Shown here: piece after piece, positions 1 through 64,000 of the stretch
How positions within the stretch are numbered: position 1 is the first letter of the stretch
Layout: each line of letters begins with the position of its first letter
DNA from: Patescibacteria group bacterium
GTDB taxonomy: Bacteria; Patescibacteriota; UBA1384; UBA12157; JAENIV01
Direction of reading: 5' to 3'
NCBI GenBank assembly: GCA_049515915.1
Contig: JBEKTP010000002.1
Coordinates: forward strand, 36,524-100,523
DNA: 64,000 bases
Notes under the pieces: generated by a model
Told to the model about the DNA's origin: nothing
The model's input: only the letters and a program-made list of their open reading frames with translations
Database searches by the model: none
Made by a program: the position numbers and the translations under genes

Positions 1-336
1 CATCAAGAATTTAACGGATCATCGAGTTCGGAAATTAACGCTGGTAATATGTTACAATGGTCGGACGATGATTTGAAAATGAAATTCGGTGTTCTGGCGG
101 CTTATCACCTGCCCGGCGTAGGCCAAACGGATCTCAAAGCCGCCGGCAATTCGGTTGATATTTTCCGCCTCGTTTTAGACCACTATTTCGGCTACAATTT
201 ACCTTATTTACCCGAATGCTATTATGCTTATCCGAACGGACGCGTCCAACCCTTCCGCTACGAAAATATTAACGTTCAACTAACTGGCCAAGCCAATTCC
301 GTTTGTCCGGCCAATAGTGATTTTAATTCTCATTAA
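1..336 (+). CDS. C-terminal fragment of an unidentified protein; ORF is open from the window start
   Basis: Frame 1 has no stop between nt 1 and the stop at 334-336; product not recognised. Confidence 0.4.
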   Translation, partial: HQEFNGSSSSEINAGNMLQWSDDDLKMKFGVLAAYHLPGVGQTDLKAAGNSVDIFRLVLDHYFGYNLPYLPECYYAYPNGRVQPFRYENINVQLTGQANSVCPANSDFNSH

Positions 337-341
337 TTAAT

Positions 342-566
342 TTATTTCTTTCGCAGAAGTTCGATTTCTAAGATGATATAACCGATTCCTAAAATCACCA
401 CTCCGCCCATAACTTTGAAAAACGGAAAAGCCAATGTCGTGCCTAAACCAAAGGCCGTAATCAGCCACGACGCCAGGCCAATAGCGCAGACAATCGCGCC
501 GAATAAAATCAAAGCCAAACCAACCCCCAAAAAAGAGATTTTGTTGTAATCTCTTTTGCTAAACAT
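342..566 (-). CDS. small membrane protein (two hydrophobic helices), unknown function
   Basis: 74-aa ORF, strongly hydrophobic with G/A-rich helices. Confidence 0.4.
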   Translation of the reverse strand: MFSKRDYNKISFLGVGLALILFGAIVCAIGLASWLITAFGLGTTLAFPFFKVMGGVVILGIGYIILEIELLRKK

Positions 567-647
567 TTTTGCCTCCTTACTAAATCAAAATATTTCGAAT
601 GCTTCTTTTATTTATTATATCCGATTTTCCTTTCAAATCTCAAATTT

Positions 648-713
648 TTTTAAAACAAAAAAGAGGCAGTTCTTAAAGCGGACTAAATAGAATTACCACC
701 TTAGAGAACTGCC
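648..713 (-). terminator. rho-independent terminator for the 725..1030 gene
   Basis: Perfect 9-bp stem GGCAGTTCT/AGAACTGCC (665-713) followed on the minus strand by TCTTTTTTGTTTTA. Confidence 0.5.
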
Positions 714-724
714 CCTTTGGCTGT

Positions 725-1030
725 TTACTCTTCTTCCTTTTCTTTGCCATGCCAGCCATGCATGCCGTGCTTTTCTTTCCAATCCATTTTCATATCGCTC
801 TCGATTGCCATATCAAGCATCTTCTTTAAAACCTCTTTAACTTTGGCCTCTTCCATCCCCTTTTCTTTGAGCGAGTGTTTGACTTTGGCGATGCCAAACA
901 TTATTTTTTTGGCACCCCACATCACATGCTCATCAACCATATCCTTGTCGAGCCCCAGCTCTTTCCACTTCTTCATCATTTCTTCTTTAGCTTTTTCGTC
1001 CATCATTTTAATCACCTCCCTTCTTAGCAA
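725..1030 (-). CDS. small K/E-rich hypothetical protein with a His/Trp/Gly C-terminal tail
   Basis: 101-aa ORF; the opposite-strand ORF 717..1037 is low-complexity; terminator lies downstream. Confidence 0.4.
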   Translation of the reverse strand: MLRREVIKMMDEKAKEEMMKKWKELGLDKDMVDEHVMWGAKKIMFGIAKVKHSLKEKGMEEAKVKEVLKKMLDMAIESDMKMDWKEKHGMHGWHGKEKEEE

Positions 1031-1107
1031 AATGTAATACGAGACTTTAGTGAAACTTCTTTCATTGAGGTCTTGGCAACAACTTTAAGACACGTTAAAA
1101 TTAAGAA

Positions 1108-2331
1108 GTGTTAAACATCAAAAATTATAATCTCAGAAGTAGTAGCGGCCGATCTCGAAAGCGGTTTACCTGGCCATTGATAATTCTCCTGCTTATTGCC
1201 TATATCGTGGTTGTTTTATTTTTGCCGCTTCCAAAATTAACTGCTCAAGGGGCCAATATCCCGCTCCCGGTTTCTTATCAAGCCTCTATTTCTTGGCCCG
1301 CCTATGGCCAAGCGGCCGTGGGCGCTCAAAATTACGGCGTTTTAGCCACGCACGGCAAGCAGGTCGGCACTCCGATTGCTAGCATCGCCAAAACGATGGT
1401 CGCTTTGGCGGTTTTAAAACAAAAACCGCTCAAACTTGACGAGCAAGGCCCTTCCGTCACAATGACAGCGAATGACGTGAAACTTTACTCGGCCGCTTTA
1501 GCTCAAAATGGCTCGGTCGTACCCGTTCAACTGGGCGAGAGCTTAACTGAATACCAACTCCTCCAGGCCCTGCTTGTTCCTTCAGGCGATAACATTGCCG
1601 ACTCTTTAGCCGATTGGGCCTACGGCTCGACAACTAATTATCTAAGTTTTGCTAATGAGCAGGTTGCCCAGTGGGGATTGAAAAACACCCATTTTGCCGA
1701 TGCGAGCGGCCTTTCCGCCCAAACGGTCAGCTCGGCCGAAGACTTGGTCATCTTAGGCGAAAAAATCCTCGCCGAACCGGTTTTAGCCCAGATCGTCAGC
1801 CAAGCCCAAGTGACTTTACCGATTATTGGGACGGCGCGAAATTATAATAGTATTTTAGGTCAGGAAAATATTATCGGCATTAAAACCGGTAATACGAACG
1901 AAGCCGGTGGTTGTTTTCTTTTTGCCGCCAAAACAAGTATCAACAACGAAGACGTGACGCTGATCGGAGCGATCTTAGATGCCACCAGTCGAAACCAAGC
2001 ATTGGCCGACACTAAAACTTTTTTGCGCACTAACGCCGGGAGCTTTCAGTTGGCCACCACCGTCTTGGCCGGTCAGGAAGTTGGTTCCTATCAGACGCCT
2101 TGGGGTAAAGAGATAAAGGTTACCGCCAAAAGCGACCTCTCAATCCTGACACTGGCGGGCGAACCGCTTTCGGTAAAAGCCAATTTCAACCCCATCACGA
2201 AAGCAACTAAAAAAGGAACAATAGTTGGCACAATTACCGCCACTTCAGGAGAAGCGACCGCCACGGTGCCAGCTGTGCTGGAAAGTACAATCTCCCGCCC
2301 ACCATTCTTTTGGCGTCTCTTTCATCCTTAA
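1108..2331 (+). CDS. dacA: D-alanyl-D-alanine carboxypeptidase (peptidase S11, PBP5/6-like)
   Basis: SxxK (ASIAKT), SGDN and KTGNT motifs in order; N-terminal membrane anchor. Confidence 0.8.
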   Translation: MLNIKNYNLRSSSGRSRKRFTWPLIILLLIAYIVVVLFLPLPKLTAQGANIPLPVSYQASISWPAYGQAAVGAQNYGVLATHGKQVGTPIASIAKTMVALAVLKQKPLKLDEQGPSVTMTANDVKLYSAALAQNGSVVPVQLGESLTEYQLLQALLVPSGDNIADSLADWAYGSTTNYLSFANEQVAQWGLKNTHFADASGLSAQTVSSAEDLVILGEKILAEPVLAQIVSQAQVTLPIIGTARNYNSILGQENIIGIKTGNTNEAGGCFLFAAKTSINNEDVTLIGAILDATSRNQALADTKTFLRTNAGSFQLATTVLAGQEVGSYQTPWGKEIKVTAKSDLSILTLAGEPLSVKANFNPITKATKKGTIVGTITATSGEATATVPAVLESTISRPPFFWRLFHP

Positions 2332-2373
2332 AATAATTTTCTCCACTTGTGATATAATTATAGATAGAAACCT

Positions 2374-3942
2374 TTGGAAGGGGCCATGTCATATCTCAAA
2401 CGCTTGGGCAAAGCCGATTTACACATCCATAGTAATTATTCCGACGCCAAAATGTCCGTCTCGGACATTTTAAATTACGCCGAAAATAAAACCGATCTTG
2501 ATATTATCGCCATCACCGACCACAACACGATTTCGGGCGCTCAAAATGCTCAAAAGATTGCTCTTGAAAAGAATCTACGGGTCAAAGTTATTGTGGGCGA
2601 AGAAATAAGTTGTCGAGAAGGCCACATTGTGGCCTTATTTTTAAAAAAAGAAATTCCTAAAGGATTAAGCCTTGATGAAGCAATTATGCGAATTAAAAAA
2701 CAAGGCGGCCTTGCAATCGCCCCTCATCCATTTTTCCGCACTCCACTTAAAGAAGATCATACAATTTTGATGAACGGAATCGGTTTAGAAAAACTGCTGA
2801 AGTTTAAGACTAAATTTGACGCCGTCGAGATAGCGAACGCCAATTTAGTTCTCGGAAAATCAAACCTTAAAGCGCAGCTTTTTAATCACCTCTTCATCCG
2901 TCAAAGCGAGCTCGGTTCTAGTGACGCTCATATAGTTGAGGCCATCGGCAAAAGTTTCACCGCTTTTGAAGGAAAAAGCCTTATCCGTCTTAAAAACGCC
3001 CTCAAAAACCATCAGACCGTCGCCTGCTCTAACCGATGGAAGATGGTAAATTTGTTCAAATACGGCTTTCTATTTTTACCGACCACTCTGATGTTATTTT
3101 CACGCATGCTGAACCGAAATTTCGTCGATTCAATTTTTAAAATTTCGGCCGTCACTCACCTCTTCACTCTCTTTTTGCTCCGCCAATTTAAAAATTTAGC
3201 CGTTTTATATCGATACAATCGCTTAAAATTTGCGGCCGCCAGTTTTTTGTTTTTAATTTTCGCTATCATTGCCATCTTTTCACCAAACGCTAAATTCCAA
3301 CTCGACCGCTCAACCGATTATCTTCAAGGAATCGGCGCTAATATCATTAAGGTTCACGCCGCTTCTGGCCTGGCCAAAGTCAAGCACGCCGAAATTTATA
3401 TTAATCCGCTGGATAATGAAATGGCCATCTTGATCGGGATTTTACTTTTTCTTATTATTATTTCGCTGAATCCCGAACCGCTCAACGGGTTAGGACAAGA
3501 CGCGCTCGCCGGGCCAAAAAGAATAACTTTGATGTTGGAAAAAAACCCAAGAAACAGACACATCCAAAAAATATTAAAGCTTTTAAAGCAAGAAAACGTC
3601 AAAGGTGTCGCCTACCATCGCTGTTTAACCTTGCCTTTTACCAATCGGCGAAAAGTCACTCAACTTATCAGTGTCGATGAAGCCGGCTGGCGGTTGATTT
3701 TGTGGGATATGGAGAAAAGTCCCAAAAATTTAAAACCAGAAGTTTTGGCCGAAAAAGTTTTAGACAATATAAGATTTAATTCAATTTTGGTGCTTCATCC
3801 CGGCTTAGATGAGAATCATCAGTCACTTGAGGCACTTAAAATAATCATCCAAGAACTCAAAAAACAAGGTTATCAATTCACTCATTCTGCCGATTTTATA
3901 TCGTTTAATCCATTCAAAACGGCCGAAAGTCTTAACTCTTAA
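2374..3942 (+). CDS. PHP-domain phosphoesterase fused to a polytopic membrane segment and a C-terminal polysaccharide-deacetylase-like region
   Basis: N-terminal DLHIHSNYSD...AITDHN PHP motifs; central hydrophobic helices; C-terminal VLHPGLDEN...ELKKQGYQF resembles the end of NodB-type deacetylases. Confidence 0.55.
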   Translation: MEGAMSYLKRLGKADLHIHSNYSDAKMSVSDILNYAENKTDLDIIAITDHNTISGAQNAQKIALEKNLRVKVIVGEEISCREGHIVALFLKKEIPKGLSLDEAIMRIKKQGGLAIAPHPFFRTPLKEDHTILMNGIGLEKLLKFKTKFDAVEIANANLVLGKSNLKAQLFNHLFIRQSELGSSDAHIVEAIGKSFTAFEGKSLIRLKNALKNHQTVACSNRWKMVNLFKYGFLFLPTTLMLFSRMLNRNFVDSIFKISAVTHLFTLFLLRQFKNLAVLYRYNRLKFAAASFLFLIFAIIAIFSPNAKFQLDRSTDYLQGIGANIIKVHAASGLAKVKHAEIYINPLDNEMAILIGILLFLIIISLNPEPLNGLGQDALAGPKRITLMLEKNPRNRHIQKILKLLKQENVKGVAYHRCLTLPFTNRRKVTQLISVDEAGWRLILWDMEKSPKNLKPEVLAEKVLDNIRFNSILVLHPGLDENHQSLEALKIIIQELKKQGYQFTHSADFISFNPFKTAESLNS

Positions 3943-5728
3943 TTTCTTTGACCGCCAAGAGCTCGTTAAAGCCAAGATTGGAAAGTATTTTCCCCCTAAG
4001 AATGGGGATTTTTAGTTGGCTTTGATAAACGCCTACCGCTTGAGATTTTACCTTGAGTGCATTTTCATCGAGGGGAAATTTTTGCCAGTCGCCGGCGCGA
4101 CGAGAAGAAATAGCCCAAATCAAATAACGATAAACTTTTCCTGGGAAATTCTCATTTACTAGAATTTGTTCCACTACTTGGCTCGTCATCCGATGATCGG
4201 GGTGCAGGTCGTGCGGATGAGGACAAAGGACAATATCGGGCGAGAACTTCTCGATCAATTCTTGAAAACTTTTTCTGAGACCGTCTCGAGCAAATCTCAA
4301 CCGACCGTCTCGATAATTTAAAAAAAATAAATCGGATTCTTTGACACCAAGATGGCTCGTCGCCTGACGAAACTCCCGAAAGCGCCGATCTTTTTGGTGA
4401 AGCATATTGCCGTCGGTGACCAAAACAATTTTTACTTTTGCTCCGGCTTTCACCGATTCATAAATAAAACCGCCCGCCCCGATTGATTCATCATCAGGAT
4501 GAGGGGCAAAAACTAAAACTTTTTCGTTTTTCCGCGGGAGGGCAATATCTCGATTGAGAGCCAGATGTTTTTTGACCAATCCAGCAAAGCAGACTTCAGT
4601 TTGACTTAAAACGTTCTTGATGCTATGTTTGGCCGCCAATTTTAACGAGGACTCGCCCATTTTTTTTCTGAGCTCGTCGTTTGATAAAATTCGGATAATT
4701 TTTTCGGCTAAATCATGGCTCTTTTTACTCTCAAAGAGCAAACCATTTTTTTGATCAAGAATTAATTCCGGCAAAGCGCCAGCGTTGGCCCCGACAATCG
4801 GCAAACCGACGGCCATCGCTTCCAGTGTCACTTTACTTTGAGTCTCATAACCGGCCGGGATGACAAACAAGGACGCCGCTTGATAAAGACGCGGCAAATC
4901 GCTCGAGTTAAACGGCACAAAACCTAAGAAGCTGACCTCTCTTTTCAGATTTTTCTTGGTCGCTAACTTTTTTAGATGCTTTAAATCTTGACCTTGACCC
5001 ACGATGGCAAAATGGACGTCAATTTTTTGGAGAACTATTGGCACCGCCTCAATCAAAGTCGTGAGGTTTTTATCAGCGTCAATCCGCCCAGTAAATAAAA
5101 TTAAGGGTTTTTGAGGGAGATGATATTTCGAGAAAATCTTGTTCGAATCCGTTTTAGCGGGCGAAAATCGCTTAGTGTCCACCCCGTTAGAGATAACTTC
5201 AATCGGTTGGCAGATTCCCCAAGATTGAAGGTCTTTTTTGACCGTTTCACTCGGGCATAAAATCAAATCGCAATGACTATAGAAACTTTTAAGATATTTT
5301 TTAACCACCAATCTTATGGGCGGGTGAAAAGCCCAAAGCCGTCGAACATAAGTTAAAAGAAAATCTAAATTGAAATGAACTGTCGCCACGATTGGAATGT
5401 TTTCTTTTTGAGCTGATTTTAAAAGACCGGTGCCGATATGGAGTGGATCATGAATATGGATGAGATCAGGTTTGATTTTTCTAACCGCTAAAAGAATTGA
5501 TTTCTTACTTCCCTTAGCCACCAATAAATCTTGCCGAAATAGATACGGGCTCGAGCGAAAGCGAACCACTTTAAATTTGAATTGGTCATCTCGCGCGGCT
5601 GGATTTTCAGGCGCAAAAACAAAAACCTCATGGCCTTTCGCGGAAAGATCGCCGGCTAAAGTTTCGGCCGCTAAAGCTACCCCCGAAACAAACGGGGCAA
5701 ATTGATCCGAGCCAATTATTATCTTCAT
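3932..5728 (-). CDS. bifunctional GT4 glycosyltransferase / LmbE (PIG-L) family N-acetylglucosaminyl deacetylase fusion
   Basis: N-terminal GT-B GT4 fold; C-terminal KVLVFAPHPDDESIGAGG PIG-L signature; 598 aa. Confidence 0.7.
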   Translation of the reverse strand: MKIIIGSDQFAPFVSGVALAAETLAGDLSAKGHEVFVFAPENPAARDDQFKFKVVRFRSSPYLFRQDLLVAKGSKKSILLAVRKIKPDLIHIHDPLHIGTGLLKSAQKENIPIVATVHFNLDFLLTYVRRLWAFHPPIRLVVKKYLKSFYSHCDLILCPSETVKKDLQSWGICQPIEVISNGVDTKRFSPAKTDSNKIFSKYHLPQKPLILFTGRIDADKNLTTLIEAVPIVLQKIDVHFAIVGQGQDLKHLKKLATKKNLKREVSFLGFVPFNSSDLPRLYQAASLFVIPAGYETQSKVTLEAMAVGLPIVGANAGALPELILDQKNGLLFESKKSHDLAEKIIRILSNDELRKKMGESSLKLAAKHSIKNVLSQTEVCFAGLVKKHLALNRDIALPRKNEKVLVFAPHPDDESIGAGGFIYESVKAGAKVKIVLVTDGNMLHQKDRRFREFRQATSHLGVKESDLFFLNYRDGRLRFARDGLRKSFQELIEKFSPDIVLCPHPHDLHPDHRMTSQVVEQILVNENFPGKVYRYLIWAISSRRAGDWQKFPLDENALKVKSQAVGVYQSQLKIPILRGKILSNLGFNELLAVKEIKS

Positions 5729-6717
5729 GCCAGTCTGAGAACCTTTTTATATTCAAGCAATGTTTTTTTGGCAATCGAAATCACGCTTTTTTCAGCGGCC
5801 AATTTCCTAGCATTTCTACCCAAACAGTCTCTTAATTTTTTATCTTTAATCAACCGCGTCAGATATCTTTCAAATTCGCGTTCATTTTTGGCTTTCAGAC
5901 AATTTTGGCCATGAACCAGCCATCCCTTATAGACCGGAATATCGCGCACTAAAATCGGCAAGCCGTAGGCAGCGGCCTCCACGACCGCCATCCCTTCATT
6001 TTCCTCAACAGACGGAAAAACAAAAATATCTAAACTGTTGAAGGCCTCGTCAATATGTTCGACATAGCCAGTAAATCTAATATTTTGAGGCAATTTTTTC
6101 GCGGAATTTTTAATCAAGGCGCCGCTAAGACTAAAAAGTCGCCCAAACCAGAGAAAGTTATTTCGGGGAAATTTCTCAGCTAAGTGGACAAAAGTATTGA
6201 CCCCTTTGCGCGGCATAACCAAGCCGACGGTCCCAACGACCACACCGCCATTTAATTTAAACTTCTTTTTGCCGGCCATGGCTTTGGCTTCGTCTTTGAA
6301 GTGTTTTGCCAAATCAACGGCGTTAGTGTGGACAACAATTTTTTCGGCCGGCAAACCATAACTTATCAGGATGGATTTGGTGTATTCGGTCGGTGAAAAA
6401 ATCAGGTCGGCTGAGCCATAAACATAAGTTAGATATTTTCTAAAAAATGGGATGACAAAAGGGATAGCTTTAAACATTTGGGCGGTATCTTCGACGGTTG
6501 TATGAGACCAAATAACAACTTTTTTACCCTGGCGCTTAGCTTTTTTCATCAAAAAAAGTGAGCGCGGCCAAGGCGAATTAAGCTGCAAAATATCGCACGA
6601 TTCATTATATCGAGTTGTAAAAGGAATACCTAACCTCTTCAAAATCACCTTCTGATTTTTATAAGAAGAAAGAATACCGCCGGAATGATAAAATTCTAAA
6701 TAAAGACAAATCTTCAT
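5725..6717 (-). CDS. glycosyltransferase family 4 (GT1/GT4 fold)
   Basis: EGMAVVEAAAYGLPILV E-x7-E motif; likely start is the ATG at 6717 (MKICLYLEF), abutting the DedA stop. Confidence 0.75.
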   Translation of the reverse strand: MKICLYLEFYHSGGILSSYKNQKVILKRLGIPFTTRYNESCDILQLNSPWPRSLFLMKKAKRQGKKVVIWSHTTVEDTAQMFKAIPFVIPFFRKYLTYVYGSADLIFSPTEYTKSILISYGLPAEKIVVHTNAVDLAKHFKDEAKAMAGKKKFKLNGGVVVGTVGLVMPRKGVNTFVHLAEKFPRNNFLWFGRLFSLSGALIKNSAKKLPQNIRFTGYVEHIDEAFNSLDIFVFPSVEENEGMAVVEAAAYGLPILVRDIPVYKGWLVHGQNCLKAKNEREFERYLTRLIKDKKLRDCLGRNARKLAAEKSVISIAKKTLLEYKKVLRLA

Positions 6718-7304
6718 CGGGAATTTTTCGATTTTACTCTTCTTGTTATCCAAATATAAACCAAAATGCCTAAAATGACCAGCCCCGCGACAGCCCAAGA
6801 TAAATCATGTGAATATCGGCTTAACCTTAAATAAAGTTGGGCAAAATAAAATCCAACCAAGAGAAAGAAAAGGGTTTTTGGCACGGTGGCCAAAAAATTA
6901 TACCAGATAAAATCCCAGAGCGGCATGGCCGCCATACCAGCGGCGACCAGAATCGGCCCGCCGACCGCCTGAGTCAGTTTACCAATAATTAAAGTGCGCG
7001 CTCCCTGATTACCAAAATGACTTTCGAGACGGTCGATTCGACTTTCCGTCAGACCAATCCACCGCCCCCATTTTTTCACAAATACCCGTCCGCCATAACG
7101 CCCGAAGGCGTAGTAAATGATGTCACCGACTAAATCAGCAAAGATAATGATGGGCAAAGCAATAAAAAAATTAAAAACACCAACCGAGGCAAGCGAGCCC
7201 GCCACTACCGTCACGATCGGCCCGGCCACCACCATCAAGGGGAATAAAATATAATATCGAAAGTGGACCAGCCACTGGGCAATTTGTGGTTCGGAAAAAT
7301 GCAT
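6714..7304 (-). CDS. DedA / SNARE-associated family membrane protein
   Basis: Multi-TM protein with GRYGGR...VGFYFAQ DedA-type motifs. Confidence 0.65.
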   Translation of the reverse strand: MHFSEPQIAQWLVHFRYYILFPLMVVAGPIVTVVAGSLASVGVFNFFIALPIIIFADLVGDIIYYAFGRYGGRVFVKKWGRWIGLTESRIDRLESHFGNQGARTLIIGKLTQAVGGPILVAAGMAAMPLWDFIWYNFLATVPKTLFFLLVGFYFAQLYLRLSRYSHDLSWAVAGLVILGILVYIWITRRVKSKNSR

Positions 7305-7435
7305 TGGCTCCTATCAAAAAGGATTTTGGCCTGGGTTTTTTGCGCCTCGTGATTAAATTATATCAAGGCCTGAAAAAAGTTTCAAACTTATTTGACGATT
7401 GTTACCAGCCAGACGACAATTTTTCAAAGGAAAGG

Positions 7436-7954
7436 TTAAGTCGAGGTGCCATTCGAGTTAGAACTGTTAGTACTTCCACTACCATTAAATCCGCCCGAGC
7501 CCGGGCTAAAGTTTGTCGGTCGCTGAAACTGACCGATAATAATCATCCGCGGCGTAATATCACTTGAAGTAGTGTCGCTCGCCATGACATTGATTTCATC
7601 TCCGACCTTAAGATCAGAAAGTGATAGCTGAGTCATCTGACCATTTTGTTGTTCCATAATTCGAGTCGAAGAGGAAATGTCGATATTTTTAGTTGAACCA
7701 TCGTCGGCTTTCATAACGATCGTTTGGCCATTGAGCGCGGTAATATTGCCGTGTAAAGGTTTAAAATTGTCCCGACTGCCGCCAAAGCGTCTTGAACCGC
7801 TCGATCCACTCTGGCTACCGCTATTGGCGGAAGCTTGTTGATTACTCGATTTTGAGGATTTGAATAATTCATAGCCGCCGAAAATTGCCGCGAGGATCAC
7901 GACAAAAATTAAAATTAAATAAGGCAGGTTCTTTTTAAAATCTTTTTTGCCCAT
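7436..7954 (-). CDS. membrane-anchored or secreted S/G/N-rich hypothetical protein
   Basis: N-terminal TM helix and low-complexity S/G tracts; ATG at 7954 or 7978. Confidence 0.45.
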   Translation of the reverse strand: MGKKDFKKNLPYLILIFVVILAAIFGGYELFKSSKSSNQQASANSGSQSGSSGSRRFGGSRDNFKPLHGNITALNGQTIVMKADDGSTKNIDISSSTRIMEQQNGQMTQLSLSDLKVGDEINVMASDTTSSDITPRMIIIGQFQRPTNFSPGSGGFNGSGSTNSSNSNGTST

Positions 7955-8071
7955 AAATCTTTCTTTAATATTAATCAAAAAATCTGGGTTAAATGTAACC
8001 CTATTTATAGATACGCTAATTAAGTTAAAAATATTTCAAAGAGTGGCTATGAACCCAAATATCTAGCTCGT

Positions 8072-8239
8072 TTAATAATTTTGGCCGATTTTATAGCCAA
8101 TATAGACACCCAAAAGAGCCCCGACGGTGCCGGTCAAAACTGAAGTGATTGAAAGCGAACTGACACCGAAAATAAGCGGCAGATAACCACCCACAAAAGA
8201 GCCGACAATCATCCCGACGCCAATAAATAACTTCTGCAT
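8072..8239 (-). CDS. GlsB/YeaQ/YmgE-family small membrane protein (transglycosylase-associated protein-like)
   Basis: 55-aa ORF absent from the track (MQKLFIGVGMIVGSFVGGYLPLIFG...); Gly-zipper helices typical of the family. Confidence 0.45.
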   Translation of the reverse strand: MQKLFIGVGMIVGSFVGGYLPLIFGVSSLSITSVLTGTVGALLGVYIGYKIGQNY

Positions 8240-8397
8240 AGTTCTATTCTATCATTAAATCTCTAAGCTTTTTTGATGGCTCCCCGACAATTCAAAATTT
8301 ATAGACCTACTAAACGATTATGAATACTGGAGGATAGTGAAGAGAAAGATGGCAGTGTTGCAATGGGCATAGAATTACTTATAATGCAAAATTAATT

Positions 8398-10008
8398 TTA
8401 TAGCTTGCTAAGCCAATTGGAAATATAAGCCAAAATTTTATCAAAAAAACTTGTTTGATTCATTCCGGTTGCCGGTAAAGCAGTGACGACAGATGTAGCG
8501 GGAGTAGACGTAATATCACCCGCGTATTTGATAATAACGGTGTTGTCGTTATTAATTGCACCGGTCGCCGTCACATTATTACCGAAATTATATTCACCGT
8601 TACCATCAATCATACCCACCGCATAAGCATTACCATTAGAGTCAACCGAAATACCATAAAGGTAGCAATCTTCCGGTGCAGTGACGGCTGAACTAGCCCA
8701 TTGAGCTACGCCACTGGAATTATATTTGATGACAAAACCGTTATTATCATCAGCATCACCGCCGCTCACGGTCACACCGCTACCAAAATTAAATTTCGTA
8801 TTGCTGCCAATCTCGCCCGCGGCATAAACATTGTCACTAGAGTCAACTGAGATACTGGTAAAATAGGAATCGCTTGGCGCCGCCGGCGTGGTTGATTTAG
8901 CCCACTGAGCCAGACCGCTGGAATTATATTTGACAATGATCGTATTGTCACCAGAGCCATCGCCGCCAGTTACCGTCGCGCCGTTACCAAAATCAAATTC
9001 GCTATTGCCGCCAATCTTACCGGCCGCATAGATATTATTATCAGAACCAACCACGATGCCGGTAAAAGTAGAATCGGCCGGCGCCGTGACAGCCGCTTTG
9101 GCCCACTGGGCGACGCCGGCTGAGCTGTATTTGATGATAACGGCGTTGTCGCTGGAATTATCTTTGCCAGTTACCGTCACGCCATTACCGAAATCATATT
9201 CGCCGCCGTCGCTGATGTAACCACCAATGTAAATATTATTATCAGCACTAACCGAAACACTATCAAACCATGCAATGCTTGGCGCCGTGATGGCGCTTTC
9301 GGCCCACTGGGCCGTGCCGCTGGAGTTATATTTAACGATGACGCCGTTATCCGTCGCACTATTACCAGTTACCGTTGCGCCGTTGCCGAAATCATATTGA
9401 GTATTGCCGTCAATATAGCCAACTGCGTAAATATTGTTATCAGGGCCAACCGAGATACCATTGAAACCAGAATCGCTTGGCGCGGTAGCGGCAGTTTTGG
9501 CCCACTGGGCGACGCCGGCTGAGCTGTATTTGATGATAACGGCGTTGTCGTTTCCAGCATCGCCGCCAGTTACCGTTGCGCCGTTGCCGAAATTAAATTC
9601 AACGTTGCCGTTGATGTAACCACCGACGCAGATACTATTATCAGGACCAATCGCGAGAGCACTAAAAAAGGAGCTACCTGGCGCCGTGGAGGCGGTTTCG
9701 GCCCACTGGGTTACGCCGCTAGAGTTGTACTTAACGATGACACCATTATCAGTTGCATTATTGCCAGTTACCGTCACGCCATTACCGAAATCAAATTCGC
9801 CGTTGCCGTTAATATGGCCGGCGGCATAGATATTGTTTCTGGAGTCAACCGCCGTCGCAAAAAAATCGGAACCGGCTGGCGCTGTCACAGTTGTTTCGGC
9901 CCACTGAGGATCACCCGGTGTTGAAGCGGCTAGTGCTATCCCCGACCGAGACAAAAACAAAGTTAACATAAATAGATCAATTAAAACCAAGGTTAGATTT
10001 TTTTTCAT
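8398..10008 (-). CDS. secreted SBBP-type beta-propeller repeat surface protein with C-terminal LPATG motif
   Basis: About nine ~55-aa repeats (QWA..TAP..SxF..ISVDSDNNIYAAG.I.GN.EFDFGNG.TVTG...DN.VIIKYNSSG); signal peptide from the ATG at 10008 (MKKNLTLVLIDLF); ends ...TALPATGMNQ... Confidence 0.65.
   Translation of the reverse strand: MKKNLTLVLIDLFMLTLFLSRSGIALAASTPGDPQWAETTVTAPAGSDFFATAVDSRNNIYAAGHINGNGEFDFGNGVTVTGNNATDNGVIVKYNSSGVTQWAETASTAPGSSFFSALAIGPDNSICVGGYINGNVEFNFGNGATVTGGDAGNDNAVIIKYSSAGVAQWAKTAATAPSDSGFNGISVGPDNNIYAVGYIDGNTQYDFGNGATVTGNSATDNGVIVKYNSSGTAQWAESAITAPSIAWFDSVSVSADNNIYIGGYISDGGEYDFGNGVTVTGKDNSSDNAVIIKYSSAGVAQWAKAAVTAPADSTFTGIVVGSDNNIYAAGKIGGNSEFDFGNGATVTGGDGSGDNTIIVKYNSSGLAQWAKSTTPAAPSDSYFTSISVDSSDNVYAAGEIGSNTKFNFGSGVTVSGGDADDNNGFVIKYNSSGVAQWASSAVTAPEDCYLYGISVDSNGNAYAVGMIDGNGEYNFGNNVTATGAINNDNTVIIKYAGDITSTPATSVVTALPATGMNQTSFFDKILAYISNWLSKL
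8480..9960 (-). repeat. intragenic tandem coding repeats (~165-bp units) in the SBBP gene, including exact ~50-bp duplicates
   Basis: 9101-9152 and 9501-9552 are identical (gcccactgggcgacgccggctgagctgtatttgatgataacggcgttgtcg); periodic reuse of ccactgggc...ttatatttgac blocks. Confidence 0.7.
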
Positions 10009-10106
10009 TATTCCCTTCAAAAATCTAAAAACTATTGCACATATATTATATACCAAAGCTCTATAAAAACAAAAAACGGCCACCCATTTGCCGCGATTTT
10101 CGAAAT

Positions 10107-10383
10107 TGGCTCCCCGGGTCCGATTCGAACGGACAACATGCTCCTTACACTGATCTCCTAATTGCTTAAGAGGGTGGACTATCTCATCGCCATCTCTTTT
10201 GATTTAGGCGTAGGGCATATAGTCTCTGAACCTTCAACGATGTTACCATCGAAGCTTGGCTGCGGATTACCCTTTGATTACTCTTGGGGTTTCCCGACAA
10301 TTAACCCTATTTTTCAATCCGCCTTTCAGCGGAAAGCTGCAATATTCTTACAGGGAGCCGCTCTACCGTTGAGCTACCGGGGA
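10107..10383 (-). tRNA. tRNA (most likely Asn, anticodon GUU) interrupted by a group I intron in the anticodon loop
   Basis: Exon 1 (10383..10350) forms acceptor, D arm and anticodon stem; exon 2 (10147..10107) gives anticodon stem GGAGC, T arm and CCA; U1-A72 with G73 fits Asn; the alternative reading is Thr(UGU). Confidence 0.7.
10148..10349 (-). ncRNA. group I self-splicing intron (~202 nt) within the tRNA
   Basis: Conserved P (AAUUGUCGGGAAACCCC), Q (AAUCCGCAGC), R (GUUCAGAGACUAUA) and S (GAGAUAGUCC) elements in canonical order; candidate P1 CUGU/GCAG with U:G at the 5' splice site; intron ends in G. Confidence 0.7.
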
Positions 10384-10426
10384 ATAATACTTTATATCTT
10401 AAATCATAACCACAGAATGGTCAACC

Positions 10427-11611
10427 TTATCTTAAATAATCTTTTAATTTATCGGCTTTTTCGGACTTTCGCAGTTTTTGCAATGATTTGGCCTCAATCT
10501 GGCGAATCCGTTCCCGCGTCACCCCAAATTCCTTGCCGACTTCTTCGAGCGTGTGAGTGCGACCGTCTTCCAAGCCAAATCTCATCTTTAAAATCTTTTG
10601 CTCGCGAGGGGACAAAAAAATCAGCGATTCACCGACATGACCTTTCATCAATTGATAAATGGCGTTTTCCTCGGGCGAGAGAGATTCTTTATCTTCGATA
10701 AAATCGCCCAGCCGCGAATCGTCTTCTTCACCGACCGGCGTTTCCAAGCTGACCGTTTCTTGAGAAATTTTTAAAATATGTTCCACTTTTTCGACCGGAA
10801 TACTCATCTCAGCGGCAATTTCTTCCGGTAATGGTTCGCGGCCTAAATCCTGAACCAGCTGTCTTTGAGTTCGAATCATTTTATTGATGGTTTCAACCAT
10901 ATGAACCGGGATTCGGATAGTGCGGGCCTGATCAGCAATGGCCCGGGTAATCGCCTGGCGAATCCACCACGTCGCGTAGGTCGAAAATTTATAGCCTTTA
11001 CGATAGTCAAATTTTTCAACCGCCCGTAAGAGTCCGGTGTTACCTTCTTGGATTAAATCGAGCAAAGAAAGTCCTCGCCCAATATATTTTTTGGCGATGG
11101 AAACCACCAATCGCAGATTGGCTTCAGCTAATTTTCGCTTCGCCGTCTCGTCCCCTGCCTCAATTCGTTTGGCTAACCGCACCTCGTCTTCAGTTTTTAG
11201 CAAAGAAATCCGGCCGATTTCTCTTAGATACATTCGAACCGAATCATCGGAAATATCTTTGATTTCGCTGGCTTTTTGTGTCGCTTCTGTCTCGATTTCT
11301 AAAAGCCTTTTTCCTTCGCGCACATCAATGCCCTGAACCGAAAACTCGTCATATAAAGCATCGAGTAAAGAAATTTTTTGTTCAGGAAAAGGAAAAGCTT
11401 GAAGAATTTCCTGATAGGTGACAAAACCGTGCTGGCGACCTTTATCCAACAATTTATCGAGCCCGCTCGGGAATTTTACCATCACATCTTTTTGGGATCT
11501 TCGAGCTTGAGCGATTTTTGATATTTTAACCACTTTCGAAGCTAAAACACGGGCTCTCGAATTTTTTCTTAAACGAGAAATCTCAGTTTTAAGATTTTTA
11601 TTTAATGGCAT
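10427..11611 (-). CDS. rpoD: RNA polymerase primary sigma factor (sigma-70 family)
   Basis: Regions 2-4 conserved: [53 protein letters not shown]. Confidence 0.9.
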
Positions 11612-13313
11612 CCTGAAACTCCTTCATTAAAACCTTTAACTTAGTTACATCGTGAGCGTTTTCGGCTTTCTTGATTTCCTCTGCATAATGACTTTTTAAA
11701 GACTCGCGCCGATGTTCTTTAAGATGAGTAATTAACTCTTCGAAATCTTCTTGTTCTTTTTCCGATTCGGCCTTATAAAGCTCATCTGCTTTTAAAACTA
11801 TCTGGGAAATCTCATTTTTTAGGCTACGCTCAGCCCGGTCTAAAAGAATCTTTAAGGTGATCTGATTGTCTTTATTATACTCTGAAAAAAGGAGATTGTA
11901 AATCTCTTTTTCCCGGGAATCGGCAAAGTCCTCCGGCCTAATTTTTCCTTTAATTTGCGCCAGTTTTCCAGGCTCACGTAAAACAATAGCCAAAAGCAGC
12001 GTCATCGGCGCCAAATTTTCTTTCTTCGTACTTTCTTTTTTTTGAGGATTGGTCTTATTTCCTTGCGCTTTCGAGAGCGCCGCAAAAATAATTTCCTCTT
12101 TAACTCCTAATTTATGGGCTAAAAGATTAATGTAATGGGCTTGCTCAACCGAGTCGGGAATAATTTTTATAATCGGTAATAATTCTTTGGCGATTTCTTT
12201 TTTTTCTTGCGCTGTGAGGATTTCACCTTTTCTATTTTTGAATGACAGACCGAAATACCATTCGACGACCGGCAAAGCGGTCTTGACGGCTTTCCGCCAA
12301 CGCTCGGGGGAATTGGCAATCATTTCGCCAGGATCTTTAAATCCACCCAAGTCAACCATTTTCACATTAAAACCTTCTTGGATAGCCATTTCATAAGCTT
12401 TCTTGGCCGTGGCTAACCCTGCTGTATCGCCGTCAAAAGCGAAAGTGATATTCGGGGTGTAACGATAGAGAATTTGTAAATGCTCGTCGGTCAGAGCCGT
12501 ACCAGAGGTGGCTACCACATTTTGGATCCCCGCTTGAAACGAGGCAATAACATCCATCTGTCCTTCAACTACCACCGCCACTTTCTCTTGTTTAATCGCT
12601 GCTTTAGCTTGATCAAGATTATAAAGCAATCGACCTTTATGAAAAATAATTGTGTCGGCAGTGTTGAGATACTTCGGCTGCTGATCGGCTGCCGTCACTC
12701 GCCCTGTAAAAGCAATGACGTGACCCATGGTGTCACGAATGGGAAAAATGATGCGACGAAAAAAGCGATCAGGGCGGCCAGCTTCGGTAATTTCTTTTTC
12801 GCTAAAACCTTTATCAAGGAGAAATTTTTTGAGTGCCCGAGATGATGGCGCGTAGCCGATTTGAAAATCTTTAATCGTCTGATCAGTTAATTTACGATCT
12901 TTAAGATATTTCAGCGCCGATTTGCCCGCCGGATGAGAAATGAGAATTTTATGAAAAACCCGAGCCGCCAGATCATTGATTTTATAAAGCCGGGTTTTAC
13001 GGTCGGTCTGAATCTGATCCGCTTTGAGATTACGCCGAGATAATTTAACCCCCGCCTGTTCGGCCAGCATCTCGAGCGCCTCACGAAATTCCAAATTTTC
13101 CATCTTCATGACAAAAGTAAAAACATCCCCTCCAAAATTGCACCCGAAGCAATGAAAAATTTGCTTTTCGGGAGAAACCATCAGCGAAGCGGTTTTTTCC
13201 TGATGAAAAGGGCAAATGGCTTTATAATTGACGCCGGCTTTTTTGAGTGTGACGTAATGGGAAATAAACTCCACGATATCAATCCGACGCTTGATTTCTT
13301 CTACTTCATCCAT
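11598..13313 (-). CDS. dnaG: DNA primase
   Basis: [11 protein letters not shown]...FHCFGC zinc ribbon; [16 protein letters not shown]; ORF is open to 13559 but the start is probably the ATG at 13313 ([16 protein letters not shown]). Confidence 0.85.
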
Positions 13314-13401
13314 GTTATTTCTCCCAAGTCTCTTAGAATACCTTTTTGAGTATATCAAAAGACTTCTCAAAGACAACTTTTGCTTAATTATAGAGAAAAC
13401 A

Positions 13402-13429
13402 TTGGTAGCCAGGCACTTCGTGATATAAT
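13402..13429 (+). promoter_or_regulatory. sigma-70-like promoter (TTGGTA-16-TATAAT) for the 13465 gene
   Basis: Hexamer match read directly from the sequence. Confidence 0.4.
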
Positions 13430-13464
13430 TAAATGGAATTATTTCATTTAGCTTAGGAGAAATT

Positions 13465-14592
13465 ATGCTCAAAAAAATTCTTGTCTTCGGACTTTTCGTG
13501 ATTTTAGTTATCCCGTCGGTAGCGGTCGCCGCCGAGTTTCGCACTTCAAAAAATGGCATGGTAGAAGTTGGCCAAACTGAGACGGCTAAAAATCTCTATC
13601 TTATCGCTCAAACGGTGAACTCCGAGGCCGCCGTCAGCGGAGATCTCGTCGCCTTTGCCTCTAATTTAAATATTAACGGGCCGGTTGAAAATGAATTAAC
13701 GGCCGCCGGTTCCTCTATTAACATTAAAAGCGATATCGGAACCAACACCCGATTGGCCGGCAACTCAATTAATTTCGAAGGAACAACTGGTCAAGATTTA
13801 ATGGTGGCCGCAAATACCATCACTTTGTCAAAAAACTCCCAAATTGGCGGCGATCTGGCCTTAGCTGGCAGCACGATGGAAATAGACGGCACTGTTTTGG
13901 GTAATGCTTGGATTTATGGCGGGTCAATCACCCTTAACGGTACTATTAACGGAAACGTCAAAATCAATAAATCTAGCAGTTTTACTCTTGGCGATAACGC
14001 TGTCATCAATGGTAATTTGACCTACTCTGCACCCGGCCAAGCGAAAATTTCGCCGAATGCTAAAGTTTTAGGCGCGATTAGTTTCACTCAGACAAAATCA
14101 GGCCGAACCTATTTCGGGAAAACCTTCGGCTTCCTCACCTTGTACAGTTTAATTGCTTCCTTTTTGCTCTTGATCGTCTTGGTTTACGTTTTTCCCAAGT
14201 CCATTCACACCTACTTAGAAAAAAGCTTTCATAAATTCTGGGCCAATCTGGGCTGGGGATTCGTCGCACTCATTATCTTACCGATCGCTTTAATTATTCT
14301 GATGCTCAGCGTTATCGGGCTAAAAATTGCCATTACAATTGGGTTAATCTATCTTGTAAGCTTTATTATTATCTCGATGATAACTCCGCTTTTCATCGGT
14401 ACTCTCTTGATTAAATGGGTTGAACGCCAAGGATACCAAGCCAATTGGCTGGTGATCATTGTCGGGCTAGTGGCCAGCTTCGTCATCGATTTAGTGCCGG
14501 TGATTGGACCACTGATTCTCTTCGGATTCTTCCTTGTGGCTTTAGGACAATTAATTCAAAACTCCGCCACCTATCTTAGGGCCCAGCGATAA
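13465..14592 (+). CDS. signal-peptide protein with a beta-helical (bactofilin-like) repeat domain and a C-terminal 4-TM anchor
   Basis: Repeated G.L...A..I.L.G.V.GN beta-helix pattern; C-terminal hydrophobic helices. Confidence 0.45.
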   Translation: MLKKILVFGLFVILVIPSVAVAAEFRTSKNGMVEVGQTETAKNLYLIAQTVNSEAAVSGDLVAFASNLNINGPVENELTAAGSSINIKSDIGTNTRLAGNSINFEGTTGQDLMVAANTITLSKNSQIGGDLALAGSTMEIDGTVLGNAWIYGGSITLNGTINGNVKINKSSSFTLGDNAVINGNLTYSAPGQAKISPNAKVLGAISFTQTKSGRTYFGKTFGFLTLYSLIASFLLLIVLVYVFPKSIHTYLEKSFHKFWANLGWGFVALIILPIALIILMLSVIGLKIAITIGLIYLVSFIIISMITPLFIGTLLIKWVERQGYQANWLVIIVGLVASFVIDLVPVIGPLILFGFFLVALGQLIQNSATYLRAQR

Positions 14593-14654
14593 TTTAGATC
14601 AAAACTCTCTTTAAAAACGTCTTGGACACTAATTGATAATAAAATTACTCGATG

Positions 14655-14822
14655 TTATTCTTCGTCTTTATTTTCCCCCTGCCAGCCGCCATACTCATCG
14701 TGCCAGGCCTTATGCTCTTCTTCAGTCATTTCTGACTCGCGCATAAACTTATCGTGCTCTTTTTGACCCCACGGCTTGGTTTTCGCTTTAAGTTTTCCAA
14801 TGATCTTCGGATCTTTTTTCAT
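14655..14822 (-). CDS. small K/E-rich hypothetical protein (55 aa), possible paralog of the 725..1030 product
   Basis: ORF below the track cutoff: MKKDPKIIGKLKAKTKPWGQKEHDKFMRESEMTEEEHKAWHDEYGGWQGENKDEE; its W-H..GGW.GE tail resembles the WKEKHGMHGWHGKEKEEE tail of the other gene. Confidence 0.3.
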   Translation of the reverse strand: MKKDPKIIGKLKAKTKPWGQKEHDKFMRESEMTEEEHKAWHDEYGGWQGENKDEE

Positions 14823-14941
14823 TTTTTGCCTTATCTTAATCCTTGCAAACTACGATTAAAATTTAATCGATGTTTGTTAAATTCTACCTGTAAAAGGTTC
14901 CAAACTGCTGTTGGCGGAACGCTGGGGTCTAGAACCTTTCA

Positions 14942-15688
14942 TTAGTTCCATTTGGTTAAAATCTCTTCGCGCTGGAAGGTGGCGAGGGAGAGAAAATAAA
15001 GCACAAGAGCGAGCGCAAATACGATCGCGGAAATAATCCAAAGATTGGTTGTGTTTAAAGTGTAAACGCCGATTTCACTGAGCACGTAAATCGCCATAAA
15101 CGGCAAAAGCGACAGGGAGCCGAATTGTTGGGCCGAGCGGATGTCGTTGAATTTGGCCGAAATCAAAACATTAATTTCAATCGCCGCAATACAAACCAGC
15201 GGCGCCAAAACAAGCAGAATTATCCACATCTCGGGGTTGGGATAATAAGTGTGGCCAAACGCTTTAGCGGTGACTTTATTCATTAAAATCATAAAGATGG
15301 TCCCGCCAATCCAAGTGGAAAGGATGGTTGGAATAAATGTTGCGAGGCCTTTGCCGATGATGATTTCCGCATCCGTGGTTGGCGTTGCCAAGAGCGGTTC
15401 CAAACTTTTCTGAACTTTTTCGCCGACAAAACTGTATGAGGCGATAGCCATCGGCAAAACGGCCGCGCCGATGGCGAAGAAGAATGCAAAAGCGGTCAAA
15501 ACGTTGGAGAAAGCCGCCAGGGTGGCTCCGGCGGGCGTGTGCGAATGACTTGTGGCATATTTGATAATCAGCGGCAGACCGACAGAGACGAAAATTTCAA
15601 AACCAACCATTGAATAAATAATCGCTTTGCGGTGGCGAAAAGTTTTAAAATCTTTTGTCGCGACAATCCAGGCTTTTGATAATCTCAT
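14942..15688 (-). CDS. ABC-2 type transporter permease
   Basis: Six-TM permease translationally coupled to the upstream ATPase. Confidence 0.65.
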   Translation of the reverse strand: MRLSKAWIVATKDFKTFRHRKAIIYSMVGFEIFVSVGLPLIIKYATSHSHTPAGATLAAFSNVLTAFAFFFAIGAAVLPMAIASYSFVGEKVQKSLEPLLATPTTDAEIIIGKGLATFIPTILSTWIGGTIFMILMNKVTAKAFGHTYYPNPEMWIILLVLAPLVCIAAIEINVLISAKFNDIRSAQQFGSLSLLPFMAIYVLSEIGVYTLNTTNLWIISAIVFALALVLYFLSLATFQREEILTKWN

Positions 15689-16605
15689 TTTTCCTCCACA
15701 ATTTTCAAATAAGCCTCCTCTAAGTCTGGGTTAAGTTGAGAAATGGATTCTATTTGGCCGCCGGCTAAAACAATCGTCTTAGCAATCATGGCATTCTCCT
15801 TTTCGGGATCATCCACATCAATTGTGATTTCATTGCCTTTGATTTGAAGATTCTTTAAATTTAGTTTTTTAAGAGCTGCCAAAACTGCATCGGTAACTTT
15901 TTCCATTTTGATTGCGGTCTTGGCGCCCCAAATAGATTTTTTCAGCTCTTCTGGTGTGTTAATCGCCAGTAGCTTAGTTTTAATAATGCCGATGCGATCA
16001 CAAATGCGCTGGGCTTCGTCAAGGTTGTGAGTATTTAAGAAAATTGTCTTGCCTTCGTCTTTGAGTTTTAAAATAAAATCGCGAACCACTTTGGCGGCTT
16101 CCGGATCCAAATTGGCGGTCGGCTCGTCCATAAACAAAATTTTCGGGTCGTGGATGAGTGCACGGGCCAGCGCCACTTTTTGTTTCATGCCTTTGGAAAA
16201 ACCGCCGACGGCCTGATTGCGCTGCTCCCACAAATCAAACATTTTTAAAATCTTTTCGATGTTTTTGCCAATCTGTTCCTTGGGAACTTCGTATAATTTA
16301 GCGAAAAACTCGAGGTTTTCCCAAGCCGTCAGTTCTTCATAAAGGCCGACGTTATCGGGTACCAAACCGATCATTTTGCGGATTTTCAAGGAGTTTTTCA
16401 GGTCGGCCACATTTAAACCATCGATTTTTGCTTCGCCGCTGGTTATAGAAATCAGATCGGCCAACATTCGAATCGTCGTGGTTTTGCCGGCGCCGTTTGG
16501 CCCCAAAAAGCCAAAAATTTCGCCTTCGGCCACTTCGAAAGTAAGTCCATCAACGGCGGTAAAATCCCCAAATTTTTTAGTTAGATTTTTGGCTTGAATC
16601 ATCAT
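15685..16605 (-). CDS. ABC transporter ATP-binding protein
   Basis: Walker A GPNGAGKTT; signature FSKGMKQK; Walker B LFMDEPTANLD. Confidence 0.85.
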   Translation of the reverse strand: MMIQAKNLTKKFGDFTAVDGLTFEVAEGEIFGFLGPNGAGKTTTIRMLADLISITSGEAKIDGLNVADLKNSLKIRKMIGLVPDNVGLYEELTAWENLEFFAKLYEVPKEQIGKNIEKILKMFDLWEQRNQAVGGFSKGMKQKVALARALIHDPKILFMDEPTANLDPEAAKVVRDFILKLKDEGKTIFLNTHNLDEAQRICDRIGIIKTKLLAINTPEELKKSIWGAKTAIKMEKVTDAVLAALKKLNLKNLQIKGNEITIDVDDPEKENAMIAKTIVLAGGQIESISQLNPDLEEAYLKIVEEK

Positions 16606-16633
16606 ATTTTTTATAATAAGTTCTAAACTTCAG

Positions 16634-16724
<91 letters not shown>

Positions 16725-16796
16725 ACTATTAAAATATTACCATATTTATATGGTTCAAGAAAGAGCAAAAGGATTTCCCCGTATCTTTTATGTAGT

Positions 16797-19700
16797 TCAT
16801 TCCTTATCGATGATATCGGAAAGCATGATTTTCTTTTCGACCGAAGCAATCAGTTTGCGAGTTTTAACGACCGAATCCGGCGAAACGGAAACCGAAGTCG
16901 CCCCTTCTTTAACCATCAGTTCGGCGATTTCCGGATAAGTCGTCGCCGCCTGACCGCAAATCGAACAAGTGATATTGTGGGCACGGCAGGCCTTAATCAC
17001 ATGGGCAATCGACAAGGTCACTGCCTCATCTCGTTCGTCAAATTCAGCCGCCATCGTTTCATTATCACGGTCAATCCCTAAAGTAAGTTGGGTCAAATCA
17101 TTTGAGCCAATCGAAATGCCATCGATGCCTTCCTCGATAAATTTATTGATTAAAATCACGTTCGAAGGAATCTCACACATCATCCAAAGTCGGAAGTCCG
17201 GGCCTTGTTTTAAACCCGAATCGGCGATCAAAGCTTTGACTTTTCTGAGCTCGTCGATAGTTCGGACAAACGGAATCATCAGCCATAAATTTTTGCTATT
17301 TTTACGGACTTTTTTAATCGCTTCCAATTCCAGCTTAAATAAATCCGGTTCTCTAATATAGCGGCTGGCGCCGCGATAACCGATCATCGGATTATTTTCA
17401 ACCGGCTCGATATCCTTGCCGCCCTCTAGGTTCCGGTATTCATTCGTTTTAAAGTCAGTCGCCCGATAGACCACCGGCCGCGGGAAAAATGCTTGGCAGG
17501 TCATCAGCAACCCTTCTTCGAGCTTACTAATATAGATGCTGGTCTTGCCTTCATTAACCAAGGCACGCGGGTGCTTGCCGATTTCAGCGATCATAAATTC
17601 CGCCCGCATCAGTCCGACGCCGTCGCAAGGCAATTTGGCCACTTTTTCGGCGGCCGAAGGCTCACCCAAATTAACATAGACTTTGGTGGCGGTGATTGGG
17701 ACCTCCTCGGCAAAACCACCCATGTCATCTTGATGGGCCGGTGCCTCTTCGCGAGAGACTTTGCCTTTATAAACCAGGCCTTTAGCGCCATCAACCGAGA
17801 CCACTTGGCCCATCGTTAAGGTATGAGTGGCGGTGCCGGAACCGACAACACAAGGAATCCCGAGCTCTCGGGAAACTATTGCTGCATGGCTTGTTTGTCC
17901 CCCGGTGTCGGTGACAATTGCCGCTGCTTTTTTCATGGCCGGTACATAGTCGGGCGAGGTCATTTCAGTAACTAAAACATCACCCTTTTTTACTTCATCA
18001 ATTTGATCGGGAGAATGAATAATTTTGACTGGCCCCGATGCCAACCCGATCGAAGCGGCTAGACCTTTCAAAATGACATTTGCTTTTGACTCTTCCTGCC
18101 CAGACTCCGGCGTTTCACCTTTTTGATTTTTAATATTTGATTTTTGATCTATCGTCGTAATCGGTCTCGACTGGACAAAATAAATATCTTTACCTTCAAT
18201 CGCCCACTCCGTATCTTGCGGAAAGTGGTAGTGATTTTCGATTTGTCTACCAAACTCGGCGACTCGTTTGATTTCTTCGTCGGAAAGTTTTTGTAATTTT
18301 TGTTCGTTTTTTAGCAAACTGACATGTTTATCGGCATTGCCCACTTTAGCAATTTTCCAAGGTTGCACATTAACTTCTTTAATTTCAATTTTCTGATCTT
18401 CTTTGTTAACAACATAACGGTCAGGAGTGACCGAACCAGAAACAATCGCTTCACCTAAACCAAATCCTGCCTCGATCACAATTTTGCTTTTATCATTGTC
18501 AACCGGATTGATCGTAAACATAATGCCAGACTTTTCAGACTGGATCATCTTTTGGATGGGAATGGCAATACCCACTTTCATATGATCAAAATTGTTAATC
18601 TTACGATAATAGATTGCCCGGGCCTCAAATAACGATGCCCACGACATTTTCACTGCTTTGACAACTTCGGTGCTCCCAGAGACATTTAAAAATGTTTTCT
18701 GCTGCCCCGCAAAAGAAGCCGAATTATGAGTAAAAATTCCGCCGAGACCAGCAGCAAAATTTTCATTTCCTGGCACAGAAAAGTCATAAACATCACCACA
18801 ATACTCAACCGGTTTAACTTCTTTAATTTCATCCCATAATACATCACGATCAAATATTCGATCAAATCCTCTAATATGGTACTGATCGAGAATTTGTTTA
18901 AATCTATTCTTGCTTAATCGTCCCGTGATCAAACCTTTATTCCAAGGAGCGGCTCCTTTTAAAAATCTTCCGGCCGCGTCATACCAAATATGGGTCTTGA
19001 TTTTTTCCTTATTCACCTGCTTTAAATAAAAAGAATGATGACATTTTTGACAATAAAATCTTAATCTGTTTTTATAACAACCCGATTTTTTTAATATAGT
19101 TTGACATTTCTGACAGCGGTAATGATACCTTTGTTCCTGTGGTAATCCTTCGATGAATTTTTGTCTGATTTGATAAGCAATTGTTTTCGAGACATCGATA
19201 TTTTCTTTAAATTCTTGATGATTACTCTTTTTCATATACTGTTCAACTAACATTTGTAATTTTTCTTTCTTATTTGGATGACTAAAGTTAACTCGCTCTT
19301 GAAAATTCTTAAAATCGGCATGAAGAATATAAATTGTTTGAGAATTATTTTTTTGCGTGAGAGAGAATCTCAAGCCTAATCTTTCAAGAAGTTTCACAAT
19401 TCCACCAATTAATAACGGGGAAGTCGAAGTATAACTTAAACTCGTATCAACCCCTCCATCTCCATCAAAACAACCTTGGAGAAACTCACCGATTAATTTT
19501 TCATTTAAGCTAAAAACAAAATCTGGTACCTTTTTAATCGAGCACGATCTTCCCTTGCCAATTTGAGCGGTCGGCTTTCCGGTTAGTTCATGAAGTAACC
19601 TGACAAGAGATTTGCAGTAAACCCTGATAGAACCTTTATTGATCTTTTGATTATGGTAGAGTCCTAATGATCGTAAAAAGTCCATAATTCTTCGCCGAAT

Positions 19701-20669
19701 AATAAGATTACTGCTCGTGACAACAACACAATTATTCTTATAAGTACATCCTTCAGCAACATAAATACCCAGAAAATAAAGCAGATCACCATTAATGATG
19801 ATTCGATTGGAGAGTGAATGCTGAATGCTCCAATTCATTGATTGATTGGTAATTTGAAGATAACCCGCTTTTTCAACGACATCGGCCCCTTGAACATAAT
19901 CCTTCACAACAAGATATTTTTGTTCTGCTCCTAGATTAGGGAGTTTTTTAATACAAGGTACCCGGCCATCTCTAATATTTTCGACAGCAATAGTCTTGGG
20001 CAACAAAGTCTCATTATCTAAAATAAGAGCTGAATGATTAGAACTAATCGTAATTTCTCGGCCAGTAGCGGTTTTTATTTTATAAAGTTTTTTATTGTTA
20101 ACGGGATGACGATAAAAATTGCTCACTTTCTTCCAAGTAATTCGACCATCTTTCATTGAGGGAATTCGAACCTTGCAAGCTAGATTTCCATCACTATCGA
20201 CCGTTCGACGATAGATATCTTTTATGGGTGAAAAAACCACCCGATCATTGATTTTGGCTATAATCTGCTCGTCTTCAGACACACTCGGTAGATCTTCAGC
20301 CGTGGCTGAAGATCTCACGGCTACAAAAATACTTGAGGCCTGAGTTGTGTAGAGCTTTTTATAAGCGGCGCTAATTTCGCTTTCTAAAGATTTTGGCATC
20401 GGCTCAGAAAGAATTTCTTTTTGGATATTGCTAGCCGTTTTATTTAACTCTTTCGAATTATTGACATCAAGATTTTTTAAAAGTTTATTAATGGTGATAT
20501 CCAAATTAGTGCTTTTGAGAAAATTAAAGTAAGCGGTGGAAGTAACAATAAAACCCGGCGGCACGGGCAAGCCCGCTCGGGTAAGTTCGCCTAAATTCGC
20601 GCCCTTACCGCCGACCAAACCAACGTCACCCTTGCCGACTTCCTTAAACCAAACAATATTTTTCGTCAA
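16797..20669 (-). CDS. ppsA: phosphoenolpyruvate synthase (pyruvate, water dikinase) interrupted by an intein
   Basis: N-terminal PEP/pyruvate-binding domain; phospho-His GGQTSHAAIVSRELGIPCVVG; C-terminal PEP-utilising domain; the VRSSATAEDLP / SASFAGQQ motif is split by ~521 aa. Confidence 0.85.
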   Translation of the reverse strand: MTKNIVWFKEVGKGDVGLVGGKGANLGELTRAGLPVPPGFIVTSTAYFNFLKSTNLDITINKLLKNLDVNNSKELNKTASNIQKEILSEPMPKSLESEISAAYKKLYTTQASSIFVAVRSSATAEDLPSVSEDEQIIAKINDRVVFSPIKDIYRRTVDSDGNLACKVRIPSMKDGRITWKKVSNFYRHPVNNKKLYKIKTATGREITISSNHSALILDNETLLPKTIAVENIRDGRVPCIKKLPNLGAEQKYLVVKDYVQGADVVEKAGYLQITNQSMNWSIQHSLSNRIIINGDLLYFLGIYVAEGCTYKNNCVVVTSSNLIIRRRIMDFLRSLGLYHNQKINKGSIRVYCKSLVRLLHELTGKPTAQIGKGRSCSIKKVPDFVFSLNEKLIGEFLQGCFDGDGGVDTSLSYTSTSPLLIGGIVKLLERLGLRFSLTQKNNSQTIYILHADFKNFQERVNFSHPNKKEKLQMLVEQYMKKSNHQEFKENIDVSKTIAYQIRQKFIEGLPQEQRYHYRCQKCQTILKKSGCYKNRLRFYCQKCHHSFYLKQVNKEKIKTHIWYDAAGRFLKGAAPWNKGLITGRLSKNRFKQILDQYHIRGFDRIFDRDVLWDEIKEVKPVEYCGDVYDFSVPGNENFAAGLGGIFTHNSASFAGQQKTFLNVSGSTEVVKAVKMSWASLFEARAIYYRKINNFDHMKVGIAIPIQKMIQSEKSGIMFTINPVDNDKSKIVIEAGFGLGEAIVSGSVTPDRYVVNKEDQKIEIKEVNVQPWKIAKVGNADKHVSLLKNEQKLQKLSDEEIKRVAEFGRQIENHYHFPQDTEWAIEGKDIYFVQSRPITTIDQKSNIKNQKGETPESGQEESKANVILKGLAASIGLASGPVKIIHSPDQIDEVKKGDVLVTEMTSPDYVPAMKKAAAIVTDTGGQTSHAAIVSRELGIPCVVGSGTATHTLTMGQVVSVDGAKGLVYKGKVSREEAPAHQDDMGGFAEEVPITATKVYVNLGEPSAAEKVAKLPCDGVGLMRAEFMIAEIGKHPRALVNEGKTSIYISKLEEGLLMTCQAFFPRPVVYRATDFKTNEYRNLEGGKDIEPVENNPMIGYRGASRYIREPDLFKLELEAIKKVRKNSKNLWLMIPFVRTIDELRKVKALIADSGLKQGPDFRLWMMCEIPSNVILINKFIEEGIDGISIGSNDLTQLTLGIDRDNETMAAEFDERDEAVTLSIAHVIKACRAHNITCSICGQAATTYPEIAELMVKEGATSVSVSPDSVVKTRKLIASVEKKIMLSDIIDKE
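18723..20285 (-). mobile_element. intein (~521 aa) with LAGLIDADG homing endonuclease and C4 zinc ribbon, inserted in ppsA
   Basis: Begins SVSEDEQ... just after AEDLP and ends ...GIFTHN with Ser at +1; block B TISSNH; LAGLIDADG-like LGIYVAEG and GCFDGDGG; C-terminal VYDFSV...IFTHN; CQKC..CQKC ribbon. Confidence 0.8.
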
Positions 20670-20791
20670 AGCCCCTCCCCTAGAATTTTCAAATCTTAAT
20701 TCTCACTTAATGTTCCAATTTTCAAACTTTAACTAATTGATTCATCAAAAAAATAAATGAAAAATGTAAATTATAAACTGATAATTGGAAC

Positions 20792-21211
20792 TTATCTCTT
20801 CAATATTTTGTATATTACGCCTGTCGAAAATCCTCTTCGCGATAAGAATGCCGCCTGATGATTAAAATCTGCCTTACAATATCGCCCTTTTGATTCTATC
20901 GCCTTCCTTGCCAGCTCTTCTTCGTTTTGATCGCCCAAAGCCGCTTCAATATCACTTTCCGATATCCCAAGTTTTTTTAATTCCAACTTCAAAAGATATG
21001 AACCGGAAGGTTTGAGTAGGTTTCTGTCCCTTACCCACATTTTAGCAAATTCGGCATCATCTAACAATTTATTCCGTTTGAGAACCGTGATAACTTTCTC
21101 AATTTCGCTATCGGATATCTTTTTGGTTCTCAGCTTTTGCCCGATTTCAAAAGTAGTCCGTGGTCGAAATTTTAAAAAGTGGAGAGCGATTTGAAGAGGA
21201 TCTTTTCCCAT
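20792..21211 (-). CDS. recX: RecX-family recombination regulator
   Basis: 139-aa three-repeat helical protein of RecX type, placed near recA. Confidence 0.55.
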   Translation of the reverse strand: MGKDPLQIALHFLKFRPRTTFEIGQKLRTKKISDSEIEKVITVLKRNKLLDDAEFAKMWVRDRNLLKPSGSYLLKLELKKLGISESDIEAALGDQNEEELARKAIESKGRYCKADFNHQAAFLSRRGFSTGVIYKILKR

Positions 21212-21276
21212 AACAATATTTTAAAGCTCAAAATCCAAAGGTCAAATTTTTTGACATTTGTCATTCGGATTTTCGG

Positions 21277-21993
21277 TCACTCTATTTTCTCTAACTTAGC
21301 TTGGAAAACCAAACGTTTCCAATCTGTATACGGTGGGTCGCAGGTATAAAAGGTCAACATCCAGTCATCAACATTTTGAAATAAGCTAGTGTCAGTCGGC
21401 GAAACTGTCTGGCTCTTAAAAACCTGATAATCATAGTTTTTACCTTCGTAATTAATTGTCACCATATCGCCAACGGATACATCGCGCAGTTTAAAAAAAA
21501 CCTTAGCGTAAGGATTATTGGGATTTAAATCGGTGTTATGGCCCGCTAAAACGACATTACCTTTTTGATTTGGCCAAACCGAGTCGGGATGATGACCGAT
21601 TCCTTTGGAAAGTGAATCCTCGCCGATGCCTTCAATAATCGGTGCGTTGATTTCAATTTTGGAATTTTTTAAATAAAAAGTGGCCACGCCGGCAATGGGC
21701 GAGGGAGATACCGAGAGCGTGGGCGAGGGCAAGCTCTCGCCTAAAATTTGAGAACCGTTTTGGTGATTGATAGCACTTTTAATCCAATAATTGAGCCATG
21801 GTTCGGCGATAATGACAAAAACGGTGACAATCCAGAAGGTTAAAACAATTTGAGCGACGCGATAAAAATAGTAGACGTTCGAGTTCGGAGACGCTTTTCG
21901 GCTCTTTTTGAGAATTGACTCAACTTCTTTCAAATCGAGAACATTATTAGGATTTGATTTATCCGGCCGGCCAATTGTATCAAATGATTTCAT
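21277..21993 (-). CDS. sortase (transpeptidase)
   Basis: N-terminal TM anchor; catalytic His in VVLAGHNT, Cys in LTFYTCDP, Arg in WKRLV. Confidence 0.75.
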   Translation of the reverse strand: MKSFDTIGRPDKSNPNNVLDLKEVESILKKSRKASPNSNVYYFYRVAQIVLTFWIVTVFVIIAEPWLNYWIKSAINHQNGSQILGESLPSPTLSVSPSPIAGVATFYLKNSKIEINAPIIEGIGEDSLSKGIGHHPDSVWPNQKGNVVLAGHNTDLNPNNPYAKVFFKLRDVSVGDMVTINYEGKNYDYQVFKSQTVSPTDTSLFQNVDDWMLTFYTCDPPYTDWKRLVFQAKLEKIE

Positions 21994-22002
21994 AATAAAT
22001 AT

Positions 22003-22100
22003 AAAATTTAAATCTCAAATCTCAAAATTACAATCTAAAGTTTAAAATTTTAGATTTTACACTGTCATTTTGCATTTTGAGATTTACATTTTGAGATTCG
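22003..22100 (-). terminator. long AT-rich palindromic element (AATCTCAAAAT...ATTTTGAGATT) between the SLH-protein gene and sortase; probable terminator or operator
   Basis: Nested inverted repeats aatctcaaa/tttgagatt and aatctaaa/tttagatt, followed on the minus strand by a T-rich run. Confidence 0.35.
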
Positions 22101-22102
22101 AC

Positions 22103-23581
22103 TTATCTGATTCTTTTTCCCAGCCAGTATCGGAGTCCGAATAATCCTGAGAGAATCCCGGCGCCCGCCAACGGGATTTCGGCGCCGGTTTTGGCACTAT
22201 TCGTCGTTGTGCCTGATCCTGTTCCGGTATTGCCGGAATTGGTATTGGTCGTCGGAGAAAGAGTGGGTGAAGTCACGCTGGGCGAGGTGGTAGAGGTATT
22301 GATAAAAGCGTTATAGATAAAAGCCGCTAAAACCGCGCGGGTGATTTGCTGGCTGGGACAATAGAGCAGCCCTCCGGAGCTATCGGTGCCGCAACCTTTA
22401 GTGTAGCCGGCCTGATAGATAGCATTGATTTCGGCATAGCCGAAATCGCCCGGCTTGACGTCGCTGAAAACCTGAGTGCCGGTGCTATTTAAAGGCAAGT
22501 TTTTGGCCCGGGCGATGACCACGGCCGCCGTCGCGCGATTAGCAATTGCATCATTGCCGCTGGTCGCCACATCGGGGCGAAAAGTGCCGTCGCCGAAACC
22601 TTGCATTATGCCCGCCTTATTTAGGCCCTCAATTTCTTGATAAGCCCAATAGCCAATCGGCACATCGGAAAAAGTCGGGGTCGGATTATTGAAAAGGTTA
22701 TTCGTCGCTCGTCCGATCGCCACGGCCACCATCGCTCGATCGGCCAAATCATCTGGTTTAAATTCCAAGGGGTAACCGATCATATAGCCTTGAGCATTGT
22801 CGTATTCGATATATTTATAAGCGACATTGGTCACCGCCACGTCGTCAAAGGTCGGCGTGGCCGGCCCGGCCGGCACCGCCGCATCAGAGCCGGCTTTGGC
22901 TAGGGCAATGGTAACCGCCAAGTCAGCCCGGGTCGCCGCTTGATCGGGCTTAAAGGTGCCATCGGGATAACCGGTCATTAAGCCGTGCTGGGTGGCATAA
23001 TAAATGTAGTTGAAAGCTACATTGGTGGTGGTCACATCCGAAAAAGGTGAGGTGACATTGCCTGGATTGGGAACACTCGTCTTACCGCCGGCCACCGCAC
23101 TGGCAATAAAAATAGCTAAATCCGAACGCGTCGCCGCTTGATCGGGCTTAAAGGTGCCATCGGGATAACCGTCCAACCATCCCGCCGCCTTTAATCCCTC
23201 AATATATTGATAAGCCCAATAGGTAGTGGGGACGTCGGAAAATGTCGGGGCCGTCGGGTTGGCCGTTTTGCCGTAGGCCTTGCCGATAGCCGTCGCCACA
23301 TCGGCGCGAGTAGCATTTTGGTCGGGTTTAAATTCATGATAACCGATCATCCAGCCTTTTTGGTTAACGGCTTCAATCTGATTGAAAGCCCAGTATTGGC
23401 CTTGATAATTATTATTAGGATCGCCCATCGGGACGTCAGAAAAAGTTTGAGTCAGCGTGGTGGCAGGCGTTGCCGCTTTTGGTTTGATTTGACCGTTTTT
23501 ATAATTCCACCAGAAAAAAATCCCGGCGGCTAAAACAACGACGACCAGAATTGAAAGATATATCCAAGTTTTTTGACTCAT
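22103..23581 (-). CDS. cell-surface protein with six SLH (S-layer homology) repeats, S/T-rich stalk and C-terminal hydrophobic/basic sorting-like tail
   Basis: Six copies of FSDVP..WAY.YIEGL..AGI..GYPDGTFKPD...TRAD.A; N-terminal signal anchor; C-terminus ...EIPLAGAGILSGLFGLRYWLGKRIR. Confidence 0.65.
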   Translation of the reverse strand: MSQKTWIYLSILVVVVLAAGIFFWWNYKNGQIKPKAATPATTLTQTFSDVPMGDPNNNYQGQYWAFNQIEAVNQKGWMIGYHEFKPDQNATRADVATAIGKAYGKTANPTAPTFSDVPTTYWAYQYIEGLKAAGWLDGYPDGTFKPDQAATRSDLAIFIASAVAGGKTSVPNPGNVTSPFSDVTTTNVAFNYIYYATQHGLMTGYPDGTFKPDQAATRADLAVTIALAKAGSDAAVPAGPATPTFDDVAVTNVAYKYIEYDNAQGYMIGYPLEFKPDDLADRAMVAVAIGRATNNLFNNPTPTFSDVPIGYWAYQEIEGLNKAGIMQGFGDGTFRPDVATSGNDAIANRATAAVVIARAKNLPLNSTGTQVFSDVKPGDFGYAEINAIYQAGYTKGCGTDSSGGLLYCPSQQITRAVLAAFIYNAFINTSTTSPSVTSPTLSPTTNTNSGNTGTGSGTTTNSAKTGAEIPLAGAGILSGLFGLRYWLGKRIR

Positions 23582-23707
23582 CGGCCCCTCCTCAAAGGCG
23601 CGCCCAACATCGAAACTTGGCGCAATAAATAAATGCTACTTACATCATAAAAAAGTATTCGATAGATGTCAAATAAAATGCAAAAAATAAAGATTAAAGC
23701 TTAAAAT

Positions 23708-24766
23708 TTATTTTTCAGACTGTTTTCTAATTATCTCTTCTATTTCCTTGGCAATCTTGGGATTTTCAGCCAAGAACTGTTTGGCTCCCTCGCGGCCCTG
23801 GCCCAACTTTTCTTGACCAAATTGATACCAGGCGCCGGTTTTAGAAATGACGTCTAGTTTCGTTCCTAAATCCAAAATATCGCCTTCTTTCGAGATACCA
23901 TGGCCAAACATCAAGTCAAACTCAGCTACTTTAAACGGCGGCGCCACCTTATTTTTGACGACTTTAACTTTCAACCGATTGCCGATGGGATTGTCGCCTT
24001 CTTTGATTTGCTCAATCCGACGAATATCCAACCTTATAGTCGCATAAAATTTCAACGCCATACCGCCGGTCGTCGTTTCCGGATTGCCAAACATGACGCC
24101 GATTTTCATTCTTAATTGATTGATAAAAATGATGACCGCCTTTGAGCGCGAAATGGCGCCGGTCAGTTTCCGGAGCGCTTGAGACATCAACCGTGCCTGC
24201 ATTCCCATCATGGCATCCCCCATCTCACCCTCGATTTCCGCCCGCGGCACCAACGCGGCCACCGAGTCAATGACAATAATATCAACGGCGTTGGAACGTA
24301 CAAGCGTTTCAGCGATCTCCAGTGCCTGTTCGCCCGTGTCCGGTTGGGAAATTAAAAGATCCTCAACATTAATGCCAATGTTTTTGGCATATTCCGGATC
24401 AAAAGCGTGCTCGGCATCAATAAAGGCAGCAATGCCTCCTTTTTTTTGAGCTTCCGCAATAGCATGAAGAGCCACCGTCGTCTTGCCCACCGATTCAGGA
24501 CCGAAAACTTCAATAATACGGCCGCGCGGTAAACCTCCCACCCCCAAAGCCAAATCCATCGAAAGCGAACCAGTTGAAATGACATCCAAAATCAAACTTT
24601 TTTTCTCACCGAATTTCATAATGGCTCCGGAACCAAACTGGCGTTCAATTTGATTTAAAGCCATCTCAAGAGCTTCTTCCCTACCTTTATCCATCGTGCG
24701 CCCGCCAGGCAGAGCCCCAGTGGATCTGCCTCCCGAGCGGTGCCCCTTTTCATCTTTTGAAGCCAT
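23708..24766 (-). CDS. recA: recombinase RecA
   Basis: GPESVGKTT Walker A and L1/L2 loop motifs; the probable start is the ATG at 24694 ([21 protein letters not shown]), but the upstream in-frame 24-aa extension is kept in the ORF. Confidence 0.9.
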
Positions 24767-24847
24767 TATTGCCTTTCAATCCCCCAAAATTAGATTACTG
24801 ATTTCAGGTTATAGGTCTCAGCCAGAAAAATAAAACTGACACCTTTT

Positions 24848-25549
24848 TCAAAATTCGGCCAAAACTTGAATCACTTTGTCCGATTCTTTTTTGACACGGT
24901 TGGTGGAGGAAACTTCAATATTATTGATGCCCGGCTCAAGGCGAACCATTTGTTTAAAGTTGCCTAAATTATCAATATAAACCGTTTGATCGTTAATTCT
25001 TAGACTGCAACCGATATCAGTTTTGCCATCGACTTCCACACTATCCTGCCGCACGACCGTCTGGGTTGACGGAGCGCTAATTTCAAGATTAGGGGGCGCC
25101 AGAAAATGGCGAATCGAATAAAAAATATAGCCGCCCAGAACCACTAACAATAAAACGCCGCCCAGAATCGCCAAAACACGCGGGGTTAAAAAAAACCTTT
25201 CACTTTTAATCCGGGCTTTAATCGGCAGAACTTGTTCACCCGCCGATCCCTTTTCCCGACGGTATTCCAATAAAATTTCGTCCTTAGGTAAATCCAAAAG
25301 GTCAGCGTATTTAGAAAGAAATCCTAAAGCATAGACATCGGCTGGCAACGCCAAATAGTCACCAATCTCGAAGGCTTGCAAATATTTCAGCCTGACTTTG
25401 GTTTCTTCTTCCGCCTGCTCTAAAGTCAGTTTTTTCTTTTTTCGAGCCGCTTTGAGGCGTTTCCCTAAAGTCTTGTCAAGACGTAATTTTTTACGAAAAA
25501 AAATCTGAGCCACGCTCTCATTGTTAAGCGGGAATACCAAGACTGTCAA
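24848..25549 (-). CDS. rodZ: RodZ-like cytoskeleton protein (XRE-type HTH, TM helix, extracellular DUF4115-like domain)
   Basis: N-terminal HTH LGKRLKAARKKKKLTLEQAEEETKVRLKYLQAFE, single TM, C-terminal beta domain. Confidence 0.55.
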   Translation of the reverse strand: MTVLVFPLNNESVAQIFFRKKLRLDKTLGKRLKAARKKKKLTLEQAEEETKVRLKYLQAFEIGDYLALPADVYALGFLSKYADLLDLPKDEILLEYRREKGSAGEQVLPIKARIKSERFFLTPRVLAILGGVLLLVVLGGYIFYSIRHFLAPPNLEISAPSTQTVVRQDSVEVDGKTDIGCSLRINDQTVYIDNLGNFKQMVRLEPGINNIEVSSTNRVKKESDKVIQVLAEF

Positions 25550-25580
25550 GCCGTGGACGAACGTTCTCCCTCAGTCAGTT

Positions 25581-26174
25581 TCAAATTAAGTGAAGAGTTC
25601 TGAGAAAAGTAAGATAAAAATTAAAGTTATTTAAGATGCCGACAAGAATGGTTGCAATAATTAAGAATGGAATTAAATTGAGACGGATTGATTTATGAGC
25701 AAAAGCCACAATAATAATTTGAATCAAAATCATTAAAAGCAAAGCACCGATAAGGACGATCAAAACATCCGGATAGCCGGCCACCAAGGTAGTCGCGAAA
25801 ACAACCCAAAGGTCAGATTTTTTAAATAACGGCCTTTTGAACAATTTATAAACGATAACAGCCACGACGGTAAAAGAAACGGCAACTAAAACATAAACCA
25901 AAAAGGTTTGAGCAATATACCACAGGTTGCTCTTTAGAAAACTCGGCGTTTTAAGAAGGTATGGCCCGAACGTTGAGTGCTTAGTAACCCAATAAAAAAT
26001 GAACATTTTGGCGAGCATTTGAAAAGCAAAAATGCCAAAGACTAAAAAAGTAGCTCTTCGAGCAGTTTTAAGACCAATACCCTTCTTAAAAAACTCCAGC
26101 CAAAGAAGCCATAAAAACGTTAAAATTGCGATGATAAACGGTACCCAAAAAACGACTCGGTAAAGCCAAATCAA
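25581..26174 (-). CDS. polytopic membrane protein with only two Asp residues; possible minimal prepilin peptidase (A24-like)
   Basis: Six to seven TM helices; Asp only in KKSDLW and GYPDV; adjacent to a pilin-like gene; assignment is inference. Confidence 0.3.
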   Translation of the reverse strand: MIWLYRVVFWVPFIIAILTFLWLLWLEFFKKGIGLKTARRATFLVFGIFAFQMLAKMFIFYWVTKHSTFGPYLLKTPSFLKSNLWYIAQTFLVYVLVAVSFTVVAVIVYKLFKRPLFKKSDLWVVFATTLVAGYPDVLIVLIGALLLMILIQIIIVAFAHKSIRLNLIPFLIIATILVGILNNFNFYLTFLRTLHLI

Positions 26175-26183
26175 TTTAATCCC

Positions 26184-26705
26184 CTACGGTAAAATTGTTA
26201 AATTTGTTCCATATTCATAAAGAGAAGAATTATTGCCGCCGTCAGACGATTCTTTGGTTATATAATCAGAACTTTCGAAGGCGCAATCAAGCTCGTAGGT
26301 TTTTGTTTTAGGATCAACGCCAAAACGATAATAAAGATTTTTCGACTTATTGTTAGTGGGGTCAACGGGCAGTGATGAGAGCGGTGAGCCAGAGGAGACG
26401 AGATTAAAATCAATCGGAATCCAACCGGTCCCGTTTATCTTTTCTCTGGTCGAGCTAGTGCCTTGCGTCGAATCGTAAATCACCCCGGCGCTTAAGCCGT
26501 TAAAGTTATGATTATCGGCTAAATATAAATTAATGGCCGAACCAATAGAAGTGAGATCCAAAATTCTTTGGGAATCGCGTGATTTTTCGGCAATCTGAGC
26601 CGGTTTAACCACTAAAATGATAATGACGAGCGCCACTGCGATGATAGCCACAGCTATTATCAACTCCAGCCAAGCGACGCCTCGAGCCTTTGGCCCTTCG
26701 GCCAT
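26184..26705 (-). CDS. type IV pilin-like (pseudopilin) protein
   Basis: Class III signal ...ARG|VAWLELIIAVAIIAVALVI with Glu at +5 and an N-terminal hydrophobic helix. Confidence 0.55.
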   Translation of the reverse strand: MAEGPKARGVAWLELIIAVAIIAVALVIIILVVKPAQIAEKSRDSQRILDLTSIGSAINLYLADNHNFNGLSAGVIYDSTQGTSSTREKINGTGWIPIDFNLVSSGSPLSSLPVDPTNNKSKNLYYRFGVDPKTKTYELDCAFESSDYITKESSDGGNNSSLYEYGTNLTILP

Positions 26706-26743
26706 ACCGTCTCCTTTTTCATAACAATCTTACTAACACTAAC

Positions 26744-27136
26744 TCATTCTTGTTGAGCTTTTCGCTCCGCCAAAAAATTTTCAACCTTATCCACCACCTG
26801 TTGAGGCGTGACATCGGCTTTAACTAAATAATCAATCGCGCCAAGTTTAAAGCACTCAAAAACCGCGTCTTCCTGACCAAAATTGGTCAGTAAGATGACC
26901 GGGGTGTTAACCGTTACTGGTTGACTCCGCATTTTTTTAAACATGGCTAAACCGTCGAGCTTCGGCAACATAATATCAAGTAAAATAAGATCGGGTTTTT
27001 CGGAGGTCGCTTTTTCCAAACCTTCCAAACCATCGTAGGCAACCGCTACGTCATACCCATCCGCTAAGAATTTTCTTTCATACATTTTCACCAAAGTGAC
27101 GTCATCTTCCACTAAAAGCAATTTGGCCTTAGCCAT
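26744..27136 (-). CDS. stand-alone response-regulator receiver domain (CheY-like)
   Basis: LLLVEDD...DLILLDIMLPKLDG...K receiver motifs; no output domain. Confidence 0.8.
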   Translation of the reverse strand: MAKAKLLLVEDDVTLVKMYERKFLADGYDVAVAYDGLEGLEKATSEKPDLILLDIMLPKLDGLAMFKKMRSQPVTVNTPVILLTNFGQEDAVFECFKLGAIDYLVKADVTPQQVVDKVENFLAERKAQQE

Positions 27137-27185
27137 TTTTCTCCTTCGGTTGTATTGTATGTTATTTTAGTTTACTACTCAAACT

Positions 27186-29276
27186 TTAGACCGTCGGCGA
27201 GCTAAAACAAAAATCCGAACCTTTTCCTTCGACGGACGAAACTCTAATTTCGCCACCCATCATCTCGACTAGTTTCTTGGTAATCCAAAGCCCCAAGCCG
27301 GTGCCGGTAATCGTCCGGGTTTTATCAGTTTTAACCCGATAAAACTTAGCAAATAATTTCTTTTGTTCTTCAGGACTAATGCCATAACCCGTATCTTTGA
27401 CGTGGCAAAAAACTTTACCTTCTTTTTTTTCAAGGGCAATTTCAACTTTGCCGGCCGCTGTGTATTTAATAGCGTTACCGATTAAATTAATCAAAACTTG
27501 TCGGACTCTTTCTGGGTCAGCTTTAACCTTGTATTTGTCATCGGAATTTCCAATTTCGGATTTTAATTCTAAGCCCTTATCCTTGGCTTGAATCGAAAGC
27601 TCCTTAATTACCTCAGAAACCAGTTTGCCTAAATCCATAGGCACCGGCTTAATCTGAATCCGGCCCTCCTCGATCCGGCCGACATTTAGAAGATCATCGA
27701 CCAAATCAGCTAAACGCTGATTAATTTTGACCACTTCTTCAATCATCTCTTTCGTTTCCGGATTAACCCGACCGGTGTCGCCTTGCAAAATCATATCCAA
27801 ATAGCCTTTAATACCCGTAATCGGAGTACGCAGTTCGTGAGTGGCAATGGAAACAAGTTCCCGCTTCATCTGTTCAACTTCCAAGTCTTTAGAAATATTG
27901 CGGAAAACAACGATGGCCCCTATCACTTTATCCACGCTGTCGCGAATGGCGGCACAGGAAACCCAAGCCGGAAAATTTTCGCCGTGGCGATTAGAGAGAT
28001 AAACTTCCTGCAATGTTTCCGGCTGCCCGGAGGAGAGAACTTTATTGACTGGCAATTTGTCTTCGGACAAAGGAAATTCATGCTTGTCAGTAAATTTCAA
28101 CATATCTTTGACCGATTTACCGAGTGTTTCTTCTTCCAGAAACCCCAAAATATTTTCGCCCTCGGAATTTAGAAGGATAATTTTTTGATCCTGGTCGCAA
28201 GCCAAGACCCCTTCGCCAATCGAAGAAAGTAGAGCACTATCTTTTTTATGCTCTTCTTCAATCTCTTGATACATATAAGAGGAATTAACGACGACCGCCG
28301 CCTGTGATGAGAGAATGGCAAAAAGCCTTAAATCATCATTAGTGAAATTATGAGGGTTTTTCGACATGACGTGAATCACCCCCAATGTTTGGGATTTAAC
28401 TTTCAGTGGCGCGGCGATCAGACTTTTGACGCCATCAATGCCCGCGCGAGAGAGAACCTTACCTGTTTCGGTATCAATCTCACTTTCCAACTGCGGGACG
28501 CCTTTACAGAAAGCTTGCCCAGTAATTCCCTCGTCGGAGCGCATCCTTAGATCGGTAATCTGCTCGTCTGTTAACTTATAAGCCGGTTTGACCGAATGAA
28601 GGAGTTTATCTTGATGATTAAATAACGTAATGACACCGCGGTCGCCCCGGAGCATCCTCACAATTAAAGCGAGGATAGACGAAAGAGTTTCTTCAAAATT
28701 AAAAACGGTCGAAATGCTCCGCGAAAGTTCGTTTAGGGCCGAGAGCTCGGCCATTTTTTTCCGATTGTCAATGAGAAGTTCGGTCGAGCGAATACTGGCA
28801 ATCGCAATGGCCGCTTGATTAGCCACCGTCGAAATGAGATCAATATCTTTCTGAGAAAACTGTCTCGGCTTAAAATTAAAAAAGCTAATCACACCAAGGA
28901 TTTGGTCATGGGTAATCATCGGCACGGTGATTAAAGAGTGAAAGCCACCCTGGGCTAAAATTTTACTGGCAATTTGAGAAGTTTTTAGATCGGTAATGAC
29001 GGTTGGCTGACGTGTTTTAACCACGCCCCAAGAGACGCCGCCTTCCCGAGCCGAAATCGGCAATTCTTTCATCATATGCTCCGGCATCCCCACGGCGGTT
29101 CGCCGAATCATTTTATCCCCCTCTAAAGTCATGATCGTGCCGGCATCAAGGGCCAGTGCTTTGACTACTGTTTTAATCAACGGTTCCCAAAGACTCTCTA
29201 AATCATGCGCCTCAGCCGCAATTTTTGAGATCTCATAAAGCGAATCTAAAACAACTTTATTATCCTGTCCATCCAT
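27186..29276 (-). CDS. sensor histidine kinase with GAF and PAS sensory domains
   Basis: H-box ATHELRTPITGIKGY; C-terminal HATPase_c with GLGL G2 box; N-terminal GAF-like and PAS repeats. Confidence 0.8.
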   Translation of the reverse strand: MDGQDNKVVLDSLYEISKIAAEAHDLESLWEPLIKTVVKALALDAGTIMTLEGDKMIRRTAVGMPEHMMKELPISAREGGVSWGVVKTRQPTVITDLKTSQIASKILAQGGFHSLITVPMITHDQILGVISFFNFKPRQFSQKDIDLISTVANQAAIAIASIRSTELLIDNRKKMAELSALNELSRSISTVFNFEETLSSILALIVRMLRGDRGVITLFNHQDKLLHSVKPAYKLTDEQITDLRMRSDEGITGQAFCKGVPQLESEIDTETGKVLSRAGIDGVKSLIAAPLKVKSQTLGVIHVMSKNPHNFTNDDLRLFAILSSQAAVVVNSSYMYQEIEEEHKKDSALLSSIGEGVLACDQDQKIILLNSEGENILGFLEEETLGKSVKDMLKFTDKHEFPLSEDKLPVNKVLSSGQPETLQEVYLSNRHGENFPAWVSCAAIRDSVDKVIGAIVVFRNISKDLEVEQMKRELVSIATHELRTPITGIKGYLDMILQGDTGRVNPETKEMIEEVVKINQRLADLVDDLLNVGRIEEGRIQIKPVPMDLGKLVSEVIKELSIQAKDKGLELKSEIGNSDDKYKVKADPERVRQVLINLIGNAIKYTAAGKVEIALEKKEGKVFCHVKDTGYGISPEEQKKLFAKFYRVKTDKTRTITGTGLGLWITKKLVEMMGGEIRVSSVEGKGSDFCFSSPTV

Positions 29277-29701
29277 TATGCCTCTTTATTTTTCAAAACT
29301 TGGTTGACACTTTGAACCAGTTCTTGAAGCGAAGTTTTGTACTTAATGAGATATTTTTTAACGCCCAGTTTTTTTCCCTCTTCCATAAAAAGATCGGTGG
29401 TGCCAAGATTAGTTATGACAATTACTTTGATTGACGCTAACTCGGCATTGTCTCGCAGATTATGAATAAAACTAAACCCATCCATTCCCGGCATCATAAT
29501 GTCGAGTAAAATCAAATCGGGCAATTCTTGCTTGGCGATCGTCAGTCCTGCGCCGCCGGTCGAAGCCGTAAAAACTTTATAGCCAAGCTGCCCGAGCTCC
29601 CTTTTATACAAATCCAAGATCGATAAATCGTCTTCGACGATAAGAATCTTTTGTTCTTCCATCCCCACTCCTTTTGGATTTTTTACCTGAGTAGTTCTCA
29701 A
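29276..29701 (-). CDS. stand-alone response-regulator receiver domain
   Basis: KILIVEDD...DLILLDIMMPGMDG receiver motifs. Confidence 0.8.
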   Translation of the reverse strand: MRTTQVKNPKGVGMEEQKILIVEDDLSILDLYKRELGQLGYKVFTASTGGAGLTIAKQELPDLILLDIMMPGMDGFSFIHNLRDNAELASIKVIVITNLGTTDLFMEEGKKLGVKKYLIKYKTSLQELVQSVNQVLKNKEA

Positions 29702-29705
29702 CTAA

Positions 29706-30455
29706 TTACTTAAAAGCTCTTAAGGCAAAACTAAAGGTCGAGCCTTGGCCGACGGCGGAATTTTCCAACCAGACTTTGCCTCCTTGGGCTTCGGCCAAAC
29801 GTTTTGAAAGGTAAAGCCCGATGCCCGTCCCGCGCTCTTGACCGGTTAAAGTTAAGTTTCCTTTTGAAAATAACTGAAAAATTCTTTCCTGGTCTTCCTT
29901 TTGAATGCCAATACCGCTATCTTGGACATCGGCAACAATCCAACTAGGTGTTTGACGCAATGATACCGTTATCTGGCCCTTTTCATGGGTAAACTTAATG
30001 GCGTTAAGTGTTAGTGTCAATAAGACTTCGCGGACTCGATCCGGATCTCCCCGAACCAAAAGTTTCTCTTTGGCAGGCACGAATTGAAGACTAATATTTT
30101 TATCTTTAGCCCGAATATCACAATCTTTTACCACCTGGTCGGCTTGAGCGGCAAAATCAACTTTACTAAGTTTAAATTCGAATTCTTTCTCTTGGATCTT
30201 GGCGATTTTGAGCATTCGACTGACTAAACGAATCAAACGGTCGTTGGCGACGTAAGCTTGAGCTAAATATTCTTTCGCTTTGGCCGGAATCGAGCCGCTA
30301 TCGCCTTCTAAAACCATTGAAAGATAGCCTTTAACCTCTGTCATCGGCGTTCGGAGTTCATGCGACATGACCGATAAGAACTCCTGCTTTTCGGCTTCAA
30401 GCATGATTTTTAATCTCTTAATTTCTTCCAGGCTCTGATTAGCTTCGGTCATCAT
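29706..30455 (-). CDS. short histidine kinase (HisKA and HATPase only, no sensor domain)
   Basis: H-box MSHELRTPMTEVKGY; N, G1 and G2 boxes GTGIGL. Confidence 0.75.
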   Translation of the reverse strand: MMTEANQSLEEIKRLKIMLEAEKQEFLSVMSHELRTPMTEVKGYLSMVLEGDSGSIPAKAKEYLAQAYVANDRLIRLVSRMLKIAKIQEKEFEFKLSKVDFAAQADQVVKDCDIRAKDKNISLQFVPAKEKLLVRGDPDRVREVLLTLTLNAIKFTHEKGQITVSLRQTPSWIVADVQDSGIGIQKEDQERIFQLFSKGNLTLTGQERGTGIGLYLSKRLAEAQGGKVWLENSAVGQGSTFSFALRAFK

Positions 30456-32622
30456 ACCTCACATTCTCGTCCTCTTCCTGGCTTGGAAAATCTGGCGGGC
30501 CAGGTAACTTTTCCGGCTCTGAGCTTAAACCAGACGGTGACTGATAGGGCGGAAAATTGGGCGGGGATTGATAAGGCGGAGAGGATTGGCGGATTGGCGC
30601 GGTCGTCTGGTGACGCTCATGCTCAAGGGCGATCGGATCCATCATGACATCGCGCGGTTTAGCACCGTCCGGCGGGCCAACTATGCCGTCCTGCTCTAAA
30701 ATATCCAGTAGCCGCGCCGCCCGGGCATAACCAATCCGCAAGCGCCGCTGCAAGAGTGAGGCCGAAGCTTTGCCGGCCATCACCACCGTTTCTTTGGCTT
30801 CTTGGTAGAGTTCATCCGAGCCGGAGAGTTCGCCGCCGGGACCGTGAGAAGAGGTGGTGTGATAATTAAGAATCGATTCATCGTAAATGGCCGTCGCCTT
30901 GCTTTTTAAGAAATCGGTCACTTTCTCGACGTCTTTATCGGTGACCAAAACGCCTTGAATGCGTTTCGGCTTGCCCAACTCGTTGCCAATATAAAGCATG
31001 TCGCCGCGCCCCAACAATCGTTCGGCGCCGGAAAGATCCAAAATCGTCCGCGAGTCAACTTGGGAAGCGACCGCAAACGCAATGCGGTTGGTAATATTAG
31101 CTTTAATCAGACCGGTAATCACGTCCACCGACGGGCGCTGCGTGGCGACAACCAAATGGATGCCAACCGCCCGCGCCATCTGCGCCAACCTGACTACCGC
31201 CGCTTCCACTTCATTAGCCGCCTGAGCCATCAAATCGGCCAACTCGTCGATGAAAATAACAATGTAGGGCAATTTGCCGTTCGTCGGACTGGCGTTATAG
31301 GCTTCGATATTGCGTCGGCCGCCTTCCTGAAACAAGCGAAAGCGGCGATCCATTTCGGCGACCGTCCATTTTAAAGCCGAAATAGTTTTATCGACATCGT
31401 GAACAACCGGCGTCAAAAGATGCGGAATGCCGTTGAACTGAGTAAATTCCACCCTTTTCGGATCAACTAAAATCAACCGCAAATCCTGTGGTGAATTTTG
31501 ATAAAGCAACGCCAAAATCATCGAATTAATACAAACCGACTTGCCCGAACCGGTCGCTCCAGCAATCAAAAGGTGAGGCATGGTTTTAATGTCCACCACA
31601 AAAGGTGAACCAGCGACGTCGCGCCCTAAAGCGATGGTGAGGTTAGATTTGGCTTTAGACTTTTCGAAATCCTCCGATTCAAGAAGCTCGCGTAAGGTGA
31701 CAATCGCCTTGACTTTGTTGGGGATTTCAATGCCGACGGCCGACTTACCCGGAATAGGCGCTTCGATACGAATCGGGTGAGCGGCCAGGGCCAAAGCTAA
31801 ATCGTTTTGGCGCGCCGTAATTTGGGTCAATTTGACCCCCTCAGCCGGTTTTAAAGTGTATTGAGTGACCGTCGGACCGATGTTAACATCACCCATGGCC
31901 ACATCCATGCCAAAATCTTTAAGGGTTTTTTGAACAATTTCCACGTTTTTCGAGATATTGCCAGAAGTCGCTTTGGAAGTGCTGCCGTCGAGTAAATCAA
32001 TCGGCGGAAATTCCCAACTTGCGCCGCCAGATAAAGGCGGATAAGACGCCGGATAAGGCGATTGGCCGCGCGGCAAAGTTGTAAAAACACTTGCCCTCGG
32101 CTCATTGACCGTCACGCCCTCGCCGCTCGAACGTCCCAACCGTTCCCACAAAGCTTTAAGCGACGTGTTGAAAGCAATGAGAATAGAGACAATCGCTAAG
32201 ACGAAAACGACAATCAAACCGGCGAACGGACCCAAAAAGCCGTTGAAAAGATGTCGGATGCCCAAGCCCACACCGCCGCCAAGCGAGCCGAAAATGGCCG
32301 GCACAAAAATCAAAGATAAAATGGCGCCGATGACTGAAGAGGGCTTCAGCGGAAAGCGGTTGGGCATCAACAAGGCCGCCCCATAACCCATAAAAATAAA
32401 GGGAATCAGATAGCCGATAATTCCCCAGCCGTTAATTGACTCACGAATAAAAAAACGGCCAAAAGAACCGGCGAAGTTGAACATACCCAAAAAAGTGATC
32501 AAACCCAAGAGCAACAAAATCACCGCCACAATATCGCGAGTCGTGTCGGGATTAAGCGTCCAGTCCAACGATTCCCAAATTGAAAGCCGCTGGCCTTTGC
32601 GTCTATATTTTCGTTTAGCCAT
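30439..32622 (-). CDS. ftsK: DNA translocase FtsK/SpoIIIE
   Basis: N-terminal TM region, Walker A AGATGSGKS, C-terminal gamma winged-helix domain; ORF is open to 32694 but the start is probably the ATG at 32622 (MAKRKYRRKGQRLSIW). Confidence 0.85.
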   Translation of the reverse strand: MAKRKYRRKGQRLSIWESLDWTLNPDTTRDIVAVILLLLGLITFLGMFNFAGSFGRFFIRESINGWGIIGYLIPFIFMGYGAALLMPNRFPLKPSSVIGAILSLIFVPAIFGSLGGGVGLGIRHLFNGFLGPFAGLIVVFVLAIVSILIAFNTSLKALWERLGRSSGEGVTVNEPRASVFTTLPRGQSPYPASYPPLSGGASWEFPPIDLLDGSTSKATSGNISKNVEIVQKTLKDFGMDVAMGDVNIGPTVTQYTLKPAEGVKLTQITARQNDLALALAAHPIRIEAPIPGKSAVGIEIPNKVKAIVTLRELLESEDFEKSKAKSNLTIALGRDVAGSPFVVDIKTMPHLLIAGATGSGKSVCINSMILALLYQNSPQDLRLILVDPKRVEFTQFNGIPHLLTPVVHDVDKTISALKWTVAEMDRRFRLFQEGGRRNIEAYNASPTNGKLPYIVIFIDELADLMAQAANEVEAAVVRLAQMARAVGIHLVVATQRPSVDVITGLIKANITNRIAFAVASQVDSRTILDLSGAERLLGRGDMLYIGNELGKPKRIQGVLVTDKDVEKVTDFLKSKATAIYDESILNYHTTSSHGPGGELSGSDELYQEAKETVVMAGKASASLLQRRLRIGYARAARLLDILEQDGIVGPPDGAKPRDVMMDPIALEHERHQTTAPIRQSSPPYQSPPNFPPYQSPSGLSSEPEKLPGPPDFPSQEEDENVRYDDRS

Positions 32623-32659
32623 AGCCCTACCTTGTGATTTCTTTAAGTTATTAATATTA

Positions 32660-32790
32660 TAACACTCTATGTGAAATTTCGAAATTCGAAACAAATTCTA
32701 AATTTTAATGTTTTAAATTCTAAACGTTTGGAATTTGGGATTTGTTATTTAGATATTGTTTCGGATTTCGGATTTAGAGCTTCAGATTTA
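32660..32790. promoter_or_regulatory. AT-rich region with near-palindromic TTTCGAAATTCGAAA and TTTCGGATTTCGGATTT repeats upstream of ftsK
   Basis: Repeat units aaattcgaaa / tttcggattt / aaattctaaa seen directly; function unknown. Confidence 0.3.
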
Positions 32791-32805
32791 CGAAAAAACC
32801 GCTCT

Positions 32806-32940
32806 TTAGGCGGTTTTTTCAATCGTGTCTCGATGAAACTCGGTTAGTTTCCCTGTTTCAGGATCAAATTCGGCTTGAATCTGTTCTGGTGTTTCTGAAT
32901 TATCAATTTCCTGATTAATGTCTTGAATTGTTTCAGTCAT
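32806..32940 (-). CDS. small acidic hypothetical protein (44 aa) with DPET..FHR motif
   Basis: MTETIQDINQEIDNSETPEQIQAEFDPETGKLTEFHRDTIEKTA; its stop is embedded in the terminator hairpin AAAAAACCGC-TCTTTAG-GCGGTTTTTT (32795..32822). Confidence 0.35.
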   Translation of the reverse strand: MTETIQDINQEIDNSETPEQIQAEFDPETGKLTEFHRDTIEKTA

Positions 32941-32983
32941 GTTCCCTCCTACTATCTTTGTTTTTGTTTTATATTTATATTAT

Positions 32984-33199
32984 TTAAGCGGCTTTTCTTC
33001 CTTGTTCTTGTTCACCGCGATGAAATCTGATTACTTCCTTTGTTTCAGGATCGTAAGTTCCCTCATCGCTTTCCGGCACTTGTTTAACGACCCTGATTTT
33101 TCCGTGCGATGTTGCTAATTCCTCTTCGGTATAATCTGGTTCAATCTCCGCGGCTCTTTCTTCCTCTAAACTCATCACTCCACCTTCTTTTGATCTCAT
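32984..33199 (-). CDS. small acidic hypothetical protein (71 aa), paralog of the neighbouring 44-aa ORF
   Basis: Shares ...YDPETKEVIRFHRGEQ with ...FDPETGKLTEFHRD in the neighbour. Confidence 0.4.
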   Translation of the reverse strand: MRSKEGGVMSLEEERAAEIEPDYTEEELATSHGKIRVVKQVPESDEGTYDPETKEVIRFHRGEQEQGRKAA

Positions 33200-33263
33200 T
33201 TCCTCTCCTTTAGTAATCTATTATTAAATCATTATATCAGAAATTTTGTCTTAAGTCAATGGG

Positions 33264-33494
33264 CTAATTATTAGCGTACCAGTTTCCGGTTGATTTGCTC
33301 ACCTGTTCTTAACTATTCTATCCTCCCAAGCAGGAGGATAGACAACATTTTGCTCTTTTAAGAATGTTTGATTGGAACAAAATAAAAGCGTAAATAAGCC
33401 TGATAACCTGTAAGAAAATTCATCTTAAAAGCACAGAATGACAGCAAAATACATCAAAAAAAGCAACCGATAACTAGTACGCTAATCGATAATT
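33264..33494. repeat. ~230-bp element bounded by ~23-nt imperfect terminal inverted repeats (MITE-like), with an internal perfect 9-bp stem hairpin
   Basis: Left AATTAT-TAGCGTACCAGTT versus right reverse complement AATTATCGATTAGCGTACTAGTT; internal CTATCCTCC-CAAGCA-GGAGGATAG; no ORF inside. Confidence 0.45.
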
Positions 33495-33504
33495 TGGCTA
33501 ACAA

Positions 33505-33530
33505 AAACCGCCGCGGTTTTCCTACCGCGG
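33505..33530 (-). terminator. rho-independent terminator for the 33522..34190 gene
   Basis: Perfect 9-bp GC stem CCGCCGCGG/CCGCGGCGG followed on the minus strand by TTTTTGTT. Confidence 0.5.
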
Positions 33531-34190
33531 CGGGGTACTCTTTACCCTGAGCTGGGTCGAAGGGTCGCTTTCGCCATACGGCGGCTCAAAGAGCCAGCCT
33601 AAGCGCTCTTGCCACTTAGCCTCATAAGCCGCTCGCTTTTCTTTATAAAGAGCGGCGTCGATTGCCATTGGTAGTGGCACCCGAAAAGTCCGAAAGCCAA
33701 GCAGCAGTCGCCAGCAGTGTTCGACGTAGAACAGGTCGGAGATGAGCGGACTCACTTTGACAACCTTGCCGGCTGCTTGGGCCGCCTGGGCAAACTTGCT
33801 GACGCAATCGTTAAAGTGAAAACCACCTACCACTAACTCTTCTTCGGGAATCGCCCGGACGAGCCTGTTCCAATCAGGATATTTCTTTCTGGCCCATTTG
33901 CCATATTTGCCGTTGGGCAAGACAATGACGCCGGAATCAATCACCTGATCTTCCGGGCTAAGGCCGAAGTTCTTGGCAAGGTCCGAGACTTTCCCATCCT
34001 CGTCCCGGTGAACAATGACGGCTACTCGATATCCCCTTTTCCTAAGAAAGGCCACTGCCCTCGAGGGGATAACGAACATCTTTTCCAGCTGCTCCAGCGA
34101 TATCTCCGAATCGTAAAGCCGGATACGCGCCTCGTTTTCTTCGTGAGCCGTAATGACTGCGTGCGGAAAAAGTAAGACGAGCGCTTTCAT
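33522..34190 (-). CDS. hypothetical protein in a GC-rich island
   Basis: 222-aa ORF with clearly higher GC than flanking genes; no recognisable motif. Confidence 0.45.
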   Translation of the reverse strand: MKALVLLFPHAVITAHEENEARIRLYDSEISLEQLEKMFVIPSRAVAFLRKRGYRVAVIVHRDEDGKVSDLAKNFGLSPEDQVIDSGVIVLPNGKYGKWARKKYPDWNRLVRAIPEEELVVGGFHFNDCVSKFAQAAQAAGKVVKVSPLISDLFYVEHCWRLLLGFRTFRVPLPMAIDAALYKEKRAAYEAKWQERLGWLFEPPYGESDPSTQLRVKSTPPR

Positions 34191-34276
34191 CTCTTTCGCC
34201 TCCCTTTAAGGCAAACGTATTATATCAGCGAAGAGTAAAGATTTCAACCCTCGCATTAAGCTTTTTGGCGTGGGAG

Positions 34277-34305
34277 TTGACAAGGCAAATGGTCTTTGGT
34301 ACCAT
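34277..34305 (+). promoter_or_regulatory. sigma-70-like promoter TTGACA-17-TACCAT with TG extension, upstream of the 34437 ORF
   Basis: Hexamers read from the sequence. Confidence 0.35.
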
Positions 34306-34436
34306 ATTGAGGTCAGAAAAACCCCAGCACAATAGCTTCCTGACTTATTGAACTACGTTCAATCACGCAGGAGTGCTGTCTGCGGGGCAAGCAAGGATCT
34401 GACCCTTGAGGCCAGATTTTTGTTTTAGACACATCT

Positions 34437-34715
34437 TTGGGCGGGAGGGAAAGGTTGACTTACGACGATATCTTCAACGCCGCGAGAATCGAACAGCACA
34501 TTTCAGCAAAAGGAGAAGAAACGATCGTCGAACCCGAATCGGTGGCTCAAGAACTCGGAATCGAACCCGAGAAAGCAAGAAAAGCGCTCGACATTCACGT
34601 CGGCCTCAAATCGATGCGGCGAAAAGGAAAGGCCTACGCTTTTCCCCGCCAACTTCCTCGCCAAGATCCCCATCACGAGGCGGCTCGTAACATGCTGCCT
34701 CATCTTCACCCCTGA
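34437..34715 (+). CDS. hypothetical small protein in a GC-rich island
   Basis: 92-aa ORF preceded by GGGAGGG; may initiate at an in-frame TTG. Confidence 0.4.
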   Translation: MGGRERLTYDDIFNAARIEQHISAKGEETIVEPESVAQELGIEPEKARKALDIHVGLKSMRRKGKAYAFPRQLPRQDPHHEAARNMLPHLHP

Positions 34716-34722
34716 TTTCCCC

Positions 34723-34757
34723 GTTGAGTTGTCAGCCCGTCTGCCGAAAGGTAGGCG
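34723..34757 (+). terminator. rho-independent terminator with GAAA tetraloop
   Basis: 12-bp stem AGCCCGTCTGCC/GGTAGGCGGGCT with two G:U pairs, followed by TTTTCTT. Confidence 0.5.
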
Positions 34758-34864
34758 GGCTTTTCTTATCATAAACACCGGCGTGATATCAAAAACCGCT
34801 CAAGCGGCAAAGGTAATTAACGAAATTCAATAGCAAAGATCTAAAAAATGAATTCGACAAAGAT

Positions 34865-36382
34865 TTATTCCCATTCCATCGTGGCCGGCGGTTTATTGGT
34901 AATATCATAAACAACACGATTGATAGCGGGGATTTCATTGGTAATTCGGGTCGAGATTTTTTCTAAAATCGGATAAGGAATCTTCGAAAAATTAGCGGTC
35001 ATCGCATCTTCTGATTCAATAATCCTTAAAACAATTGGGTGTTTATAGCTTCGCTCATCGCCTTGAATACCCACACTTTTAACTGGCAAAAGCACGGCAA
35101 AACTCATCCAAATCTTCTGCCAGTAGGGACTTTCGCGGAGTTCTTCCTCAATAATTCGGCCGGCCTCTCTTACAATTTTCGCTTTTTCTTGAGTGACTTC
35201 TCCTACAATCCGAACCGCCAGACCTGGGCCAGGAAAAACCTGCCGGCTTAATAATTCATGAGGAAGTTTTATTTGCCGAGCAATTGCTCTGACCTCATCT
35301 TTATACAGATCCTTCAACGGCTCATAAATTTTTAATTTTAAATTAGGGGGCAATCCGCCCACATTATGATGAGACTTTATACTTGAGGAGTTCTTGGTTA
35401 TTCCGCTTTCAATGCGATCTGGATAAATTGTTCCCTGAATAAGATAAGTAGCCTTAAGAGTCCGGGCGATTTTTTCAAAAATTTTAATAAAAAGATGACC
35501 AATGATTTTTCTTTTCAGCTCGGGTGAAGCGACCCCTTTTAGCTTTTTAAAATATTGGTGGCTGGCATCAATAATCACCAGTTTTAGATCAAAATGCGAG
35601 AAGATTTTCTTGAAATTTTCCGTTTCACCGTAACGCATCAAACCAGTGTCAACATAAACCGCAGTTAAATTTTTGCCGATGGCTTTACTGACCAAAATGG
35701 CAGCTACCGAAGAATCAATGCCGCCGGAAAGACCAATAATCGCTTTTTTGTTCTTTAAGATAGTTTTTGCTTCTAAAATGATCGCCGTTTTGTTTATCAG
35801 GAGATTTTTTTTAGATTTAATCTTACAAATGCCCACAAAATTTTTAAGGATTTCCTGGCCAGCTTTCGTGTGGGTGACCTCTGGATGAAATTGGACCCCG
35901 TAGATTTTTTCGATCGTATTTTCAATCGCCGCCATTTTGGTCTTATCTGTTTTGGCGACGATTTTAAAATCTTTTGGTAATCTTTCGACAACGTCGCGAT
36001 GGTTCATCCAGACATTCTGCTCCGGTTTTAAACCCCTAAATAAATCACTTTTAACATCTAATTTTAATTTGGTCGGACCATATTCGCCCGCTTTGCCCGG
36101 ACTCACCTTCCCACCTAAAATATGGGCGATTAACTGATGACCATAACAAATACCCAGCACCGGCAGTTTTGCCTGAAGTATCTTTTTGGTCACAACCGGC
36201 GCATTTTTAGCGTAAACCGAATAAGCCCCGCCGGAAAGGATAATTCCTTTAAAATTTTTTAAACTTTCCAAGGTAATCTTATCTGCAGACACAATAGAAT
36301 TTTCAATTCCAAGGTCTCTTAGACGACGGGCAATGAGATGACAATATTGGCCACCGAAATCGATTATAATAATTGTTTCCAT
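34865..36382 (-). CDS. guaA: GMP synthase (glutamine-hydrolysing)
   Basis: Class I GATase motif GICYGHQL; PP-loop SGGIDSSV; C-terminal dimerisation domain. Confidence 0.9.
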   Translation of the reverse strand: METIIIIDFGGQYCHLIARRLRDLGIENSIVSADKITLESLKNFKGIILSGGAYSVYAKNAPVVTKKILQAKLPVLGICYGHQLIAHILGGKVSPGKAGEYGPTKLKLDVKSDLFRGLKPEQNVWMNHRDVVERLPKDFKIVAKTDKTKMAAIENTIEKIYGVQFHPEVTHTKAGQEILKNFVGICKIKSKKNLLINKTAIILEAKTILKNKKAIIGLSGGIDSSVAAILVSKAIGKNLTAVYVDTGLMRYGETENFKKIFSHFDLKLVIIDASHQYFKKLKGVASPELKRKIIGHLFIKIFEKIARTLKATYLIQGTIYPDRIESGITKNSSSIKSHHNVGGLPPNLKLKIYEPLKDLYKDEVRAIARQIKLPHELLSRQVFPGPGLAVRIVGEVTQEKAKIVREAGRIIEEELRESPYWQKIWMSFAVLLPVKSVGIQGDERSYKHPIVLRIIESEDAMTANFSKIPYPILEKISTRITNEIPAINRVVYDITNKPPATMEWE

Positions 36383-36849
36383 TTTTACCTTTCTTACAAG
36401 GGTCTTTTCGTAAGATTAACATATCGATACCTTTTTTCAAGCCAAACCTTTCGACAATTCTCAGGGTAACTTCTCAATAAACTCGAAATAAAACAAAAAG
36501 AGCGATCGAGAATGACCCAATATTATTTTAAATTAATGATCATCTGTCGCTCTTTTTGATACTACCGTCTCGATGTTGCTGCAAACATCGACAAACCATT
36601 GGCAAACGAGTGCATCCTACCATCCTAAAATAAGATAGTAAGAAAAAGTTCACCAATCTTGCCGTATGATGCTAAGGTGCAATTGTTCCCTTTTGTCTTT
36701 GTTTCCCCTCTTTGCAGAATAATGCGAATATCAGTTAATAACTAAAAAACGGCAAGAAGAAAGTGTTTGAGTTTCTCTCCAGCACTTACCTCTCGTCGCT
36801 TCTTCCCCTCCTTGTTAAAGTACTTTTGATTTTCTGAATCAATCATAAC

Positions 36850-36878
36850 ATGGAAATTTTGGCTTGTCAAGCGTCGAA
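36850..36878 (-). promoter_or_regulatory. strong sigma-70-like promoter TTGACA-17-TATGAT on the minus strand, ~460 nt upstream of guaA
   Basis: Hexamers and spacer read from the reverse complement of 36850-36878. Confidence 0.4.
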
Positions 36879-36937
36879 TCTGTAAGGGCCCACTTGACAA
36901 ACATAAAATCTAGATTAAGATATCACAATTTTATCTG

Positions 36938-36971
36938 TTTAAAAACAACTGGCCGCGTCATCGACGCGGCC
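36938..36971 (-). terminator. rho-independent terminator for the 36995..37537 gene
   Basis: Perfect 9-bp stem GGCCGCGTC/GACGCGGCC with a 3-nt loop, followed on the minus strand by AGTTGTTTTTAAAC. Confidence 0.5.
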
Positions 36972-36994
36972 ATTCGAACCGTTCGGGCGTGGCT

Positions 36995-37537
36995 TCACGC
37001 TGCTACCGCCCGAGAATTGTCTTCGAGAATCCACACCATGAGAGCAGTCCAGTGCAGTTGGTCAGCCAGGTCGTCGCAAGTTCTGTAGAGCAGAACGGGT
37101 TCTGCCTCCTCTGCAAATTCGTAACGTCGAACCCCATAAGGACTATCATCGTCCAGCCGGACGTGATCGAGTAGCATCTTGATAAGTCTTGGCCACTCGA
37201 TCGGGAAAGTTGTTCGGCTCGACTCGGGCAAATCGTAATCTTCGATTAGTAACAGGCGATCAACGTCGAGACGCAGAGCGCTGCAGTTACCGACGCCATC
37301 CTTCGTATAGACGGTCAGAGCTTGGCTAGCAGCAAGCCGAAAGAGAATCTCGGAAAGCTTCATCCGCGCAACCAGCATTCGCCGGGCTTTTCGGCACCGG
37401 TCAACTAACTTAACGAGCTGCGCCATTGCCATTAGCAGCCATACTGCCAACAGAGCCAGACCGATTTTCATCCGCGCTCCTCCCGCTTGTTTGACCGAAA
37501 AAGCCAAGGACGTGCTCGCCGAAGGGCTCGCCATCAA
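36995..37537 (-). CDS. hypothetical membrane protein in a GC-rich island
   Basis: 180-aa ORF with a hydrophobic N-terminus; its first ~40 codons overlap the preceding ORF in another frame. Confidence 0.35.
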   Translation of the reverse strand: MMASPSASTSLAFSVKQAGGARMKIGLALLAVWLLMAMAQLVKLVDRCRKARRMLVARMKLSEILFRLAASQALTVYTKDGVGNCSALRLDVDRLLLIEDYDLPESSRTTFPIEWPRLIKMLLDHVRLDDDSPYGVRRYEFAEEAEPVLLYRTCDDLADQLHWTALMVWILEDNSRAVAA

Positions 37538-37952
37538 TCATCGGCAAGACCAACGAGCCCAAAAGTGAACCATAGCCGAGCAAGAAAAGAAGGACGACAC
37601 CAACCGCTGATTTCTTCTCTTCGCCAAAGAAGATCGGAATAGCCAAGAGACCACAGACGAGCCAGCTGAGGGCGAGGATGACCCGAAACCAGATCGCCTC
37701 ATACGGCAGTCGGAACCGACCGAAGAGGACGACCGACTCGACGATCAAGGGTAGTACGAAGAGCAGCGCAAACCACCAAAGAGCATGACGACGGTGACGG
37801 GCCTTTTCATCATCTTTTTGGCGCCGATCACTCACTCTTCTCTGAGCAGCCGAATCCATGATTTCCTCCCGACGAGACATAATGGCGCGGTCTTCTACAA
37901 ACGAACTCATCGCTCCTACTCTCTGCTTATTACAGACGAAACAAAATTGCAA
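37410..37952 (-). CDS. hypothetical membrane protein in a GC-rich island
   Basis: 180-aa ORF with three or four TM helices; low-complexity C-terminus overlaps the next ORF. Confidence 0.35.
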   Translation of the reverse strand: MQFCFVCNKQRVGAMSSFVEDRAIMSRREEIMDSAAQRRVSDRRQKDDEKARHRRHALWWFALLFVLPLIVESVVLFGRFRLPYEAIWFRVILALSWLVCGLLAIPIFFGEEKKSAVGVVLLFLLGYGSLLGSLVLPMIDGEPFGEHVLGFFGQTSGRSADENRSGSVGSMAANGNGAAR

Positions 37953-37960
37953 GTGATATG

Positions 37961-37995
37961 CAAAAACCCCGTCGACAATGCCCCGGGGTTTTTGC
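37961..37995 (-). terminator. bidirectional rho-independent terminator downstream of RNase J
   Basis: AAAAACCCCG-N12-CGGGGTTTTT, a perfect 10-bp stem flanked by A and T runs. Confidence 0.6.
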
Positions 37996-38027
37996 TCTCT
38001 AACTATTTAATTATCCGACCATCTATT

Positions 38028-39749
38028 TTAAACTTCGATGATAACCGGAATAATCATTGGTTTACGTTCGGTTTCGGCGAAGAGAAAATCGCCGATTTCC
38101 TGGCGCAGCGACTTTTTAATATAATCCCAGTTGGCTGGATATTTTTCGTTATGACGGGCAAACATTTTTTTAACTTCTTGACGGGCTTTGTAAACCAAAT
38201 CTTCGCGCTCGCGCATGTAAATAAAGCCGCGCGAAATAATGTCCGGCGAAGTAATAATTTTACCGGTTTCGTGATCGACGGTTAAAATAACGACAAAAAT
38301 TCCGTCTTTGGCCATCGCCTGACGATCTCGAAGAACAATATTACCAACATCGCCAATCCCTAAGCCGTCCACTAAAACATAGGAAGCGTCGGCTTTTTCT
38401 TGAGAAAGTCGAGCCTTGCCATTTTGGATTTCTAAAATCTGACCATCTTCCATCACAAAGATATGATCTTCGGCAATCCCTAGCTCCTGGGCCAATCGGC
38501 CGTGCAAAACAAGATGCCGAAATTCGCCGTGAATGGGCATAAAATATTCCGGATGAACTGAACGAATAACTAAAGCTAGCTCATCACGTTTGGCGTGACC
38601 GGAAGAGTGAACTCTTTGAGATTCAGACCCGTAAAAGACATCCGCGCCGAGACGGAAAAGATTATTTAAATTATCTTGAACGGTTCGTTCATTGCCCGGA
38701 ATGGCGGAGGCGGAAATGACGACGGTATCGCCTTTTTTAATCTGGACCTGTTTATGTTCGCCGCTGGCCATCCGCGTTAAGGCCGAATATTCTTCGCCTT
38801 GAGAACCGGTGCAAAGAATCACGAGTTGATTGTCGGGAATGTGATTTAAGCGGCGGATATCCACCATAATATGGCGCGGCACTTTCAGATAGCCCAAATT
38901 CATGGCGATGTCGATGGCTTTATCCATCGAACGGCCCGAAACCGCCACTTTACGGTGAGCGCGCAAAGCGGCATTCAAAACTCCCTGAATACGATCAAGT
39001 GAGGAAGCAAAAGAGGTGACGACGATGCGGCCTTTGACCTTGCGAAAAATCGAGGTGATCGTATCATGAACAACGCTTTCCGAAATATGAGAGGTTTTAT
39101 ACTCGACATTGGTTGACTCCAAAAGTAAGAGCTTGACGTTCTGCTGACCGAGTTCTTTTAATCTCTCAATTACTAATCGAGTTTCTACCTTATTGGGGTC
39201 AAGGCGAAAGTCAGAAATATGGACGACTTTGCCTTCAGGAGTATCAATAATTAGACCAACGTCATCTAAGAAAGTGTGGGAAAAAGGCATAAATTCAATT
39301 TTAAAAACGCCTAACTGAATCTTGTCGCCTGGCTTGACGACCCGAATGTTGGGGGAAAGCTCATTTTCCTTCATTTTGGCGTCAATATAGCCGGCCGTCA
39401 GCTTCGTGCAATAAATCGGCGCTTGGATTTTCGGCCAAAGATAAGGAATCGCGCCGATGTGATCCTCGTGGCCGTGAGTAAAAATAATCCCTCGAATTTT
39501 ATTTTTTCTTTCTTCGAGATAAGAAATATTCGGAATAATATAATCAACGCCCAGCATTTCGCCGCGCGGGAACATAATGCCGACATCAACAATAATAATG
39601 TCGTCGCCGTATTCGTAGGCGGTCATATTCTTACCGATTTCGCCGTTACCGCCCAAAGGGATAACCCTCAATCGTGGTGTAAAGGCGCGGAAAATTTTGA
39701 TCGGTCGATTTTCCGTGTTGTTCTGGGGTAAAGTGGCAATGTTATTCAT
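38028..39749 (-). CDS. rnj: ribonuclease J (MBL / beta-CASP)
   Basis: HxHxDH motif FTHGHEDHIGAIPYL, beta-CASP motifs, C-terminal domain; 573 aa. Confidence 0.85.
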   Translation of the reverse strand: MNNIATLPQNNTENRPIKIFRAFTPRLRVIPLGGNGEIGKNMTAYEYGDDIIIVDVGIMFPRGEMLGVDYIIPNISYLEERKNKIRGIIFTHGHEDHIGAIPYLWPKIQAPIYCTKLTAGYIDAKMKENELSPNIRVVKPGDKIQLGVFKIEFMPFSHTFLDDVGLIIDTPEGKVVHISDFRLDPNKVETRLVIERLKELGQQNVKLLLLESTNVEYKTSHISESVVHDTITSIFRKVKGRIVVTSFASSLDRIQGVLNAALRAHRKVAVSGRSMDKAIDIAMNLGYLKVPRHIMVDIRRLNHIPDNQLVILCTGSQGEEYSALTRMASGEHKQVQIKKGDTVVISASAIPGNERTVQDNLNNLFRLGADVFYGSESQRVHSSGHAKRDELALVIRSVHPEYFMPIHGEFRHLVLHGRLAQELGIAEDHIFVMEDGQILEIQNGKARLSQEKADASYVLVDGLGIGDVGNIVLRDRQAMAKDGIFVVILTVDHETGKIITSPDIISRGFIYMREREDLVYKARQEVKKMFARHNEKYPANWDYIKKSLRQEIGDFLFAETERKPMIIPVIIEV

Positions 39750-39835
39750 TAAAACCTTTCAAGTTTTAGACAATCGAGATAAACCAGATAAACAAGTAGG
39801 CTTAGTTATCTGATTCTCTTGATTATCTCAGTTAT

Positions 39836-40402
39836 CTATTTTGCATCGATTTGACGCAAAATCTCTGGTATTTTTTTAAAGTCATCAATCATCGTATTTT
39901 TTAAGCTTTGCTGGTAAATGCCGGCGGCTGGGTGATACAAAAGCATGTAAACCTGACCGGCCTTTTTGTAAGCCTTGCCGTGAACCTCAGAGATTGATTT
40001 AATCTGAGGAAAAAATAATCTCATCGAGTGGCGGCCTAAAGTCACAATCAGTTTCGGCTTAATCAGCTTAATCTGATCGAAAAGATAATTACTGGTGCAA
40101 ACACCAACTTCTTCATCTAAAGGATCACGGTTGTTGGGCGGGCGGCATTTGACGACATTGGTAATAAAAACATCTTCCCTTTTGAAACCGGCCGCCGCGA
40201 GCATCTCATCTAAGAATTTACCGGCATCACCGACGAACGGCCGACCCATCTTATCTTCTGTTGAGCCGGGTCCTTCGCCGATAAAAAGAATTTGGGTCGA
40301 AGGATTGCCTTCGCCCGGCACGGCCTGAGTCCGCCCCCGATGAAGCGCGCATTTAGTGCATACCTTAACTTCTTGAGCGATTTCCTCTAACGTTCTCATC
40401 AA
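39836..40402 (-). CDS. udg: uracil-DNA glycosylase, family 4
   Basis: GEGPGSTEDKMGRPFVGDAGKFL motif A and CxxC iron-sulfur cluster ligands. Confidence 0.8.
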   Translation of the reverse strand: MMRTLEEIAQEVKVCTKCALHRGRTQAVPGEGNPSTQILFIGEGPGSTEDKMGRPFVGDAGKFLDEMLAAAGFKREDVFITNVVKCRPPNNRDPLDEEVGVCTSNYLFDQIKLIKPKLIVTLGRHSMRLFFPQIKSISEVHGKAYKKAGQVYMLLYHPAAGIYQQSLKNTMIDDFKKIPEILRQIDAK

Positions 40403-40592
40403 TCAAAAACTCCGTTTAGACCAATAGATGATTGGACAAATAGATGAAGATAGATTCAACTCTATTTCTCTAATAATCCATTAAACTCGCTAATCAGCGA
40501 TATTTTTTGAGATCCATTTCGATGTTGATTATATTATAGCACGAAATGGTTTTAATGTCAATGATGTTAAAAATGTTTTTTGGAAAGTGGAG

Positions 40593-40619
40593 CGCTGCCC
40601 TCGTCAGACGAGGGCAGCG
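40593..40619 (-). terminator. strong GC hairpin (11-13 bp stem) downstream of the 40638 gene
   Basis: CGCTGCCCTCGTC-AGA-GACGAGGGCAGCG; T run is weak. Confidence 0.35.
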
Positions 40620-40637
40620 CGTGGGGAAAGGCCGGCT

Positions 40638-40994
40638 TCACTTGACAGATTCTCGATGAGATTGCCACTGGATGTAGCCGGCGACCGACATGTAATTGGT
40701 GGCCTCCGTGAAAGGTACCAACTCGCCAACTGATACGAAACTCGCTCCGAGATCAGACGGTTTCCAGCCATTGACCGGATATATTGGCTGGAGCATGTAG
40801 CACTCCTTGACCTCAGCGTTGGTCCACCATGTCCCTGTGTTCTGGTGAACCCGCAATCGGAGATCACCTCCCAGCGACATGTAGTGAGACGCCGCCGTAA
40901 ACGGCTGGGCGGCCGGCGCGCATGGGTGTGTGGCCGCGTCAGCGACCGACACCACAATCACAAGAAGAACAACCAAAACAAGTACGACCCGCAT
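40638..40994 (-). CDS. small secreted W/Y-rich hypothetical protein in a GC-rich island
   Basis: Signal peptide MRVVLVLVVLLVIVVSVADA; the overlapping alternate frame 40604..40957 is Arg-rich junk. Confidence 0.4.
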   Translation of the reverse strand: MRVVLVLVVLLVIVVSVADAATHPCAPAAQPFTAASHYMSLGGDLRLRVHQNTGTWWTNAEVKECYMLQPIYPVNGWKPSDLGASFVSVGELVPFTEATNYMSVAGYIQWQSHRESVK

Positions 40995-41122
40995 CGGGAT
41001 CCTCCTGGGTACAACGATATCCGACGGATAAATATATCATAACGCGACCTGTTTGTCAATCATAGACATCAAAAAACGCCCCAGAAACTGAAATAGTTTA
41101 AGCGTTTTTTGAGCTTACCAAA

Positions 41123-41998
41123 TTATTGGAAATCTAAAGTGACCGACTTCGTTCCGCCCGATGTAATGGTTATGGTATAGGGCAGCGGACTGCCGTTAAC
41201 TAACTTAAGATTATAGGAACCGCCCGTCACCGTCGAGACTACATTGCCGCCGGTGATTTGATATGTTCCAACCGGCAAAGACAATGATATTGTCACCGGA
41301 CCAGGTTGGTTGCCTGAATAACGACCAATCCCAGTAAATTGATGTTCGCCGCTCGGAGAAAGATTGAGATTGACCGTGCAGACGCCGCCGGCATGGACAG
41401 CCATACACGCCATATCTCTCACCCCGTTAGCCGTCACATACAGCGATCCGCTAAGTGTGCCAGTGCCTGTACCGCCCGTGCCGCCAGTAGTACCAGTTGG
41501 CTGGAGCGCGAAATTTTGCGTCACAATAGAACCATTAGCCGCCTTTGGCCAACTCGCCCCACTAACTGTTTGGGCTGTATAGCCAGTCGCCGAAGCCGTA
41601 ATATTATAGGTAAAGACAATGGTTTTTTTTGTCGCTCTGACCGAGAATGGTCCATATTTCACATTAACACTATAAGTTGTGCTGGTTATCAGATTGAGAC
41701 TGTATGAGCCGTTAGTACCAGTTTTTACGGACTCATTTGTACCACTATAAAGACTGGTACTATTTGTGCATTGTACGGCCACGCCGGCACCGCTAATCGG
41801 TTTTTCTGTTACCTTGTTAGTCACTATGCCAGAAAGAACAGCGGTCGTACTGGAAACGCCCGGGCTAAGCGTTTGAGCCGAACTTACAATCGAGCCGTTG
41901 GCATAAGCCCACATGAAAGTCCCGACGGCCACCACAAAAACGCCGCCCAAAGTCCACAAGAGTGTTCTTGTTCTTTTGTTTTGAAGCCAATGATCCAT
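41123..41998 (-). CDS. secreted or membrane-anchored protein with CarboxypepD_reg-like beta-sandwich and G/T-rich linker
   Basis: N-terminal anchor, ISGAGVAVQCTNSTSLYSGTNESVKTGTNGSYSL fold signature, GGTGGTGTGT linker. Confidence 0.45.
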   Translation of the reverse strand: MDHWLQNKRTRTLLWTLGGVFVVAVGTFMWAYANGSIVSSAQTLSPGVSSTTAVLSGIVTNKVTEKPISGAGVAVQCTNSTSLYSGTNESVKTGTNGSYSLNLITSTTYSVNVKYGPFSVRATKKTIVFTYNITASATGYTAQTVSGASWPKAANGSIVTQNFALQPTGTTGGTGGTGTGTLSGSLYVTANGVRDMACMAVHAGGVCTVNLNLSPSGEHQFTGIGRYSGNQPGPVTISLSLPVGTYQITGGNVVSTVTGGSYNLKLVNGSPLPYTITITSGGTKSVTLDFQ

Positions 41999-42079
41999 TT
42001 TTCGCCTCCTTAAGAAACATTACCAAAAGATAATTCCTCTTGGATTACACATTTATTATGAATCGATGCCTTACCAATG

Positions 42080-42874
42080 TCAAATTTGAATCGCTAGAAG
42101 ATCTTTCGCCAAAATTACTTCGCCCTTGAAATATTTTTTGGCATCGGCTTTTGGGTTGTACTTTTGTAAATAAACCGGCGCTATGTGGGTGATGACCAGC
42201 TTTTTGACCCCATTTTCAGCGGCGAATTTCCCCGCCCGTGTGCCAGTAAAATGGGTTTTGGGATTAACTTCATCTGGCCAAGCGGCCTCGACAATAGCCA
42301 AATCAGCGTTCGCTATCGCCTTGGCCAATCCTTCTGATTCAACGCTGTCACCGGAATAAGCAAAGATTTTATTTTCTGATTCTAAACGATAACAAAACGC
42401 TTTAATATCAAGATTATGTTTAGCCAAAAATGACGAGACTTTAGTCTTATCGATTTCGATTCTTTCGCTGGCTGATAATTCTTTAATTTCCAGATTCTTA
42501 AGTTCTGGATTTTCGCCGATTATATCGACTATCTTTTTGATATTTTCTGATGTACTCGCTGGCCCAAAAATCTTCAAGGGTTTTTGGCGAACCGGCCACA
42601 AACCATGATCAGCCGGCGGCGAAATGGTGACCTGAAGTAAAGCGATTAAATCATTGATATGGTCGCCGTGCCAGTGAGAAATAAAAACCGCGTCAATTTG
42701 GTTGACATGGACTCCGATTTTTAAGAGTTGATCAACTGCCCCTCGTCCAAAATCAAAACAGAGATTTTGGCCATTTGTTTGAACCAAATATGTCGCCGAA
42801 TGTCTCTCCAACTCCGGTTGATAAGTTCCGCTACCCAATATTGTCAATTTCATATGGTTCCTTAATTTTGCCAA
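42080..42874 (-). CDS. MBL-fold metallo-hydrolase (RNase Z-like)
   Basis: LTILGSGT...HSATYL...IDAVFISHWHGDHINDL matches the RNase Z N-terminal pattern. Confidence 0.55.
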   Translation of the reverse strand: MAKLRNHMKLTILGSGTYQPELERHSATYLVQTNGQNLCFDFGRGAVDQLLKIGVHVNQIDAVFISHWHGDHINDLIALLQVTISPPADHGLWPVRQKPLKIFGPASTSENIKKIVDIIGENPELKNLEIKELSASERIEIDKTKVSSFLAKHNLDIKAFCYRLESENKIFAYSGDSVESEGLAKAIANADLAIVEAAWPDEVNPKTHFTGTRAGKFAAENGVKKLVITHIAPVYLQKYNPKADAKKYFKGEVILAKDLLAIQI

Positions 42875-42990
42875 GCACGCTATTTGAGATTTGTAAAGTA
42901 CGATAATTAAAATTTAAACTTTAATTATATCTTTACATTATTTTTAAACTTTGTTAAGCTCTGGCTAATTCCGCCACGGGAGAAAAAGCC

Positions 42991-43365
42991 ATGGCTTCTT
43001 TAGTCTCACGCGAGGACTACGAGCGTAGGGAGCTGGCTTCGGCCGCCGCCCTCGAGCTGGACAAAATCAGACTGGGTCAACTCGGCCAGATAAGAGGAAG
43101 CGTCGAGAAACTGGTCGCCTGGTTCGAAGAGAACTTCCGATCAGTCAGCCTGATCGAGCCAACCCAGACAGAATGTCTGTGGAAGGTCCTGACGAAGACA
43201 GGATATCTTTCGGAGAATGTCCAACAGATCGCTGATTTGATTGAGGCTGTTGGGCAAATCCAAATCATCCTGCGCGGGATCATCGCCGAACCCGTTTCCG
43301 CGCGGAAATCCATCCCCACGATCGAGAAGATGCGCGACTTCTGCCTCGCCCTCTGCCGCGCCTGA
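42991..43365 (+). CDS. hypothetical protein in a GC-rich island
   Basis: 124-aa ORF with high GC; no recognisable motif. Confidence 0.4.
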   Translation: MASLVSREDYERRELASAAALELDKIRLGQLGQIRGSVEKLVAWFEENFRSVSLIEPTQTECLWKVLTKTGYLSENVQQIADLIEAVGQIQIILRGIIAEPVSARKSIPTIEKMRDFCLALCRA

Positions 43366-43403
43366 CCGGCTAGGATTAGTATCTATTTTTGCATCGCCGA
43401 CCC

Positions 43404-43438
43404 AAAAGAGCCCTTGGCTTTCGCCTCGGGCTCTTTTT
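43404..43438. terminator. bidirectional rho-independent terminator between the island gene and pnp
   Basis: AAAAGAGCCC-N14-GGGCTCTTTTT, a perfect 10-bp stem with A and T flanks. Confidence 0.55.
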
Positions 43439-43484
43439 CGTATTATCTTTTTGTATTTTTGTACGATTTTGTAGTTCGTAGTCG

Positions 43485-45590
43485 TTATTCTTTGGCCGCT
43501 TTAATCGATAGCGAAACTCTTCCCCGCTCTTTATCGACTTCCATCACTTTCACTTTCACAATATCGCCAATCTTTAACTTATCCGATACTTTTTCGATTC
43601 GTTCCGGCGCAATTTGGGAAATATGGACCATCCCGTCTTTATTCGGCAGAATCTGAACAATGGCGCCAATTTCATTGCCGCGCATTCTATCTTTAAGAAT
43701 TGAGGTCACTGGACCTTCATAAATATTGCCGACCACCGCTTCTTGCGTCATCCCATCAATATAATCCATGGCTTTTTTGCTCATCACCGAATCAGTGGAG
43801 GCCACCGTCACCGTGCCGTCATCGTCAATATCGATACTGGTGATTTCTTTGCCGCCGCAATCTTCAATCAGTTTTCGGATATTTTTGCCGCCCGGACCGA
43901 TGATTTCGCCAATTTTATCAACCGCAATATGCAACGTTTGAATTCGCGGCGCAAACTTGGAAAGTTCTTTCTTCGGTTCTCTAATAATACCGGTGATTTT
44001 TTCGAGCAAAAAGTCGTTGGCCACGCGGGCTTTTTCGATTGCCTCGATTAAAATCTCGATAGCAATCCCTTTGAGTTTGGTATCGAGCTGAATGGCGGTA
44101 ATGCCTTTTTGGGTGGCCGTGATTTTGAAATCCATATCGCCGGCAAAGTCTTCAATGCCTTGGATGTCAGTAAGAATTTTGTGCTTTTTGCCGTCTTCCG
44201 AAGTAATCAAGCCCATGGCGATGCCAGAAACCGGCGCCGAAATGGGTACGCCCGCGTCCATCAACGCCAAGGTCGAGCCGCAAGTTGAAGCCATCGAAGA
44301 CGAACCGTTGGATGAGAGAACTTCTGAAACCACCCGAACGGTATATGGAAAGTCTTCTCGCGATGGAATCACTGGCAGCAAGGCTCGCTCCGCCAAAGCG
44401 CCGTGACCGATCTCGCGACGGGAAACCGAACGCATCGGCCGGACTTCGCCCGTTGAAAACGGCGGAAAGTTGTAGTGATGCATATATCGCTTGGTGCCTT
44501 CTTCTTCCATTGTTTCGATCGTCTGTTCCATCCCTGGCGAACCTAAGGTGACGATCGATAACACTTGAGTTTGGCCGCGGGTGAACAAGCCCGAACCATG
44601 GGTTCGCGGCAGTAAGCCGACTTCCATCGAAATGGGGCGGATTTCATCGAGCTTGCGACCATCGGGACGCAATTCCTTCGCCAAAATCGCCTGGCGGACT
44701 TCTTTCTCGAGGATTTTGCCGAACGCTTCCTTCAGTTCGATTTGTTTATAATTTCCTTCAAAATTTTCCAACACTTCTTTTTCAAAAGCCGAGATTTGCT
44801 CTTCGCGCTTTTGTTTGTCGATTTCAGAGACGACTGGACCCAATTTTTCGCCAAGATATTTTTTGACTTCGGCGACGATTTCCGATTCGCCAGGCTGTTT
44901 GGCAGTTTGTTTAGTTTCGGAAGCCAGCTCTTTTTGAATTTCAAGACCGGCTTGCAAAGCGGCATGGCCGAATTTAATCGCTTCACCCATTATTTTTTCG
45001 TCGATTTCTTTCGCCCCCGCTTCGAGCATCATGACTTTATCTTTAGTACCAGCCACCACTAAATCGAGAGTGGTTTTTTCAAGCTGGTCGTGGGTCGGAT
45101 TGACAACGAAATTGCCGTCAATTTGGCCGACGCGGACAGCTGAAACCGGCCCTTCAAACGGTGCCGCCGACTGCATCAACGCCGCCGAGGCGGCAATGAT
45201 TGAGACAACGTCAGGATCGTTTTCGTTATCGTAAGACAAAACGGTGATGACGACTTGAACATCATTCTTATAGCCCTTGGGGAAGAGTGGTCGAATCGGG
45301 CGGTCGATTAAGCGGCAAGCCAAAATGGCTGCATCGGACGGGCGGCCTTCGCGTTTAATAAAGCGCGAGCCAGAGATTTTACCAGCGGCATACAAACGTT
45401 CTTCATAATCAATTAATAAAGGGAAGAAATCGACATCTTCGCGCGGTTCTTCGGTACAAACGGCGGTGGCCAAAACAACCGTGTCGCCATAGCGGACGGT
45501 CACTGAGCCCGAAGCCAGAGAAGCCAATTTCCCGGTTTCGATAATCAGCTCTTTTTCACCAAGAGTGGTTTTGAATTCTTTTTTCATCAT
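43485..45590 (-). CDS. pnp: polyribonucleotide nucleotidyltransferase (PNPase)
   Basis: Two RNase PH domains plus KH and S1 C-terminal domains; 701 aa. Confidence 0.9.
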   Translation of the reverse strand: MMKKEFKTTLGEKELIIETGKLASLASGSVTVRYGDTVVLATAVCTEEPREDVDFFPLLIDYEERLYAAGKISGSRFIKREGRPSDAAILACRLIDRPIRPLFPKGYKNDVQVVITVLSYDNENDPDVVSIIAASAALMQSAAPFEGPVSAVRVGQIDGNFVVNPTHDQLEKTTLDLVVAGTKDKVMMLEAGAKEIDEKIMGEAIKFGHAALQAGLEIQKELASETKQTAKQPGESEIVAEVKKYLGEKLGPVVSEIDKQKREEQISAFEKEVLENFEGNYKQIELKEAFGKILEKEVRQAILAKELRPDGRKLDEIRPISMEVGLLPRTHGSGLFTRGQTQVLSIVTLGSPGMEQTIETMEEEGTKRYMHHYNFPPFSTGEVRPMRSVSRREIGHGALAERALLPVIPSREDFPYTVRVVSEVLSSNGSSSMASTCGSTLALMDAGVPISAPVSGIAMGLITSEDGKKHKILTDIQGIEDFAGDMDFKITATQKGITAIQLDTKLKGIAIEILIEAIEKARVANDFLLEKITGIIREPKKELSKFAPRIQTLHIAVDKIGEIIGPGGKNIRKLIEDCGGKEITSIDIDDDGTVTVASTDSVMSKKAMDYIDGMTQEAVVGNIYEGPVTSILKDRMRGNEIGAIVQILPNKDGMVHISQIAPERIEKVSDKLKIGDIVKVKVMEVDKERGRVSLSIKAAKE

Positions 45591-45623
45591 TCATTCTAGG
45601 CACGAGTTCGTAGAACAAGTAGC

Positions 45624-45645
45624 GATACAAAATAACTTTTGTATC
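45624..45645 (-). promoter_or_regulatory. rpsO-pnp intergenic hairpin (probable rpsO terminator or pnp leader processing site)
   Basis: Perfect stem GATACAAAA-TAAC-TTTTGTATC. Confidence 0.4.
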
Positions 45646-45678
45646 ATTATCTGCCCTACTGGTCGCGCATAATTTAAT

Positions 45679-45933
45679 TTATTTTTTAAGGCTTAAATCC
45701 TTGATTAATTTATCGTAGATTTTCGGGTCGCTTTTTCTTAAATAATTCAGCAAGCGGCGGCGTTTACCCACCATAATCAGCAAGCCCCGGCGGGAATCGG
45801 AATCTTTAGCGTGCTTTTTTAGATGTTTAGCTAAATCGGCAATTTTTTCGGTTAGCAAAACTACTTGAACATCGGCCGAACCAGTATCTTTTTTATGGGT
45901 TTGGTATTTTTTAATTAATTCAGTCGTTGTCAT
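45679..45933 (-). CDS. rpsO: 30S ribosomal protein S15
   Basis: S15 family sequence from MTTTELIKKYQ...; ORF is open to 45981 but the start is probably the ATG at 45933. Confidence 0.85.
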   Translation of the reverse strand: MTTTELIKKYQTHKKDTGSADVQVVLLTEKIADLAKHLKKHAKDSDSRRGLLIMVGKRRRLLNYLRKSDPKIYDKLIKDLSLKK

Positions 45934-46041
45934 TAATATTTTCCCTGATGTTAATTTAGCACATTTTTTGCCAAAAGGCAAGATAATTTCTCATTACTAA
46001 TTAAGAATTGGAGCAGGGAAAATTATTTAGAAATTAGAAAT

Positions 46042-47196
46042 TTACCCCGTTTTTCGGTTTTGATAATGCCGGAGCTTCGCCAAAATTTCTTCCTCATGTA
46101 AAGCTAAAGTGGCGTCAGGCAACTGAAACGCGGCCGCCGCTTCATGACCACCACCGCCGAATAGCTTCGCCATGACCGAGACATCAACTCCCTGACCGAT
46201 CGCGCGTAACGAGCCATGTAAACCTTCCTGATGTTCGGCCAACAAAAGCGCGAAATCCACATCCGGAGCACTCTTTAAAAGTTCATCAATAACGCCACTG
46301 GTTTCCGACTCCGTTGCACCCGTTTCGACAAAATCGTCTTTTTTAACTTTGGCCCAAATAAACCGGTGCTCTAAATCCGGCTCGATCGATTCCAAAACTT
46401 TTCCCCAAAGCTTCAAAGTGGACAAAGGTTTAGTCTTAAAGATATGGCGGATAATTTCTTGTTGTCGGGCCCCCGCCGCCACCAATTGCGCCGCCACTGT
46501 CAGTGACTTTGGAGTGGTGTTAGCATTCTGGAAACTGCCGGTGTCCGTGATAATACCAGTGAGTAAAGCCGTGGCGATATCCTCATCGAGCAACGGTTTT
46601 TCCCGCGCCAGTGACTCCATCAAAGAAACCAGGATTTCAGAGGTGGAGGTGGCCGTCAAATCCACCCAGTTGATTTTACCAAAGAAATCATTGCCCGAAT
46701 GATGATCGATATTGACGACCGGCGTTTCGTAAAACAACGAAGTTTGCCCTTCGTACAAGGGACCCAGCCGCTCGAGATCTGGCGAATCTAAAACGATAAT
46801 GAGGTCGTATTTAAAGGCACCGTAAGTGAAGCTAACATCTTCATTTTTAAATGTTCCGGACGAGGGCGTAACAACAATATTGAGCTTATTTTCCTCGGGA
46901 ATGTGTTTATAGCCCAACCGATCAACTTTGGTTTTGGCCGTGTTAATGGTGATGACAAAATCCTTGGTGCCAGAAAAAGACTTGGTCAACTCCGTAATAT
47001 TTGGCAAAAATCCTAAAGCGACCGGCGGTTGTTCGGGCGCTACCGCCGTCACGTCTTTACCCAGCTTTTTTAAAACCAAAGACAATGCTAAAAGAGAACC
47101 AAGCGCGTCGCCATCGGGATTAACATGAGTCAGGACCAAAATTCGCTCGGCACTTTTAATTTGTTCAGTTGTTTGTTGCTTGGGAGTCAGTTCCAT
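46042..47196 (-). CDS. nrnA: DHH/DHHA1 phosphoesterase (NrnA-like oligoribonuclease / pAp phosphatase)
   Basis: DHH motif HVNPDGDALGS; DHHA1 GGGH. Confidence 0.7.
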   Translation of the reverse strand: MELTPKQQTTEQIKSAERILVLTHVNPDGDALGSLLALSLVLKKLGKDVTAVAPEQPPVALGFLPNITELTKSFSGTKDFVITINTAKTKVDRLGYKHIPEENKLNIVVTPSSGTFKNEDVSFTYGAFKYDLIIVLDSPDLERLGPLYEGQTSLFYETPVVNIDHHSGNDFFGKINWVDLTATSTSEILVSLMESLAREKPLLDEDIATALLTGIITDTGSFQNANTTPKSLTVAAQLVAAGARQQEIIRHIFKTKPLSTLKLWGKVLESIEPDLEHRFIWAKVKKDDFVETGATESETSGVIDELLKSAPDVDFALLLAEHQEGLHGSLRAIGQGVDVSVMAKLFGGGGHEAAAAFQLPDATLALHEEEILAKLRHYQNRKTG

Positions 47197-47285
47197 TTTT
47201 GATCAATAATCGTTTTTAATAGCTTTTAATGATAGCAAATCATCAGATGTCATGTCAAGAGTCGAGAGGATAAATTACCCGGATG

Positions 47286-47314
47286 TTTACAACTCATCGC
47301 TAATCTGATAAAAT
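47286..47314 (+). promoter_or_regulatory. sigma-70-like promoter TTTACA-17-TAAAAT upstream of rpsT
   Basis: Hexamers and spacing read from the sequence. Confidence 0.45.
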
Positions 47315-47367
47315 CAAATAGAATCTACAAGTTAGAATGCTTTGTCATTCTCAATTTTAGGAGAACA

Positions 47368-47679
47368 ATGCCTATTACTAAATCTGCTAAAAAATCACTC
47401 AAGGTTTCGGAGATCAAACGGGAGCACAATAAGGTGCTTAAAATCGAATTGGAAAAAGCCATCAAAAAGGTTTCGGCTTCGAATATTAATGAAGTTATTT
47501 CTAAAATCGACAAAGCGGCCAAAGTCAAGATCATTTCCAAAAACAAAGCCGCTCGAATAAAATCAGCTTTGAGTAAAAAATTCGGCACACCGAAAAACGT
47601 TAAAGTTAAAAGCGAAAAAGTCAATGCCCCAACCAAAATGAAAAAAGGAGCGGTCAAAAATTCCTCTCCTAAAAAATAA
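47368..47679 (+). CDS. rpsT: 30S ribosomal protein S20 with K-rich C-terminal extension
   Basis: N-terminal ...SAKKSLKVSEIKREHNK... and HKNKAARIKS S20 pattern. Confidence 0.75.
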   Translation: MPITKSAKKSLKVSEIKREHNKVLKIELEKAIKKVSASNINEVISKIDKAAKVKIISKNKAARIKSALSKKFGTPKNVKVKSEKVNAPTKMKKGAVKNSSPKK

Positions 47680-47743
47680 TCGTCCTTTTTCTAGTTACCG
47701 TTTTTAGTTTTGCGTTTTTTAGTTTTAAATTTTCTTTAGGAGG

Positions 47744-48325
47744 GTGATGAATTCCAAACCGGCCAAGACCAATCTCTCCACTATCCAGAAACTTATTTAT
47801 GGGACGGGCTGTTTTTATGAGCTCACTAAATGGATTATCATTATTTTAGTCATCGGTATTTTAATCCATTTTTTTGTCGGTACTCTCTTTATTGTCGACG
47901 GCGCGAGTATGGAACCCAACTTTCATTCCGGCGAATATATCGTCGTTGACCGCTGGCAGTATAATTTTGGTAAACCGGCTCGCGGCGATGTGGTCGTCCT
48001 GCGTTTTCCGGGTGATCCGCAACAAACCAAATACATCAAAAGAGTCATCGGCTTGCCGGGCGAGAAAATTGAGATTTGGCACGGCTCCATTTACATCAAC
48101 GGCAAAATCCTCAACGAATCTTATATTCCAGCTGATGTTAAAACGCTGCCCGATTCAACGCGGCAATTACAGTCGGACGATTATTTTCTCTTAGGCGATA
48201 ACCGGGACAATTCTTCCGACTCAAGAATTTGGGGCGTTTGCCCCAAAAGAGATCTAATTGGCAAAGCCTGGTTAGTTTTATATCCGTTCTCAGACAAAGG
48301 CTTAGTACCAATAGCAAAGTACTAA
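47744..48325 (+). CDS. lepB: signal peptidase I
   Basis: SMEPN (Ser), KRVIGLPGE (Lys box), GDNRDNSSDSR box E; GGAGGG RBS. Confidence 0.85.
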   Translation: MMNSKPAKTNLSTIQKLIYGTGCFYELTKWIIIILVIGILIHFFVGTLFIVDGASMEPNFHSGEYIVVDRWQYNFGKPARGDVVVLRFPGDPQQTKYIKRVIGLPGEKIEIWHGSIYINGKILNESYIPADVKTLPDSTRQLQSDDYFLLGDNRDNSSDSRIWGVCPKRDLIGKAWLVLYPFSDKGLVPIAKY

Positions 48326-48370
48326 AAAATCACGTTTTATGCTCCAGAGGTAACAACTCAAACTGAAACA

Positions 48371-49891
48371 TTATTCCGTAATTGGATCGTGAGAATGAGC
48401 CAAATGCCTTGAAACATATCCAATAATGGGAAATAATCCGTTGGCGAAATCTTCAATGGTCGTGGCTCGGTTAGGCATTTCATACCAATCGGGAACCGAA
48501 AACGGTTCTTTTTTAAAGCGCTTAATCCAATCAACTTCTGAACCCAAAACGATGGCATAGGGCAGATATTCATTTAATTTACCACCCAAAACATCACTCG
48601 CCGGGGCCGATTCTCTCAGACTCAAATATTGACGAAAAGCCATCCATTCGCGCGCTTTCTCAATGCCCGCACCGGTCAGAGCCGGCATATAAGGTGAAGT
48701 TCTGATAATTAAAGCAGCGGCGGCCATGCCACCGAGCCAAAAAATCAGGGCGTATTTCGGGTCAAGTCCGCCAATCGCCCCATAGAGAAAGCCCAAAAAA
48801 CTAAGAAAGAAAAGCCCAATACCGACATTACGGTAGGCCAGATGAACGCGTGAAGGATTTTTTACAAAATAACCTTTTTCGGTCGCCAAATCATATAATC
48901 CGACGTAGAAGTCGGCAATTTTCCGCGAAAAAATATGGCGGCCAATCCGCATTTCGACATCATCAACCGTACTTTTATAGTTCTTAGGCAGAAAAATCTT
49001 CGAAAGCAACGCTTTCTCAAAATTAGAAAGTCCTTGAGTTGTATCTAAATCAGTAAATCGGCGTTTGCCAAAATTAAATTCGCCTTTACCGTCATTAATA
49101 ATGAAAATGTAACCGCGCTCCGCTAAATCAATCAATGTACCAGCAATTTCTCGGGGCCCGACGGCGCCGTCAATTACTACACCGGCCAGCGCCGGCGGCA
49201 CGCGATCGGGCAACTTAGAGAGCAAAGCCTTCGAAAAAATATTTTGTTTGGCCCGGCGGCGCCAATAGATAAAGGCCAGAATTAAAAAAGTGACTACCGG
49301 TAGCGTCACGGCTAAATAAATCCAAGATTTAACGGCCACTAATTCCACGGCCAGCTCCCACTTTTTCCAGAACGGCACTTGAATTAACCCTTTGGGCAGA
49401 CGGGCGACAATCGTCACCGTTGAGCCAGGCGAAATATCCGAGACTTGATAGACTAAAGTTTGGGGATCAGTCGTATAGGCAAGGGTATCTCCCACCCCAT
49501 GAACGGCATAAATAATTTGGCGAATGTTCTGAGCGTCAACCGCACTGGGAAGATGTACCGTCGCCTGATAGGCGCTGACATATTGACTGGGATTATTAAA
49601 GGCAATAAGATCAAACTCATCGTAATTTTGATAATAATTAATGGCATTATTTTCTTTTTTGCCATCAATAGTCACCTTGCCGTCTTTCGCGATGACAATG
49701 TCGGTGTTAATTTGGTCAGAGAACTCCGTTGTGGAGCTATCATACAAAACCGCCGCTTTGGGCCGGGTCTGATTTTTCCAGATTAAATAGACGCCAATTC
49801 CCACGACAAAAATTACCAAAAAGAGAAGAAATTTTTTTCGGTCAAAGCTTAAATCTCGAACAATTGACTTTATAATTTGCCAAGTACTCAA
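48371..49891 (-). CDS. large polytopic membrane protein, hypothetical (possibly DUF2207-like)
   Basis: N-terminal TM, extracytoplasmic domain, central cluster of TM helices; family assignment uncertain. Confidence 0.45.
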   Translation of the reverse strand: MSTWQIIKSIVRDLSFDRKKFLLFLVIFVVGIGVYLIWKNQTRPKAAVLYDSSTTEFSDQINTDIVIAKDGKVTIDGKKENNAINYYQNYDEFDLIAFNNPSQYVSAYQATVHLPSAVDAQNIRQIIYAVHGVGDTLAYTTDPQTLVYQVSDISPGSTVTIVARLPKGLIQVPFWKKWELAVELVAVKSWIYLAVTLPVVTFLILAFIYWRRRAKQNIFSKALLSKLPDRVPPALAGVVIDGAVGPREIAGTLIDLAERGYIFIINDGKGEFNFGKRRFTDLDTTQGLSNFEKALLSKIFLPKNYKSTVDDVEMRIGRHIFSRKIADFYVGLYDLATEKGYFVKNPSRVHLAYRNVGIGLFFLSFLGFLYGAIGGLDPKYALIFWLGGMAAAALIIRTSPYMPALTGAGIEKAREWMAFRQYLSLRESAPASDVLGGKLNEYLPYAIVLGSEVDWIKRFKKEPFSVPDWYEMPNRATTIEDFANGLFPIIGYVSRHLAHSHDPITE

Positions 49892-49915
49892 AGCCCCTCC
49901 GCTTGGTTTATCGGA

Positions 49916-50863
49916 CTATTTTCTCGTTAACTTAAACACCAGCAGCTCCAATGCTACTCTGCCTTCCATTTTACCAGTTTTTATTTTGGTATCAAAGTCT
50001 GAGAGAAGTTGATAGATCTTTTTAAGCGCTGAAAACTCATACTTTCCAACCAGTACCAGCGTCTTTTGGGCGACGTAAGGATGCAGGCCCACTTTTTTGG
50101 CGATTGCCCAGCGGTTGATTCGTCCCTTCGAACGCTCAATAAGGTCTTTAACGATTAAAAGATTGCGATATTCGAGGACAATCATCGACAAGATGTAGGG
50201 TTCGGCTTTACCTTCACGCAAAAGTTTATTCAGCTCCTTAGCGGCCGCCTGAGTATTTTTGGCGGCGATTTCATCCATTAAGTTAAAAATATTTGATTGC
50301 ACCTGCGGCTGAACTAAAAGTTCGATGTTTTCAACGGTGATTTTAGGATCGTAACTGACGAGTTTATCAAGTTCGGCTGACATTCGCCAAAGATCATTAC
50401 CGATATAGGCAATCAATTTGTCGGTGGCTCCCATTTCACATTTCGCTTTTCGCACCTCAACCTCTCTTTGAACCCATCTTCTCAAGCCCTCGCCTTCCAG
50501 TGATTTAAACTCCTGCGATATTTTAGGCTGATTTAGCTTTTTAAAAAGCGATGTCCTTTTATCCGGGTTTCCTTCTTGAGTGATAACAAACACCGTGGTT
50601 TTAGGAACTTTCGAGAGAAACTCGGTTACTTTGTCGATAACATCTTTTTTAGCGGAAAATAAATTATTGACCATCACGAGGCGTGATTTGGCAAGAAAGG
50701 GTATGGCGAGAGTTTGACGAACGATATCATCGAATGACATCAATACAGCATCTAACATGGCCAAATTAGTATCACCCAAAGAAGCCGAGATGAAACGTTC
50801 TTTCAGCGCTTTCACCTTTTGGTTTAAGCGATAATTATCTTCACCGTATAAAAATAATATCAT
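49916..50863 (-). CDS. holA: DNA polymerase III delta subunit
   Basis: N-terminal LYGEDNYRL pattern and alpha-helical C-terminal domain; 315 aa. Confidence 0.6.
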   Translation of the reverse strand: MILFLYGEDNYRLNQKVKALKERFISASLGDTNLAMLDAVLMSFDDIVRQTLAIPFLAKSRLVMVNNLFSAKKDVIDKVTEFLSKVPKTTVFVITQEGNPDKRTSLFKKLNQPKISQEFKSLEGEGLRRWVQREVEVRKAKCEMGATDKLIAYIGNDLWRMSAELDKLVSYDPKITVENIELLVQPQVQSNIFNLMDEIAAKNTQAAAKELNKLLREGKAEPYILSMIVLEYRNLLIVKDLIERSKGRINRWAIAKKVGLHPYVAQKTLVLVGKYEFSALKKIYQLLSDFDTKIKTGKMEGRVALELLVFKLTRK

Positions 50864-50936
50864 CTGGTTGACTTTCCTTTAACGATATCATACCATGTGT
50901 TAAATTATTTATAGCAAGCGCTCTTTGGAGGTCGAC

Positions 50937-51737
50937 ATGCCAGAGGTGCCGATTCGGTTGATGCACGGTGATCAGTTCCGTCTGCTGACAAGCGCCCGAG
51001 TCATCGGAGATTTAGTGCTCGGACTCCTGGACTTCCCGCCTTACCCCCACCTCGGATTTGCCGACCATATGCCCGGCAACCCTTTTTTCCCGGGGGTGAT
51101 GAAGCTCTCCGCGATGTTCCAGCTCGTCCAGACTTTCTGCGCGGAGGCAACGCAAGGAAAGCTTTTCCCGATCTTGACGGGAATCCCACTAGTAAGATTC
51201 TACAAAGTGACCAAACCAGGAGAGGTCACCGTTCAGGCCAACGTCTTTCAAGATGGCTACGGCGGCGTGGCCACCTGTACGGTCAATGCCAACAGCAAAG
51301 AGCGTGCTTCGGCGATTTTCACCTTCGACATGAGCACCACGAGACCGCCGGAGACGATTCTGCCGCTACCACTTGAGCAAATCAACATCAAGATGGCGCA
51401 AGGTTTGATCAGCGGAGTCTTCAACTACAAAGGAAACGAGGTACTTCCGCTGGCTCATCTGGAAGTCATCCCGTTCCCGCTCGTCCTCGAGGCTCTCTGC
51501 CAGAACACGATTCAAGTGGGCTACAATATCGCCAGTCTGGCGAACGCCCTCTTCGTCGTCACTTACCTGAGGGACACTGTCTTTCACGGCACTGCCTCCA
51601 AAGGCATGCTCAACCTGCGCTCGAAAGTCGAATGGACCGAGAAGCGCGGTCTAGTCCATGCCGTCGCCAGCTGTGGCGAGTGGCAGCCGATCGTCTCGGG
51701 CGATTTCGGCTTCGCCATTCTTAACCCCAAACATTAG
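50937..51737 (+). CDS. FabA/FabZ-like (hotdog fold) dehydratase-family protein, apparently double-hotdog, in a GC-rich island
   Basis: LMHGDQFRLL...GFADHMPGNPFFPGVMKLSAMFQ matches the FabZ HxxxGxxxxP catalytic motif; GGAGG RBS 5 nt upstream of ATG 50937 (the track ORF starts at TTG 50925). Confidence 0.5.
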   Translation: MPEVPIRLMHGDQFRLLTSARVIGDLVLGLLDFPPYPHLGFADHMPGNPFFPGVMKLSAMFQLVQTFCAEATQGKLFPILTGIPLVRFYKVTKPGEVTVQANVFQDGYGGVATCTVNANSKERASAIFTFDMSTTRPPETILPLPLEQINIKMAQGLISGVFNYKGNEVLPLAHLEVIPFPLVLEALCQNTIQVGYNIASLANALFVVTYLRDTVFHGTASKGMLNLRSKVEWTEKRGLVHAVASCGEWQPIVSGDFGFAILNPKH

Positions 51738-51766
51738 CCGGCCCGCCCGGACCAAACTTGTCGAAC

Positions 51767-51800
51767 CGCCCGCTCGAAAGAGCGGGCGTTGTCATTTTTA
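51767..51800 (+). terminator. rho-independent terminator with GAAA tetraloop
   Basis: CGCCCGCTC-GAAA-GAGCGGGCG followed by TTGTCATTTTT. Confidence 0.6.
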
Positions 51801-51809
51801 GAGCATTTT

Positions 51810-52418
51810 TTACTTACTTTTAAGCGCTTTGGCTTTCCCCCATTCCTTTTCAAACCCGAGTTTTTCAACCCACAAGTTCAAATATTTTGCATCGATATTT
51901 CCTGCCTCTAAAACGGTTACGATATCTTCCAGTTGCCGATCTGATTGGCTTATCTGATACCATCTTAATTTAGCAATAATTAGGTCTTCGGGCGAAATAA
52001 TTTTGATAAGTTTGTTACCAATTTTTTTCTTTTGGGCACGTTTAATTTCTAATTTTTGATGTTCGATTTGGCCAATCACAAAAAAATCGGCCTTCAGGCC
52101 GTATTCTGGCTCAATCAGATTAAATTCGCCTTTATTTTTGTAGGCCAAAAGCGCTGTTTCTTTATCAATATAGCCAACCTTAAATTTCTTTAATAAAGCC
52201 ACTACGAGTTCCTCAACTTTTTTCTCGCTGCCGATCTCAACAACAATATCTAAATCGGCCGTGTAGCGAGGCCGGCCCCAAACGGAAACGGCAATGCCGC
52301 CCGAAACAGCATATTCAATTTTAAGCTCGTCGAGGATCTGACTTATTTCGACGAGAAATTTTTTGATGGTCATTATTCGCGTTCTTTTTGAGTTCTTTAG
52401 CAAAGGAAAAAAAATCAT
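51810..52418 (-). CDS. nucleotidyltransferase-fold (Pol-beta superfamily) protein
   Basis: hGS...DhD signature within YAVSGGIAVSVWGRPRYTADLDIVVE; start may be the internal ATG at 52373. Confidence 0.5.
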   Translation of the reverse strand: MIFFPLLKNSKRTRIMTIKKFLVEISQILDELKIEYAVSGGIAVSVWGRPRYTADLDIVVEIGSEKKVEELVVALLKKFKVGYIDKETALLAYKNKGEFNLIEPEYGLKADFFVIGQIEHQKLEIKRAQKKKIGNKLIKIISPEDLIIAKLRWYQISQSDRQLEDIVTVLEAGNIDAKYLNLWVEKLGFEKEWGKAKALKSK

Positions 52419-52488
52419 CCACGATGGTGATTTTTTTATCCGCCGACATTTTTTTATAGATTTTATCTTGAATAGCTTGCGCGTTCAT
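52321..52488 (-). CDS. small K-rich hypothetical ORF overlapping the nucleotidyltransferase start (uncertain)
   Basis: Track ORF starts at TTG 52527; internal ATG at 52488 with AAGG 4 nt upstream; overlaps the NTase gene out of frame. Confidence 0.2.
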   Translation of the reverse strand: MNAQAIQDKIYKKMSADKKITIVDDFFSFAKELKKNANNDHQKISRRNKSDPRRA

Positions 52489-52566
52489 AGCCTTATCATA
52501 CAGCAGGCCGCATAATTTACAAATCAAACCTGTTTGTTCTCACTTACGAAATGAGGTCTAGATGGT

Positions 52567-53469
52567 TCAGAGCAATTTTTGCTGGGGATTTTCGCGTTTG
52601 GGCTCTGGTAAACGATTAATAAGAGAACGAAAACCATATTTTTTAAAGATATTGACGACTTTGTCATAATCGAAATCATGGATTTTAGCGTCGGGAAGTT
52701 TGAAATCAATATCTAAATCAGTGATAATTTTTGATAATTTTTGGCTCAAAAATGCTTGCTCTTTGTTATCATTTAATAAGGTCCGTATTTTCCCGCTAAT
52801 TTTTTCAATATTTTTATAAATATTTTCTAAATTTTTATAATCGATGATAAGTTTGGCCGCGGTTTTTTCCCCAATTCCCGGCACGCCGGGGATGTTATCA
52901 GAAGCATCGCCTTTGAGCGCCTTAAAATCTACAAACTGCGATGGCGCCAGACCATACCTTTCTTCAACCTTTTCGATATCATACATTATTGCCTGATTAA
53001 CACCCCTTGCCATCGAATAAACTTTCGTTTGTTTATCAACCAACTGCAATGTATCCAAATCCCCAGTGACTATTATATATTCTAATTTTGATTTTTGATT
53101 CTTGATTTTTGATATTAGCGAAGCTATGACGTCTTCTCCTTCAAATCCTTCCTTATCGAAAACCGGGATATTGAAAGTTTTCAAAACTTCCCGAACATAC
53201 GGAACTTGAGTCATTAAATCTTCTGGGGTCGGCGCCCGGTGAGCTTTATACTCGACATATTGTTCATGCCGTACTGTTTTGGTCGGTAAATCAAAACCGA
53301 CCGCCAAGTATTCTGGCTCTAGTTTATCGATCGCTGATAACAACGCGCTCGTAAACCCGTAGACCGCATTGAGTTGGACGCCTTCTTTATTCGTCAAAGG
53401 CGGCAAGGCATGATAGGCCCGGAAGATGAGGGCAAAAGCATCAATTAAAACCAAACGGTTCTTAATCAC
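52567..53469 (-). CDS. stand-alone 5'-3' exonuclease (Pol I N-terminal domain / FEN-like)
   Basis: LVLIDAFALIFRAYHA..., acidic-residue clusters and H3TH motif; 300 aa with no polymerase domain. Confidence 0.8.
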   Translation of the reverse strand: MIKNRLVLIDAFALIFRAYHALPPLTNKEGVQLNAVYGFTSALLSAIDKLEPEYLAVGFDLPTKTVRHEQYVEYKAHRAPTPEDLMTQVPYVREVLKTFNIPVFDKEGFEGEDVIASLISKIKNQKSKLEYIIVTGDLDTLQLVDKQTKVYSMARGVNQAIMYDIEKVEERYGLAPSQFVDFKALKGDASDNIPGVPGIGEKTAAKLIIDYKNLENIYKNIEKISGKIRTLLNDNKEQAFLSQKLSKIITDLDIDFKLPDAKIHDFDYDKVVNIFKKYGFRSLINRLPEPKRENPQQKLL

Positions 53470-54782
53470 TATTCTTCTCGTCTTTTCATTAAGAGTTCTT
53501 TAGCGACTTTTTTATCGGACCAAGGAACTTTTTCGTGACCCACTACCATACACTCTTCCGCGCCTTTACCAGTAATGATAACGATATCGTCTTTGACAGC
53601 CAAGCTGAAGGCTTTTTCGATCGCTTCGCGGCGATCTAAAATCTTAAAGAAACTTTCGCCACCCATTTTTTGGCCGCGGCCCGCTCCCCGCGGCACTCCA
53701 GCGGCCACCTCTTCAATAATTTTAACCGGATCTTCGGTATACGGATCCTCGTTGGTCAAGATTACCACATCGGCAAACCGCCCAGCAATGGCGCCCATAA
53801 TCGGCCTTTTCGACCGATCACGGTCGCCGCAGGCACCTAAAACCGCGATGATTTTGCCCCGTCGTGAGGCCGCCAAAGTCGAATATATTTTTTCCAAAGC
53901 GTCCGGCGAGTGGGCGTAATCGATAATTACCGCAAACGACTGGCCCATGTCCACCGTTTCCATCCGGCCAGGGATATTGTCGATACCTTCCAGCGCGTCT
54001 TTGACGACGTTGAGATGGATATTAAGGTCGTAAGCCACCGAGAGCGCGGCCACGGCATTATAGATATTGAACTTGCCCGGTAATTTAAGATTAATCGCCA
54101 CTTGACTTTCGGGCGTAATAACCGTAAACATACTGCCGGTCGCCTCCAAAATAATTTTTTTAGCCAAAATGTCCGGTCGGGCCGGCCGATCTTTTTCCCC
54201 TCCTTCGGCGCCATAAGTAATCGTTTTAGGCATCGGAATTCGGATAAAATAACTGGCTGATTTATCGTCAATGTTGATAATGCCCGTTTGGCACTCGGCA
54301 AAGATTCTGGCTTTGGCAGCGCGGTATTCTTCCTGGGTTTTATGATAGTCCAGATGATCATGGGTAATGTTGGTAATCACGGCAATTTTGGGTTTAATTG
54401 ACCAAATTCTTTCTTGGACGATGGCGTGAGAAGTTGTCTCTAAAACCAGGAAATGGCAACCGGCGTTGACCGCCTCCCGAATAAACTTTTGTAAGCTAAA
54501 CGGCGAAACGGTTGTCATTTTGGTTTTGTTCGTCCACTCTTTTTTATTGATGCGAAAATTAATCGTCGTCGCCAAGGCCACCTTATAATTGGCCTGTTCT
54601 AAAATTTTCGCAATCATATTGCAGGTGGTCGTTTTACCGTTGGTGCCAGTCACCATAATTACTCGAAGATTTTTCGCCGGCTCTCGATAAATGAGGGCGG
54701 CCAAAATCCCCCGGGCCTTGTGCGTCCAGAGGATGAAGGAAGGAGGCAAAATTTTACGTAGATAATCTTTGATCGAATCCAT
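53469..54782 (-). CDS. murE: Mur ligase (MurE-like UDP-MurNAc-tripeptide synthetase)
   Basis: VTGTNGKTTT P-loop and Mur ligase central and C-terminal domains; MurE versus MurF not resolved. Confidence 0.65.
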   Translation of the reverse strand: MDSIKDYLRKILPPSFILWTHKARGILAALIYREPAKNLRVIMVTGTNGKTTTCNMIAKILEQANYKVALATTINFRINKKEWTNKTKMTTVSPFSLQKFIREAVNAGCHFLVLETTSHAIVQERIWSIKPKIAVITNITHDHLDYHKTQEEYRAAKARIFAECQTGIINIDDKSASYFIRIPMPKTITYGAEGGEKDRPARPDILAKKIILEATGSMFTVITPESQVAINLKLPGKFNIYNAVAALSVAYDLNIHLNVVKDALEGIDNIPGRMETVDMGQSFAVIIDYAHSPDALEKIYSTLAASRRGKIIAVLGACGDRDRSKRPIMGAIAGRFADVVILTNEDPYTEDPVKIIEEVAAGVPRGAGRGQKMGGESFFKILDRREAIEKAFSLAVKDDIVIITGKGAEECMVVGHEKVPWSDKKVAKELLMKRREE

Positions 54783-55702
54783 TATTTTCTTCTTCTTTGC
54801 TCGGCTATTTTAAATAACTTATACCAAAATGGTTTATAAACCAGGTCGTAGCTACCAACGATGTTCACCTTCTCGCCACCAAATTGTTCTTTAAAGCGAG
54901 TGATACCAGTATATTTGTGATTTTCCTGACCGGGCGGGGCAATCGCCAACAAATCATACTTTTGACAACCTCGCTTCTTCGCTGCGCAAATTGCTTCGTA
55001 GTGAGCCAAATACGGCGCCATCACATGGCGATAATCCACTGAGGAAGCACCGTAAAGAAAAGTCGCCACGCCATCGTAGTAGGTAATAATCAAGCCGGCA
55101 ACAGGCACCTTTTCGAACCGGGCAATGAGCAAATCGGCCCGGCCAGCAGCGTAAAGTCGCGTCAATAAATCCTGAAAATATTTCTTTGACCGAATCTCAA
55201 AATGCTGATTTTCGGAAGTTTGACGAAATAAATTATAAAATACATCGATATTTTCGAGTAAATTTTCTTCAGAAATGCGCTCAACCTTGACTTTGGACTT
55301 TTGGGCAACCTTGATATTGTAGCGGCCTTTCGGCTTCATCTGAGCGAGAATTTCATCTTCGGATTTGGAGATGTCAATGATTTGACGCCACTCCGGCTGA
55401 AGTTCCTCAAATGCTTTAATGAAGCCATTTTGTTTTAAATTTTTGATAATTTCGGGGCGATTTTCGTCAAGAATCTCTAGCCTGAAAAATATGGAAGAAA
55501 AATTTTTCGCAATTTTTTGTATATTTTGTAAAAAATTTTGTAAATTCGCAATCGATTGATATTCTAATTCGGGGACATACAAAAAAGAAAAACCGAGCGG
55601 TAATGACTTCCCAAGAACTTTGATCCCGGCGATATCAAAAACCTTCCAGCCCTGCTTCTCTTTCAGGCTGGCCCATTCGTCCGTCTGTAGCAATGAATGC
55701 AT
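54782..55702 (-). CDS. FemABX-family peptidoglycan branch aminoacyltransferase (putative)
   Basis: N-terminal QTDEWASLKEKQGWKV pattern typical of Fem/MurM proteins; translationally coupled to the Mur ligase. Confidence 0.5.
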   Translation of the reverse strand: MHSLLQTDEWASLKEKQGWKVFDIAGIKVLGKSLPLGFSFLYVPELEYQSIANLQNFLQNIQKIAKNFSSIFFRLEILDENRPEIIKNLKQNGFIKAFEELQPEWRQIIDISKSEDEILAQMKPKGRYNIKVAQKSKVKVERISEENLLENIDVFYNLFRQTSENQHFEIRSKKYFQDLLTRLYAAGRADLLIARFEKVPVAGLIITYYDGVATFLYGASSVDYRHVMAPYLAHYEAICAAKKRGCQKYDLLAIAPPGQENHKYTGITRFKEQFGGEKVNIVGSYDLVYKPFWYKLFKIAEQRRRK

Positions 55703-55891
55703 GATTTTATTTTACTATTTTGGAGTTAAAACCGCAATTTAAACGGGTTAGGACGTCCTCTCGTAGAGGCGCTGGATTAATCGTATTTGCCGAAACATCA
55801 AGTCCAATAATTGGCCGCATACCACTTCACCTTTCCCTTAAATTGTGGTTTAATATTACTACCAAACTTATCTTATTTCAAGAGTGAGAGC

Positions 55892-56905
55892 ATGCCTAAA
55901 TCCAAACCGATAAAAATCTTAGCCATTGAAACCTCCTGTGACGAAACGGCCGCGGCGGTTATTGAAAAAACCGACAGCGATTTAGAAATTATTTCCAATG
56001 TCGTTACCTCCCAGATAGAAATTCATAAAAAATATGGCGGTGTTTTTCCGGAACACGCCTCCAGAGCGCATGTGGAAAAAATTATTCCCGTGGTGGAAGA
56101 AGCGTTGGGGAATATTGATCCCGATATTATTGCTGTAACCATCGGCCCAGGTCTTATCGGTTCCTTACTCGTCGGTATTAATTTTGCTAAAACGCTTGCA
56201 TTTGCCCAAAAGAAACTTATTATCGGTGTAAACCATTGGCTTGGGCACATCTATTCGAATTGGGCAGAGAAACCGTATCCGATATTTCCCGCTTTGATCC
56301 TTATCGTTTCTGGTGGCCACACCGGTTTAGTTTTAATGGAGTCGCCCAACGATATTGAGCCTCTCGGCGAAACTTTAGATGACGCCGCCGGCGAAGCGTT
56401 CGACAAAGTGGCAAAACTATTAAACCTCAGTTATCCGGGCGGCCCCGCCATTTCTAAAGCGGCCAAAAAAGGCAATCCAAAAACTTATAATTTTCCGCGG
56501 TCAATGCTCGATCAAAAAAACTATAATTTTTCATTTTCCGGTTTAAAAACAGCTATTTTATATGAAACTAAAAAACTGCAGAAAATGTCATTGAAAAATA
56601 AAGCTGATTTTGCGGCCAGTTTTCAGCAAGCGGTGATCGATATCTTAATCGGCAAAACCATTCAAGCCGCTTATGAATTCAAACCAAAATCGATATGTCT
56701 TTGTGGCGGCGTTTCGGCGAATAAAGAACTTAGAGAACAAATGAAAAAAGCAGTTGCTAAACTGCCCTGGAAAACTTCTTATCATGTACCGCCGATTAAA
56801 CTTTCCACCGACAATGCGGCCATGATCGGCATCGCCGCGGCTTATTATTTAGATGATGCTACCACACACGATAAAATATCAGCTGACTCAAATTTGAAAC
56901 TTTAA
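55892..56905 (+). CDS. tsaD: tRNA N6-adenosine threonylcarbamoyltransferase TsaD (Kae1/YgjD)
   Basis: ILAIETSCDETAAAV, SGGHT and metal-binding His motifs; ORF is open to 55811 but the start is probably the ATG at 55892. Confidence 0.85.
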   Translation: MPKSKPIKILAIETSCDETAAAVIEKTDSDLEIISNVVTSQIEIHKKYGGVFPEHASRAHVEKIIPVVEEALGNIDPDIIAVTIGPGLIGSLLVGINFAKTLAFAQKKLIIGVNHWLGHIYSNWAEKPYPIFPALILIVSGGHTGLVLMESPNDIEPLGETLDDAAGEAFDKVAKLLNLSYPGGPAISKAAKKGNPKTYNFPRSMLDQKNYNFSFSGLKTAILYETKKLQKMSLKNKADFAASFQQAVIDILIGKTIQAAYEFKPKSICLCGGVSANKELREQMKKAVAKLPWKTSYHVPPIKLSTDNAAMIGIAAAYYLDDATTHDKISADSNLKL

Positions 56906-56921
56906 AAAAATATGCTATAAT
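56894..56921 (+). promoter_or_regulatory. sigma-70-like promoter TTGAAA-16-TATAAT ending 6 nt before the hicB ATG (leaderless transcript likely)
   Basis: -10 TATAAT at 56916-56921; ATG at 56928. Confidence 0.4.
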
Positions 56922-56927
56922 TTGGCC

Positions 56928-57137
56928 ATGAAAATGAGTCAGTTTAATTTTCCAATTATTATCGAAAAAGACGAAGACGGGTTTTATGTTGCTTCAACGC
57001 CCGTCATTTCTGGTTGTTATACTCAAGGGAAAACCCATAAAGAAGCACTTAAAAGAATCCAAGAAGCAATCGAACTTCATTTAGAAGCCCGCCAGATTAA
57101 AATTGACTTTCTTCCTCAAAGCCAATTAAAAGTATAA
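56928..57137 (+). CDS. hicB: HicB-family antitoxin
   Basis: ...IEKDEDGFYVASTPVISGCYTQGKTHKEALKRIQEAIELHLE is the typical HicB/UPF0150 fold; the track ORF starts at TTG 56922. Confidence 0.7.
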   Translation: MKMSQFNFPIIIEKDEDGFYVASTPVISGCYTQGKTHKEALKRIQEAIELHLEARQIKIDFLPQSQLKV

Positions 57138-57374
57138 ATGAGTCCTCTTTTACCGTCATTGCGCGCCAAAGATTTAGTTAAGACCGTTCGTAAGTGCAGT
57201 TTTTATTTTGTCCGTCAAAAGGGCAGCCACCAAATTTATAAACACCCTGACGGCCGTTGGGTAACAATCCCGATTCATCCCGGCGAGAATATCGGCCGCG
57301 GTTTATTAAGAAAGATCTTAAACGATCTCGAAATAAACCCAAAAGAATTTTTGAGATTGTTAAAAAGAAAGTAA
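57138..57374 (+). CDS. hicA: HicA-family mRNA interferase toxin
   Basis: KDLVKTVRKCSFYFVRQKGSHQIYKHPDGRWVTIPIHPGENIGRGLLRKILNDL; start codon abuts the hicB stop. Confidence 0.7.
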   Translation: MSPLLPSLRAKDLVKTVRKCSFYFVRQKGSHQIYKHPDGRWVTIPIHPGENIGRGLLRKILNDLEINPKEFLRLLKRK

Positions 57375-57430
57375 TTTCTTCAAAGCCAACCATAATTGAA
57401 ACTCTAACTTGAAAATGTTAGTCTTAGCTT

Positions 57431-59512
57431 ATGAAAGAAATTCCAAGCACATATGATCCAAAGGCAACTGAAGATCGTGTATATTCAATGTGGGAGAAAT
57501 CGGGCGCTTTTACGCCGAAAATCAAAGAAGGCAGAAAGCCTTTCGTTATTGTGATTCCCCCACCCAATGTGACCGGATCTTTACATATGGGCCATGCTCT
57601 TAATAATACGATTCAAGATATTTTGATAAGACGTTCGCGCATGAAAGGCGTTCCCACTCTTTGGATTCCAGGCACCGACCACGCGGGAATCGCCACTCAA
57701 AATGTCGTGGAAAAAGCACTCCAAAAAGAAGGCAAATCCCGCCACGATCTTGGCCGCGAAGAATTTGTCAAGCGGGTTTGGCAGTGGAAAGAGGAATACG
57801 GCCATATTATTATCGACCAGCTCAAAAAACTCGGCTGTTCCTGTGACTGGACGCGCGAGCGCTTTACCATGGATAACGATTATTCCGAGGCCGTTAACAC
57901 TGCTTTTAAACACTACTATAAAAAGGGGTGGATTTATCAAGGTGAGCGGGTGATTAACTGGTGTGTCCGCTGCCAAACCGCTTTGTCCGATATTGAGCTC
58001 GAACATAAAGAAGTCGAAGGAAATCTGTGGTTTATCAAGTATCCGGTAAAAGATTCTAAAGATTTTATCACCGTTGCCACTACTCGGCCGGAAACGATGC
58101 TCGGCGATACGGCCGTGGCCGTCAACCCGAAAGACAAACGATATAAAGATTTGATTGACAAGGTAGCTGTCGTTCCGATTATCAACCGCGAGGTGCCGAT
58201 TATCGCCGATGAAATCGTGGATATGAAGTTTGGCACCGGCGCCGTCAAAGTTACCCCGGCCCATGATATGAATGATGCCGAAATAGGTATTCGCCATCAC
58301 CTCAAAGCCATTAAAGTGATTAATGAGCTTGGTAAAATCACCGAAGAAGGTGGCAAATACGCCGGGCGAAAAATAGCCGAAGCCCGTGAAAATATTGCCA
58401 ATGAGCTCGAAAAGACAGGTTTAATTGAAAAAACCGAAAAATATCTCCATGAAGTGCCACACTGTTACCGCTGCGGACGTCAAGTTGAACAGCTTCTTTC
58501 CAAGCAATGGTTCGTCAAAATGTCGGAATTAATTAAGCCCGCCATTGCCGCCATTGAAAAAGATGAAATCAAAATCACCCCGGTGCGCTGGAAAAAAGTT
58601 TATCTTGATTGGATGAACAATATCCGCGACTGGTGCATATCAAGACAAATCTGGTGGGGTCACAAAATCCCCATCGAAGGTACTAAAGATGTTTTGGACA
58701 CCTGGTTTTCATCGGCCCTTTGGCCCTTCGCCACTCTTGGTTGGCCGAAAGAAACCGAGGATTTAAAGTATTTTTACCCCACCGCGATATTATCGACGGC
58801 CCGCGATATTAACATGCTTTGGGTGGTGAGAATGATTTTTTCCGGGCTAGAGTTTATGAAAGAAAAACCGTTTTCCGATATTTACGTTCACCCGACAATT
58901 TTTAATATTGAAGGTAAACGGATGTCCAAATCGCTTGGCACTGGCGTCGATCCGCTGGAATTAATCGATAAATACGGCACCGATGCAGTTCGTTTCGGCT
59001 TAACTTATATCAACACCGGCACACAGGATATTAAGTTTGACGAAAATGCCATTTTGGCCGGTAAAAAATTTGCGAATAAAATTTGGAACATCAGCCGATT
59101 TGTTTTGCAACAAATCGGAAATTCAAAATTCGAAGCACTAAATCCGAAACAAATCCCAAATCCTAAATCACAAACTGATAAAATAATATTAATTAAACTC
59201 AACCAAATCATCCAATCCACCGATGAAAATCTTGATAATTTCCACTTTGGCCAAGCGGCGCACGAGCTTTATGATTTTATCTGGCACGACTTGGCCGACG
59301 TTTATATCGAAAATTCTAAATCCCAAATTCTAAATCCTAAGCTTAAGGAAAATACAAATGAGATTCTACTTTATGTTCTTATTGATACCTTGAAACTTCT
59401 CCACCCCTTGATGCCTTTTATCACCGAAGAAATCTGGCAAAACCTTTACGTCAACAAATTGGTGGCAGAAAAAATTTTAATCACCGCCGTCTGGCCGACC
59501 ACCATTTCCTAA
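57431..59512 (+). CDS. valS: valyl-tRNA synthetase, short form lacking the C-terminal coiled-coil
   Basis: PPPNVTGSLHMGHALNNTIQD HIGH region; CP1 editing domain TTRPETMLGDTAV; KMSKSLGT; 693 aa. Confidence 0.85.
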   Translation: MKEIPSTYDPKATEDRVYSMWEKSGAFTPKIKEGRKPFVIVIPPPNVTGSLHMGHALNNTIQDILIRRSRMKGVPTLWIPGTDHAGIATQNVVEKALQKEGKSRHDLGREEFVKRVWQWKEEYGHIIIDQLKKLGCSCDWTRERFTMDNDYSEAVNTAFKHYYKKGWIYQGERVINWCVRCQTALSDIELEHKEVEGNLWFIKYPVKDSKDFITVATTRPETMLGDTAVAVNPKDKRYKDLIDKVAVVPIINREVPIIADEIVDMKFGTGAVKVTPAHDMNDAEIGIRHHLKAIKVINELGKITEEGGKYAGRKIAEARENIANELEKTGLIEKTEKYLHEVPHCYRCGRQVEQLLSKQWFVKMSELIKPAIAAIEKDEIKITPVRWKKVYLDWMNNIRDWCISRQIWWGHKIPIEGTKDVLDTWFSSALWPFATLGWPKETEDLKYFYPTAILSTARDINMLWVVRMIFSGLEFMKEKPFSDIYVHPTIFNIEGKRMSKSLGTGVDPLELIDKYGTDAVRFGLTYINTGTQDIKFDENAILAGKKFANKIWNISRFVLQQIGNSKFEALNPKQIPNPKSQTDKIILIKLNQIIQSTDENLDNFHFGQAAHELYDFIWHDLADVYIENSKSQILNPKLKENTNEILLYVLIDTLKLLHPLMPFITEEIWQNLYVNKLVAEKILITAVWPTTIS

Positions 59513-59570
59513 TTGATAATTGCCGTCCGGCTTGATATATTGAATATATAAACCCAACAAAGGAGGGTTA

Positions 59571-60389
59571 ATGTTTTCGATTAAAAAAATATTCCATTAT
59601 TTTCTTATATTTGTCCTCTTCGTGCCGATTTTTTTCCCCGGCGGTAATTTGGCGATTCCGAAAGCCCAGGCGGCGACTTCCAACCAACAAAGCACTGGCT
59701 CTAACCAAACCAACGCCACCCATCAAGATCCTAAGCCGGTCACCGCTAGCTGCGGTAATGGTTGTATTAATAGCGGATATACTGTCTATTTACAATGCCC
59801 AACCACCACTGACATCAACAACGCCACCGCAACTGACAGCACTCATTACCAATTATCTCTCAATTGGAGTATTAGCTTTACTCCAGAAGATAATGAATAT
59901 ATCAATTCTGCCCATGTCAATTGGACCGGCGATCCCAATGATTATTCGAACCTCGATGTTCAAAAGCTCTCAGGCACAAAAACCGGGACGGCGACACAAC
60001 AGCTTGTTTTAGATCATGGATATATGCCCGATATCGAAGTTGACGTATACAGTACGAATACAGGCACGCGTGAAGGAGTGATTGTTTCCAATATTTGTCA
60101 ATTTACTAAATATTCCAACCTGCTTCAAAATGGCTCAGGCAATCAAAACTCGGGTGGCAATCTCGGCACTGGCGGCGCCGTCAACAATGGCAGCACTGGC
60201 AGTAACTGCACATGCAAACTTAGCTCTGTCTCCACCATCCTTTCTGCATTTATGGATCCTGTTTGCAACATAATGTGTGTTTTTATCAATGCCATTATGG
60301 ATATCATTGACGATACAATTGGCAACTGGCTAACGACGGCGATTCAAGCCCAAGCGTGGCCACGGCCACTGGCGATAAAATATCCGTAA
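59571..60389 (+). CDS. secreted Cys-containing hypothetical protein with hydrophobic C-terminal segment
   Basis: Signal peptide ending AQAAT; N/T/S-rich; C-terminal LSSVSTILSAFMDPVCNIMCVFINAIMDII. Confidence 0.5.
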   Translation: MFSIKKIFHYFLIFVLFVPIFFPGGNLAIPKAQAATSNQQSTGSNQTNATHQDPKPVTASCGNGCINSGYTVYLQCPTTTDINNATATDSTHYQLSLNWSISFTPEDNEYINSAHVNWTGDPNDYSNLDVQKLSGTKTGTATQQLVLDHGYMPDIEVDVYSTNTGTREGVIVSNICQFTKYSNLLQNGSGNQNSGGNLGTGGAVNNGSTGSNCTCKLSSVSTILSAFMDPVCNIMCVFINAIMDIIDDTIGNWLTTAIQAQAWPRPLAIKYP

Positions 60390-60407
60390 AAAATATATAA
60401 ATTAAGT

Positions 60408-63400
60408 ATGTCAAACAAAACCAACCGTCAATGGGCGAAAGTTTTTTTGGCGGCCGTGATGGCGGTCGGTTTATTGTTGATAATTTTTGCTCCGACTGTC
60501 GCCCACGCCGCCGCCAGCGATATTCGCGACAGTTTGATTTCCACCGGCAACGGCCCTTACAAAGATTCTGTCATGCTCGGTTGGCGAATCTGTTTGGGGC
60601 TGGCCGATGTTTTTGTCACTTTAATTTTGGTTTTTTTGGCTGTCGTCAATATTGCCCACATCCAATACGATACCTACAATCTCAAGAAAACTTTGCCCTG
60701 GCTGATTATTGGCGTCATTTTAGCTAATTTCAGCCTGGTCATTTGCCGGATGTTTGTTGACGCCGCCAATGTTTTAACCAACACTTTTGCCACCAGTAAT
60801 ATTGTTACAAATATTCTCAAACCGCTTTATGTAAACTTAGGCTTGAACTATTTGGCCGGCGCGACAGCAACTGTTGGGCTGGCGAGTCTGGTCGGGTCAT
60901 TGGGAACACTAACAGTCGCCATGGGCATTATGACTTTGATTCTTCTTTTTCTGCCCTTAATCGGTCTTTTAATTTTATTGTTTTTACTTTATATCCGCAT
61001 CGCTTTAGTCCTCTTTTTAGCGATAATTGCGCCAATCGCCTTTGTCATGCTCGCCTTTCCGGTTACCCAAACCTATTTTAAACAATGGTGGTCCTGGTTT
61101 TTAAAATGGACCTTTATGAAACCGATCTGTTTTTTCCTTTTGTGGGCCGCCGTGACACTCGGCAAACCGCCAACCAGTGGAATTACAATGGTCAGCTTCT
61201 TAATTACCTTGGCTTTATGCTATCTCTCTCTTATTGCTCCTTTCAAACTCGGTGGCGCCATCATGGCCGGCTGGGGCAGGGTTGGTCGCTATATCACCCA
61301 AACCAACAAAGGCGGGGCGGTCACCAACTGGGCCGGCCGCCGTAAAGACCAGTCGGGCGCGGAGCTAAAAACGAAATTTCCTCGTCTTTTTGCCGGCGCG
61401 GAAAAAGATCGTTTAGTGACCGAACAAATGCAAAAAACGGCCGACAGCCGCGTCAAGCAGCAAGCCTGGAAAAGCCCTGATCTTGTCGCTCAGACCGAAA
61501 AAGCTGAAACTGAAGAGTCTAAACTTAAAGACTTGATGAATAAGCAGATGAAAGCTTTTGAAACTGGTGAAATGAAAATGAATTGGCTTTTGCGGCTCAA
61601 GCTCGCCCAGATTGAGTGGAACGGTGTTCGACCGAAGATTCAAAAGAAAACCTCCGGACAAATGGCCAGCGAGAAATTCGATACTGCGGCGGCACTCGAA
61701 CTTTCGACTAAACAACTCGAAGCGCACCGCAAAGACGCGACTTGGGATGCTATTATCAACGCCGGGCGGGGCGACCGAGAGCTGGACCAACGAATGGAAG
61801 ATCTTAAGAAGGCTGGCGCAAGCCTCCAAACTATCGACGTTGACAAAAACGGAAAAATCAACCCTGTTACTAAATATAAATACAAAATCGATGAAAAAAC
61901 CGGGGAAGTTGAAAAAGACGCTCAGGGTAATCCAGTTTTTGATACAGATCTTCAAGGTAACAAGATTTTAGAAGTCGCTACGTATCATGATTACATGGAG
62001 CAAGCGGCTTTTGTCAGCATGCAAGCCTTATCTGAACAAGACCCCACTAAAAAGAAAAATTATTTTGACTCAGCCGCGGAGATACGAAAACGGGCTGCCG
62101 ATTTCGCCCGCCAGCATCAAAAAACTGTCGACGGTAAAACTATTCACTATGACGCTTTTATGGATAAAAACCAATTTGGCCGAATTTATTCTATCACGAC
62201 CGCTCATCTCTTGGAAGAAGTTTCCACAAATACCCTGAATGAAAATGTTCACACCATGGTTGATCGTTTCTATAACGGCGGCTATGGCTGGCGCAATAAC
62301 CGTGGCAGCCACAAAGATTTGATTAACGTGGCGAGAGGCGATTACTCAGAAGTTGGAACGACCGCCATTGCACCCGCCGTAGCGGAATTTAGAACCTTCC
62401 TTGATTTCATCGGCCGTAAAGGCGGCAAAGACCGAGGTCGGTTTTTTGCCGCTTTTCTAGAAGCCATTGACGGCGGAGAAGTTTACGGCGACGACAATAA
62501 AGGCAAACTTTTAGAATCTCTGCTAAACAAAGAAAATTCCATTCGCCAAGGCGCTTCCGACGAATTCTTGGCTGAAGCGGTTGCCAGTGCCGCCCGGCGT
62601 GGGGTAGCCTCCTTTGCCGGCCTTAATTTTGCCCAATATGGGATAACGACAGGATCTCAGCCCACGAACGTTCTTGATATACTAAAACAACATGGAATTA
62701 ATTCAATCGATCAAATCAAGGCTCATCCAGAGATTTTTCGCCAACTTGACTTGACACCTTCTAACGCCACTCGTGCTCAAAGAAATATGCTCGACGGCAT
62801 GGCCGATCTTTTAGAAGAATCGGAAAATTTCTGCGGCCAGGGCAACCCCGTCGCTTATACGGTTAGAACCAAGAACCGCAACCACGACGATTGGTTTAAA
62901 GATTTTGCCCCGATCGAGAGTAAAGACGTCAAAAGAGTACTTAAAAGAAGATCCGAAAAGTTTGCTCACGACGAGGTTGTAAACGAACAATCATCTGCTC
63001 TCACTTCGAGCTCCCCTGAACAAATTATATCTTCAGCCAATAATGATCCCATTAAAGCAAGTCAAAAATATAGCGAGGCTGGAGCTAATTTAGCCACCCA
63101 AGAAAACCTTCAGATGGATTATTTTAAAATGGGCAGCCAGCCTATTGATCCTACGATTTTCAGAAATCAACTCGTCCAGGCCATCACCCAATCCGCCGCC
63201 ACCTCTTTTACCGGTTTACAAAATGAGCTTCAGCAAGCTTTCACCGGTCTTCAAGTGACGATGCCGGACATCGATACTCCCCAAGCAGTGGCTACCTTTA
63301 AACAGGAAGTCGCCGCTACTCAACAGGGGCTTAAAAATTACGCCAGTGTAACTAGTATGGCTCAGGCGGCCGATGTCCGCCAATACACTGGAGTTACACC

Positions 63401-63893
63401 AAACGAAACTATCGCCCAGCTTACCGACAGCGTCAGTAAACTGGATGCCGCCGTTCAAAAATTCAACGATGTCAGCGACAATATTCAATCGGCTGATCCT
63501 AATCAGGATATGCCTGAATCAGCTAAAAACCAATTACTTGATGCTTTAGCCGAAAGAGGAGCAGTGACCCCTTTGACTCGGCAAGCCCTTAGTACGGACG
63601 AGATGAAACTTCGCGCCGTCGCGGAAAAAATGATTATCGGCCTAAGGGGCGCAATTAATGCCCGCGGAGATAACGACAGACCATGGACCGAGGAAGAACT
63701 TTTGAGAGGAATATTAAAGGCGCAACGTTCAATTGATACTAGCTTAAATCAACCGACCGGTGAGGCTAACCAACCACCAAGCGGAGGACAAGCGCCGTCC
63801 ACTGGTGGGCAACAAAATCCGACACCGCCGACAACTCCAGCTAAACCGGGCGGAACCACCCAACCAATATCAGAGGCTGATCAGGAAGAGTAA
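60408..63893 (+). CDS. large membrane protein with an N-terminal VirB6/TrbL-like polytopic domain (~300 aa) and an ~850-aa hydrophilic extension ending in a P/T/G/Q-rich tail
   Basis: Signal peptide plus six to seven TM helices with a VirB6-like hydrophobicity pattern; starts 18 nt after the secreted-protein gene. Confidence 0.45.
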   Translation: MSNKTNRQWAKVFLAAVMAVGLLLIIFAPTVAHAAASDIRDSLISTGNGPYKDSVMLGWRICLGLADVFVTLILVFLAVVNIAHIQYDTYNLKKTLPWLIIGVILANFSLVICRMFVDAANVLTNTFATSNIVTNILKPLYVNLGLNYLAGATATVGLASLVGSLGTLTVAMGIMTLILLFLPLIGLLILLFLLYIRIALVLFLAIIAPIAFVMLAFPVTQTYFKQWWSWFLKWTFMKPICFFLLWAAVTLGKPPTSGITMVSFLITLALCYLSLIAPFKLGGAIMAGWGRVGRYITQTNKGGAVTNWAGRRKDQSGAELKTKFPRLFAGAEKDRLVTEQMQKTADSRVKQQAWKSPDLVAQTEKAETEESKLKDLMNKQMKAFETGEMKMNWLLRLKLAQIEWNGVRPKIQKKTSGQMASEKFDTAAALELSTKQLEAHRKDATWDAIINAGRGDRELDQRMEDLKKAGASLQTIDVDKNGKINPVTKYKYKIDEKTGEVEKDAQGNPVFDTDLQGNKILEVATYHDYMEQAAFVSMQALSEQDPTKKKNYFDSAAEIRKRAADFARQHQKTVDGKTIHYDAFMDKNQFGRIYSITTAHLLEEVSTNTLNENVHTMVDRFYNGGYGWRNNRGSHKDLINVARGDYSEVGTTAIAPAVAEFRTFLDFIGRKGGKDRGRFFAAFLEAIDGGEVYGDDNKGKLLESLLNKENSIRQGASDEFLAEAVASAARRGVASFAGLNFAQYGITTGSQPTNVLDILKQHGINSIDQIKAHPEIFRQLDLTPSNATRAQRNMLDGMADLLEESENFCGQGNPVAYTVRTKNRNHDDWFKDFAPIESKDVKRVLKRRSEKFAHDEVVNEQSSALTSSSPEQIISSANNDPIKASQKYSEAGANLATQENLQMDYFKMGSQPIDPTIFRNQLVQAITQSAATSFTGLQNELQQAFTGLQVTMPDIDTPQAVATFKQEVAATQQGLKNYASVTSMAQAADVRQYTGVTPNETIAQLTDSVSKLDAAVQKFNDVSDNIQSADPNQDMPESAKNQLLDALAERGAVTPLTRQALSTDEMKLRAVAEKMIIGLRGAINARGDNDRPWTEEELLRGILKAQRSIDTSLNQPTGEANQPPSGGQAPSTGGQQNPTPPTTPAKPGGTTQPISEADQEE

Positions 63894-63912
63894 TCATTAT
63901 CGTTCTCCTGCC

Positions 63913-63941
63913 TTGACAAAAAGATATTTTTTTGTTATTAT
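63913..63941 (+). promoter_or_regulatory. sigma-70-like promoter TTGACA-17-TATTAT pointing out of the window
   Basis: Hexamers and a 17-nt spacer read directly. Confidence 0.45.
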
Positions 63942-64000
63942 TTGATGTTTTCAAAAATCACCACCCTAATTCCTCATTACGGTTTTTGAGATGCATCTTT

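Follow-up and report, generated by a model that had tools for sequence, protein, structure and literature searches.

The whole stretch of DNA analyzed here (the window) comes from a tiny, uncultured bacterium of the Patescibacteria, is 64 kb long and carries, near one end, three adjacent minus-strand genes and a plus-strand gene that converges on them. All four ORFs (PHP protein, GT4::LmbE fusion, second GT4 and DedA) are present at the coordinates given by the initial annotation. The features of the region are as follows:

1108-2331, plus strand: S11 D-Ala-D-Ala carboxypeptidase (PF00768, E 2e-29), a neighbor given for context only
2374-3942, plus strand: PHP-membrane-CE4-like protein, 522 aa, converging on the minus-strand operon
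2374-3099, plus strand: PHP phosphoesterase domain of this protein (aa 1-242; PF02811)
3100-3417, plus strand: hydrophobic middle region of this protein (aa 243-348), with TM-like segments
3418-3939, plus strand: degenerate CE4 (NodB-type) domain (aa 349-522), with a membrane anchor of its own
3932-5728, minus strand: GT4::LmbE fusion, 598 aa, last gene of the predicted three-gene operon
3935-4552, minus strand: LmbE/PIG-L de-N-acetylase domain of the fusion (aa 393-598), with no membrane anchor
4553-5728, minus strand: GT4A domain of the fusion (aa 1-392), a proposed UDP-GlcNAc:lipid GlcNAc-transferase
5725-6717, minus strand: GT4B, a diglycosyl-diacylglycerol-synthase-like GT4, 330 aa from the ATG at 6717
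6714-7304, minus strand: DedA/VTT-domain membrane protein, 196 aa (PF09335), a proposed lipid flippase
7357-7385, minus strand: promoter-like site upstream of DedA (TTGAAA-17-TATAAT, with a TG-extended -10)

The start and stop codons of neighboring minus-strand genes overlap as ATGA, both between DedA and GT4B (6717-6714) and between GT4B and the fusion (5728-5725). The promoter-like site, a consensus match only, is separated from the DedA start by approximately 53 nt, agrees with the consensus at 11 of 12 positions and has the top score within positions 900-8400. Because of these overlaps and this best promoter-like site of the region, DedA, GT4B and GT4::LmbE are predicted to form one operon. 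The arrangement originally proposed, a minus-strand DedA-GT4-fusion operon faced by a convergent PHP gene, is confirmed in its ORFs, overlaps and domains, and Pfam profile searches returned the same domain calls. The ORF of GT4B spans 5725-6798 (minus strand); translation almost certainly begins at the ATG at 6717, since the 330-aa product then matches its homologues. The PHP protein probably starts at the ATG at 2386 rather than at the annotated 2374. The D-Ala-D-Ala carboxypeptidase gene is syntenic in the related locus L001. Genes for an SLH-domain protein and a sortase also occur in the window. Its proteome is basic throughout (median pI 9.0), so the high pI of the glycosyltransferases is uninformative.

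The fusion protein contains Glyco_transf_4 (aa 14-187), Glycos_transf_1 (aa 197-361, E 6e-42) and PIG-L (aa 405-522, E 3e-31; PF02585, 109 bits against a cut-off of 28), and both GT4 genes score above the Pfam cut-offs for GT4 enzymes of the GT-B fold. An assembly artefact was ruled out by the occurrence of the identical fusion on 28 contigs and of a 95%-identical orthologue, likewise fused, in two other assemblies. Both halves are under purifying selection, with dN/dS values of 0.12-0.13 (0.13 for the LmbE half). The AHPDDE signature reported initially is literally present as APHPDDE, in which HPDDE occupies aa 410-414 (nt 4487-4501); the second motif, HPDH, lies at aa 509-512 (nt 4193-4204). 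Loss of the His/Asp zinc ligands from the C-terminal domain had been named as a finding that would overturn the assignment, but the ligands are present on alignment, where H410, D412, D413, H509 and H512 coincide with the motifs of the diacetylchitobiose deacetylase and TT1542 structures. The zinc and catalytic residues of the LmbE half are thus intact and under purifying selection. To our knowledge, every characterized LmbE-family enzyme de-N-acetylates GlcNAc conjugates. The structure prediction of the fusion suggested by the initial annotation was obtained with AlphaFold, reliably for the GT4A half (pLDDT > 90) and poorly for the LmbE half (pLDDT 35-73).

In the GT4A half, H118, R215, K220, E295 and E303 are invariant in the family alignment, and E295/E303 form the EX7E motif (nt 4820-4846). 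Foldseek placed MshA and BshA at the top of the solved structures (E about 1e-25, TM 0.85), MshA with an identity of only 20-22%, and PglA, which uses undecaprenyl-PP acceptors, was also among the good matches. The best NCBIfam scores were those of the GlcNAc-phosphatidylglycerol synthase GpgS (125 bits), MGlcDAG synthase (MGS, 121 bits) and BshA (114 bits). No family-specific equivalog cut-off was reached by any protein of the operon (GpgS 125 of 480 bits, MGS 121 of 400, BshA 114 of 273.7, BshB1 73 of 182.5, MshA 90 of 462.5, BgsA 273 of 460 and UptA 74 of 250), so the proposed donor and acceptor are putative. BshA and MshA, which have soluble acceptors, give scores and superpositions comparable to those of the lipid enzymes. 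The closest unfused relative of GT4A matches MGlcDAG synthase best and over its full length (152 bits), followed by BshA (142 bits).

The top rank of the GpgS model, itself a GT4, raises the alternative that GT4A acts on phosphatidylglycerol and that glucosaminyl-phosphatidylglycerol is made by a logic identical to that of gpgSDF, with GT4B serving an unrelated glycolipid step. We regard this as improbable, as the GpgS score is a quarter of its cut-off and is equalled by those of MGlcDAG synthase and BshA, and the translational coupling of the fusion to GT4B suggests one shared pathway.

GT4B itself matches the NCBIfam IagA/BgsA model (NF053513) end to end (aa 28-354 against 1-332 of 333) with 273 bits, below the cut-off of 460, and the processive diacylglycerol glucosyltransferase Dgs with 217 bits. 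Its homologues across Patescibacteria are 50-63% identical and are named 1,2-diacylglycerol-3-alpha-glucose alpha-1,2-glucosyltransferase (EC 2.4.1.208) by JGI. E238/E239 and E247 of its EX7E motif are invariant, and its dN/dS is 0.06. On these sequence matches, GT4B is a putative diglycosyl-diacylglycerol-synthase homologue. Among 79 metagenome loci anchored on GT4B, the canonical Patescibacteria order, DedA → α/β-hydrolase → MGS-like GT4 → GT4B, is conserved: the MGS-like GT4 lies directly upstream of GT4B in 53 of 57 loci, DedA is no more than 2.5 kb away in 44 of 46, and LmbE was found in none of the 79. GT4A is 41-48% identical to LmbE-linked GT4s, compared to 26-34% to the GT4 of the canonical operon, which places it in a clade distinct from the canonical MGS-like GT4. 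The family of GT4B, the linkage of MGS-like GT4 and DedA, and the MGlcDAG synthase score of the unfused relative indicate that the acceptor of GT4A is probably a lipid.

Elsewhere, the clade of the fused GT4 occurs in a three-gene cassette, GT4 → membrane-anchored LmbE → DedA. In all eight of the closest GT4 relatives with a neighborhood read (L003-L007, L011, L018 and L050, from Patescibacteria and Syntrophomonadaceae), the LmbE gene overlaps the GT4 stop codon, and DedA directly adjoins GT4-LmbE in 6/7 evaluable cassettes. The proposal that GT4 and LmbE form a functional unit is therefore borne out by these overlapping, conserved gene pairs; the true fusion, whose spread the initial annotation left to a survey of relatives, is confined to one lineage. 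Five of the seven cassettes have no other glycosyltransferase, polymerase, Wzx-type flippase or ligase nearby and, by analogy with gpgSDF and hexSDF, look like self-contained synthase-deacetylase-flippase modules. The DedA protein of our locus (PF09335, E 9e-17; VTT_dom, 62 bits against a cut-off of 34) has four TM-like segments and a dN/dS of 0.19. It is of the same type as in the canonical operon (E 1e-54 to 1e-57 to L013 and L053) and is a candidate for the flippase of the pathway. At about 27 additional loci, spread over several phyla, DedA again adjoins the fused-GT4 family, which likewise favors a lipid acceptor. The locus can be read as a hybrid of two conserved modules, the canonical operon and the GT4-LmbE-DedA cassette, and would then represent, in a rare and rebuilt form, a glycolipid operon that is common in Patescibacteria.

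The unfused LmbE partners have a membrane anchor and are predicted to lie on the outer side; 36 of the 45 closest LmbE representatives have an N-terminal TM segment, and a signal peptide occurs in one close relative. A search for TM-like segments in the fusion found none, and the anchor was lost on fusion, so deacetylation is predicted inside the cell here, versus outside in the relatives. This predicted outside location is at odds with the cytoplasmic position that the fusion imposes, and one flippase type would then have to handle different lipid forms. An extracytoplasmic LmbE resembles polymer-modifying deacetylases, and the operon might instead serve to assemble or alter a cell-wall glycopolymer linked to undecaprenyl-(pyro)phosphate, which would be teichoic-acid-like or of the secondary cell-wall polymer type. 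Its GT4s would extend a lipid-linked intermediate, LmbE would de-N-acetylate GlcNAc, and DedA would recycle the carrier in the manner of UptA, the undecaprenyl-phosphate transporter that is the best named NCBIfam match of DedA (74 bits). Consistent with this, the L003 cassette forms one operon together with a further GT4 and a GT26 of the WecG/TagA family, suggestive of an undecaprenyl-PP-linked glycan; GT4s with such acceptors (PglA) match the GT4A structure well; and wall polymers are expected from the SLH-domain protein and sortase. We nevertheless consider a glycopolymer possible but unlikely, given that the UptA score is far under its cut-off of 250, that five of seven unfused cassettes stand alone, and that the partner GT4B appears to fall in the diglycosyl-diacylglycerol-synthase family and occurs in a kind of operon where an MGS-like GT4 accompanies it.

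In the convergent protein, the PHP domain scores above its Pfam cut-off (PF02811, E 1.4e-9, 38.9 bits against 26.4), with PHP_C at cut-off, and its translation shows the metal motifs HxH, DH, E, H and DAH, in the form of DLHIHS, TDHN, GEE, APHP and SDAH. A CehA/McbA-type metallohydrolase model reaches 75 bits on this domain, with a cut-off of 80, and no subfamily threshold is attained. The PHP domain is 56% identical to that of PHP-GT2 fusions; between the hydrophobic middle and the GT2 or TM part of these relatives we found no significant similarity (z = 0.07). The "deacetylase-like tail" described initially is a CE4 homologue: it can be aligned along its full length to an intact CE4 whose gene follows that of PHP-GT2 in L087, with a score of 117 compared to 38.8 ± 7.5 for shuffled sequences (z 10.5); Pfam gave no CE4 match, and the NCBIfam CE4 (PdaB-type) match is limited to aa 433-505. 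CE4 enzymes are recognized by TFDD, which supplies the catalytic and the metal-binding Asp (motif 1), and by H(S/T)xxH, which supplies the metal-binding His (motif 2), but here LMLEKNP replaces TFDDGP and the HSYSH segment is deleted. The tail therefore keeps its homology and is degenerate, having lost the Asp-Asp and His-x-x-x-His catalytic motifs, yet it is still constrained (dN/dS 0.16, with 0.21 in the PHP domain and 0.12 in the hydrophobic middle). As for the link of the PHP protein to the locus, none of the eight unfused GT4-LmbE-DedA cassettes contains a PHP gene, which places the protein outside the conserved cassette. A pathway link is possible because fusions to GT2 or GT4 enzymes recur in the PHP clade and one relative has its PHP gene next to the GT4-DedA pair.

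These repeated fusions recall synthase-phosphatase pairs and would fit a soluble, thiol-like or compatible-solute-like GlcN conjugate made via MshA/MshB- or BshA/BshB-type enzymes, with the PHP enzyme dephosphorylating a phosphorylated acceptor. Among solved structures, MshA and BshA come closest to GT4A, and BshA is the second-best NCBIfam match of its unfused relative. We judge such a product very improbable. The MshA, BshA and BshB1 scores all miss their cut-offs, and no cysteine-ligase-like gene of the BshC/MshC kind was found among the 30 annotated ORFs of the window; neither the bacillithiol set (BshA/BshB/BshC) nor the mycothiol set (MshA/MshB/MshC/MshD) is thus recovered in the window. 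The anchored LmbE partners, one relative with a signal peptide, the absence of PHP from the eight cassettes, and the co-conserved DedA and glycolipid-type GT4B in one operon also weigh against the low-molecular-weight thiol that the initial annotation had offered as an alternative.

Its other suggestion, a membrane-associated GlcN glycoconjugate with DedA as candidate flippase, is retained as the best reading. The domain content, conserved residues, gene linkage and selective constraint observed at the locus are consistent with a GlcNAc-lipid synthase/de-N-acetylase/flippase pathway leading to a GlcN-containing membrane glycolipid, and we put the chances of this reading at about even. In the proposed pathway, the GT4A half would transfer GlcNAc from UDP-GlcNAc onto a membrane lipid at the cytoplasmic face, most likely diacylglycerol or glycosyl-diacylglycerol and less probably phosphatidylglycerol. 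The LmbE half would strip the N-acetyl group via its His/Asp/His zinc site to leave a protonatable amine, GT4B would add another hexose, before or after the GT4A transfer, and DedA would carry the product to the outer leaflet. If so, the product would be a positively charged glucosamine lipid at the cell surface, where it could reduce the negative surface charge or act as an anchor.

The initial annotation regarded the system as undescribed. This holds for the literature searched, but the synthase-deacetylase-flippase logic is known from hexSDF and gpgSDF. The MshA/MshB, BshA/BshB and PIG-A/PIG-L pairs likewise combine a retaining UDP-GlcNAc GT4 with an LmbE-family zinc de-N-acetylase, and PIG-A/PIG-L act on a membrane lipid; at our locus, the enzymes are fused, the operon partners are DedA and a glycolipid-type glycosyltransferase, and no thiol-ligase genes lie nearby. 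The two adjacent GT4 paralogues resemble the MGS/DGS pairs of Firmicutes and Mollicutes (BgsB/BgsA, IagB/IagA, alMGS/alDGS), and the canonical Patescibacteria pairing of MGS-like GT4 and GT4B mirrors the Firmicutes gene pairs. At our locus, however, the MGS-like member includes an LmbE domain, belongs to another clade, and scores below the equivalog thresholds. In S. aureus, ypfP-ltaA places a glycolipid synthase and a flippase in one operon; the candidate flippase here is a DedA rather than an MFS protein.

The gpgSDF operon of Pseudomonas aeruginosa combines a GlcNAc-lipid synthase of the GT4 family with a de-N-acetylase and a predicted flippase to yield GlcN-phosphatidylglycerol (PMC12713373), the same three-part, one-operon logic leading to a cationic or zwitterionic amino-sugar lipid. 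The two differ in their deacetylase (COG3233 there, LmbE-type PF02585 here) and membrane partner (UPF0104/MprF-like there, a candidate DedA, PF09335, here); in addition, synthase and deacetylase form one polypeptide here, an extra diglycosyl-diacylglycerol-synthase-like GT4 is present, and the GlcN_PG_synth model reaches 125 of 480 bits. In Clostridioides difficile, hexSDF adds N-acetylhexosamine to glycosyl-diradylglycerol, which is then deacetylated and flipped, and the resulting aminohexosyl-hexosyl-diradylglycerol alters resistance to cationic antibiotics (PMC10128005). The predicted product class, HexN-Hex-DAG, would be the same if GT4B supplies or extends hexosyl-DAG, whereas the three proteins are not homologous to those of our locus (HexS carries an MGDG-synthase/MurG-like annotation, HexD is a CE4 enzyme and HexF is MprF-like; PMC10128005). 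By analogy, the operon described here would follow the hexSDF/gpgSDF logic with a non-homologous deacetylase and flippase.

The ORF list contains, at matching coordinates, all four genes that the initial annotation had named at this locus, and profile searches bore out every one of their domains. Together with the neighboring carboxypeptidase gene, they are:

1108-2331 (+): S11 D-Ala-D-Ala carboxypeptidase (PF00768)
2374-3942 (+): PHP protein, 522 aa, with N-terminal PHP and PHP_C domains, hydrophobic segments in mid-protein and a C-terminal stretch whose similarity to CE4 deacetylase models is limited to their last third
3932-5728 (-): GT4::PIG-L fusion protein, 598 aa, in which a PIG-L/LmbE domain (aa 405-522, E 3e-31) comes after a complete GT4 (aa 14-361)
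5725-6717 (-): second GT4 (GT4B), with GT4 domains; start at ATG 6717
6714-7304 (-): DedA/VTT protein (PF09335)

ATGA start/stop overlaps at 6717-6714 and 5728-5725 link the three minus-strand genes, and the top promoter-like site of the region lies ~53 nt 5' of the DedA gene, which together argue that DedA, GT4B and the fusion are encoded in a single predicted operon. The 3' end of a gene for a 592-aa sulfatase-family protein occupies 1-336 (+); the gene is whole in the syntenic orthologue locus L001 (13516-15294), 3.7 kb beyond the PHP gene. Its domain (aa 236-542) follows a ~230-aa N-terminal region, a layout that recalls LtaS/EptA. With a weak Pfam match (E 6e-9) and no NCBIfam match, this protein was set aside as pathway evidence. 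The net charge of the fusion (pI 9.65) was likewise dropped as evidence for membrane binding, since half of the window proteins have a pI >9.

The fused architecture is genuine and no artefact: an identical protein occurs on 28 contigs listed as NCBI MGA2666635.1, "Patescibacteria group bacterium", a 95%-identical orthologue with unchanged architecture and synteny is present in two other assemblies, and dN/dS is 0.12 for the GT4 half (GT4A) and 0.13 for the LmbE half. Loss of the zinc ligands, which the initial annotation had named as a finding that would speak against its reading, was not seen: in the alignment, H410-P-D-D-E414 and H509-P-D-H512 match the motifs of solved LmbE-family structures. 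The survey of fusion frequency that it had proposed was run as protein and cluster-representative searches and showed the fusion to be rare. Among 5.8 billion proteins, a word-indexed search returned one other fused protein, the 95% orthologue, the remaining close relatives (40-52% identity) all being stand-alone GT4s of ~390 aa. When the LmbE domain was searched exhaustively with HMMER against 1.84 billion cluster representatives, 27 matches fell below 1e-30, and of these only the window's own cluster is fused to a GT4. Independent fusions with GT2 or GT4 enzymes, in other orders, are seen for remoter LmbE domains (P0306, P0303, P0315, P0310, P0361, and P0305); the fusion type is therefore recurrent, and that of the window lineage-specific.

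In each of the closest stand-alone relatives of the fused GT4, the stop codon is overlapped by a separate downstream LmbE gene; these relatives come from two metagenomic Patescibacteria contigs, four Syntrophomonas/Bacillota genomes, one Saccharimonadales genome and one Berkelbacteria genome. DedA directly follows LmbE in six of the seven evaluable loci of this GT4-LmbE-DedA arrangement (cassette A); it is convergent in two Syntrophomonas genomes and absent in one; a further contig is too short to judge. Five of the cassette-A loci have no other glycosyltransferase nearby. The co-occurrence of DedA with the GT4A family extends across many phyla. In Streptosporangiaceae (Nonomuraea, Streptosporangium, Planobispora, and Spongiactinospora; loci L052, L060, L069, L070, L074-L080, L082, and L084), DedA, an unannotatable gene of ~280-315 aa and a GT4A-family gene stand in a row. 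The middle gene was considered as a deacetylase and rejected, as it belongs to no Pfam or NCBIfam family and shows a weak, sub-threshold match to a NIPA-like membrane protein at one locus; no deacetylase was found in these loci. Glucosamine-containing phospholipids, so far uncharacterised, are a chemotaxonomic trait of Streptosporangiaceae and would fit these loci.

GT4B leads to a different gene set. It matches the NCBIfam IagA/BgsA "LTA glycolipid anchor" model over its full length with 273 bits (cut-off 460) and the processive diacylglycerol (DAG) α-glucosyltransferase model, also over its full length, with 217 bits; its homologues across Patescibacteria are 50-63% identical and carry the JGI name 1,2-diacylglycerol-3-α-glucose α-1,2-glucosyltransferase. 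A metagenome scan anchored on GT4B yielded 79 loci besides the window's own (L093-L171; e.g., L098 4366-8011 and L116 4415-8011). A GT4 resembling monoglycosyl-diacylglycerol synthase (MGS-like) lies directly upstream of GT4B in 53 of the 57 evaluable loci, frequently with an ATGA overlap. An α/β-hydrolase (Abhydrolase_1) precedes it in all 46 evaluable loci, DedA is found within 2.5 kb in 44 of 46, and the complete order DedA, α/β-hydrolase, MGS-like GT4, GT4B (operon B) is present in 38 of 46. None of the 79 loci contains an LmbE gene anywhere. The hydrolase may act as a lipase, providing or remodeling lipid that the cell has scavenged. We found no description of this four-gene operon in the searchable literature, and we know of no earlier one.

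Comparison with these two gene sets points to a hybrid origin of the window locus. The window DedA matches operon-B-like DedAs with E-values of 1e-54 to 1e-57 and a cassette-A DedA with only 7e-6, and is assigned by similarity to the operon-B type. The fused GT4, in contrast, shares 41-48% identity with LmbE-linked GT4s against only 26-34% (median 30%) with GT4s of operon B, and the eight sequences most similar to it are all LmbE-linked, which marks it as a predicted cassette-A type. The α/β-hydrolase and the MGS-like GT4 of operon B are absent within the 64-kb window. Judged from these sequence relationships, the locus is a hybrid of cassette A and operon B, in which the GT4-LmbE unit sits downstream of GT4B, where the MGS-like enzyme would normally act.

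The functional readings draw on gene neighborhood and on homology that falls short of family-specific thresholds. To our knowledge, every LmbE-family enzyme characterised so far (MshB, BshB, PIG-L, and diacetylchitobiose deacetylase) de-N-acetylates a GlcNAc conjugate. Given the tight and repeated coupling of GT4 with LmbE, the most economical reading is that the GT4A half would transfer GlcNAc and the LmbE half would then de-N-acetylate the conjugate. In structure, the GT4 half comes nearest to the UDP-GlcNAc enzymes MshA and BshA (E ~1e-25, TM 0.85). These best matches favor a soluble, thiol-like product, an alternative raised by the initial annotation; however, the membrane context, the missing equivalog scores and the lack of ligase-like genes within the 64-kb window, which covers only part of the genome, disfavor it, and we regard it as highly improbable. 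The acceptor is instead probably a membrane lipid, because the operon partner GT4B is a homologue of diglycosyl-DAG synthase, an unfused GT4A relative scores best against MGlcDAG synthase (152 bits, full length), DedA keeps company with the GT4A family, and members of the LmbE family are membrane-anchored. Whether the product is a GlcN-containing glycolipid we consider an even call; within that reading a DAG-based lipid is favored ahead of a phosphatidylglycerol (PG)-based one, and GlcN-PG itself appears quite unlikely. At one cassette-A locus (L003), a further GT4 and a WecG/TagA-family GT26 also belong to the tight operon. This GT26 and the UptA-like score of DedA would suit an undecaprenyl-linked wall polymer, an alternative that for these reasons retains real weight, although we judge it unlikely (less so than GlcN-PG).

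All unfused cassette-A LmbE proteins have a K/R-rich N-terminal stretch followed by a hydrophobic helix. A TM-like N-terminal segment is present in 36 of the 45 closest LmbE representatives, with positive charge on its N-terminal side in 31 of these 36, which by the positive-inside rule would place the catalytic domain of the anchored LmbE outside the membrane. A cleavable-looking signal peptide occurs in one close relative, together with a Cu_amine_oxidN1 domain, a type known mainly from secreted and cell-wall-associated proteins. The fusion is without any hydrophobic segment, and in the structure model the last GT4 helix (aa 370-392) is connected to the first LmbE strand by a short linker; the LmbE half of this model is poor because it was built on alignment A1 in place of the combined GT4 and LmbE alignment A2, which was misaligned, with LmbE-only rows falling on the GT4 half. 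Being part of a UDP-sugar-using GT4, the fused LmbE would be cytoplasmic. We thus predict a switch of deacetylation from outside (anchored LmbE) to inside (fused LmbE). The side of deacetylation was explicitly left open for hexSDF of Clostridioides difficile (PMC10128005) and gpgSDF of Pseudomonas aeruginosa (PMC12713373), and the anchored and anchor-less forms of LmbE offer a natural experiment on where amino-glycolipid deacetylation occurs.

The PHP protein is outside the conserved cassette: a PHP gene adjoins none of the cassette-A loci with stand-alone GT4-LmbE. Its PHP domain shares 56% identity with the one in PHP-GT2 fusion proteins of 571 aa. In L087 (4313-6738) and L090 (3-1897), PHP-GT2 is followed by an intact membrane-anchored CE4 deacetylase (TFDDGP, HSYSH), and in L090, which shares its sample with one fused-gene contig, this pair adjoins GT4B and DedA. 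Elsewhere in the PHP clade, the fusion partner is GT4 (P0194, P0201, P0202, and P0179) or a STAS anti-sigma-antagonist domain. The deacetylase-like tail described in the initial annotation is real in its homology, the C-terminal 174 aa being homologous to a whole CE4 including the membrane anchor (z 10.5), but its catalytic motifs are lost, with Glu-Lys in place of the Asp-Asp motif and the His-x-x-x-His segment deleted. The GT2 domain is absent, and the middle region was rejected as a remnant of the GT2/TM part of the PHP-GT2 relatives (no similarity, z = 0.07). All three parts of the protein are still under constraint, with dN/dS values of 0.21, 0.12, and 0.16 (small counts); the last, from 10 nonsynonymous and 15 synonymous changes, does not mark the tail as decaying. 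It is reasonable but unproven that the GT2 and CE4 "add and deacetylate" pair was functionally displaced at this locus by GT4::LmbE, and, equally reasonable but unproven, that the PHP domain was retained along with a non-catalytic CE4-like module. A phosphatase step by PHP is possible by analogy, since fusing a synthase with a phosphatase is an established theme and members of the PHP clade have ties to glycosyltransferases; PgpP, a HAD enzyme, is irrelevant as a model.

The window contains several other features:

8398-10083 (-): large acidic repeat protein (pI 4.1) with β-propeller (SBBP) repeats and a hydrophobic stretch at the N-terminus
10100-10420 (-): region of a tRNA gene with a group I intron (Rfam RF00028 match 10155-10359, 82 bits, E 2e-19)
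16797-20669 (-): pyruvate phosphate dikinase gene with an intein containing a LAGLIDADG homing endonuclease (~aa 172-649)
21277-21993 (-): sortase
22103-23581 (-): protein with three SLH domains
60408-63893 (+): 1161-aa ORF with no Pfam family at E ≤ 1e-5

The SBBP, SLH, and sortase proteins are envelope features of Gram-positive type; a similar SBBP protein adjoins the PHP-GT2 gene in L087. The intron splits the tRNA gene within its anticodon loop; ARAGORN does not detect this gene in the unspliced sequence, and removal of the intron gives a cloverleaf. The junction obeying group I rules (5' exon ending in U, intron ending in G) gives the loop CU-UGU-AA and a tentative assignment as tRNA-Thr(UGU), tentative because other junctions yield other anticodons.

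Patescibacteria are ultrasmall, mostly host-dependent, and thought to rely on host lipids, their own membrane lipids being essentially uncharacterised. Operon B, which would re-headgroup diacylglycerol, and its amino-sugar variant, which would add cationic charge, are candidates for building and charge-tuning the Patescibacteria envelope. Which substrates DedA proteins act on is under active study, and DedA beside glycolipid-type GT4 genes across several phyla provides a testable genetic handle on a glycolipid-flipping role. Our searches of the literature on GlcN-DAG, on LmbE with DedA and glycolipids, and on Patescibacteria lipids found nothing pertinent; the "GlcN-DAG" of PMC11630815 apparently denotes glucosyl-DAG glycolipids (Glc-DAG and Lys-Glc-DAG), not glucosamine.

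The component families, the pairing of GT4 with LmbE and the synthase-deacetylase-flippase logic are already known. What would be new is the combination of LmbE as a glycolipid deacetylase, DedA as a candidate flippase and GT4::LmbE as a single polypeptide, as well as the proposed hybrid origin, the predicted switch in topology and the widely distributed operon B in the background of the locus. The logic of the window operon is the same as that of gpgSDF, in which a GT4 synthase, a deacetylase, and a flippase lead to GlcN-PG, and of hexSDF, which leads to an aminohexosyl-hexosyl-diradylglycerol, whereas the window deacetylase and candidate flippase belong to other protein families. Taken jointly, and as a tentative reading that we hold to be somewhat doubtful, operon B would be a widely conserved Patescibacteria operon with DedA as its dedicated glycolipid flippase, which the window lineage rewired by capturing GT4-LmbE as one bifunctional enzyme; this would add a third synthase-deacetylase-flippase route of independent origin that ends in a cationic glucosamine lipid, with deacetylation moved from outside to inside.

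Follow-up and report, generated by a model that had tools for sequence, protein, structure and literature searches.

A split tRNA gene downstream of rpoD

In an uncultured bacterium labelled as a member of the Patescibacteria, two halves of a tRNA lie 202 nt apart downstream of the dnaG and rpoD genes, and this locus raises the questions of what separates the halves, which tRNA they would form once joined, and whether the intervening RNA still splices. The locus is very probably a tRNA-Asn(GUU) gene in which a compact, self-splicing group I intron of 202 nt is inserted between U35 and U36. The predicted fold, the assigned splice sites and the Asn identity of the exons are supported by sequence and covariation. 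Catalysis by the copy in the window (the whole 64-kb stretch of DNA analysed here) we infer from its homology to the intron of GCA_016700035.1, which has been spliced in vitro, and from its intact conserved core positions.

The split gene occupies positions 10107-10383 of the minus strand, with exons of 34 and 41 nt around the 202-nt group I intron (Table 1). The acceptor stem (TCCCCGG/CCGGGGA) leads into G73 and a CCA that is encoded in the gene; GCTC-AACGGTA-GAGC forms the D arm, GCTCC/GGAGC the anticodon stem and GTCCG-TTCGAAT-CGGAC the T arm. An earlier interpretation made from the letters of this DNA (hereafter, the sequence-only reading) had proposed a 277-nt minus-strand tRNA gene with normal cloverleaf arms, and all of these arms were found where it had placed them.

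ARAGORN in default mode missed the split tRNA-Asn, its sole call in the 64-kb window being a tRNA-Ser elsewhere, and the Rfam tRNA model did not detect the split gene in the 400-nt region searched, even at E<=1. Intron-aware tRNA finding, which the sequence-only reading had suggested, was run with ARAGORN and returned tRNA-Asn(gtt), placing a 202-nt intron behind gene nucleotide 34, equivalent to the canonical position 35/36. The spliced 75-mer was also called tRNA-Asn(gtt) by ARAGORN.

Intron_gpI (RF00028) was the sole Rfam family matched in the window. The match, at 10155-10359 of the minus strand, covers the full model (positions 1-253) with 82.3 bits, against a gathering score of 50, and E=2.1e-19; the sequence-only reading had suggested this covariance-model search as well. 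The intron (10349..10148) holds, in order, AATTGTCGGGAAACCCC, AATCCGCAGC, GTTCAGAGACTATA and GAGATAGTCC, and its last base is G. The P, Q, R and S elements that had been read in these 202 nt are thus all present in the proposed order, as is the terminal G. Same-strand ORFs within the intron reach at most 38 aa.

A merely coincidental resemblance to group I motifs and tRNA halves can be dismissed outright, given the Rfam match (E=2e-19), the failure of the core pattern to match even once in 100 shuffles of the window, and the dozens of homologues that occupy the same site in the same tRNA and show compensatory changes. Positions 10148-10349 of the minus strand are a confirmed group I intron inside a genuine tRNA gene, an observation far beyond chance.

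Table 1. Features of the split tRNA-Asn locus (window coordinates; pairing and compensatory changes as counted in the 43-sequence alignment)
Feature	Position	Strand	Description
tRNA-Asn 5' exon, 34 nt	10350..10383	-	acceptor 5' strand, D arm, anticodon stem 5' strand, C32 U33 G34 U35; from sequence and intron-aware ARAGORN
tRNA-Asn 3' exon, 41 nt	10107..10147	-	U36 A37 A38, anticodon stem 3' strand, variable loop, T arm, acceptor 3' strand, G73, CCA
Group I intron, 202 nt	10148..10349	-	boundaries from Rfam RF00028 and ARAGORN; no ORF of homing-endonuclease size
Terminal guanosine (omega-G)	10148	-	directly before U36; G precedes UAA in 43/43 homologues
P1	10337..10353	-	exon C32-U35 and intron A1-A2 (10348-10353) pair with internal guide UUGCAG (10337-10342); U35·G10 is the splice-site wobble
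P2 hairpin, 6 bp, GAAA tetraloop (L2)	10318..10333	-	6/6 pairs compensatory; 96.5% paired
P3 5' strand, UAGGGU	10304..10309	-	partner 10211-10216; 4/6 pairs compensatory; 99.2% paired
P4-P5-P4' domain, L5 GUAA	10261..10299	-	P and Q of the sequence-only reading; P4 invariant, 100% paired; P5 76.8% paired, 2/4 compensatory
P6 hairpin, GUAA loop	10230..10260	-	7/7 pairs compensatory in the family; 89.3% paired; two U·U in the window copy
P7 5' strand, G-A-GACUA	10220..10226	-	R of the sequence-only reading; partner 10176-10181; 5/6 pairs invariant; 99.6% paired
P3 3' strand, GCCCUA	10211..10216	-	3 nt from P7; no P7.1/P7.2
P8 hairpin	10188..10210	-	CCUAAA...GAUGG motif resembling the 11-nt GAAA-tetraloop receptor; 3/4 stem pairs compensatory
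P7 3' strand, UAGUCC	10176..10181	-	S of the sequence-only reading; from the alignment of 43
P9 hairpin, 7 bp, GCAA tetraloop	10155..10172	-	7/7 pairs compensatory; 92.3% paired
Candidate sigma-70-like promoter, TTGACC-17 nt-TAAGAT	10396..10424	-	between the rpoD stop codon and the tRNA; consensus scan 9/12, not above shuffle expectation

Conserved secondary structure and a probable tertiary contact

Homologues were collected with a core-pattern scan of one genome per species, which yielded 120 loci; the 42 non-redundant loci with Asn-type exons were combined with the window copy in an alignment of 43 sequences (A1). In this alignment, the window intron aligns with Saccharimonadia, Microgenomatia, Paceibacteria and Peregrinibacteria-labelled copies.

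Using the window sequence and the Rfam alignment, we drew helices P1 to P9 by hand, mapped them onto A1 and counted the pairs. Across the 43 sequences, 95.1% of the 2226 cells hold standard pairs, versus 32-43% when the 3' partners are slid by 1-3 columns. Compensatory changes, on both sides of the pair, were found in 31 of the 54 pairs, and none of 500 shuffles reached the observed covariation score. Covariation is detectable at every pair of P2, P6 and P9 and at most pairs of P3 and P8; almost no variation is seen in P4 and P7, the pattern expected of a catalytic core. A pseudoknot arises where P3 and P7 cross, and P7 presumably includes the guanosine-binding pair, beside the bulged A. All helices of the window copy are fully paired apart from P6, which contains two U·U mismatches. 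The minimum-free-energy fold of the isolated intron, from a calculation that cannot represent the P3/P7 pseudoknot, is modestly better than those of shuffled sequences (z=-1.97), and the thermodynamic fold recovers P5, P6, P8 and P9, as well as P2 (centroid fold).

The match between a GAAA tetraloop and its 11-nt receptor is a classical pairing rule, and the GAAA of L2 and the CCUAAA...GAUGG of P8 in the window intron conform to it. The CCUAA-type receptor-like motif in P8 is present in 14 of the 23 copies in which L2 is GAAA versus none of the 20 copies with other L2 loops.

An extension between P7 and P3', consisting of P7.1 and P7.2, is a criterion of subgroup IA (Michel-Westhof). The window copy lacks this hallmark, with 3 nt between P7 and P3'; 24 of the 43 relatives, counted with a cut-off of more than 10 nt, have inserts of 19-47 nt at this position that resemble P7.1/P7.2. 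The compact form is shared with 18 other homologues, from Microgenomatia-type and Chloroflexota genomes. The L1 loop of the window copy is also short (5 nt). A hand search for P10, in which the 3' exon would pair with the guide sequence, produced no convincing pairing, leaving the choice of the 3' splice site to the omega-G alone.

Splice register and tRNA identity

The hexamer TGTAAG is repeated at both junctions, so that in either of two registers the exon would end in U, the intron in G, and the loop would have 7 nt. Splicing at 35/36 gives GUU (Asn), and splicing 2 nt upstream, at 33/34, gives UGU (Thr). In the latter case, the gene would be a tRNA-Thr(UGU) with both splice sites displaced by 2 nt and an intron at 10351..10150. 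ARAGORN gives this reading for several homologues, and both ARAGORN and tFind often make such a call (PMC13011429). We nevertheless consider a tRNA-Thr extremely unlikely for the following reasons. With the shifted 5' site, U33 would pair with A, not G, in P1, whereas the U35·G wobble at the 5' splice site is invariant (43/43), as is the CUGU terminus of the 5' exon (43/43 homologues). The next P1 pair joins intron nucleotide 1 to the guide base on the 5' side of that G and reads AU in 23 copies, CG in 11, GC in 6 and GU in 2; because this adjacent pair covaries, the 5' splice site is placed after U35. At the other end of the intron, several relatives read ...CUUG/UAA or ...AAUG/UAA (the slash marks the junction) and have no G 2 nt upstream; therefore, only 35/36 is possible for them.

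The body of the tRNA points to Asn as well. Intron-less Asn or Thr tRNAs were not found within the 120 genome loci, and the comparison was made with matches from pattern scans of viral and metagenome contigs. The intron-less tRNAs with the same acceptor and D arm, for which the pattern allowed a free choice among GTT, TGT, GGT and TTT, had GTT in two cases out of two. A total of 147 intron-less metagenomic matches share the whole anticodon stem and carry TTT (109), GTT (35) or TGT (3). The combination of U1-A72 and G73 occurs with GTT only (28/28 ARAGORN-delimited copies), and all three TGT genes, the true Thr(UGU) genes with this anticodon stem, have G1-C72. Finally, for a homologue with the same ambiguity, the sequenced in-vitro product is GUU (PMC13011429).

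The sequence-only reading had favoured tRNA-Asn on the strength of a CUGU/GCAG P1 with U:G at the splice site, an intron between positions 35 and 36, and the fit of U1-A72 and G73 to Asn identity. Covariation backs the first two points and the resulting GUU anticodon, and the intron-less tRNAs sharing the anticodon stem bear out the third. The alternative UGU splice site, which the same reading had flagged, exists as described; covariation, the relatives (several of which, in the comparison of intron positions it had also suggested, permit only 35/36), the intron-less tRNAs and the sequenced product of the homologue all reject it.

On the reverse strand of a metagenome contig (Ga0315291_10329144, L207), at about 507-727, a second, Asn-like gene lies 13 nt beyond an intact tRNA-Asn(GTT) that has no intron. 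This second gene also lacks an intron, and its final 59 nt match the spliced exons of the window exactly, across the predicted junction; the 41-nt 3' exon of the split gene is 100% identical in it. The second gene also has a 56-nt GC-rich hairpin insert in the D loop (fold -33 kcal/mol) and a mismatched 5' acceptor strand. It may be a pseudogene, the result of the insertion of a small hairpin element, or an assembly chimera.

Predicted splicing pathway

The precursor of tRNA-Asn(GUU) would fold into P1-P9, with the exon end CUGU paired to the guide GCAG and the U35·G wobble marking the 5' splice site. On one side, the GAAA loop of P2 is predicted to dock with P8 at its receptor-like motif; on the other, P9 would provide the cap with its GCAA loop. 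An external guanosine bound in P7 would attack after U35; the terminal G (10148) would replace the external guanosine, and the freed 3'-OH of U35 would attack after the terminal G. Joining of the exons would yield the anticodon loop CUGUUAA, and the ligated junction would read ...GGCUCCCUGUUAAGGAGC....

A different reading of the same structure is that of a decayed intron that no longer splices and leaves the gene a tRNA pseudogene. The two U·U mismatches in P6 and the lack of the P7.1/P7.2 extension that 24 of the 43 relatives possess could be taken as signs of such decay. However, the window copy retains 63 of the 63 invariant columns of the family alignment, every helix but P6 is fully paired in it, and the compact form is not peculiar to it, being present in 18 other homologues. 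Furthermore, three assemblies carry this locus, each with an identical ARAGORN call and with printed exon and intron-end sequences that agree with the window, and intron-bearing tRNA genes are usually the sole copy for their anticodon (PMC13011429). Loss of splicing is thus very unlikely, and the features of the window copy are those of a putatively active intron.

Relationship to known tRNA introns

The classical bacterial IC3 introns are located at position 34/35 of cyanobacterial and plastid tRNA-Leu(UAA), at 33/34 of tRNA-fMet, and at 36/37 of Azoarcus tRNA-Ile(CAU) and Agrobacterium tRNA-Arg(CCU). Like the window intron, they are small (~200-250 nt), ORF-less, inserted in the anticodon loop and built on a P1-P9 layout without large peripheral domains; the Azoarcus intron likewise has GNRA tetraloops as L2 and L9, of which L2 docks on P8. 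Their host tRNAs and insertion sites, however, differ from those of the window intron (Asn, 35/36).

The view of the sequence-only reading that an Asn host would be unusual, with only Leu, fMet, Ile and Arg being classical, is outdated by two studies. Williams 2020 (bioRxiv 10.1101/2020.01.27.920355), who used tFind, increased the tally of group I intron types in tRNAs from 4 to 21, a set that includes 'Asn.4Ug' as cited by Nakagawa et al. (PMC13011429). Nakagawa et al. (preprint July 2025, 10.1101/2025.07.03.662931; mSystems January 2026, PMC13011429) found introns at 35/36 in 15 tRNA-Asn(GUU) and 3 tRNA-Asp genes of 95 complete Patescibacteria genomes, and documented the same 2-nt Asn/Thr ambiguity and the resulting mis-calls by ARAGORN and tFind. 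They showed that the intron of GCA_016700035.1 self-splices precisely in vitro, with a sequenced product that corresponds to excision at 35/36 and the anticodon GUU, and that mutation of its omega-G to C blocks exon ligation (PMC13011429). The class was assigned to subgroup IA, and in the phylogeny the Patescibacteria Asn introns group with IA, not IC. Four of the published Asn introns contain HNH endonucleases, located in L1 in the three with sequences shown (PMC13011429).

The window intron has every testable defining feature of this published Patescibacteria tRNA-Asn 35/36 class. The two are alike in host tRNA, insertion site, U-1, omega-G and host phylum, and share the same core, AAUUGCGGGAA, AAUCCGCAGCCAAG, AAGGUUCAGAGACUA and GAUGAGAUAGUCCAC; the window gene, too, is missed by default tRNA finders. 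With its 202 nt, the window intron is close to the minimum of the published lengths (184-894 nt). Compared with the tested GCA_016700035.1 intron (234 nt), it is identical at 149 of 190 aligned positions, with the conserved core blocks common to both, but it lacks the P7.1/P7.2-like insert that the tested intron has between P7 and P3'. It also differs from the four published Asn introns with an HNH endonuclease ORF, having no such ORF.

The class, the 35/36 site, the Asn/Thr annotation trap and self-splicing have already been published, and the window copy brings no new biology. It adds to the class one compact, endonuclease-free member whose structure is well supported by covariation. Recognition of such genes has a practical value: because default tRNA finders miss the split gene, a genome bin of this organism would seem to lack tRNA-Asn and would be scored as less complete.

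Genomic context and host

The split tRNA starts 44 nt downstream of a gene for a 394-aa sigma-70 factor (rpoD, 10427-11611), which overlaps dnaG (both assigned by Pfam families). The same arrangement recurs in the family: of the 17 loci whose stretch includes rpoD, 16 have the tRNA on the same strand as that gene and 32-2385 nt downstream of it. A terminator scan downstream of the tRNA passed no candidate; a weak 4-bp hairpin followed by a T-run is visible there.

An RpoD identical to that of the window is encoded on contigs of at least three metagenome assemblies. ARAGORN calls tRNA-Asn(gtt) on each of them, again with an intron of 202 nt, and the exon and intron-end sequences printed for these three metagenome copies match the window. 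Metagenomes of peat or soil type are the source of this member of the intron family. Among named genomes, the nearest are MAGs deposited as 'Patescibacteria group bacterium' (RpoD 82%, DnaG 58%) and 'Candidatus Saccharibacteria' (RpoD 84%), the latter with exons nearly identical to those of the window. Judging by these depositors' MAG labels, the gene belongs to an uncultured member of the Patescibacteria.

The gene that follows immediately downstream (8398-10083, minus strand) encodes a secreted-looking protein of 536-561 aa with repeated 'NSSGxxQWA...G..DN.IY..G' units. This repeat protein has faint matches to the Pfam SBBP beta-propeller repeat and is conserved in the three metagenome copies of the locus. 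On the opposite strand, a TTG-started ORF of 179 aa (10162-10701, plus strand) lies antisense to the 3' end of rpoD, to the 5' exon of the tRNA and to the intron; it is almost certainly spurious, and we dismissed it as an artefact.

Copies in Chloroflexota

The same compact tRNA-Asn 35/36 intron was found in Chloroflexota MAGs from Limnocylindria and Chloroflexia (L023, L034, L079, L089, L106 and L111), and three further loci (L052, L053 and L095) carry the same compact Chloroflexota intron as judged by eye. In the five of these loci whose stretch includes rpoD (L034, L079, L089, L106 and L111), the tRNA, as in Patescibacteria, follows rpoD on the same strand, at a distance of 87-2385 nt. The survey of complete genomes listed introns at 35/36 outside Patescibacteria only in Cyanobacteriota, Nitrospirota, Bacillota_A, Bipolaricaulota and Pseudomonadota; Chloroflexota are not listed (PMC13011429).

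The rpoD-linked, intron-bearing tRNA-Asn might be an ancient, vertically inherited locus common to Patescibacteria and Chloroflexota, a scenario that we regard as doubtful; transfer is the alternative. Should the locus be older than the divergence of these phyla, the compact form lacking P7.1/P7.2 might represent the ancestral state. The intron would then serve as a rare RNA-level marker of the proposed sister relationship between Patescibacteria and Chloroflexota.

Variation among related loci

Four loci, including the closest relative (L100, with a 255-nt intron; the others are L037, L050 and L078), have an extra insert of ~40-55 nt in the P4/P5 region (about columns 181-234 of A1) that the window copy lacks.

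Several MAG organism labels among the homologues look unreliable (L028, L012, L033, L036, L042, L058, L071, L076, L078 and L115). One contig labelled 'Woesearchaeota archaeon' carries a bacterial sigma-70 gene and the tRNA-Asn intron, and the exons of L036, labelled 'uncultured Pseudomonadales', are identical to those of a Collierbacteria genome (L098). Similar mis-binning was remarked on in Williams 2020 (10.1101/2020.01.27.920355).

A related intron is present in Isosphaeraceae/Planctomycetota loci (including L009, L013, L017, L022, L024, L043, L059, L073 and L116), in a tRNA with the acceptor strand GCGGCCC and the loop CUCAU/...G/AA. By eye, the host is a tRNA(CAU) with the intron at 36/37, of the classical Ile2/Met type; the ARAGORN labels for these loci vary among Gln, Lys, Arg, Ser and Pro.

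In a close relative (L099:3546-3772, minus strand), the L1 loop, ACCTTAAATCC...GGATTAGTGCAGC, resembles both ends of the HNH-bearing L1 of the published GCA_001029735.1 intron (accctaaaaatcc...ctggattagtgcagc). This resemblance suggests that the L1 loop of L099 is a remnant of a deleted homing endonuclease gene.

Follow-up and report, generated by a model that had tools for sequence, protein, structure and literature searches.

Inteins that carry LAGLIDADG endonucleases are textbook selfish elements. The closest described structures to the element reported here are three archaeal inteins, PI-PkoII (2CW7), PI-PfuI (1DQ3) and TliVMA (7QSS), in each of which a splicing (Hint) domain is split by a two-motif LAGLIDADG endonuclease. 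Accessory DNA-binding modules are also familiar, among them the DNA-recognition region of PI-SceI, the stirrup of PI-PfuI and the zinc finger and minor-groove helix of I-TevI. In prokaryotic PEP synthase (PEPS), an intein site has been described at the phospho-histidine, in the motif GG[TRM]T/CHAA (PMC10710043). The element that we describe interrupts a member of the same enzyme family but sits at a different site, in the ppsA gene of a 64,000-nucleotide stretch of contig JBEKTP010000002.1 (hereafter the window). The host is a Patescibacteria (CPR) bacterium represented by a metagenome-assembled genome, and the window encodes the bacterial markers RecA, RecX, sortase, DnaG and RpoD.

The host protein is identified by its profiles, at equivalog level, as PEP synthase / pyruvate, water dikinase (NF005057, 944.9 bits versus a cut-off of 598; TIGR01418, 897.2 versus 739.75), each profile aligning in two stretches that flank an insert. 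The exteins contain the Pfam domains PPDK_N, PEP-utilizers and PEP-utilizers_C together with the catalytic His motif GGQTSHAAIV. A first-pass annotation had described a 521-residue insert that splits a PpsA motif, starts with Ser, ends with His-Asn before a further Ser, and carries TISSNH, LGIYVAEG, GCFDGDGG and a CQKC..CQKC ribbon. All of this was read in the translation, the insert occupying 18723..20285 (minus strand) in frame and being exactly 521 amino acids long, with the junctions VRSSATAEDLP/SVSEDEQ...GGIFTHN/SASFAGQQ (Table 1). Block B, TISSNH, lies at intein residues 79–84 and provides Ser81-x-x-His84, with Ser replacing the usual Thr. Removal of the insert leaves the normal 769-aa PpsA that had been claimed, colinear without gaps with intein-free PpsA of 767–785 aa and colinear with solved PpsA structures, which read VRSSATAEDLPEASFAGQQ at the junction. 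Where the window has AEDLP-[521 aa]-SASFAGQQ, the proteins P0008, P0009 and P0037 and the solved structures have AEDLP-N/T/S/E-ASFAGQQ; a synthetic intein-less ppsA junction would read GCTGAAGATCTACCG/TCGGCTTCTTTTGCGGGGCAGCAG.

Table 1. The ppsA precursor gene and the parts of its intein, in window positions; residue numbers are those of the intein unless stated otherwise.
Feature	Position	Strand	Basis or description
ppsA precursor gene	16797..20669	-	ORF with TTG start, 1290 aa; one intein inside PEP synthase
N-extein, precursor aa 1-128, C-terminal end VRSSATAEDLP	20286..20669	-	precursor translation
Intein, 521 aa, Ser1 to His520-Asn521 (precursor residues 129-649)	18723..20285	-	translation, profiles, model
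C-extein, precursor aa 650-1290 + stop, first residues SASFAGQQ (Ser+1)	16797..18722	-	translation
Phospho-histidine motif GGQTSHAAIV, unbroken, within C-extein	17874..17903	-	translation
N-terminal half of splicing (Hint) domain	19950..20285	-	TIGR01445 E=2.1e-9; beta-rich, pLDDT ~90
Block A SVSEDEQI (Ser1)	within 19950..20285	-	N-terminal splicing half
Block B GREITISSNHSALI (Ser81, His84)	20022..20063	-	N-terminal splicing half
Beta-rich linker, block B to endonuclease	19791..19949	-	strands at residues 124-163, pLDDT 68-87
Predicted two-motif LAGLIDADG homing endonuclease domain	19251..19790	-	Pfam LAGLIDADG_3, Hom_end; Foldseek I-DmoI
LAGLIDADG motif 1 LGIYVAEG, Glu178	19749..19772	-	residues 172-179
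LAGLIDADG motif 2 GCFDGDGG, Asp274 + Asp276	19452..19475	-	residues 271-278
Accessory module, ~135 aa, endonuclease to block F	18846..19250	-	helices, zinc ribbon, GRF...PWNKG; conservation, model
Four-Cys zinc ribbon C391, C394, C412, C415 (CQKC...CQKC)	19041..19115	-	accessory module
PWNKG motif	18933..18947	-	accessory module, after zinc ribbon
C-terminal half of splicing domain	18723..18845	-	TIGR01443 E=1.1e-5; aligned to PI-PkoII and TFIIB intein C-termini
Block F GDVYDFSVPGNENFAA (Asp501)	within 18723..18845	-	C-terminal splicing half
Block G LGGIFTHN (His520, Asn521)	within 18723..18845	-	C-terminal splicing half

In an alignment with Listeria rifampin phosphotransferase, the intein's position falls between Arg117 and Thr136, both of which bind the ATP alpha-phosphate (PMC4844700), in keeping with the earlier placement of the site in the nucleotide-binding region. 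The described PEPS allele, which lies before the phospho-histidine, was ruled out for this gene: GGQTSHAAIV is uninterrupted, and the window intein is therefore at a different insertion site from the one in the literature (PMC10710043), in the ATP-grasp domain and ~290 extein residues closer to the N-terminus. The PEPS-site intein is located at the phospho-histidine of the swivel domain, begins with Cys, spans ~410 aa in P0037 and lacks a zinc module, whereas the window intein is located in the ATP-grasp phosphate-binding segment, begins with Ser and spans 521 aa. We take the published allele to be the Methanocaldococcus 'Mja PEP' type, and PEPS-site inteins were also recovered here in CPR and DPANN PpsA (P0037, P0133). 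In these lineages, inteins thus prove to occupy no fewer than four sites in PpsA.

Profiles, structural matches and the predicted fold agree with the call of a full-length LAGLIDADG intein, the profile matches being far too strong to arise by chance. The insert matched Pfam Intein_splicing (PF14890; 69.6 bits versus a cut-off of 35.8, E=3.5e-19) and NCBIfam TIGR01445 (38.3 bits versus 24.5) and TIGR01443 (25.5 versus 15.6), and a PDB sequence search matched PI-PkoII and the TFIIB intein. An AlphaFold model (pLDDT 85.7, pTM 0.84) returned TliVMA (7qss), PI-PfuI (1dq3) and PI-PkoII (2cw7) as top Foldseek matches (E ~1e-22), with TM 0.54–0.61 over the query and 0.59–0.73 over the target. Blocks B, E and F/G align with PI-PkoII/TFIIB-type archaeal inteins, including the NENF block F, but sequence identity to the archaeal structural inteins is only 14–15%, their Cys1 is Ser1 here, and their host proteins and insertion sites are others. 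The best curated full-length model was the intein part of the archaeal RpoA'' model (E=2.3e-44). That model, NF011491 (PRK14898, archaeal RNA polymerase A''), represents a different host gene; it covers residues 36–356, the N-terminal splicing half and the endonuclease, its match ends before the zinc module, and its score of 151.7 bits is far under the cut-off of 783 for family membership. The splicing residues S1, S/T81-x-x-H84, D501, H520 and N521 are conserved across 26 homologues with one exception, Ala81 in L011; S1 and H84 are invariant (26/26), position 81 is otherwise S or T, and the +1 residue is S or T in alleles with a C-terminal junction on record. By sequence and model, the insert is a class-1 intein with a Hint fold and is predicted to splice.

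Within the splicing domain, motifs, profiles and fold identify a monomeric two-motif LAGLIDADG homing endonuclease that is predicted to cleave DNA (LAGLIDADG_3, PF14528, 47.5 bits versus 22.5, E=2.2e-12; Hom_end, PF05204, 31.1 versus 21.1), and Foldseek matched the domain to I-DmoI and I-Tsp061I (TM 0.61–0.69 over the target). The catalytic acids E178 and D276 are each present in 25 of 26 homologues. In the window copy, both are intact, as are K251 and P254 of block D, and the copy has neither frameshift nor deletion. The linker at 19791..19949 occupies the position of the DNA-recognition region of other endonuclease-bearing inteins.

Between the endonuclease and block F lies a module of ~100–135 aa with a zinc ribbon and a PWNKG motif, where PI-PkoII has ~13 residues. 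All 25 full-length homologues keep the four Cys of the ribbon noted in the first-pass annotation and also W448 and N449; the model has beta-hairpins at residues 383–432, and the module carries a net charge of +18. Across the family, dN/dS was 0.04–0.25 in the endonuclease and 0.12–0.33 in the module, indicating purifying selection on both, values that are approximate (dS near saturation) and that describe the family and not the window's own lineage. No curated zinc-ribbon family (e.g. PF12760, PF09723) was matched at the Pfam gathering score: the best scores of the window module were LIM (19.5 bits versus 22.9) and Zn_ribbon_8 (15.6 versus 34.4), and 13 of 25 family members weakly matched PF12760, Zn_ribbon_IS1595 (best E=0.003). 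The accessory modules of PI-SceI, PI-PfuI and I-TevI and the IS1595 transposase ribbon share the concept of an add-on that extends or stabilises DNA contacts, and endonuclease-bearing inteins have DNA-binding accessory domains at positions comparable to that of the zinc module; comparison with these modules and with the IS1595-type ribbon gave no significant sequence match. In unrelated inteins, a comparable zinc ribbon is found beside the endonuclease but in another place. In a Haloferacaceae variant, L032, exactly the zinc module has been lost and motif 1 carries E178Q, with all splicing residues kept, which ties the module to the endonuclease and not to splicing. The module most likely provides extra DNA binding that would extend or stabilise target recognition, a link that rests on position, charge, this one natural deletion variant and the sub-threshold resemblance to transposase ribbons.

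Taken together, the PpsA ATP-grasp domain very probably contains a class-1 intein in which a two-motif LAGLIDADG endonuclease is embedded, one that would splice, home and bind DNA through its zinc module and that was probably gained horizontally. Its mechanism can be outlined from established intein chemistry. The 1290-aa precursor would be made as one chain, an N-O acyl shift at the Pro-Ser1 bond would be followed by attack of Ser+1 on the resulting ester, cyclisation of Asn521 aided by His520 would release the intein, and an O-N shift would restore a native Pro-Ser peptide bond between the exteins, yielding active 769-aa PpsA and the free 521-aa intein. The latter would act as a site-specific DNA endonuclease that cuts intein-free ppsA where AEDLP-x-ASFAGQQ is encoded, and repair from the intein-carrying copy would spread the element (homing). 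Such an element is fairly ordinary but real, and the basic call is unsurprising; the insertion site, the zinc module and the sharing across domains add modest value.

We weighed three other readings against this one. That the insert is no functional intein, and instead a chimera created in assembly, an insertion that disables a ppsA pseudogene or an ordinary PpsA domain peculiar to the lineage, is effectively refuted and retains a negligible probability. The identical precursor protein occurs on 17 contigs from several independent metagenome assemblies and is therefore no assembly artefact; its reading frame is unbroken with all splicing residues conserved, and its exteins are 87% identical to intein-free orthologues along their full extent. 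An ordinary PpsA domain was the counter-reading raised in the first-pass annotation itself, but over 100 close homologues of PpsA and the solved structures have no such segment, and the models and structures that it matches are those of inteins and LAGLIDADG proteins, not of PpsA. A more speculative proposal makes the four-Cys module a zinc or redox switch, such that splicing, and hence PpsA maturation and activity, would be conditional on the state of the cell. Redox- or metal-controlled conditional splicing is known in other inteins, and a compact module with four invariant Cys, placed immediately ahead of the C-terminal splicing blocks, would suit such a role; even so, we consider it quite improbable, as the module is strongly basic, follows the endonuclease domain, resembles transposase-type ribbons and has counterparts beside the endonuclease of unrelated inteins, and the module-less variant kept its splicing residues and open frame but lost an endonuclease catalytic residue.

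The remaining alternative concerns the state of the endonuclease, which may be inactive in an intein that still splices, the element being fixed in its population and having entered the decay stage of the homing cycle; it would persist only since exact removal is rare and inexact removal would destroy PpsA. The intein is present on every one of the 17 contigs, and no allele without it is recorded from the same species; the element may therefore be fixed with no homing target left. A test for co-conversion of the sequence flanking the junction did not reach significance (p ~0.14) and gave no recent homing tract, and the family includes members with active-site substitutions (D276N in L025; E178Q plus the deletion in L032). 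Against decay, the window copy keeps E178, D276, K251, P254 and the four zinc ligands in a clean frame, the endonuclease is under strong purifying selection family-wide, and GC3 (G+C at third codon positions) has not drifted toward the host value, which argues for a residence too short for decay. We regard an inactive endonuclease as unlikely. The active selfish element proposed in the first-pass annotation is reasonably inferred from the intact catalytic residues, the intein-free close relatives and the foreign codon composition.

A search of related genomes for empty ppsA alleles, as the annotation had suggested, found the nearest relatives intein-free at this site. PpsA relatives at 87, 83 and 78% identity have no intein, and more than 100 relatives at 61–87% identity lack the insert, including one with the same recX-ppsA gene order. 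GC3 was 0.274 in the intein, 0.461 in the extein and 0.463 +/- 0.066 in 35 host ORFs. Intein-free nearest relatives and a GC3 below that of the host point to horizontal acquisition of the intein; intein GC is commonly below extein GC across the family, which makes composition by itself a weak indicator of how recent the gain was. The intein would have reached the window's lineage from an unsampled donor of lower GC, out of a pool that may circulate among DPANN archaea, Halobacteria and CPR bacteria.

From public genomes we defined the AEDLP/S PpsA intein family by a shared site, Ser1, a length of ~520 aa, LAGLIDADG motifs, a zinc ribbon and PWN(K)G, and by sequence the window copy is a member. 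Homologous inteins at the identical PpsA site were found at 29 GTDB loci (~30 species), mostly in DPANN archaea and Halobacteria, and none of these exceeds 36–45% identity to the window copy. Over its full length, the window intein could be aligned to 24 GTDB loci and to 10 proteins from databases (33–45% identity), with all family-invariant residues present; the closest homologue was 45% identical (among representatives of 15 billion proteins). Of the 28 alleles with an N-terminal junction on record, 25, like the window copy, have Pro directly ahead of the intein. Proline at this position slows the first splicing step in engineered inteins, and its retention here means that the family evidently tolerates Pro before Ser1.

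The first-pass annotation had set this bacterial allele apart from the better-known archaeal ppsA inteins; the bacterial host is borne out, but the allele is not unique, as five more CPR bacteria among GTDB representatives carry a homologous intein at the same site. The family is common to CPR, DPANN and haloarchaea, and its tree is at odds with host domain: none of 100 bootstrap trees recovered the bacterial inteins as monophyletic, and a Staskawiczbacteria intein grouped with two DPANN inteins in 100/100. We tentatively raise a broader reading, somewhat doubtful as a whole, in which the zinc-ribbon/PWN(K)G module is an undescribed DNA-targeting domain, the PpsA site is undescribed and the intein crosses between Bacteria and Archaea by way of CPR and DPANN. 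If true, the AEDLP/S family would offer a concrete marker, open to testing, of gene flow across domains between ultra-small, mostly uncultured CPR and DPANN organisms. The module, covered by no curated family, is a candidate for a new kind of DNA-recognition add-on and might prove useful in engineering endonuclease specificity. At one of the intein-bearing CPR loci, a bacterial DnaG adjoins ppsA.

The ppsA gene encodes a precursor in which a 521-residue insert separates VRSSATAEDLP from SASFAGQQKTF, and we identify this insert as a genuine, apparently intact LAGLIDADG intein, horizontally acquired, in the ppsA of a CPR bacterium. The intein begins with Ser (SVSEDEQI), ends in GGIFTHN and is followed by Ser at +1; the reconstituted intein-less junction reads ...GCTGAAGATCTACCGTCGGCTTCTTTTGCGGGGCAGCAG.... 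All class-1 splicing residues are present (Ser1, Ser81/His84, Asp501, His520, Asn521 and Ser+1, intein numbering), with Ser81-x-x-His84 lying in the block B region GREITISSNHSALI. Both LAGLIDADG acidic residues are likewise in place, E178 in LGIYVAEG (residues 172-179) and D276 in GCFDGDGG (residues 271-278), as is the zinc-ribbon pattern CQKC-x17-CQKC (C391, C394, C412 and C415). Excision leaves a 769-residue protein colinear with intein-free PpsA of 767-785 residues and with solved PpsA structures, which have VRSSATAEDLPEASFAGQQ at this position. Since the removal product is colinear and an identical 1290-residue protein recurs across 17 contigs in several metagenome assemblies, the insert is real and not an assembly artefact. 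The first-pass annotation had given the coordinates and flanks of the insert, its Ser and His-Asn termini with the following Ser, the block B, LAGLIDADG and CQKC..CQKC motifs and a normal 769-residue PpsA after excision, all of which agree with our analysis.

Features of the ppsA locus and other elements of the window
Feature	Position (window, unless given as intein residues)	Strand	Description
ppsA precursor ORF	16797..20669	-	TTG start, 1290 aa
Intein	18723..20285	-	protein residues 129-649, 521 aa
Pro128 codon	20286..20288		directly precedes the intein
Phospho-histidine motif	17874..17903		GGQTSHAAIV
Zinc-ribbon module	intein residues ~345 (endonuclease end) to ~482 (block F)		~135 aa
tRNA gene	10107..10383	-	anticodon loop interrupted
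Group I intron	~10148..10349		202 nt, within the tRNA gene
ORF	60408..63893	+	1161 aa

On the whole protein, the PEP synthase equivalog models NF005057 (944.9 bits; cut-off 598) and TIGR01418 (897 bits; cut-off 740) each matched as two stretches flanking the insert. The insert itself exceeded the Pfam gathering scores for Intein_splicing (E = 3.5e-19), LAGLIDADG_3 (2.2e-12) and Hom_end (2.7e-7) and matched TIGR01445 and TIGR01443, which model the splicing regions at the two ends of an intein (N- and C-terminal, respectively). Its strongest curated-model match (E = 2.3e-44) was to the part of an archaeal RpoA'' model that covers an intein, and its sequence matches in the PDB were PI-PkoII and the TFIIB, DnaB, CDC21 and RadA inteins. 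An AlphaFold model of the intein (pLDDT 85.7, pTM 0.84; 11-sequence family alignment) gave its best Foldseek matches to TliVMA (7qss), PI-PfuI (1dq3) and PI-PkoII (2cw7), all of them endonuclease-bearing inteins (E ~1e-22, TM 0.59-0.73 over the target), and its central domain resembled the free-standing LAGLIDADG enzymes I-DmoI and I-Tsp061I. The earlier call of a full-length LAGLIDADG intein is borne out by Pfam, TIGRFAM, PDB and Foldseek together.

Splicing would follow established intein chemistry, with an N-O acyl shift at Ser1, transesterification involving Ser+1, cyclisation of Asn521 assisted by His520 and an O-N shift, predicted to yield the 769-residue PpsA and a free 521-residue endonuclease. 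The predicted endonuclease may target intein-less DNA coding for AEDLP-x-ASFAGQQ, with flanking DNA contacts putatively supplied by the zinc-ribbon module, and the element would then be copied by double-strand-break repair templated on the intein-bearing allele. The residue directly preceding the intein is Pro128, a chemically unusual junction, as Pro at this position impedes the initial step of splicing in engineered inteins. Family members presumably cope with it, since 25 of the 28 alleles with a recorded N-terminal junction keep Pro there, two others having Glu and one Gly.

In an extein alignment, the junction maps between Pro126 and His127 of Listeria rifampin phosphotransferase (native numbering), nine residues past Arg117 and ten ahead of Thr136. 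Both of these residues contact the nucleotide alpha-phosphate, and mutation of either abolishes function (PMC4844700). Because the junction sits between them, its earlier assignment to the nucleotide-binding region holds at the residue level. This site differs from that of the described PEP synthase intein, GG[TRM]T/CHAA, directly ahead of the phospho-histidine (PMC10710043), which is the sole statement on a PEP synthase intein site that we found in the open-access literature; the phospho-histidine motif is unbroken in the window PpsA. Open-access literature on inteins, PEP synthase and CPR/DPANN yielded no description of the AEDLP/S site or of the zinc module. The insertion site and the invariant zinc-ribbon module therefore appear to be previously undescribed, in an element of a well-known kind, and the family is already present, unannotated, in about 30 public genomes. 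Other PpsA proteins carry inteins elsewhere: a close CPR PpsA (P0037) has one at the phospho-histidine site (GGxT/(C or S)-HAA), ending in ...VKN without a penultimate His and with Ser at +1; P0133 has inteins at both the AEDLP/S and phospho-histidine sites; and further sites are GIP/C in P0128 and NSEK/C in P0130. PpsA of CPR/DPANN lineages is thus host to inteins at at least four sites, with two per protein in some. Four PpsA relatives of 908-937 residues (P0065, P0072, P0081 and P0082) have no intein; their phospho-histidine swivel domain is duplicated in tandem, so that GGRTSHAAIVSRELGIPCVVG occurs twice.

In GTDB (one genome per species), 29 loci have a homologue of the window intein inserted at exactly this site, AEDLP/S...HN/(S or T)ASFAGQQ, and the frame was open wherever full length was recovered (25/25 loci). 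Hosts are mostly Halobacteria and DPANN archaea (Nanoarchaeota, Woesearchaeota, Pacearchaeota, Aenigmatarchaeota, Diapherotrites and Iainarchaeum); five are CPR bacteria (one Parcubacteria, one Staskawiczbacteria and three Saccharibacteria), and a bacterial DnaG primase adjoins ppsA in one of these five loci. Searched exhaustively with HMMER, 1.84 billion cluster representatives yielded ~13-16 clusters of the family, all with the intein at PpsA residues ~132-147; the next-best matches (E ~1e-36) were unrelated inteins, through the endonuclease domain only. Against each of the other members the window intein shows 36-45% identity; a close donor is thus absent from the sampled sequences. In neighbour-joining analysis, bacterial inteins were monophyletic in none of 100 bootstrap trees, and every one of these trees placed the Staskawiczbacteria intein with two DPANN inteins, its extein grouping elsewhere. 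Judged from sequence grouping, this conflict indicates at least one intein transfer between Bacteria and Archaea. A grouping of the window intein with two long-branched Saccharibacteria appeared in 60 of the 100 trees and may reflect long-branch attraction. Intein GC3 was ~0.13-0.42 in non-halophilic hosts irrespective of the host value and 0.78-0.88, nearly host level, in two high-GC Halobacteria examined, a pattern that fits a horizontally circulating pool long resident in haloarchaea.

The window also encodes RecA, RecX, sortase, an SLH-domain protein, DnaG, RpoD, FtsK, PNPase and RNase J; the host is therefore bacterial, as the first-pass annotation held, and the extein relatives bearing names are Berkelbacteria or Patescibacteria. 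The closest PpsA proteins (87%, 83% and 78% identity) and >100 more at 61-77% all lack the insert, with Asn, Thr, Ser or Asp at +1, and the recX-ppsA gene order is repeated in one intein-free relative (locus L040). Acquisition along the window's lineage is much more parsimonious than >100 independent losses, and GC3 agrees with horizontal gain (intein 0.274; extein 0.461; 35 host ORFs 0.463 +/- 0.066, minimum 0.371). GC3 against host ORFs was used in place of raw GC because low intein GC is common in the family (below that of its own extein in 24 of 25 loci examined); the raw dip (34.8% vs 44.8%) was dropped as proof of recent transfer. Codon-by-codon extein comparison with intein-free loci L039 and L040 revealed synonymous changes specific to the window sequence immediately beyond the junction on its downstream side, among them a TCT/AGC switch at a serine codon. 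Their excess there was slight and not significant (p = 0.14-0.15), other gene regions scored higher, and the test gave no evidence of a co-conversion tract. A viral vector is unsupported, as the LAGLIDADG relatives in IMG/VR viral contigs were all distant (24-30% identity) and none was a copy of the window intein. Among the 17 contigs and database PpsA relatives, no allele with an extein close to 100% identical lacked the intein, and the element appears to be fixed in the population sampled.

In the AlphaFold model, the zinc-ribbon module proceeds from helices through beta-hairpins bearing the four Cys (residues 383-432) and a Y-x-D-x-x-G-R-F...P-W-N-K-G stretch to two short helices. All 25 full-length members share the four Cys together with Arg409, Gly439, Trp448 and Asn449, and the module's net charge is +18. 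PI-PkoII, by contrast, has ~13 residues between the corresponding flanks in sequence alignment, and the RpoA'' model match ends ahead of the module. Pfam searches with the 25 members gave no curated family above threshold for the module; the commonest sub-threshold zinc-ribbon match was the IS1595 transposase ribbon (13/25 members, best E = 0.003), and a PDB profile search returned generic C2H2, LIM and ribosomal zinc fingers only. Among the best 150 intein matches the module is confined to this PpsA intein family, whereas two unrelated FlaI-like ATPase inteins carry a similar ribbon ahead of the endonuclease domain. This second placement suggests that zinc ribbons may be recurrent modular add-ons of intein endonucleases. 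The ribbon of these FlaI/GspE-like ATPase inteins, CPxC...QRYxCxxC (P0145, residues 1634-1674; P0190, residues 1277-1312), follows block B and precedes the first LAGLIDADG motif. Selection across the family is evident in dN/dS for its closest pairs, 0.12-0.33 in the module and 0.04-0.25 in the endonuclease, approximate values with dS near saturation. A 416-residue derivative in a Haloferacaceae MAG (L032:3263-4510) lacks exactly the zinc module (~residues 375-463) and has E178Q in LAGLIDADG motif 1, with every splicing residue and the open frame retained. This variant, together with the module's position and charge, favours a putative role in endonuclease DNA targeting rather than splicing. 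A Halobacteriales member (L025) has D276N and retains the module.

Elsewhere in the window, the 1161-residue ORF had no Pfam match at E<=0.001. The group I intron in the tRNA gene matches Rfam RF00028 (82 bits). In intron mode ARAGORN identified the gene as tRNA-Asn(GUU) and placed the intron after U35, whereas default mode made no call; a shifted splice register would turn the call into Thr(UGU). U1-A72 and G73 agree with E. coli tRNA-Asn. The intron-split gene sits between rpoD and a 561-residue secreted-like ORF.
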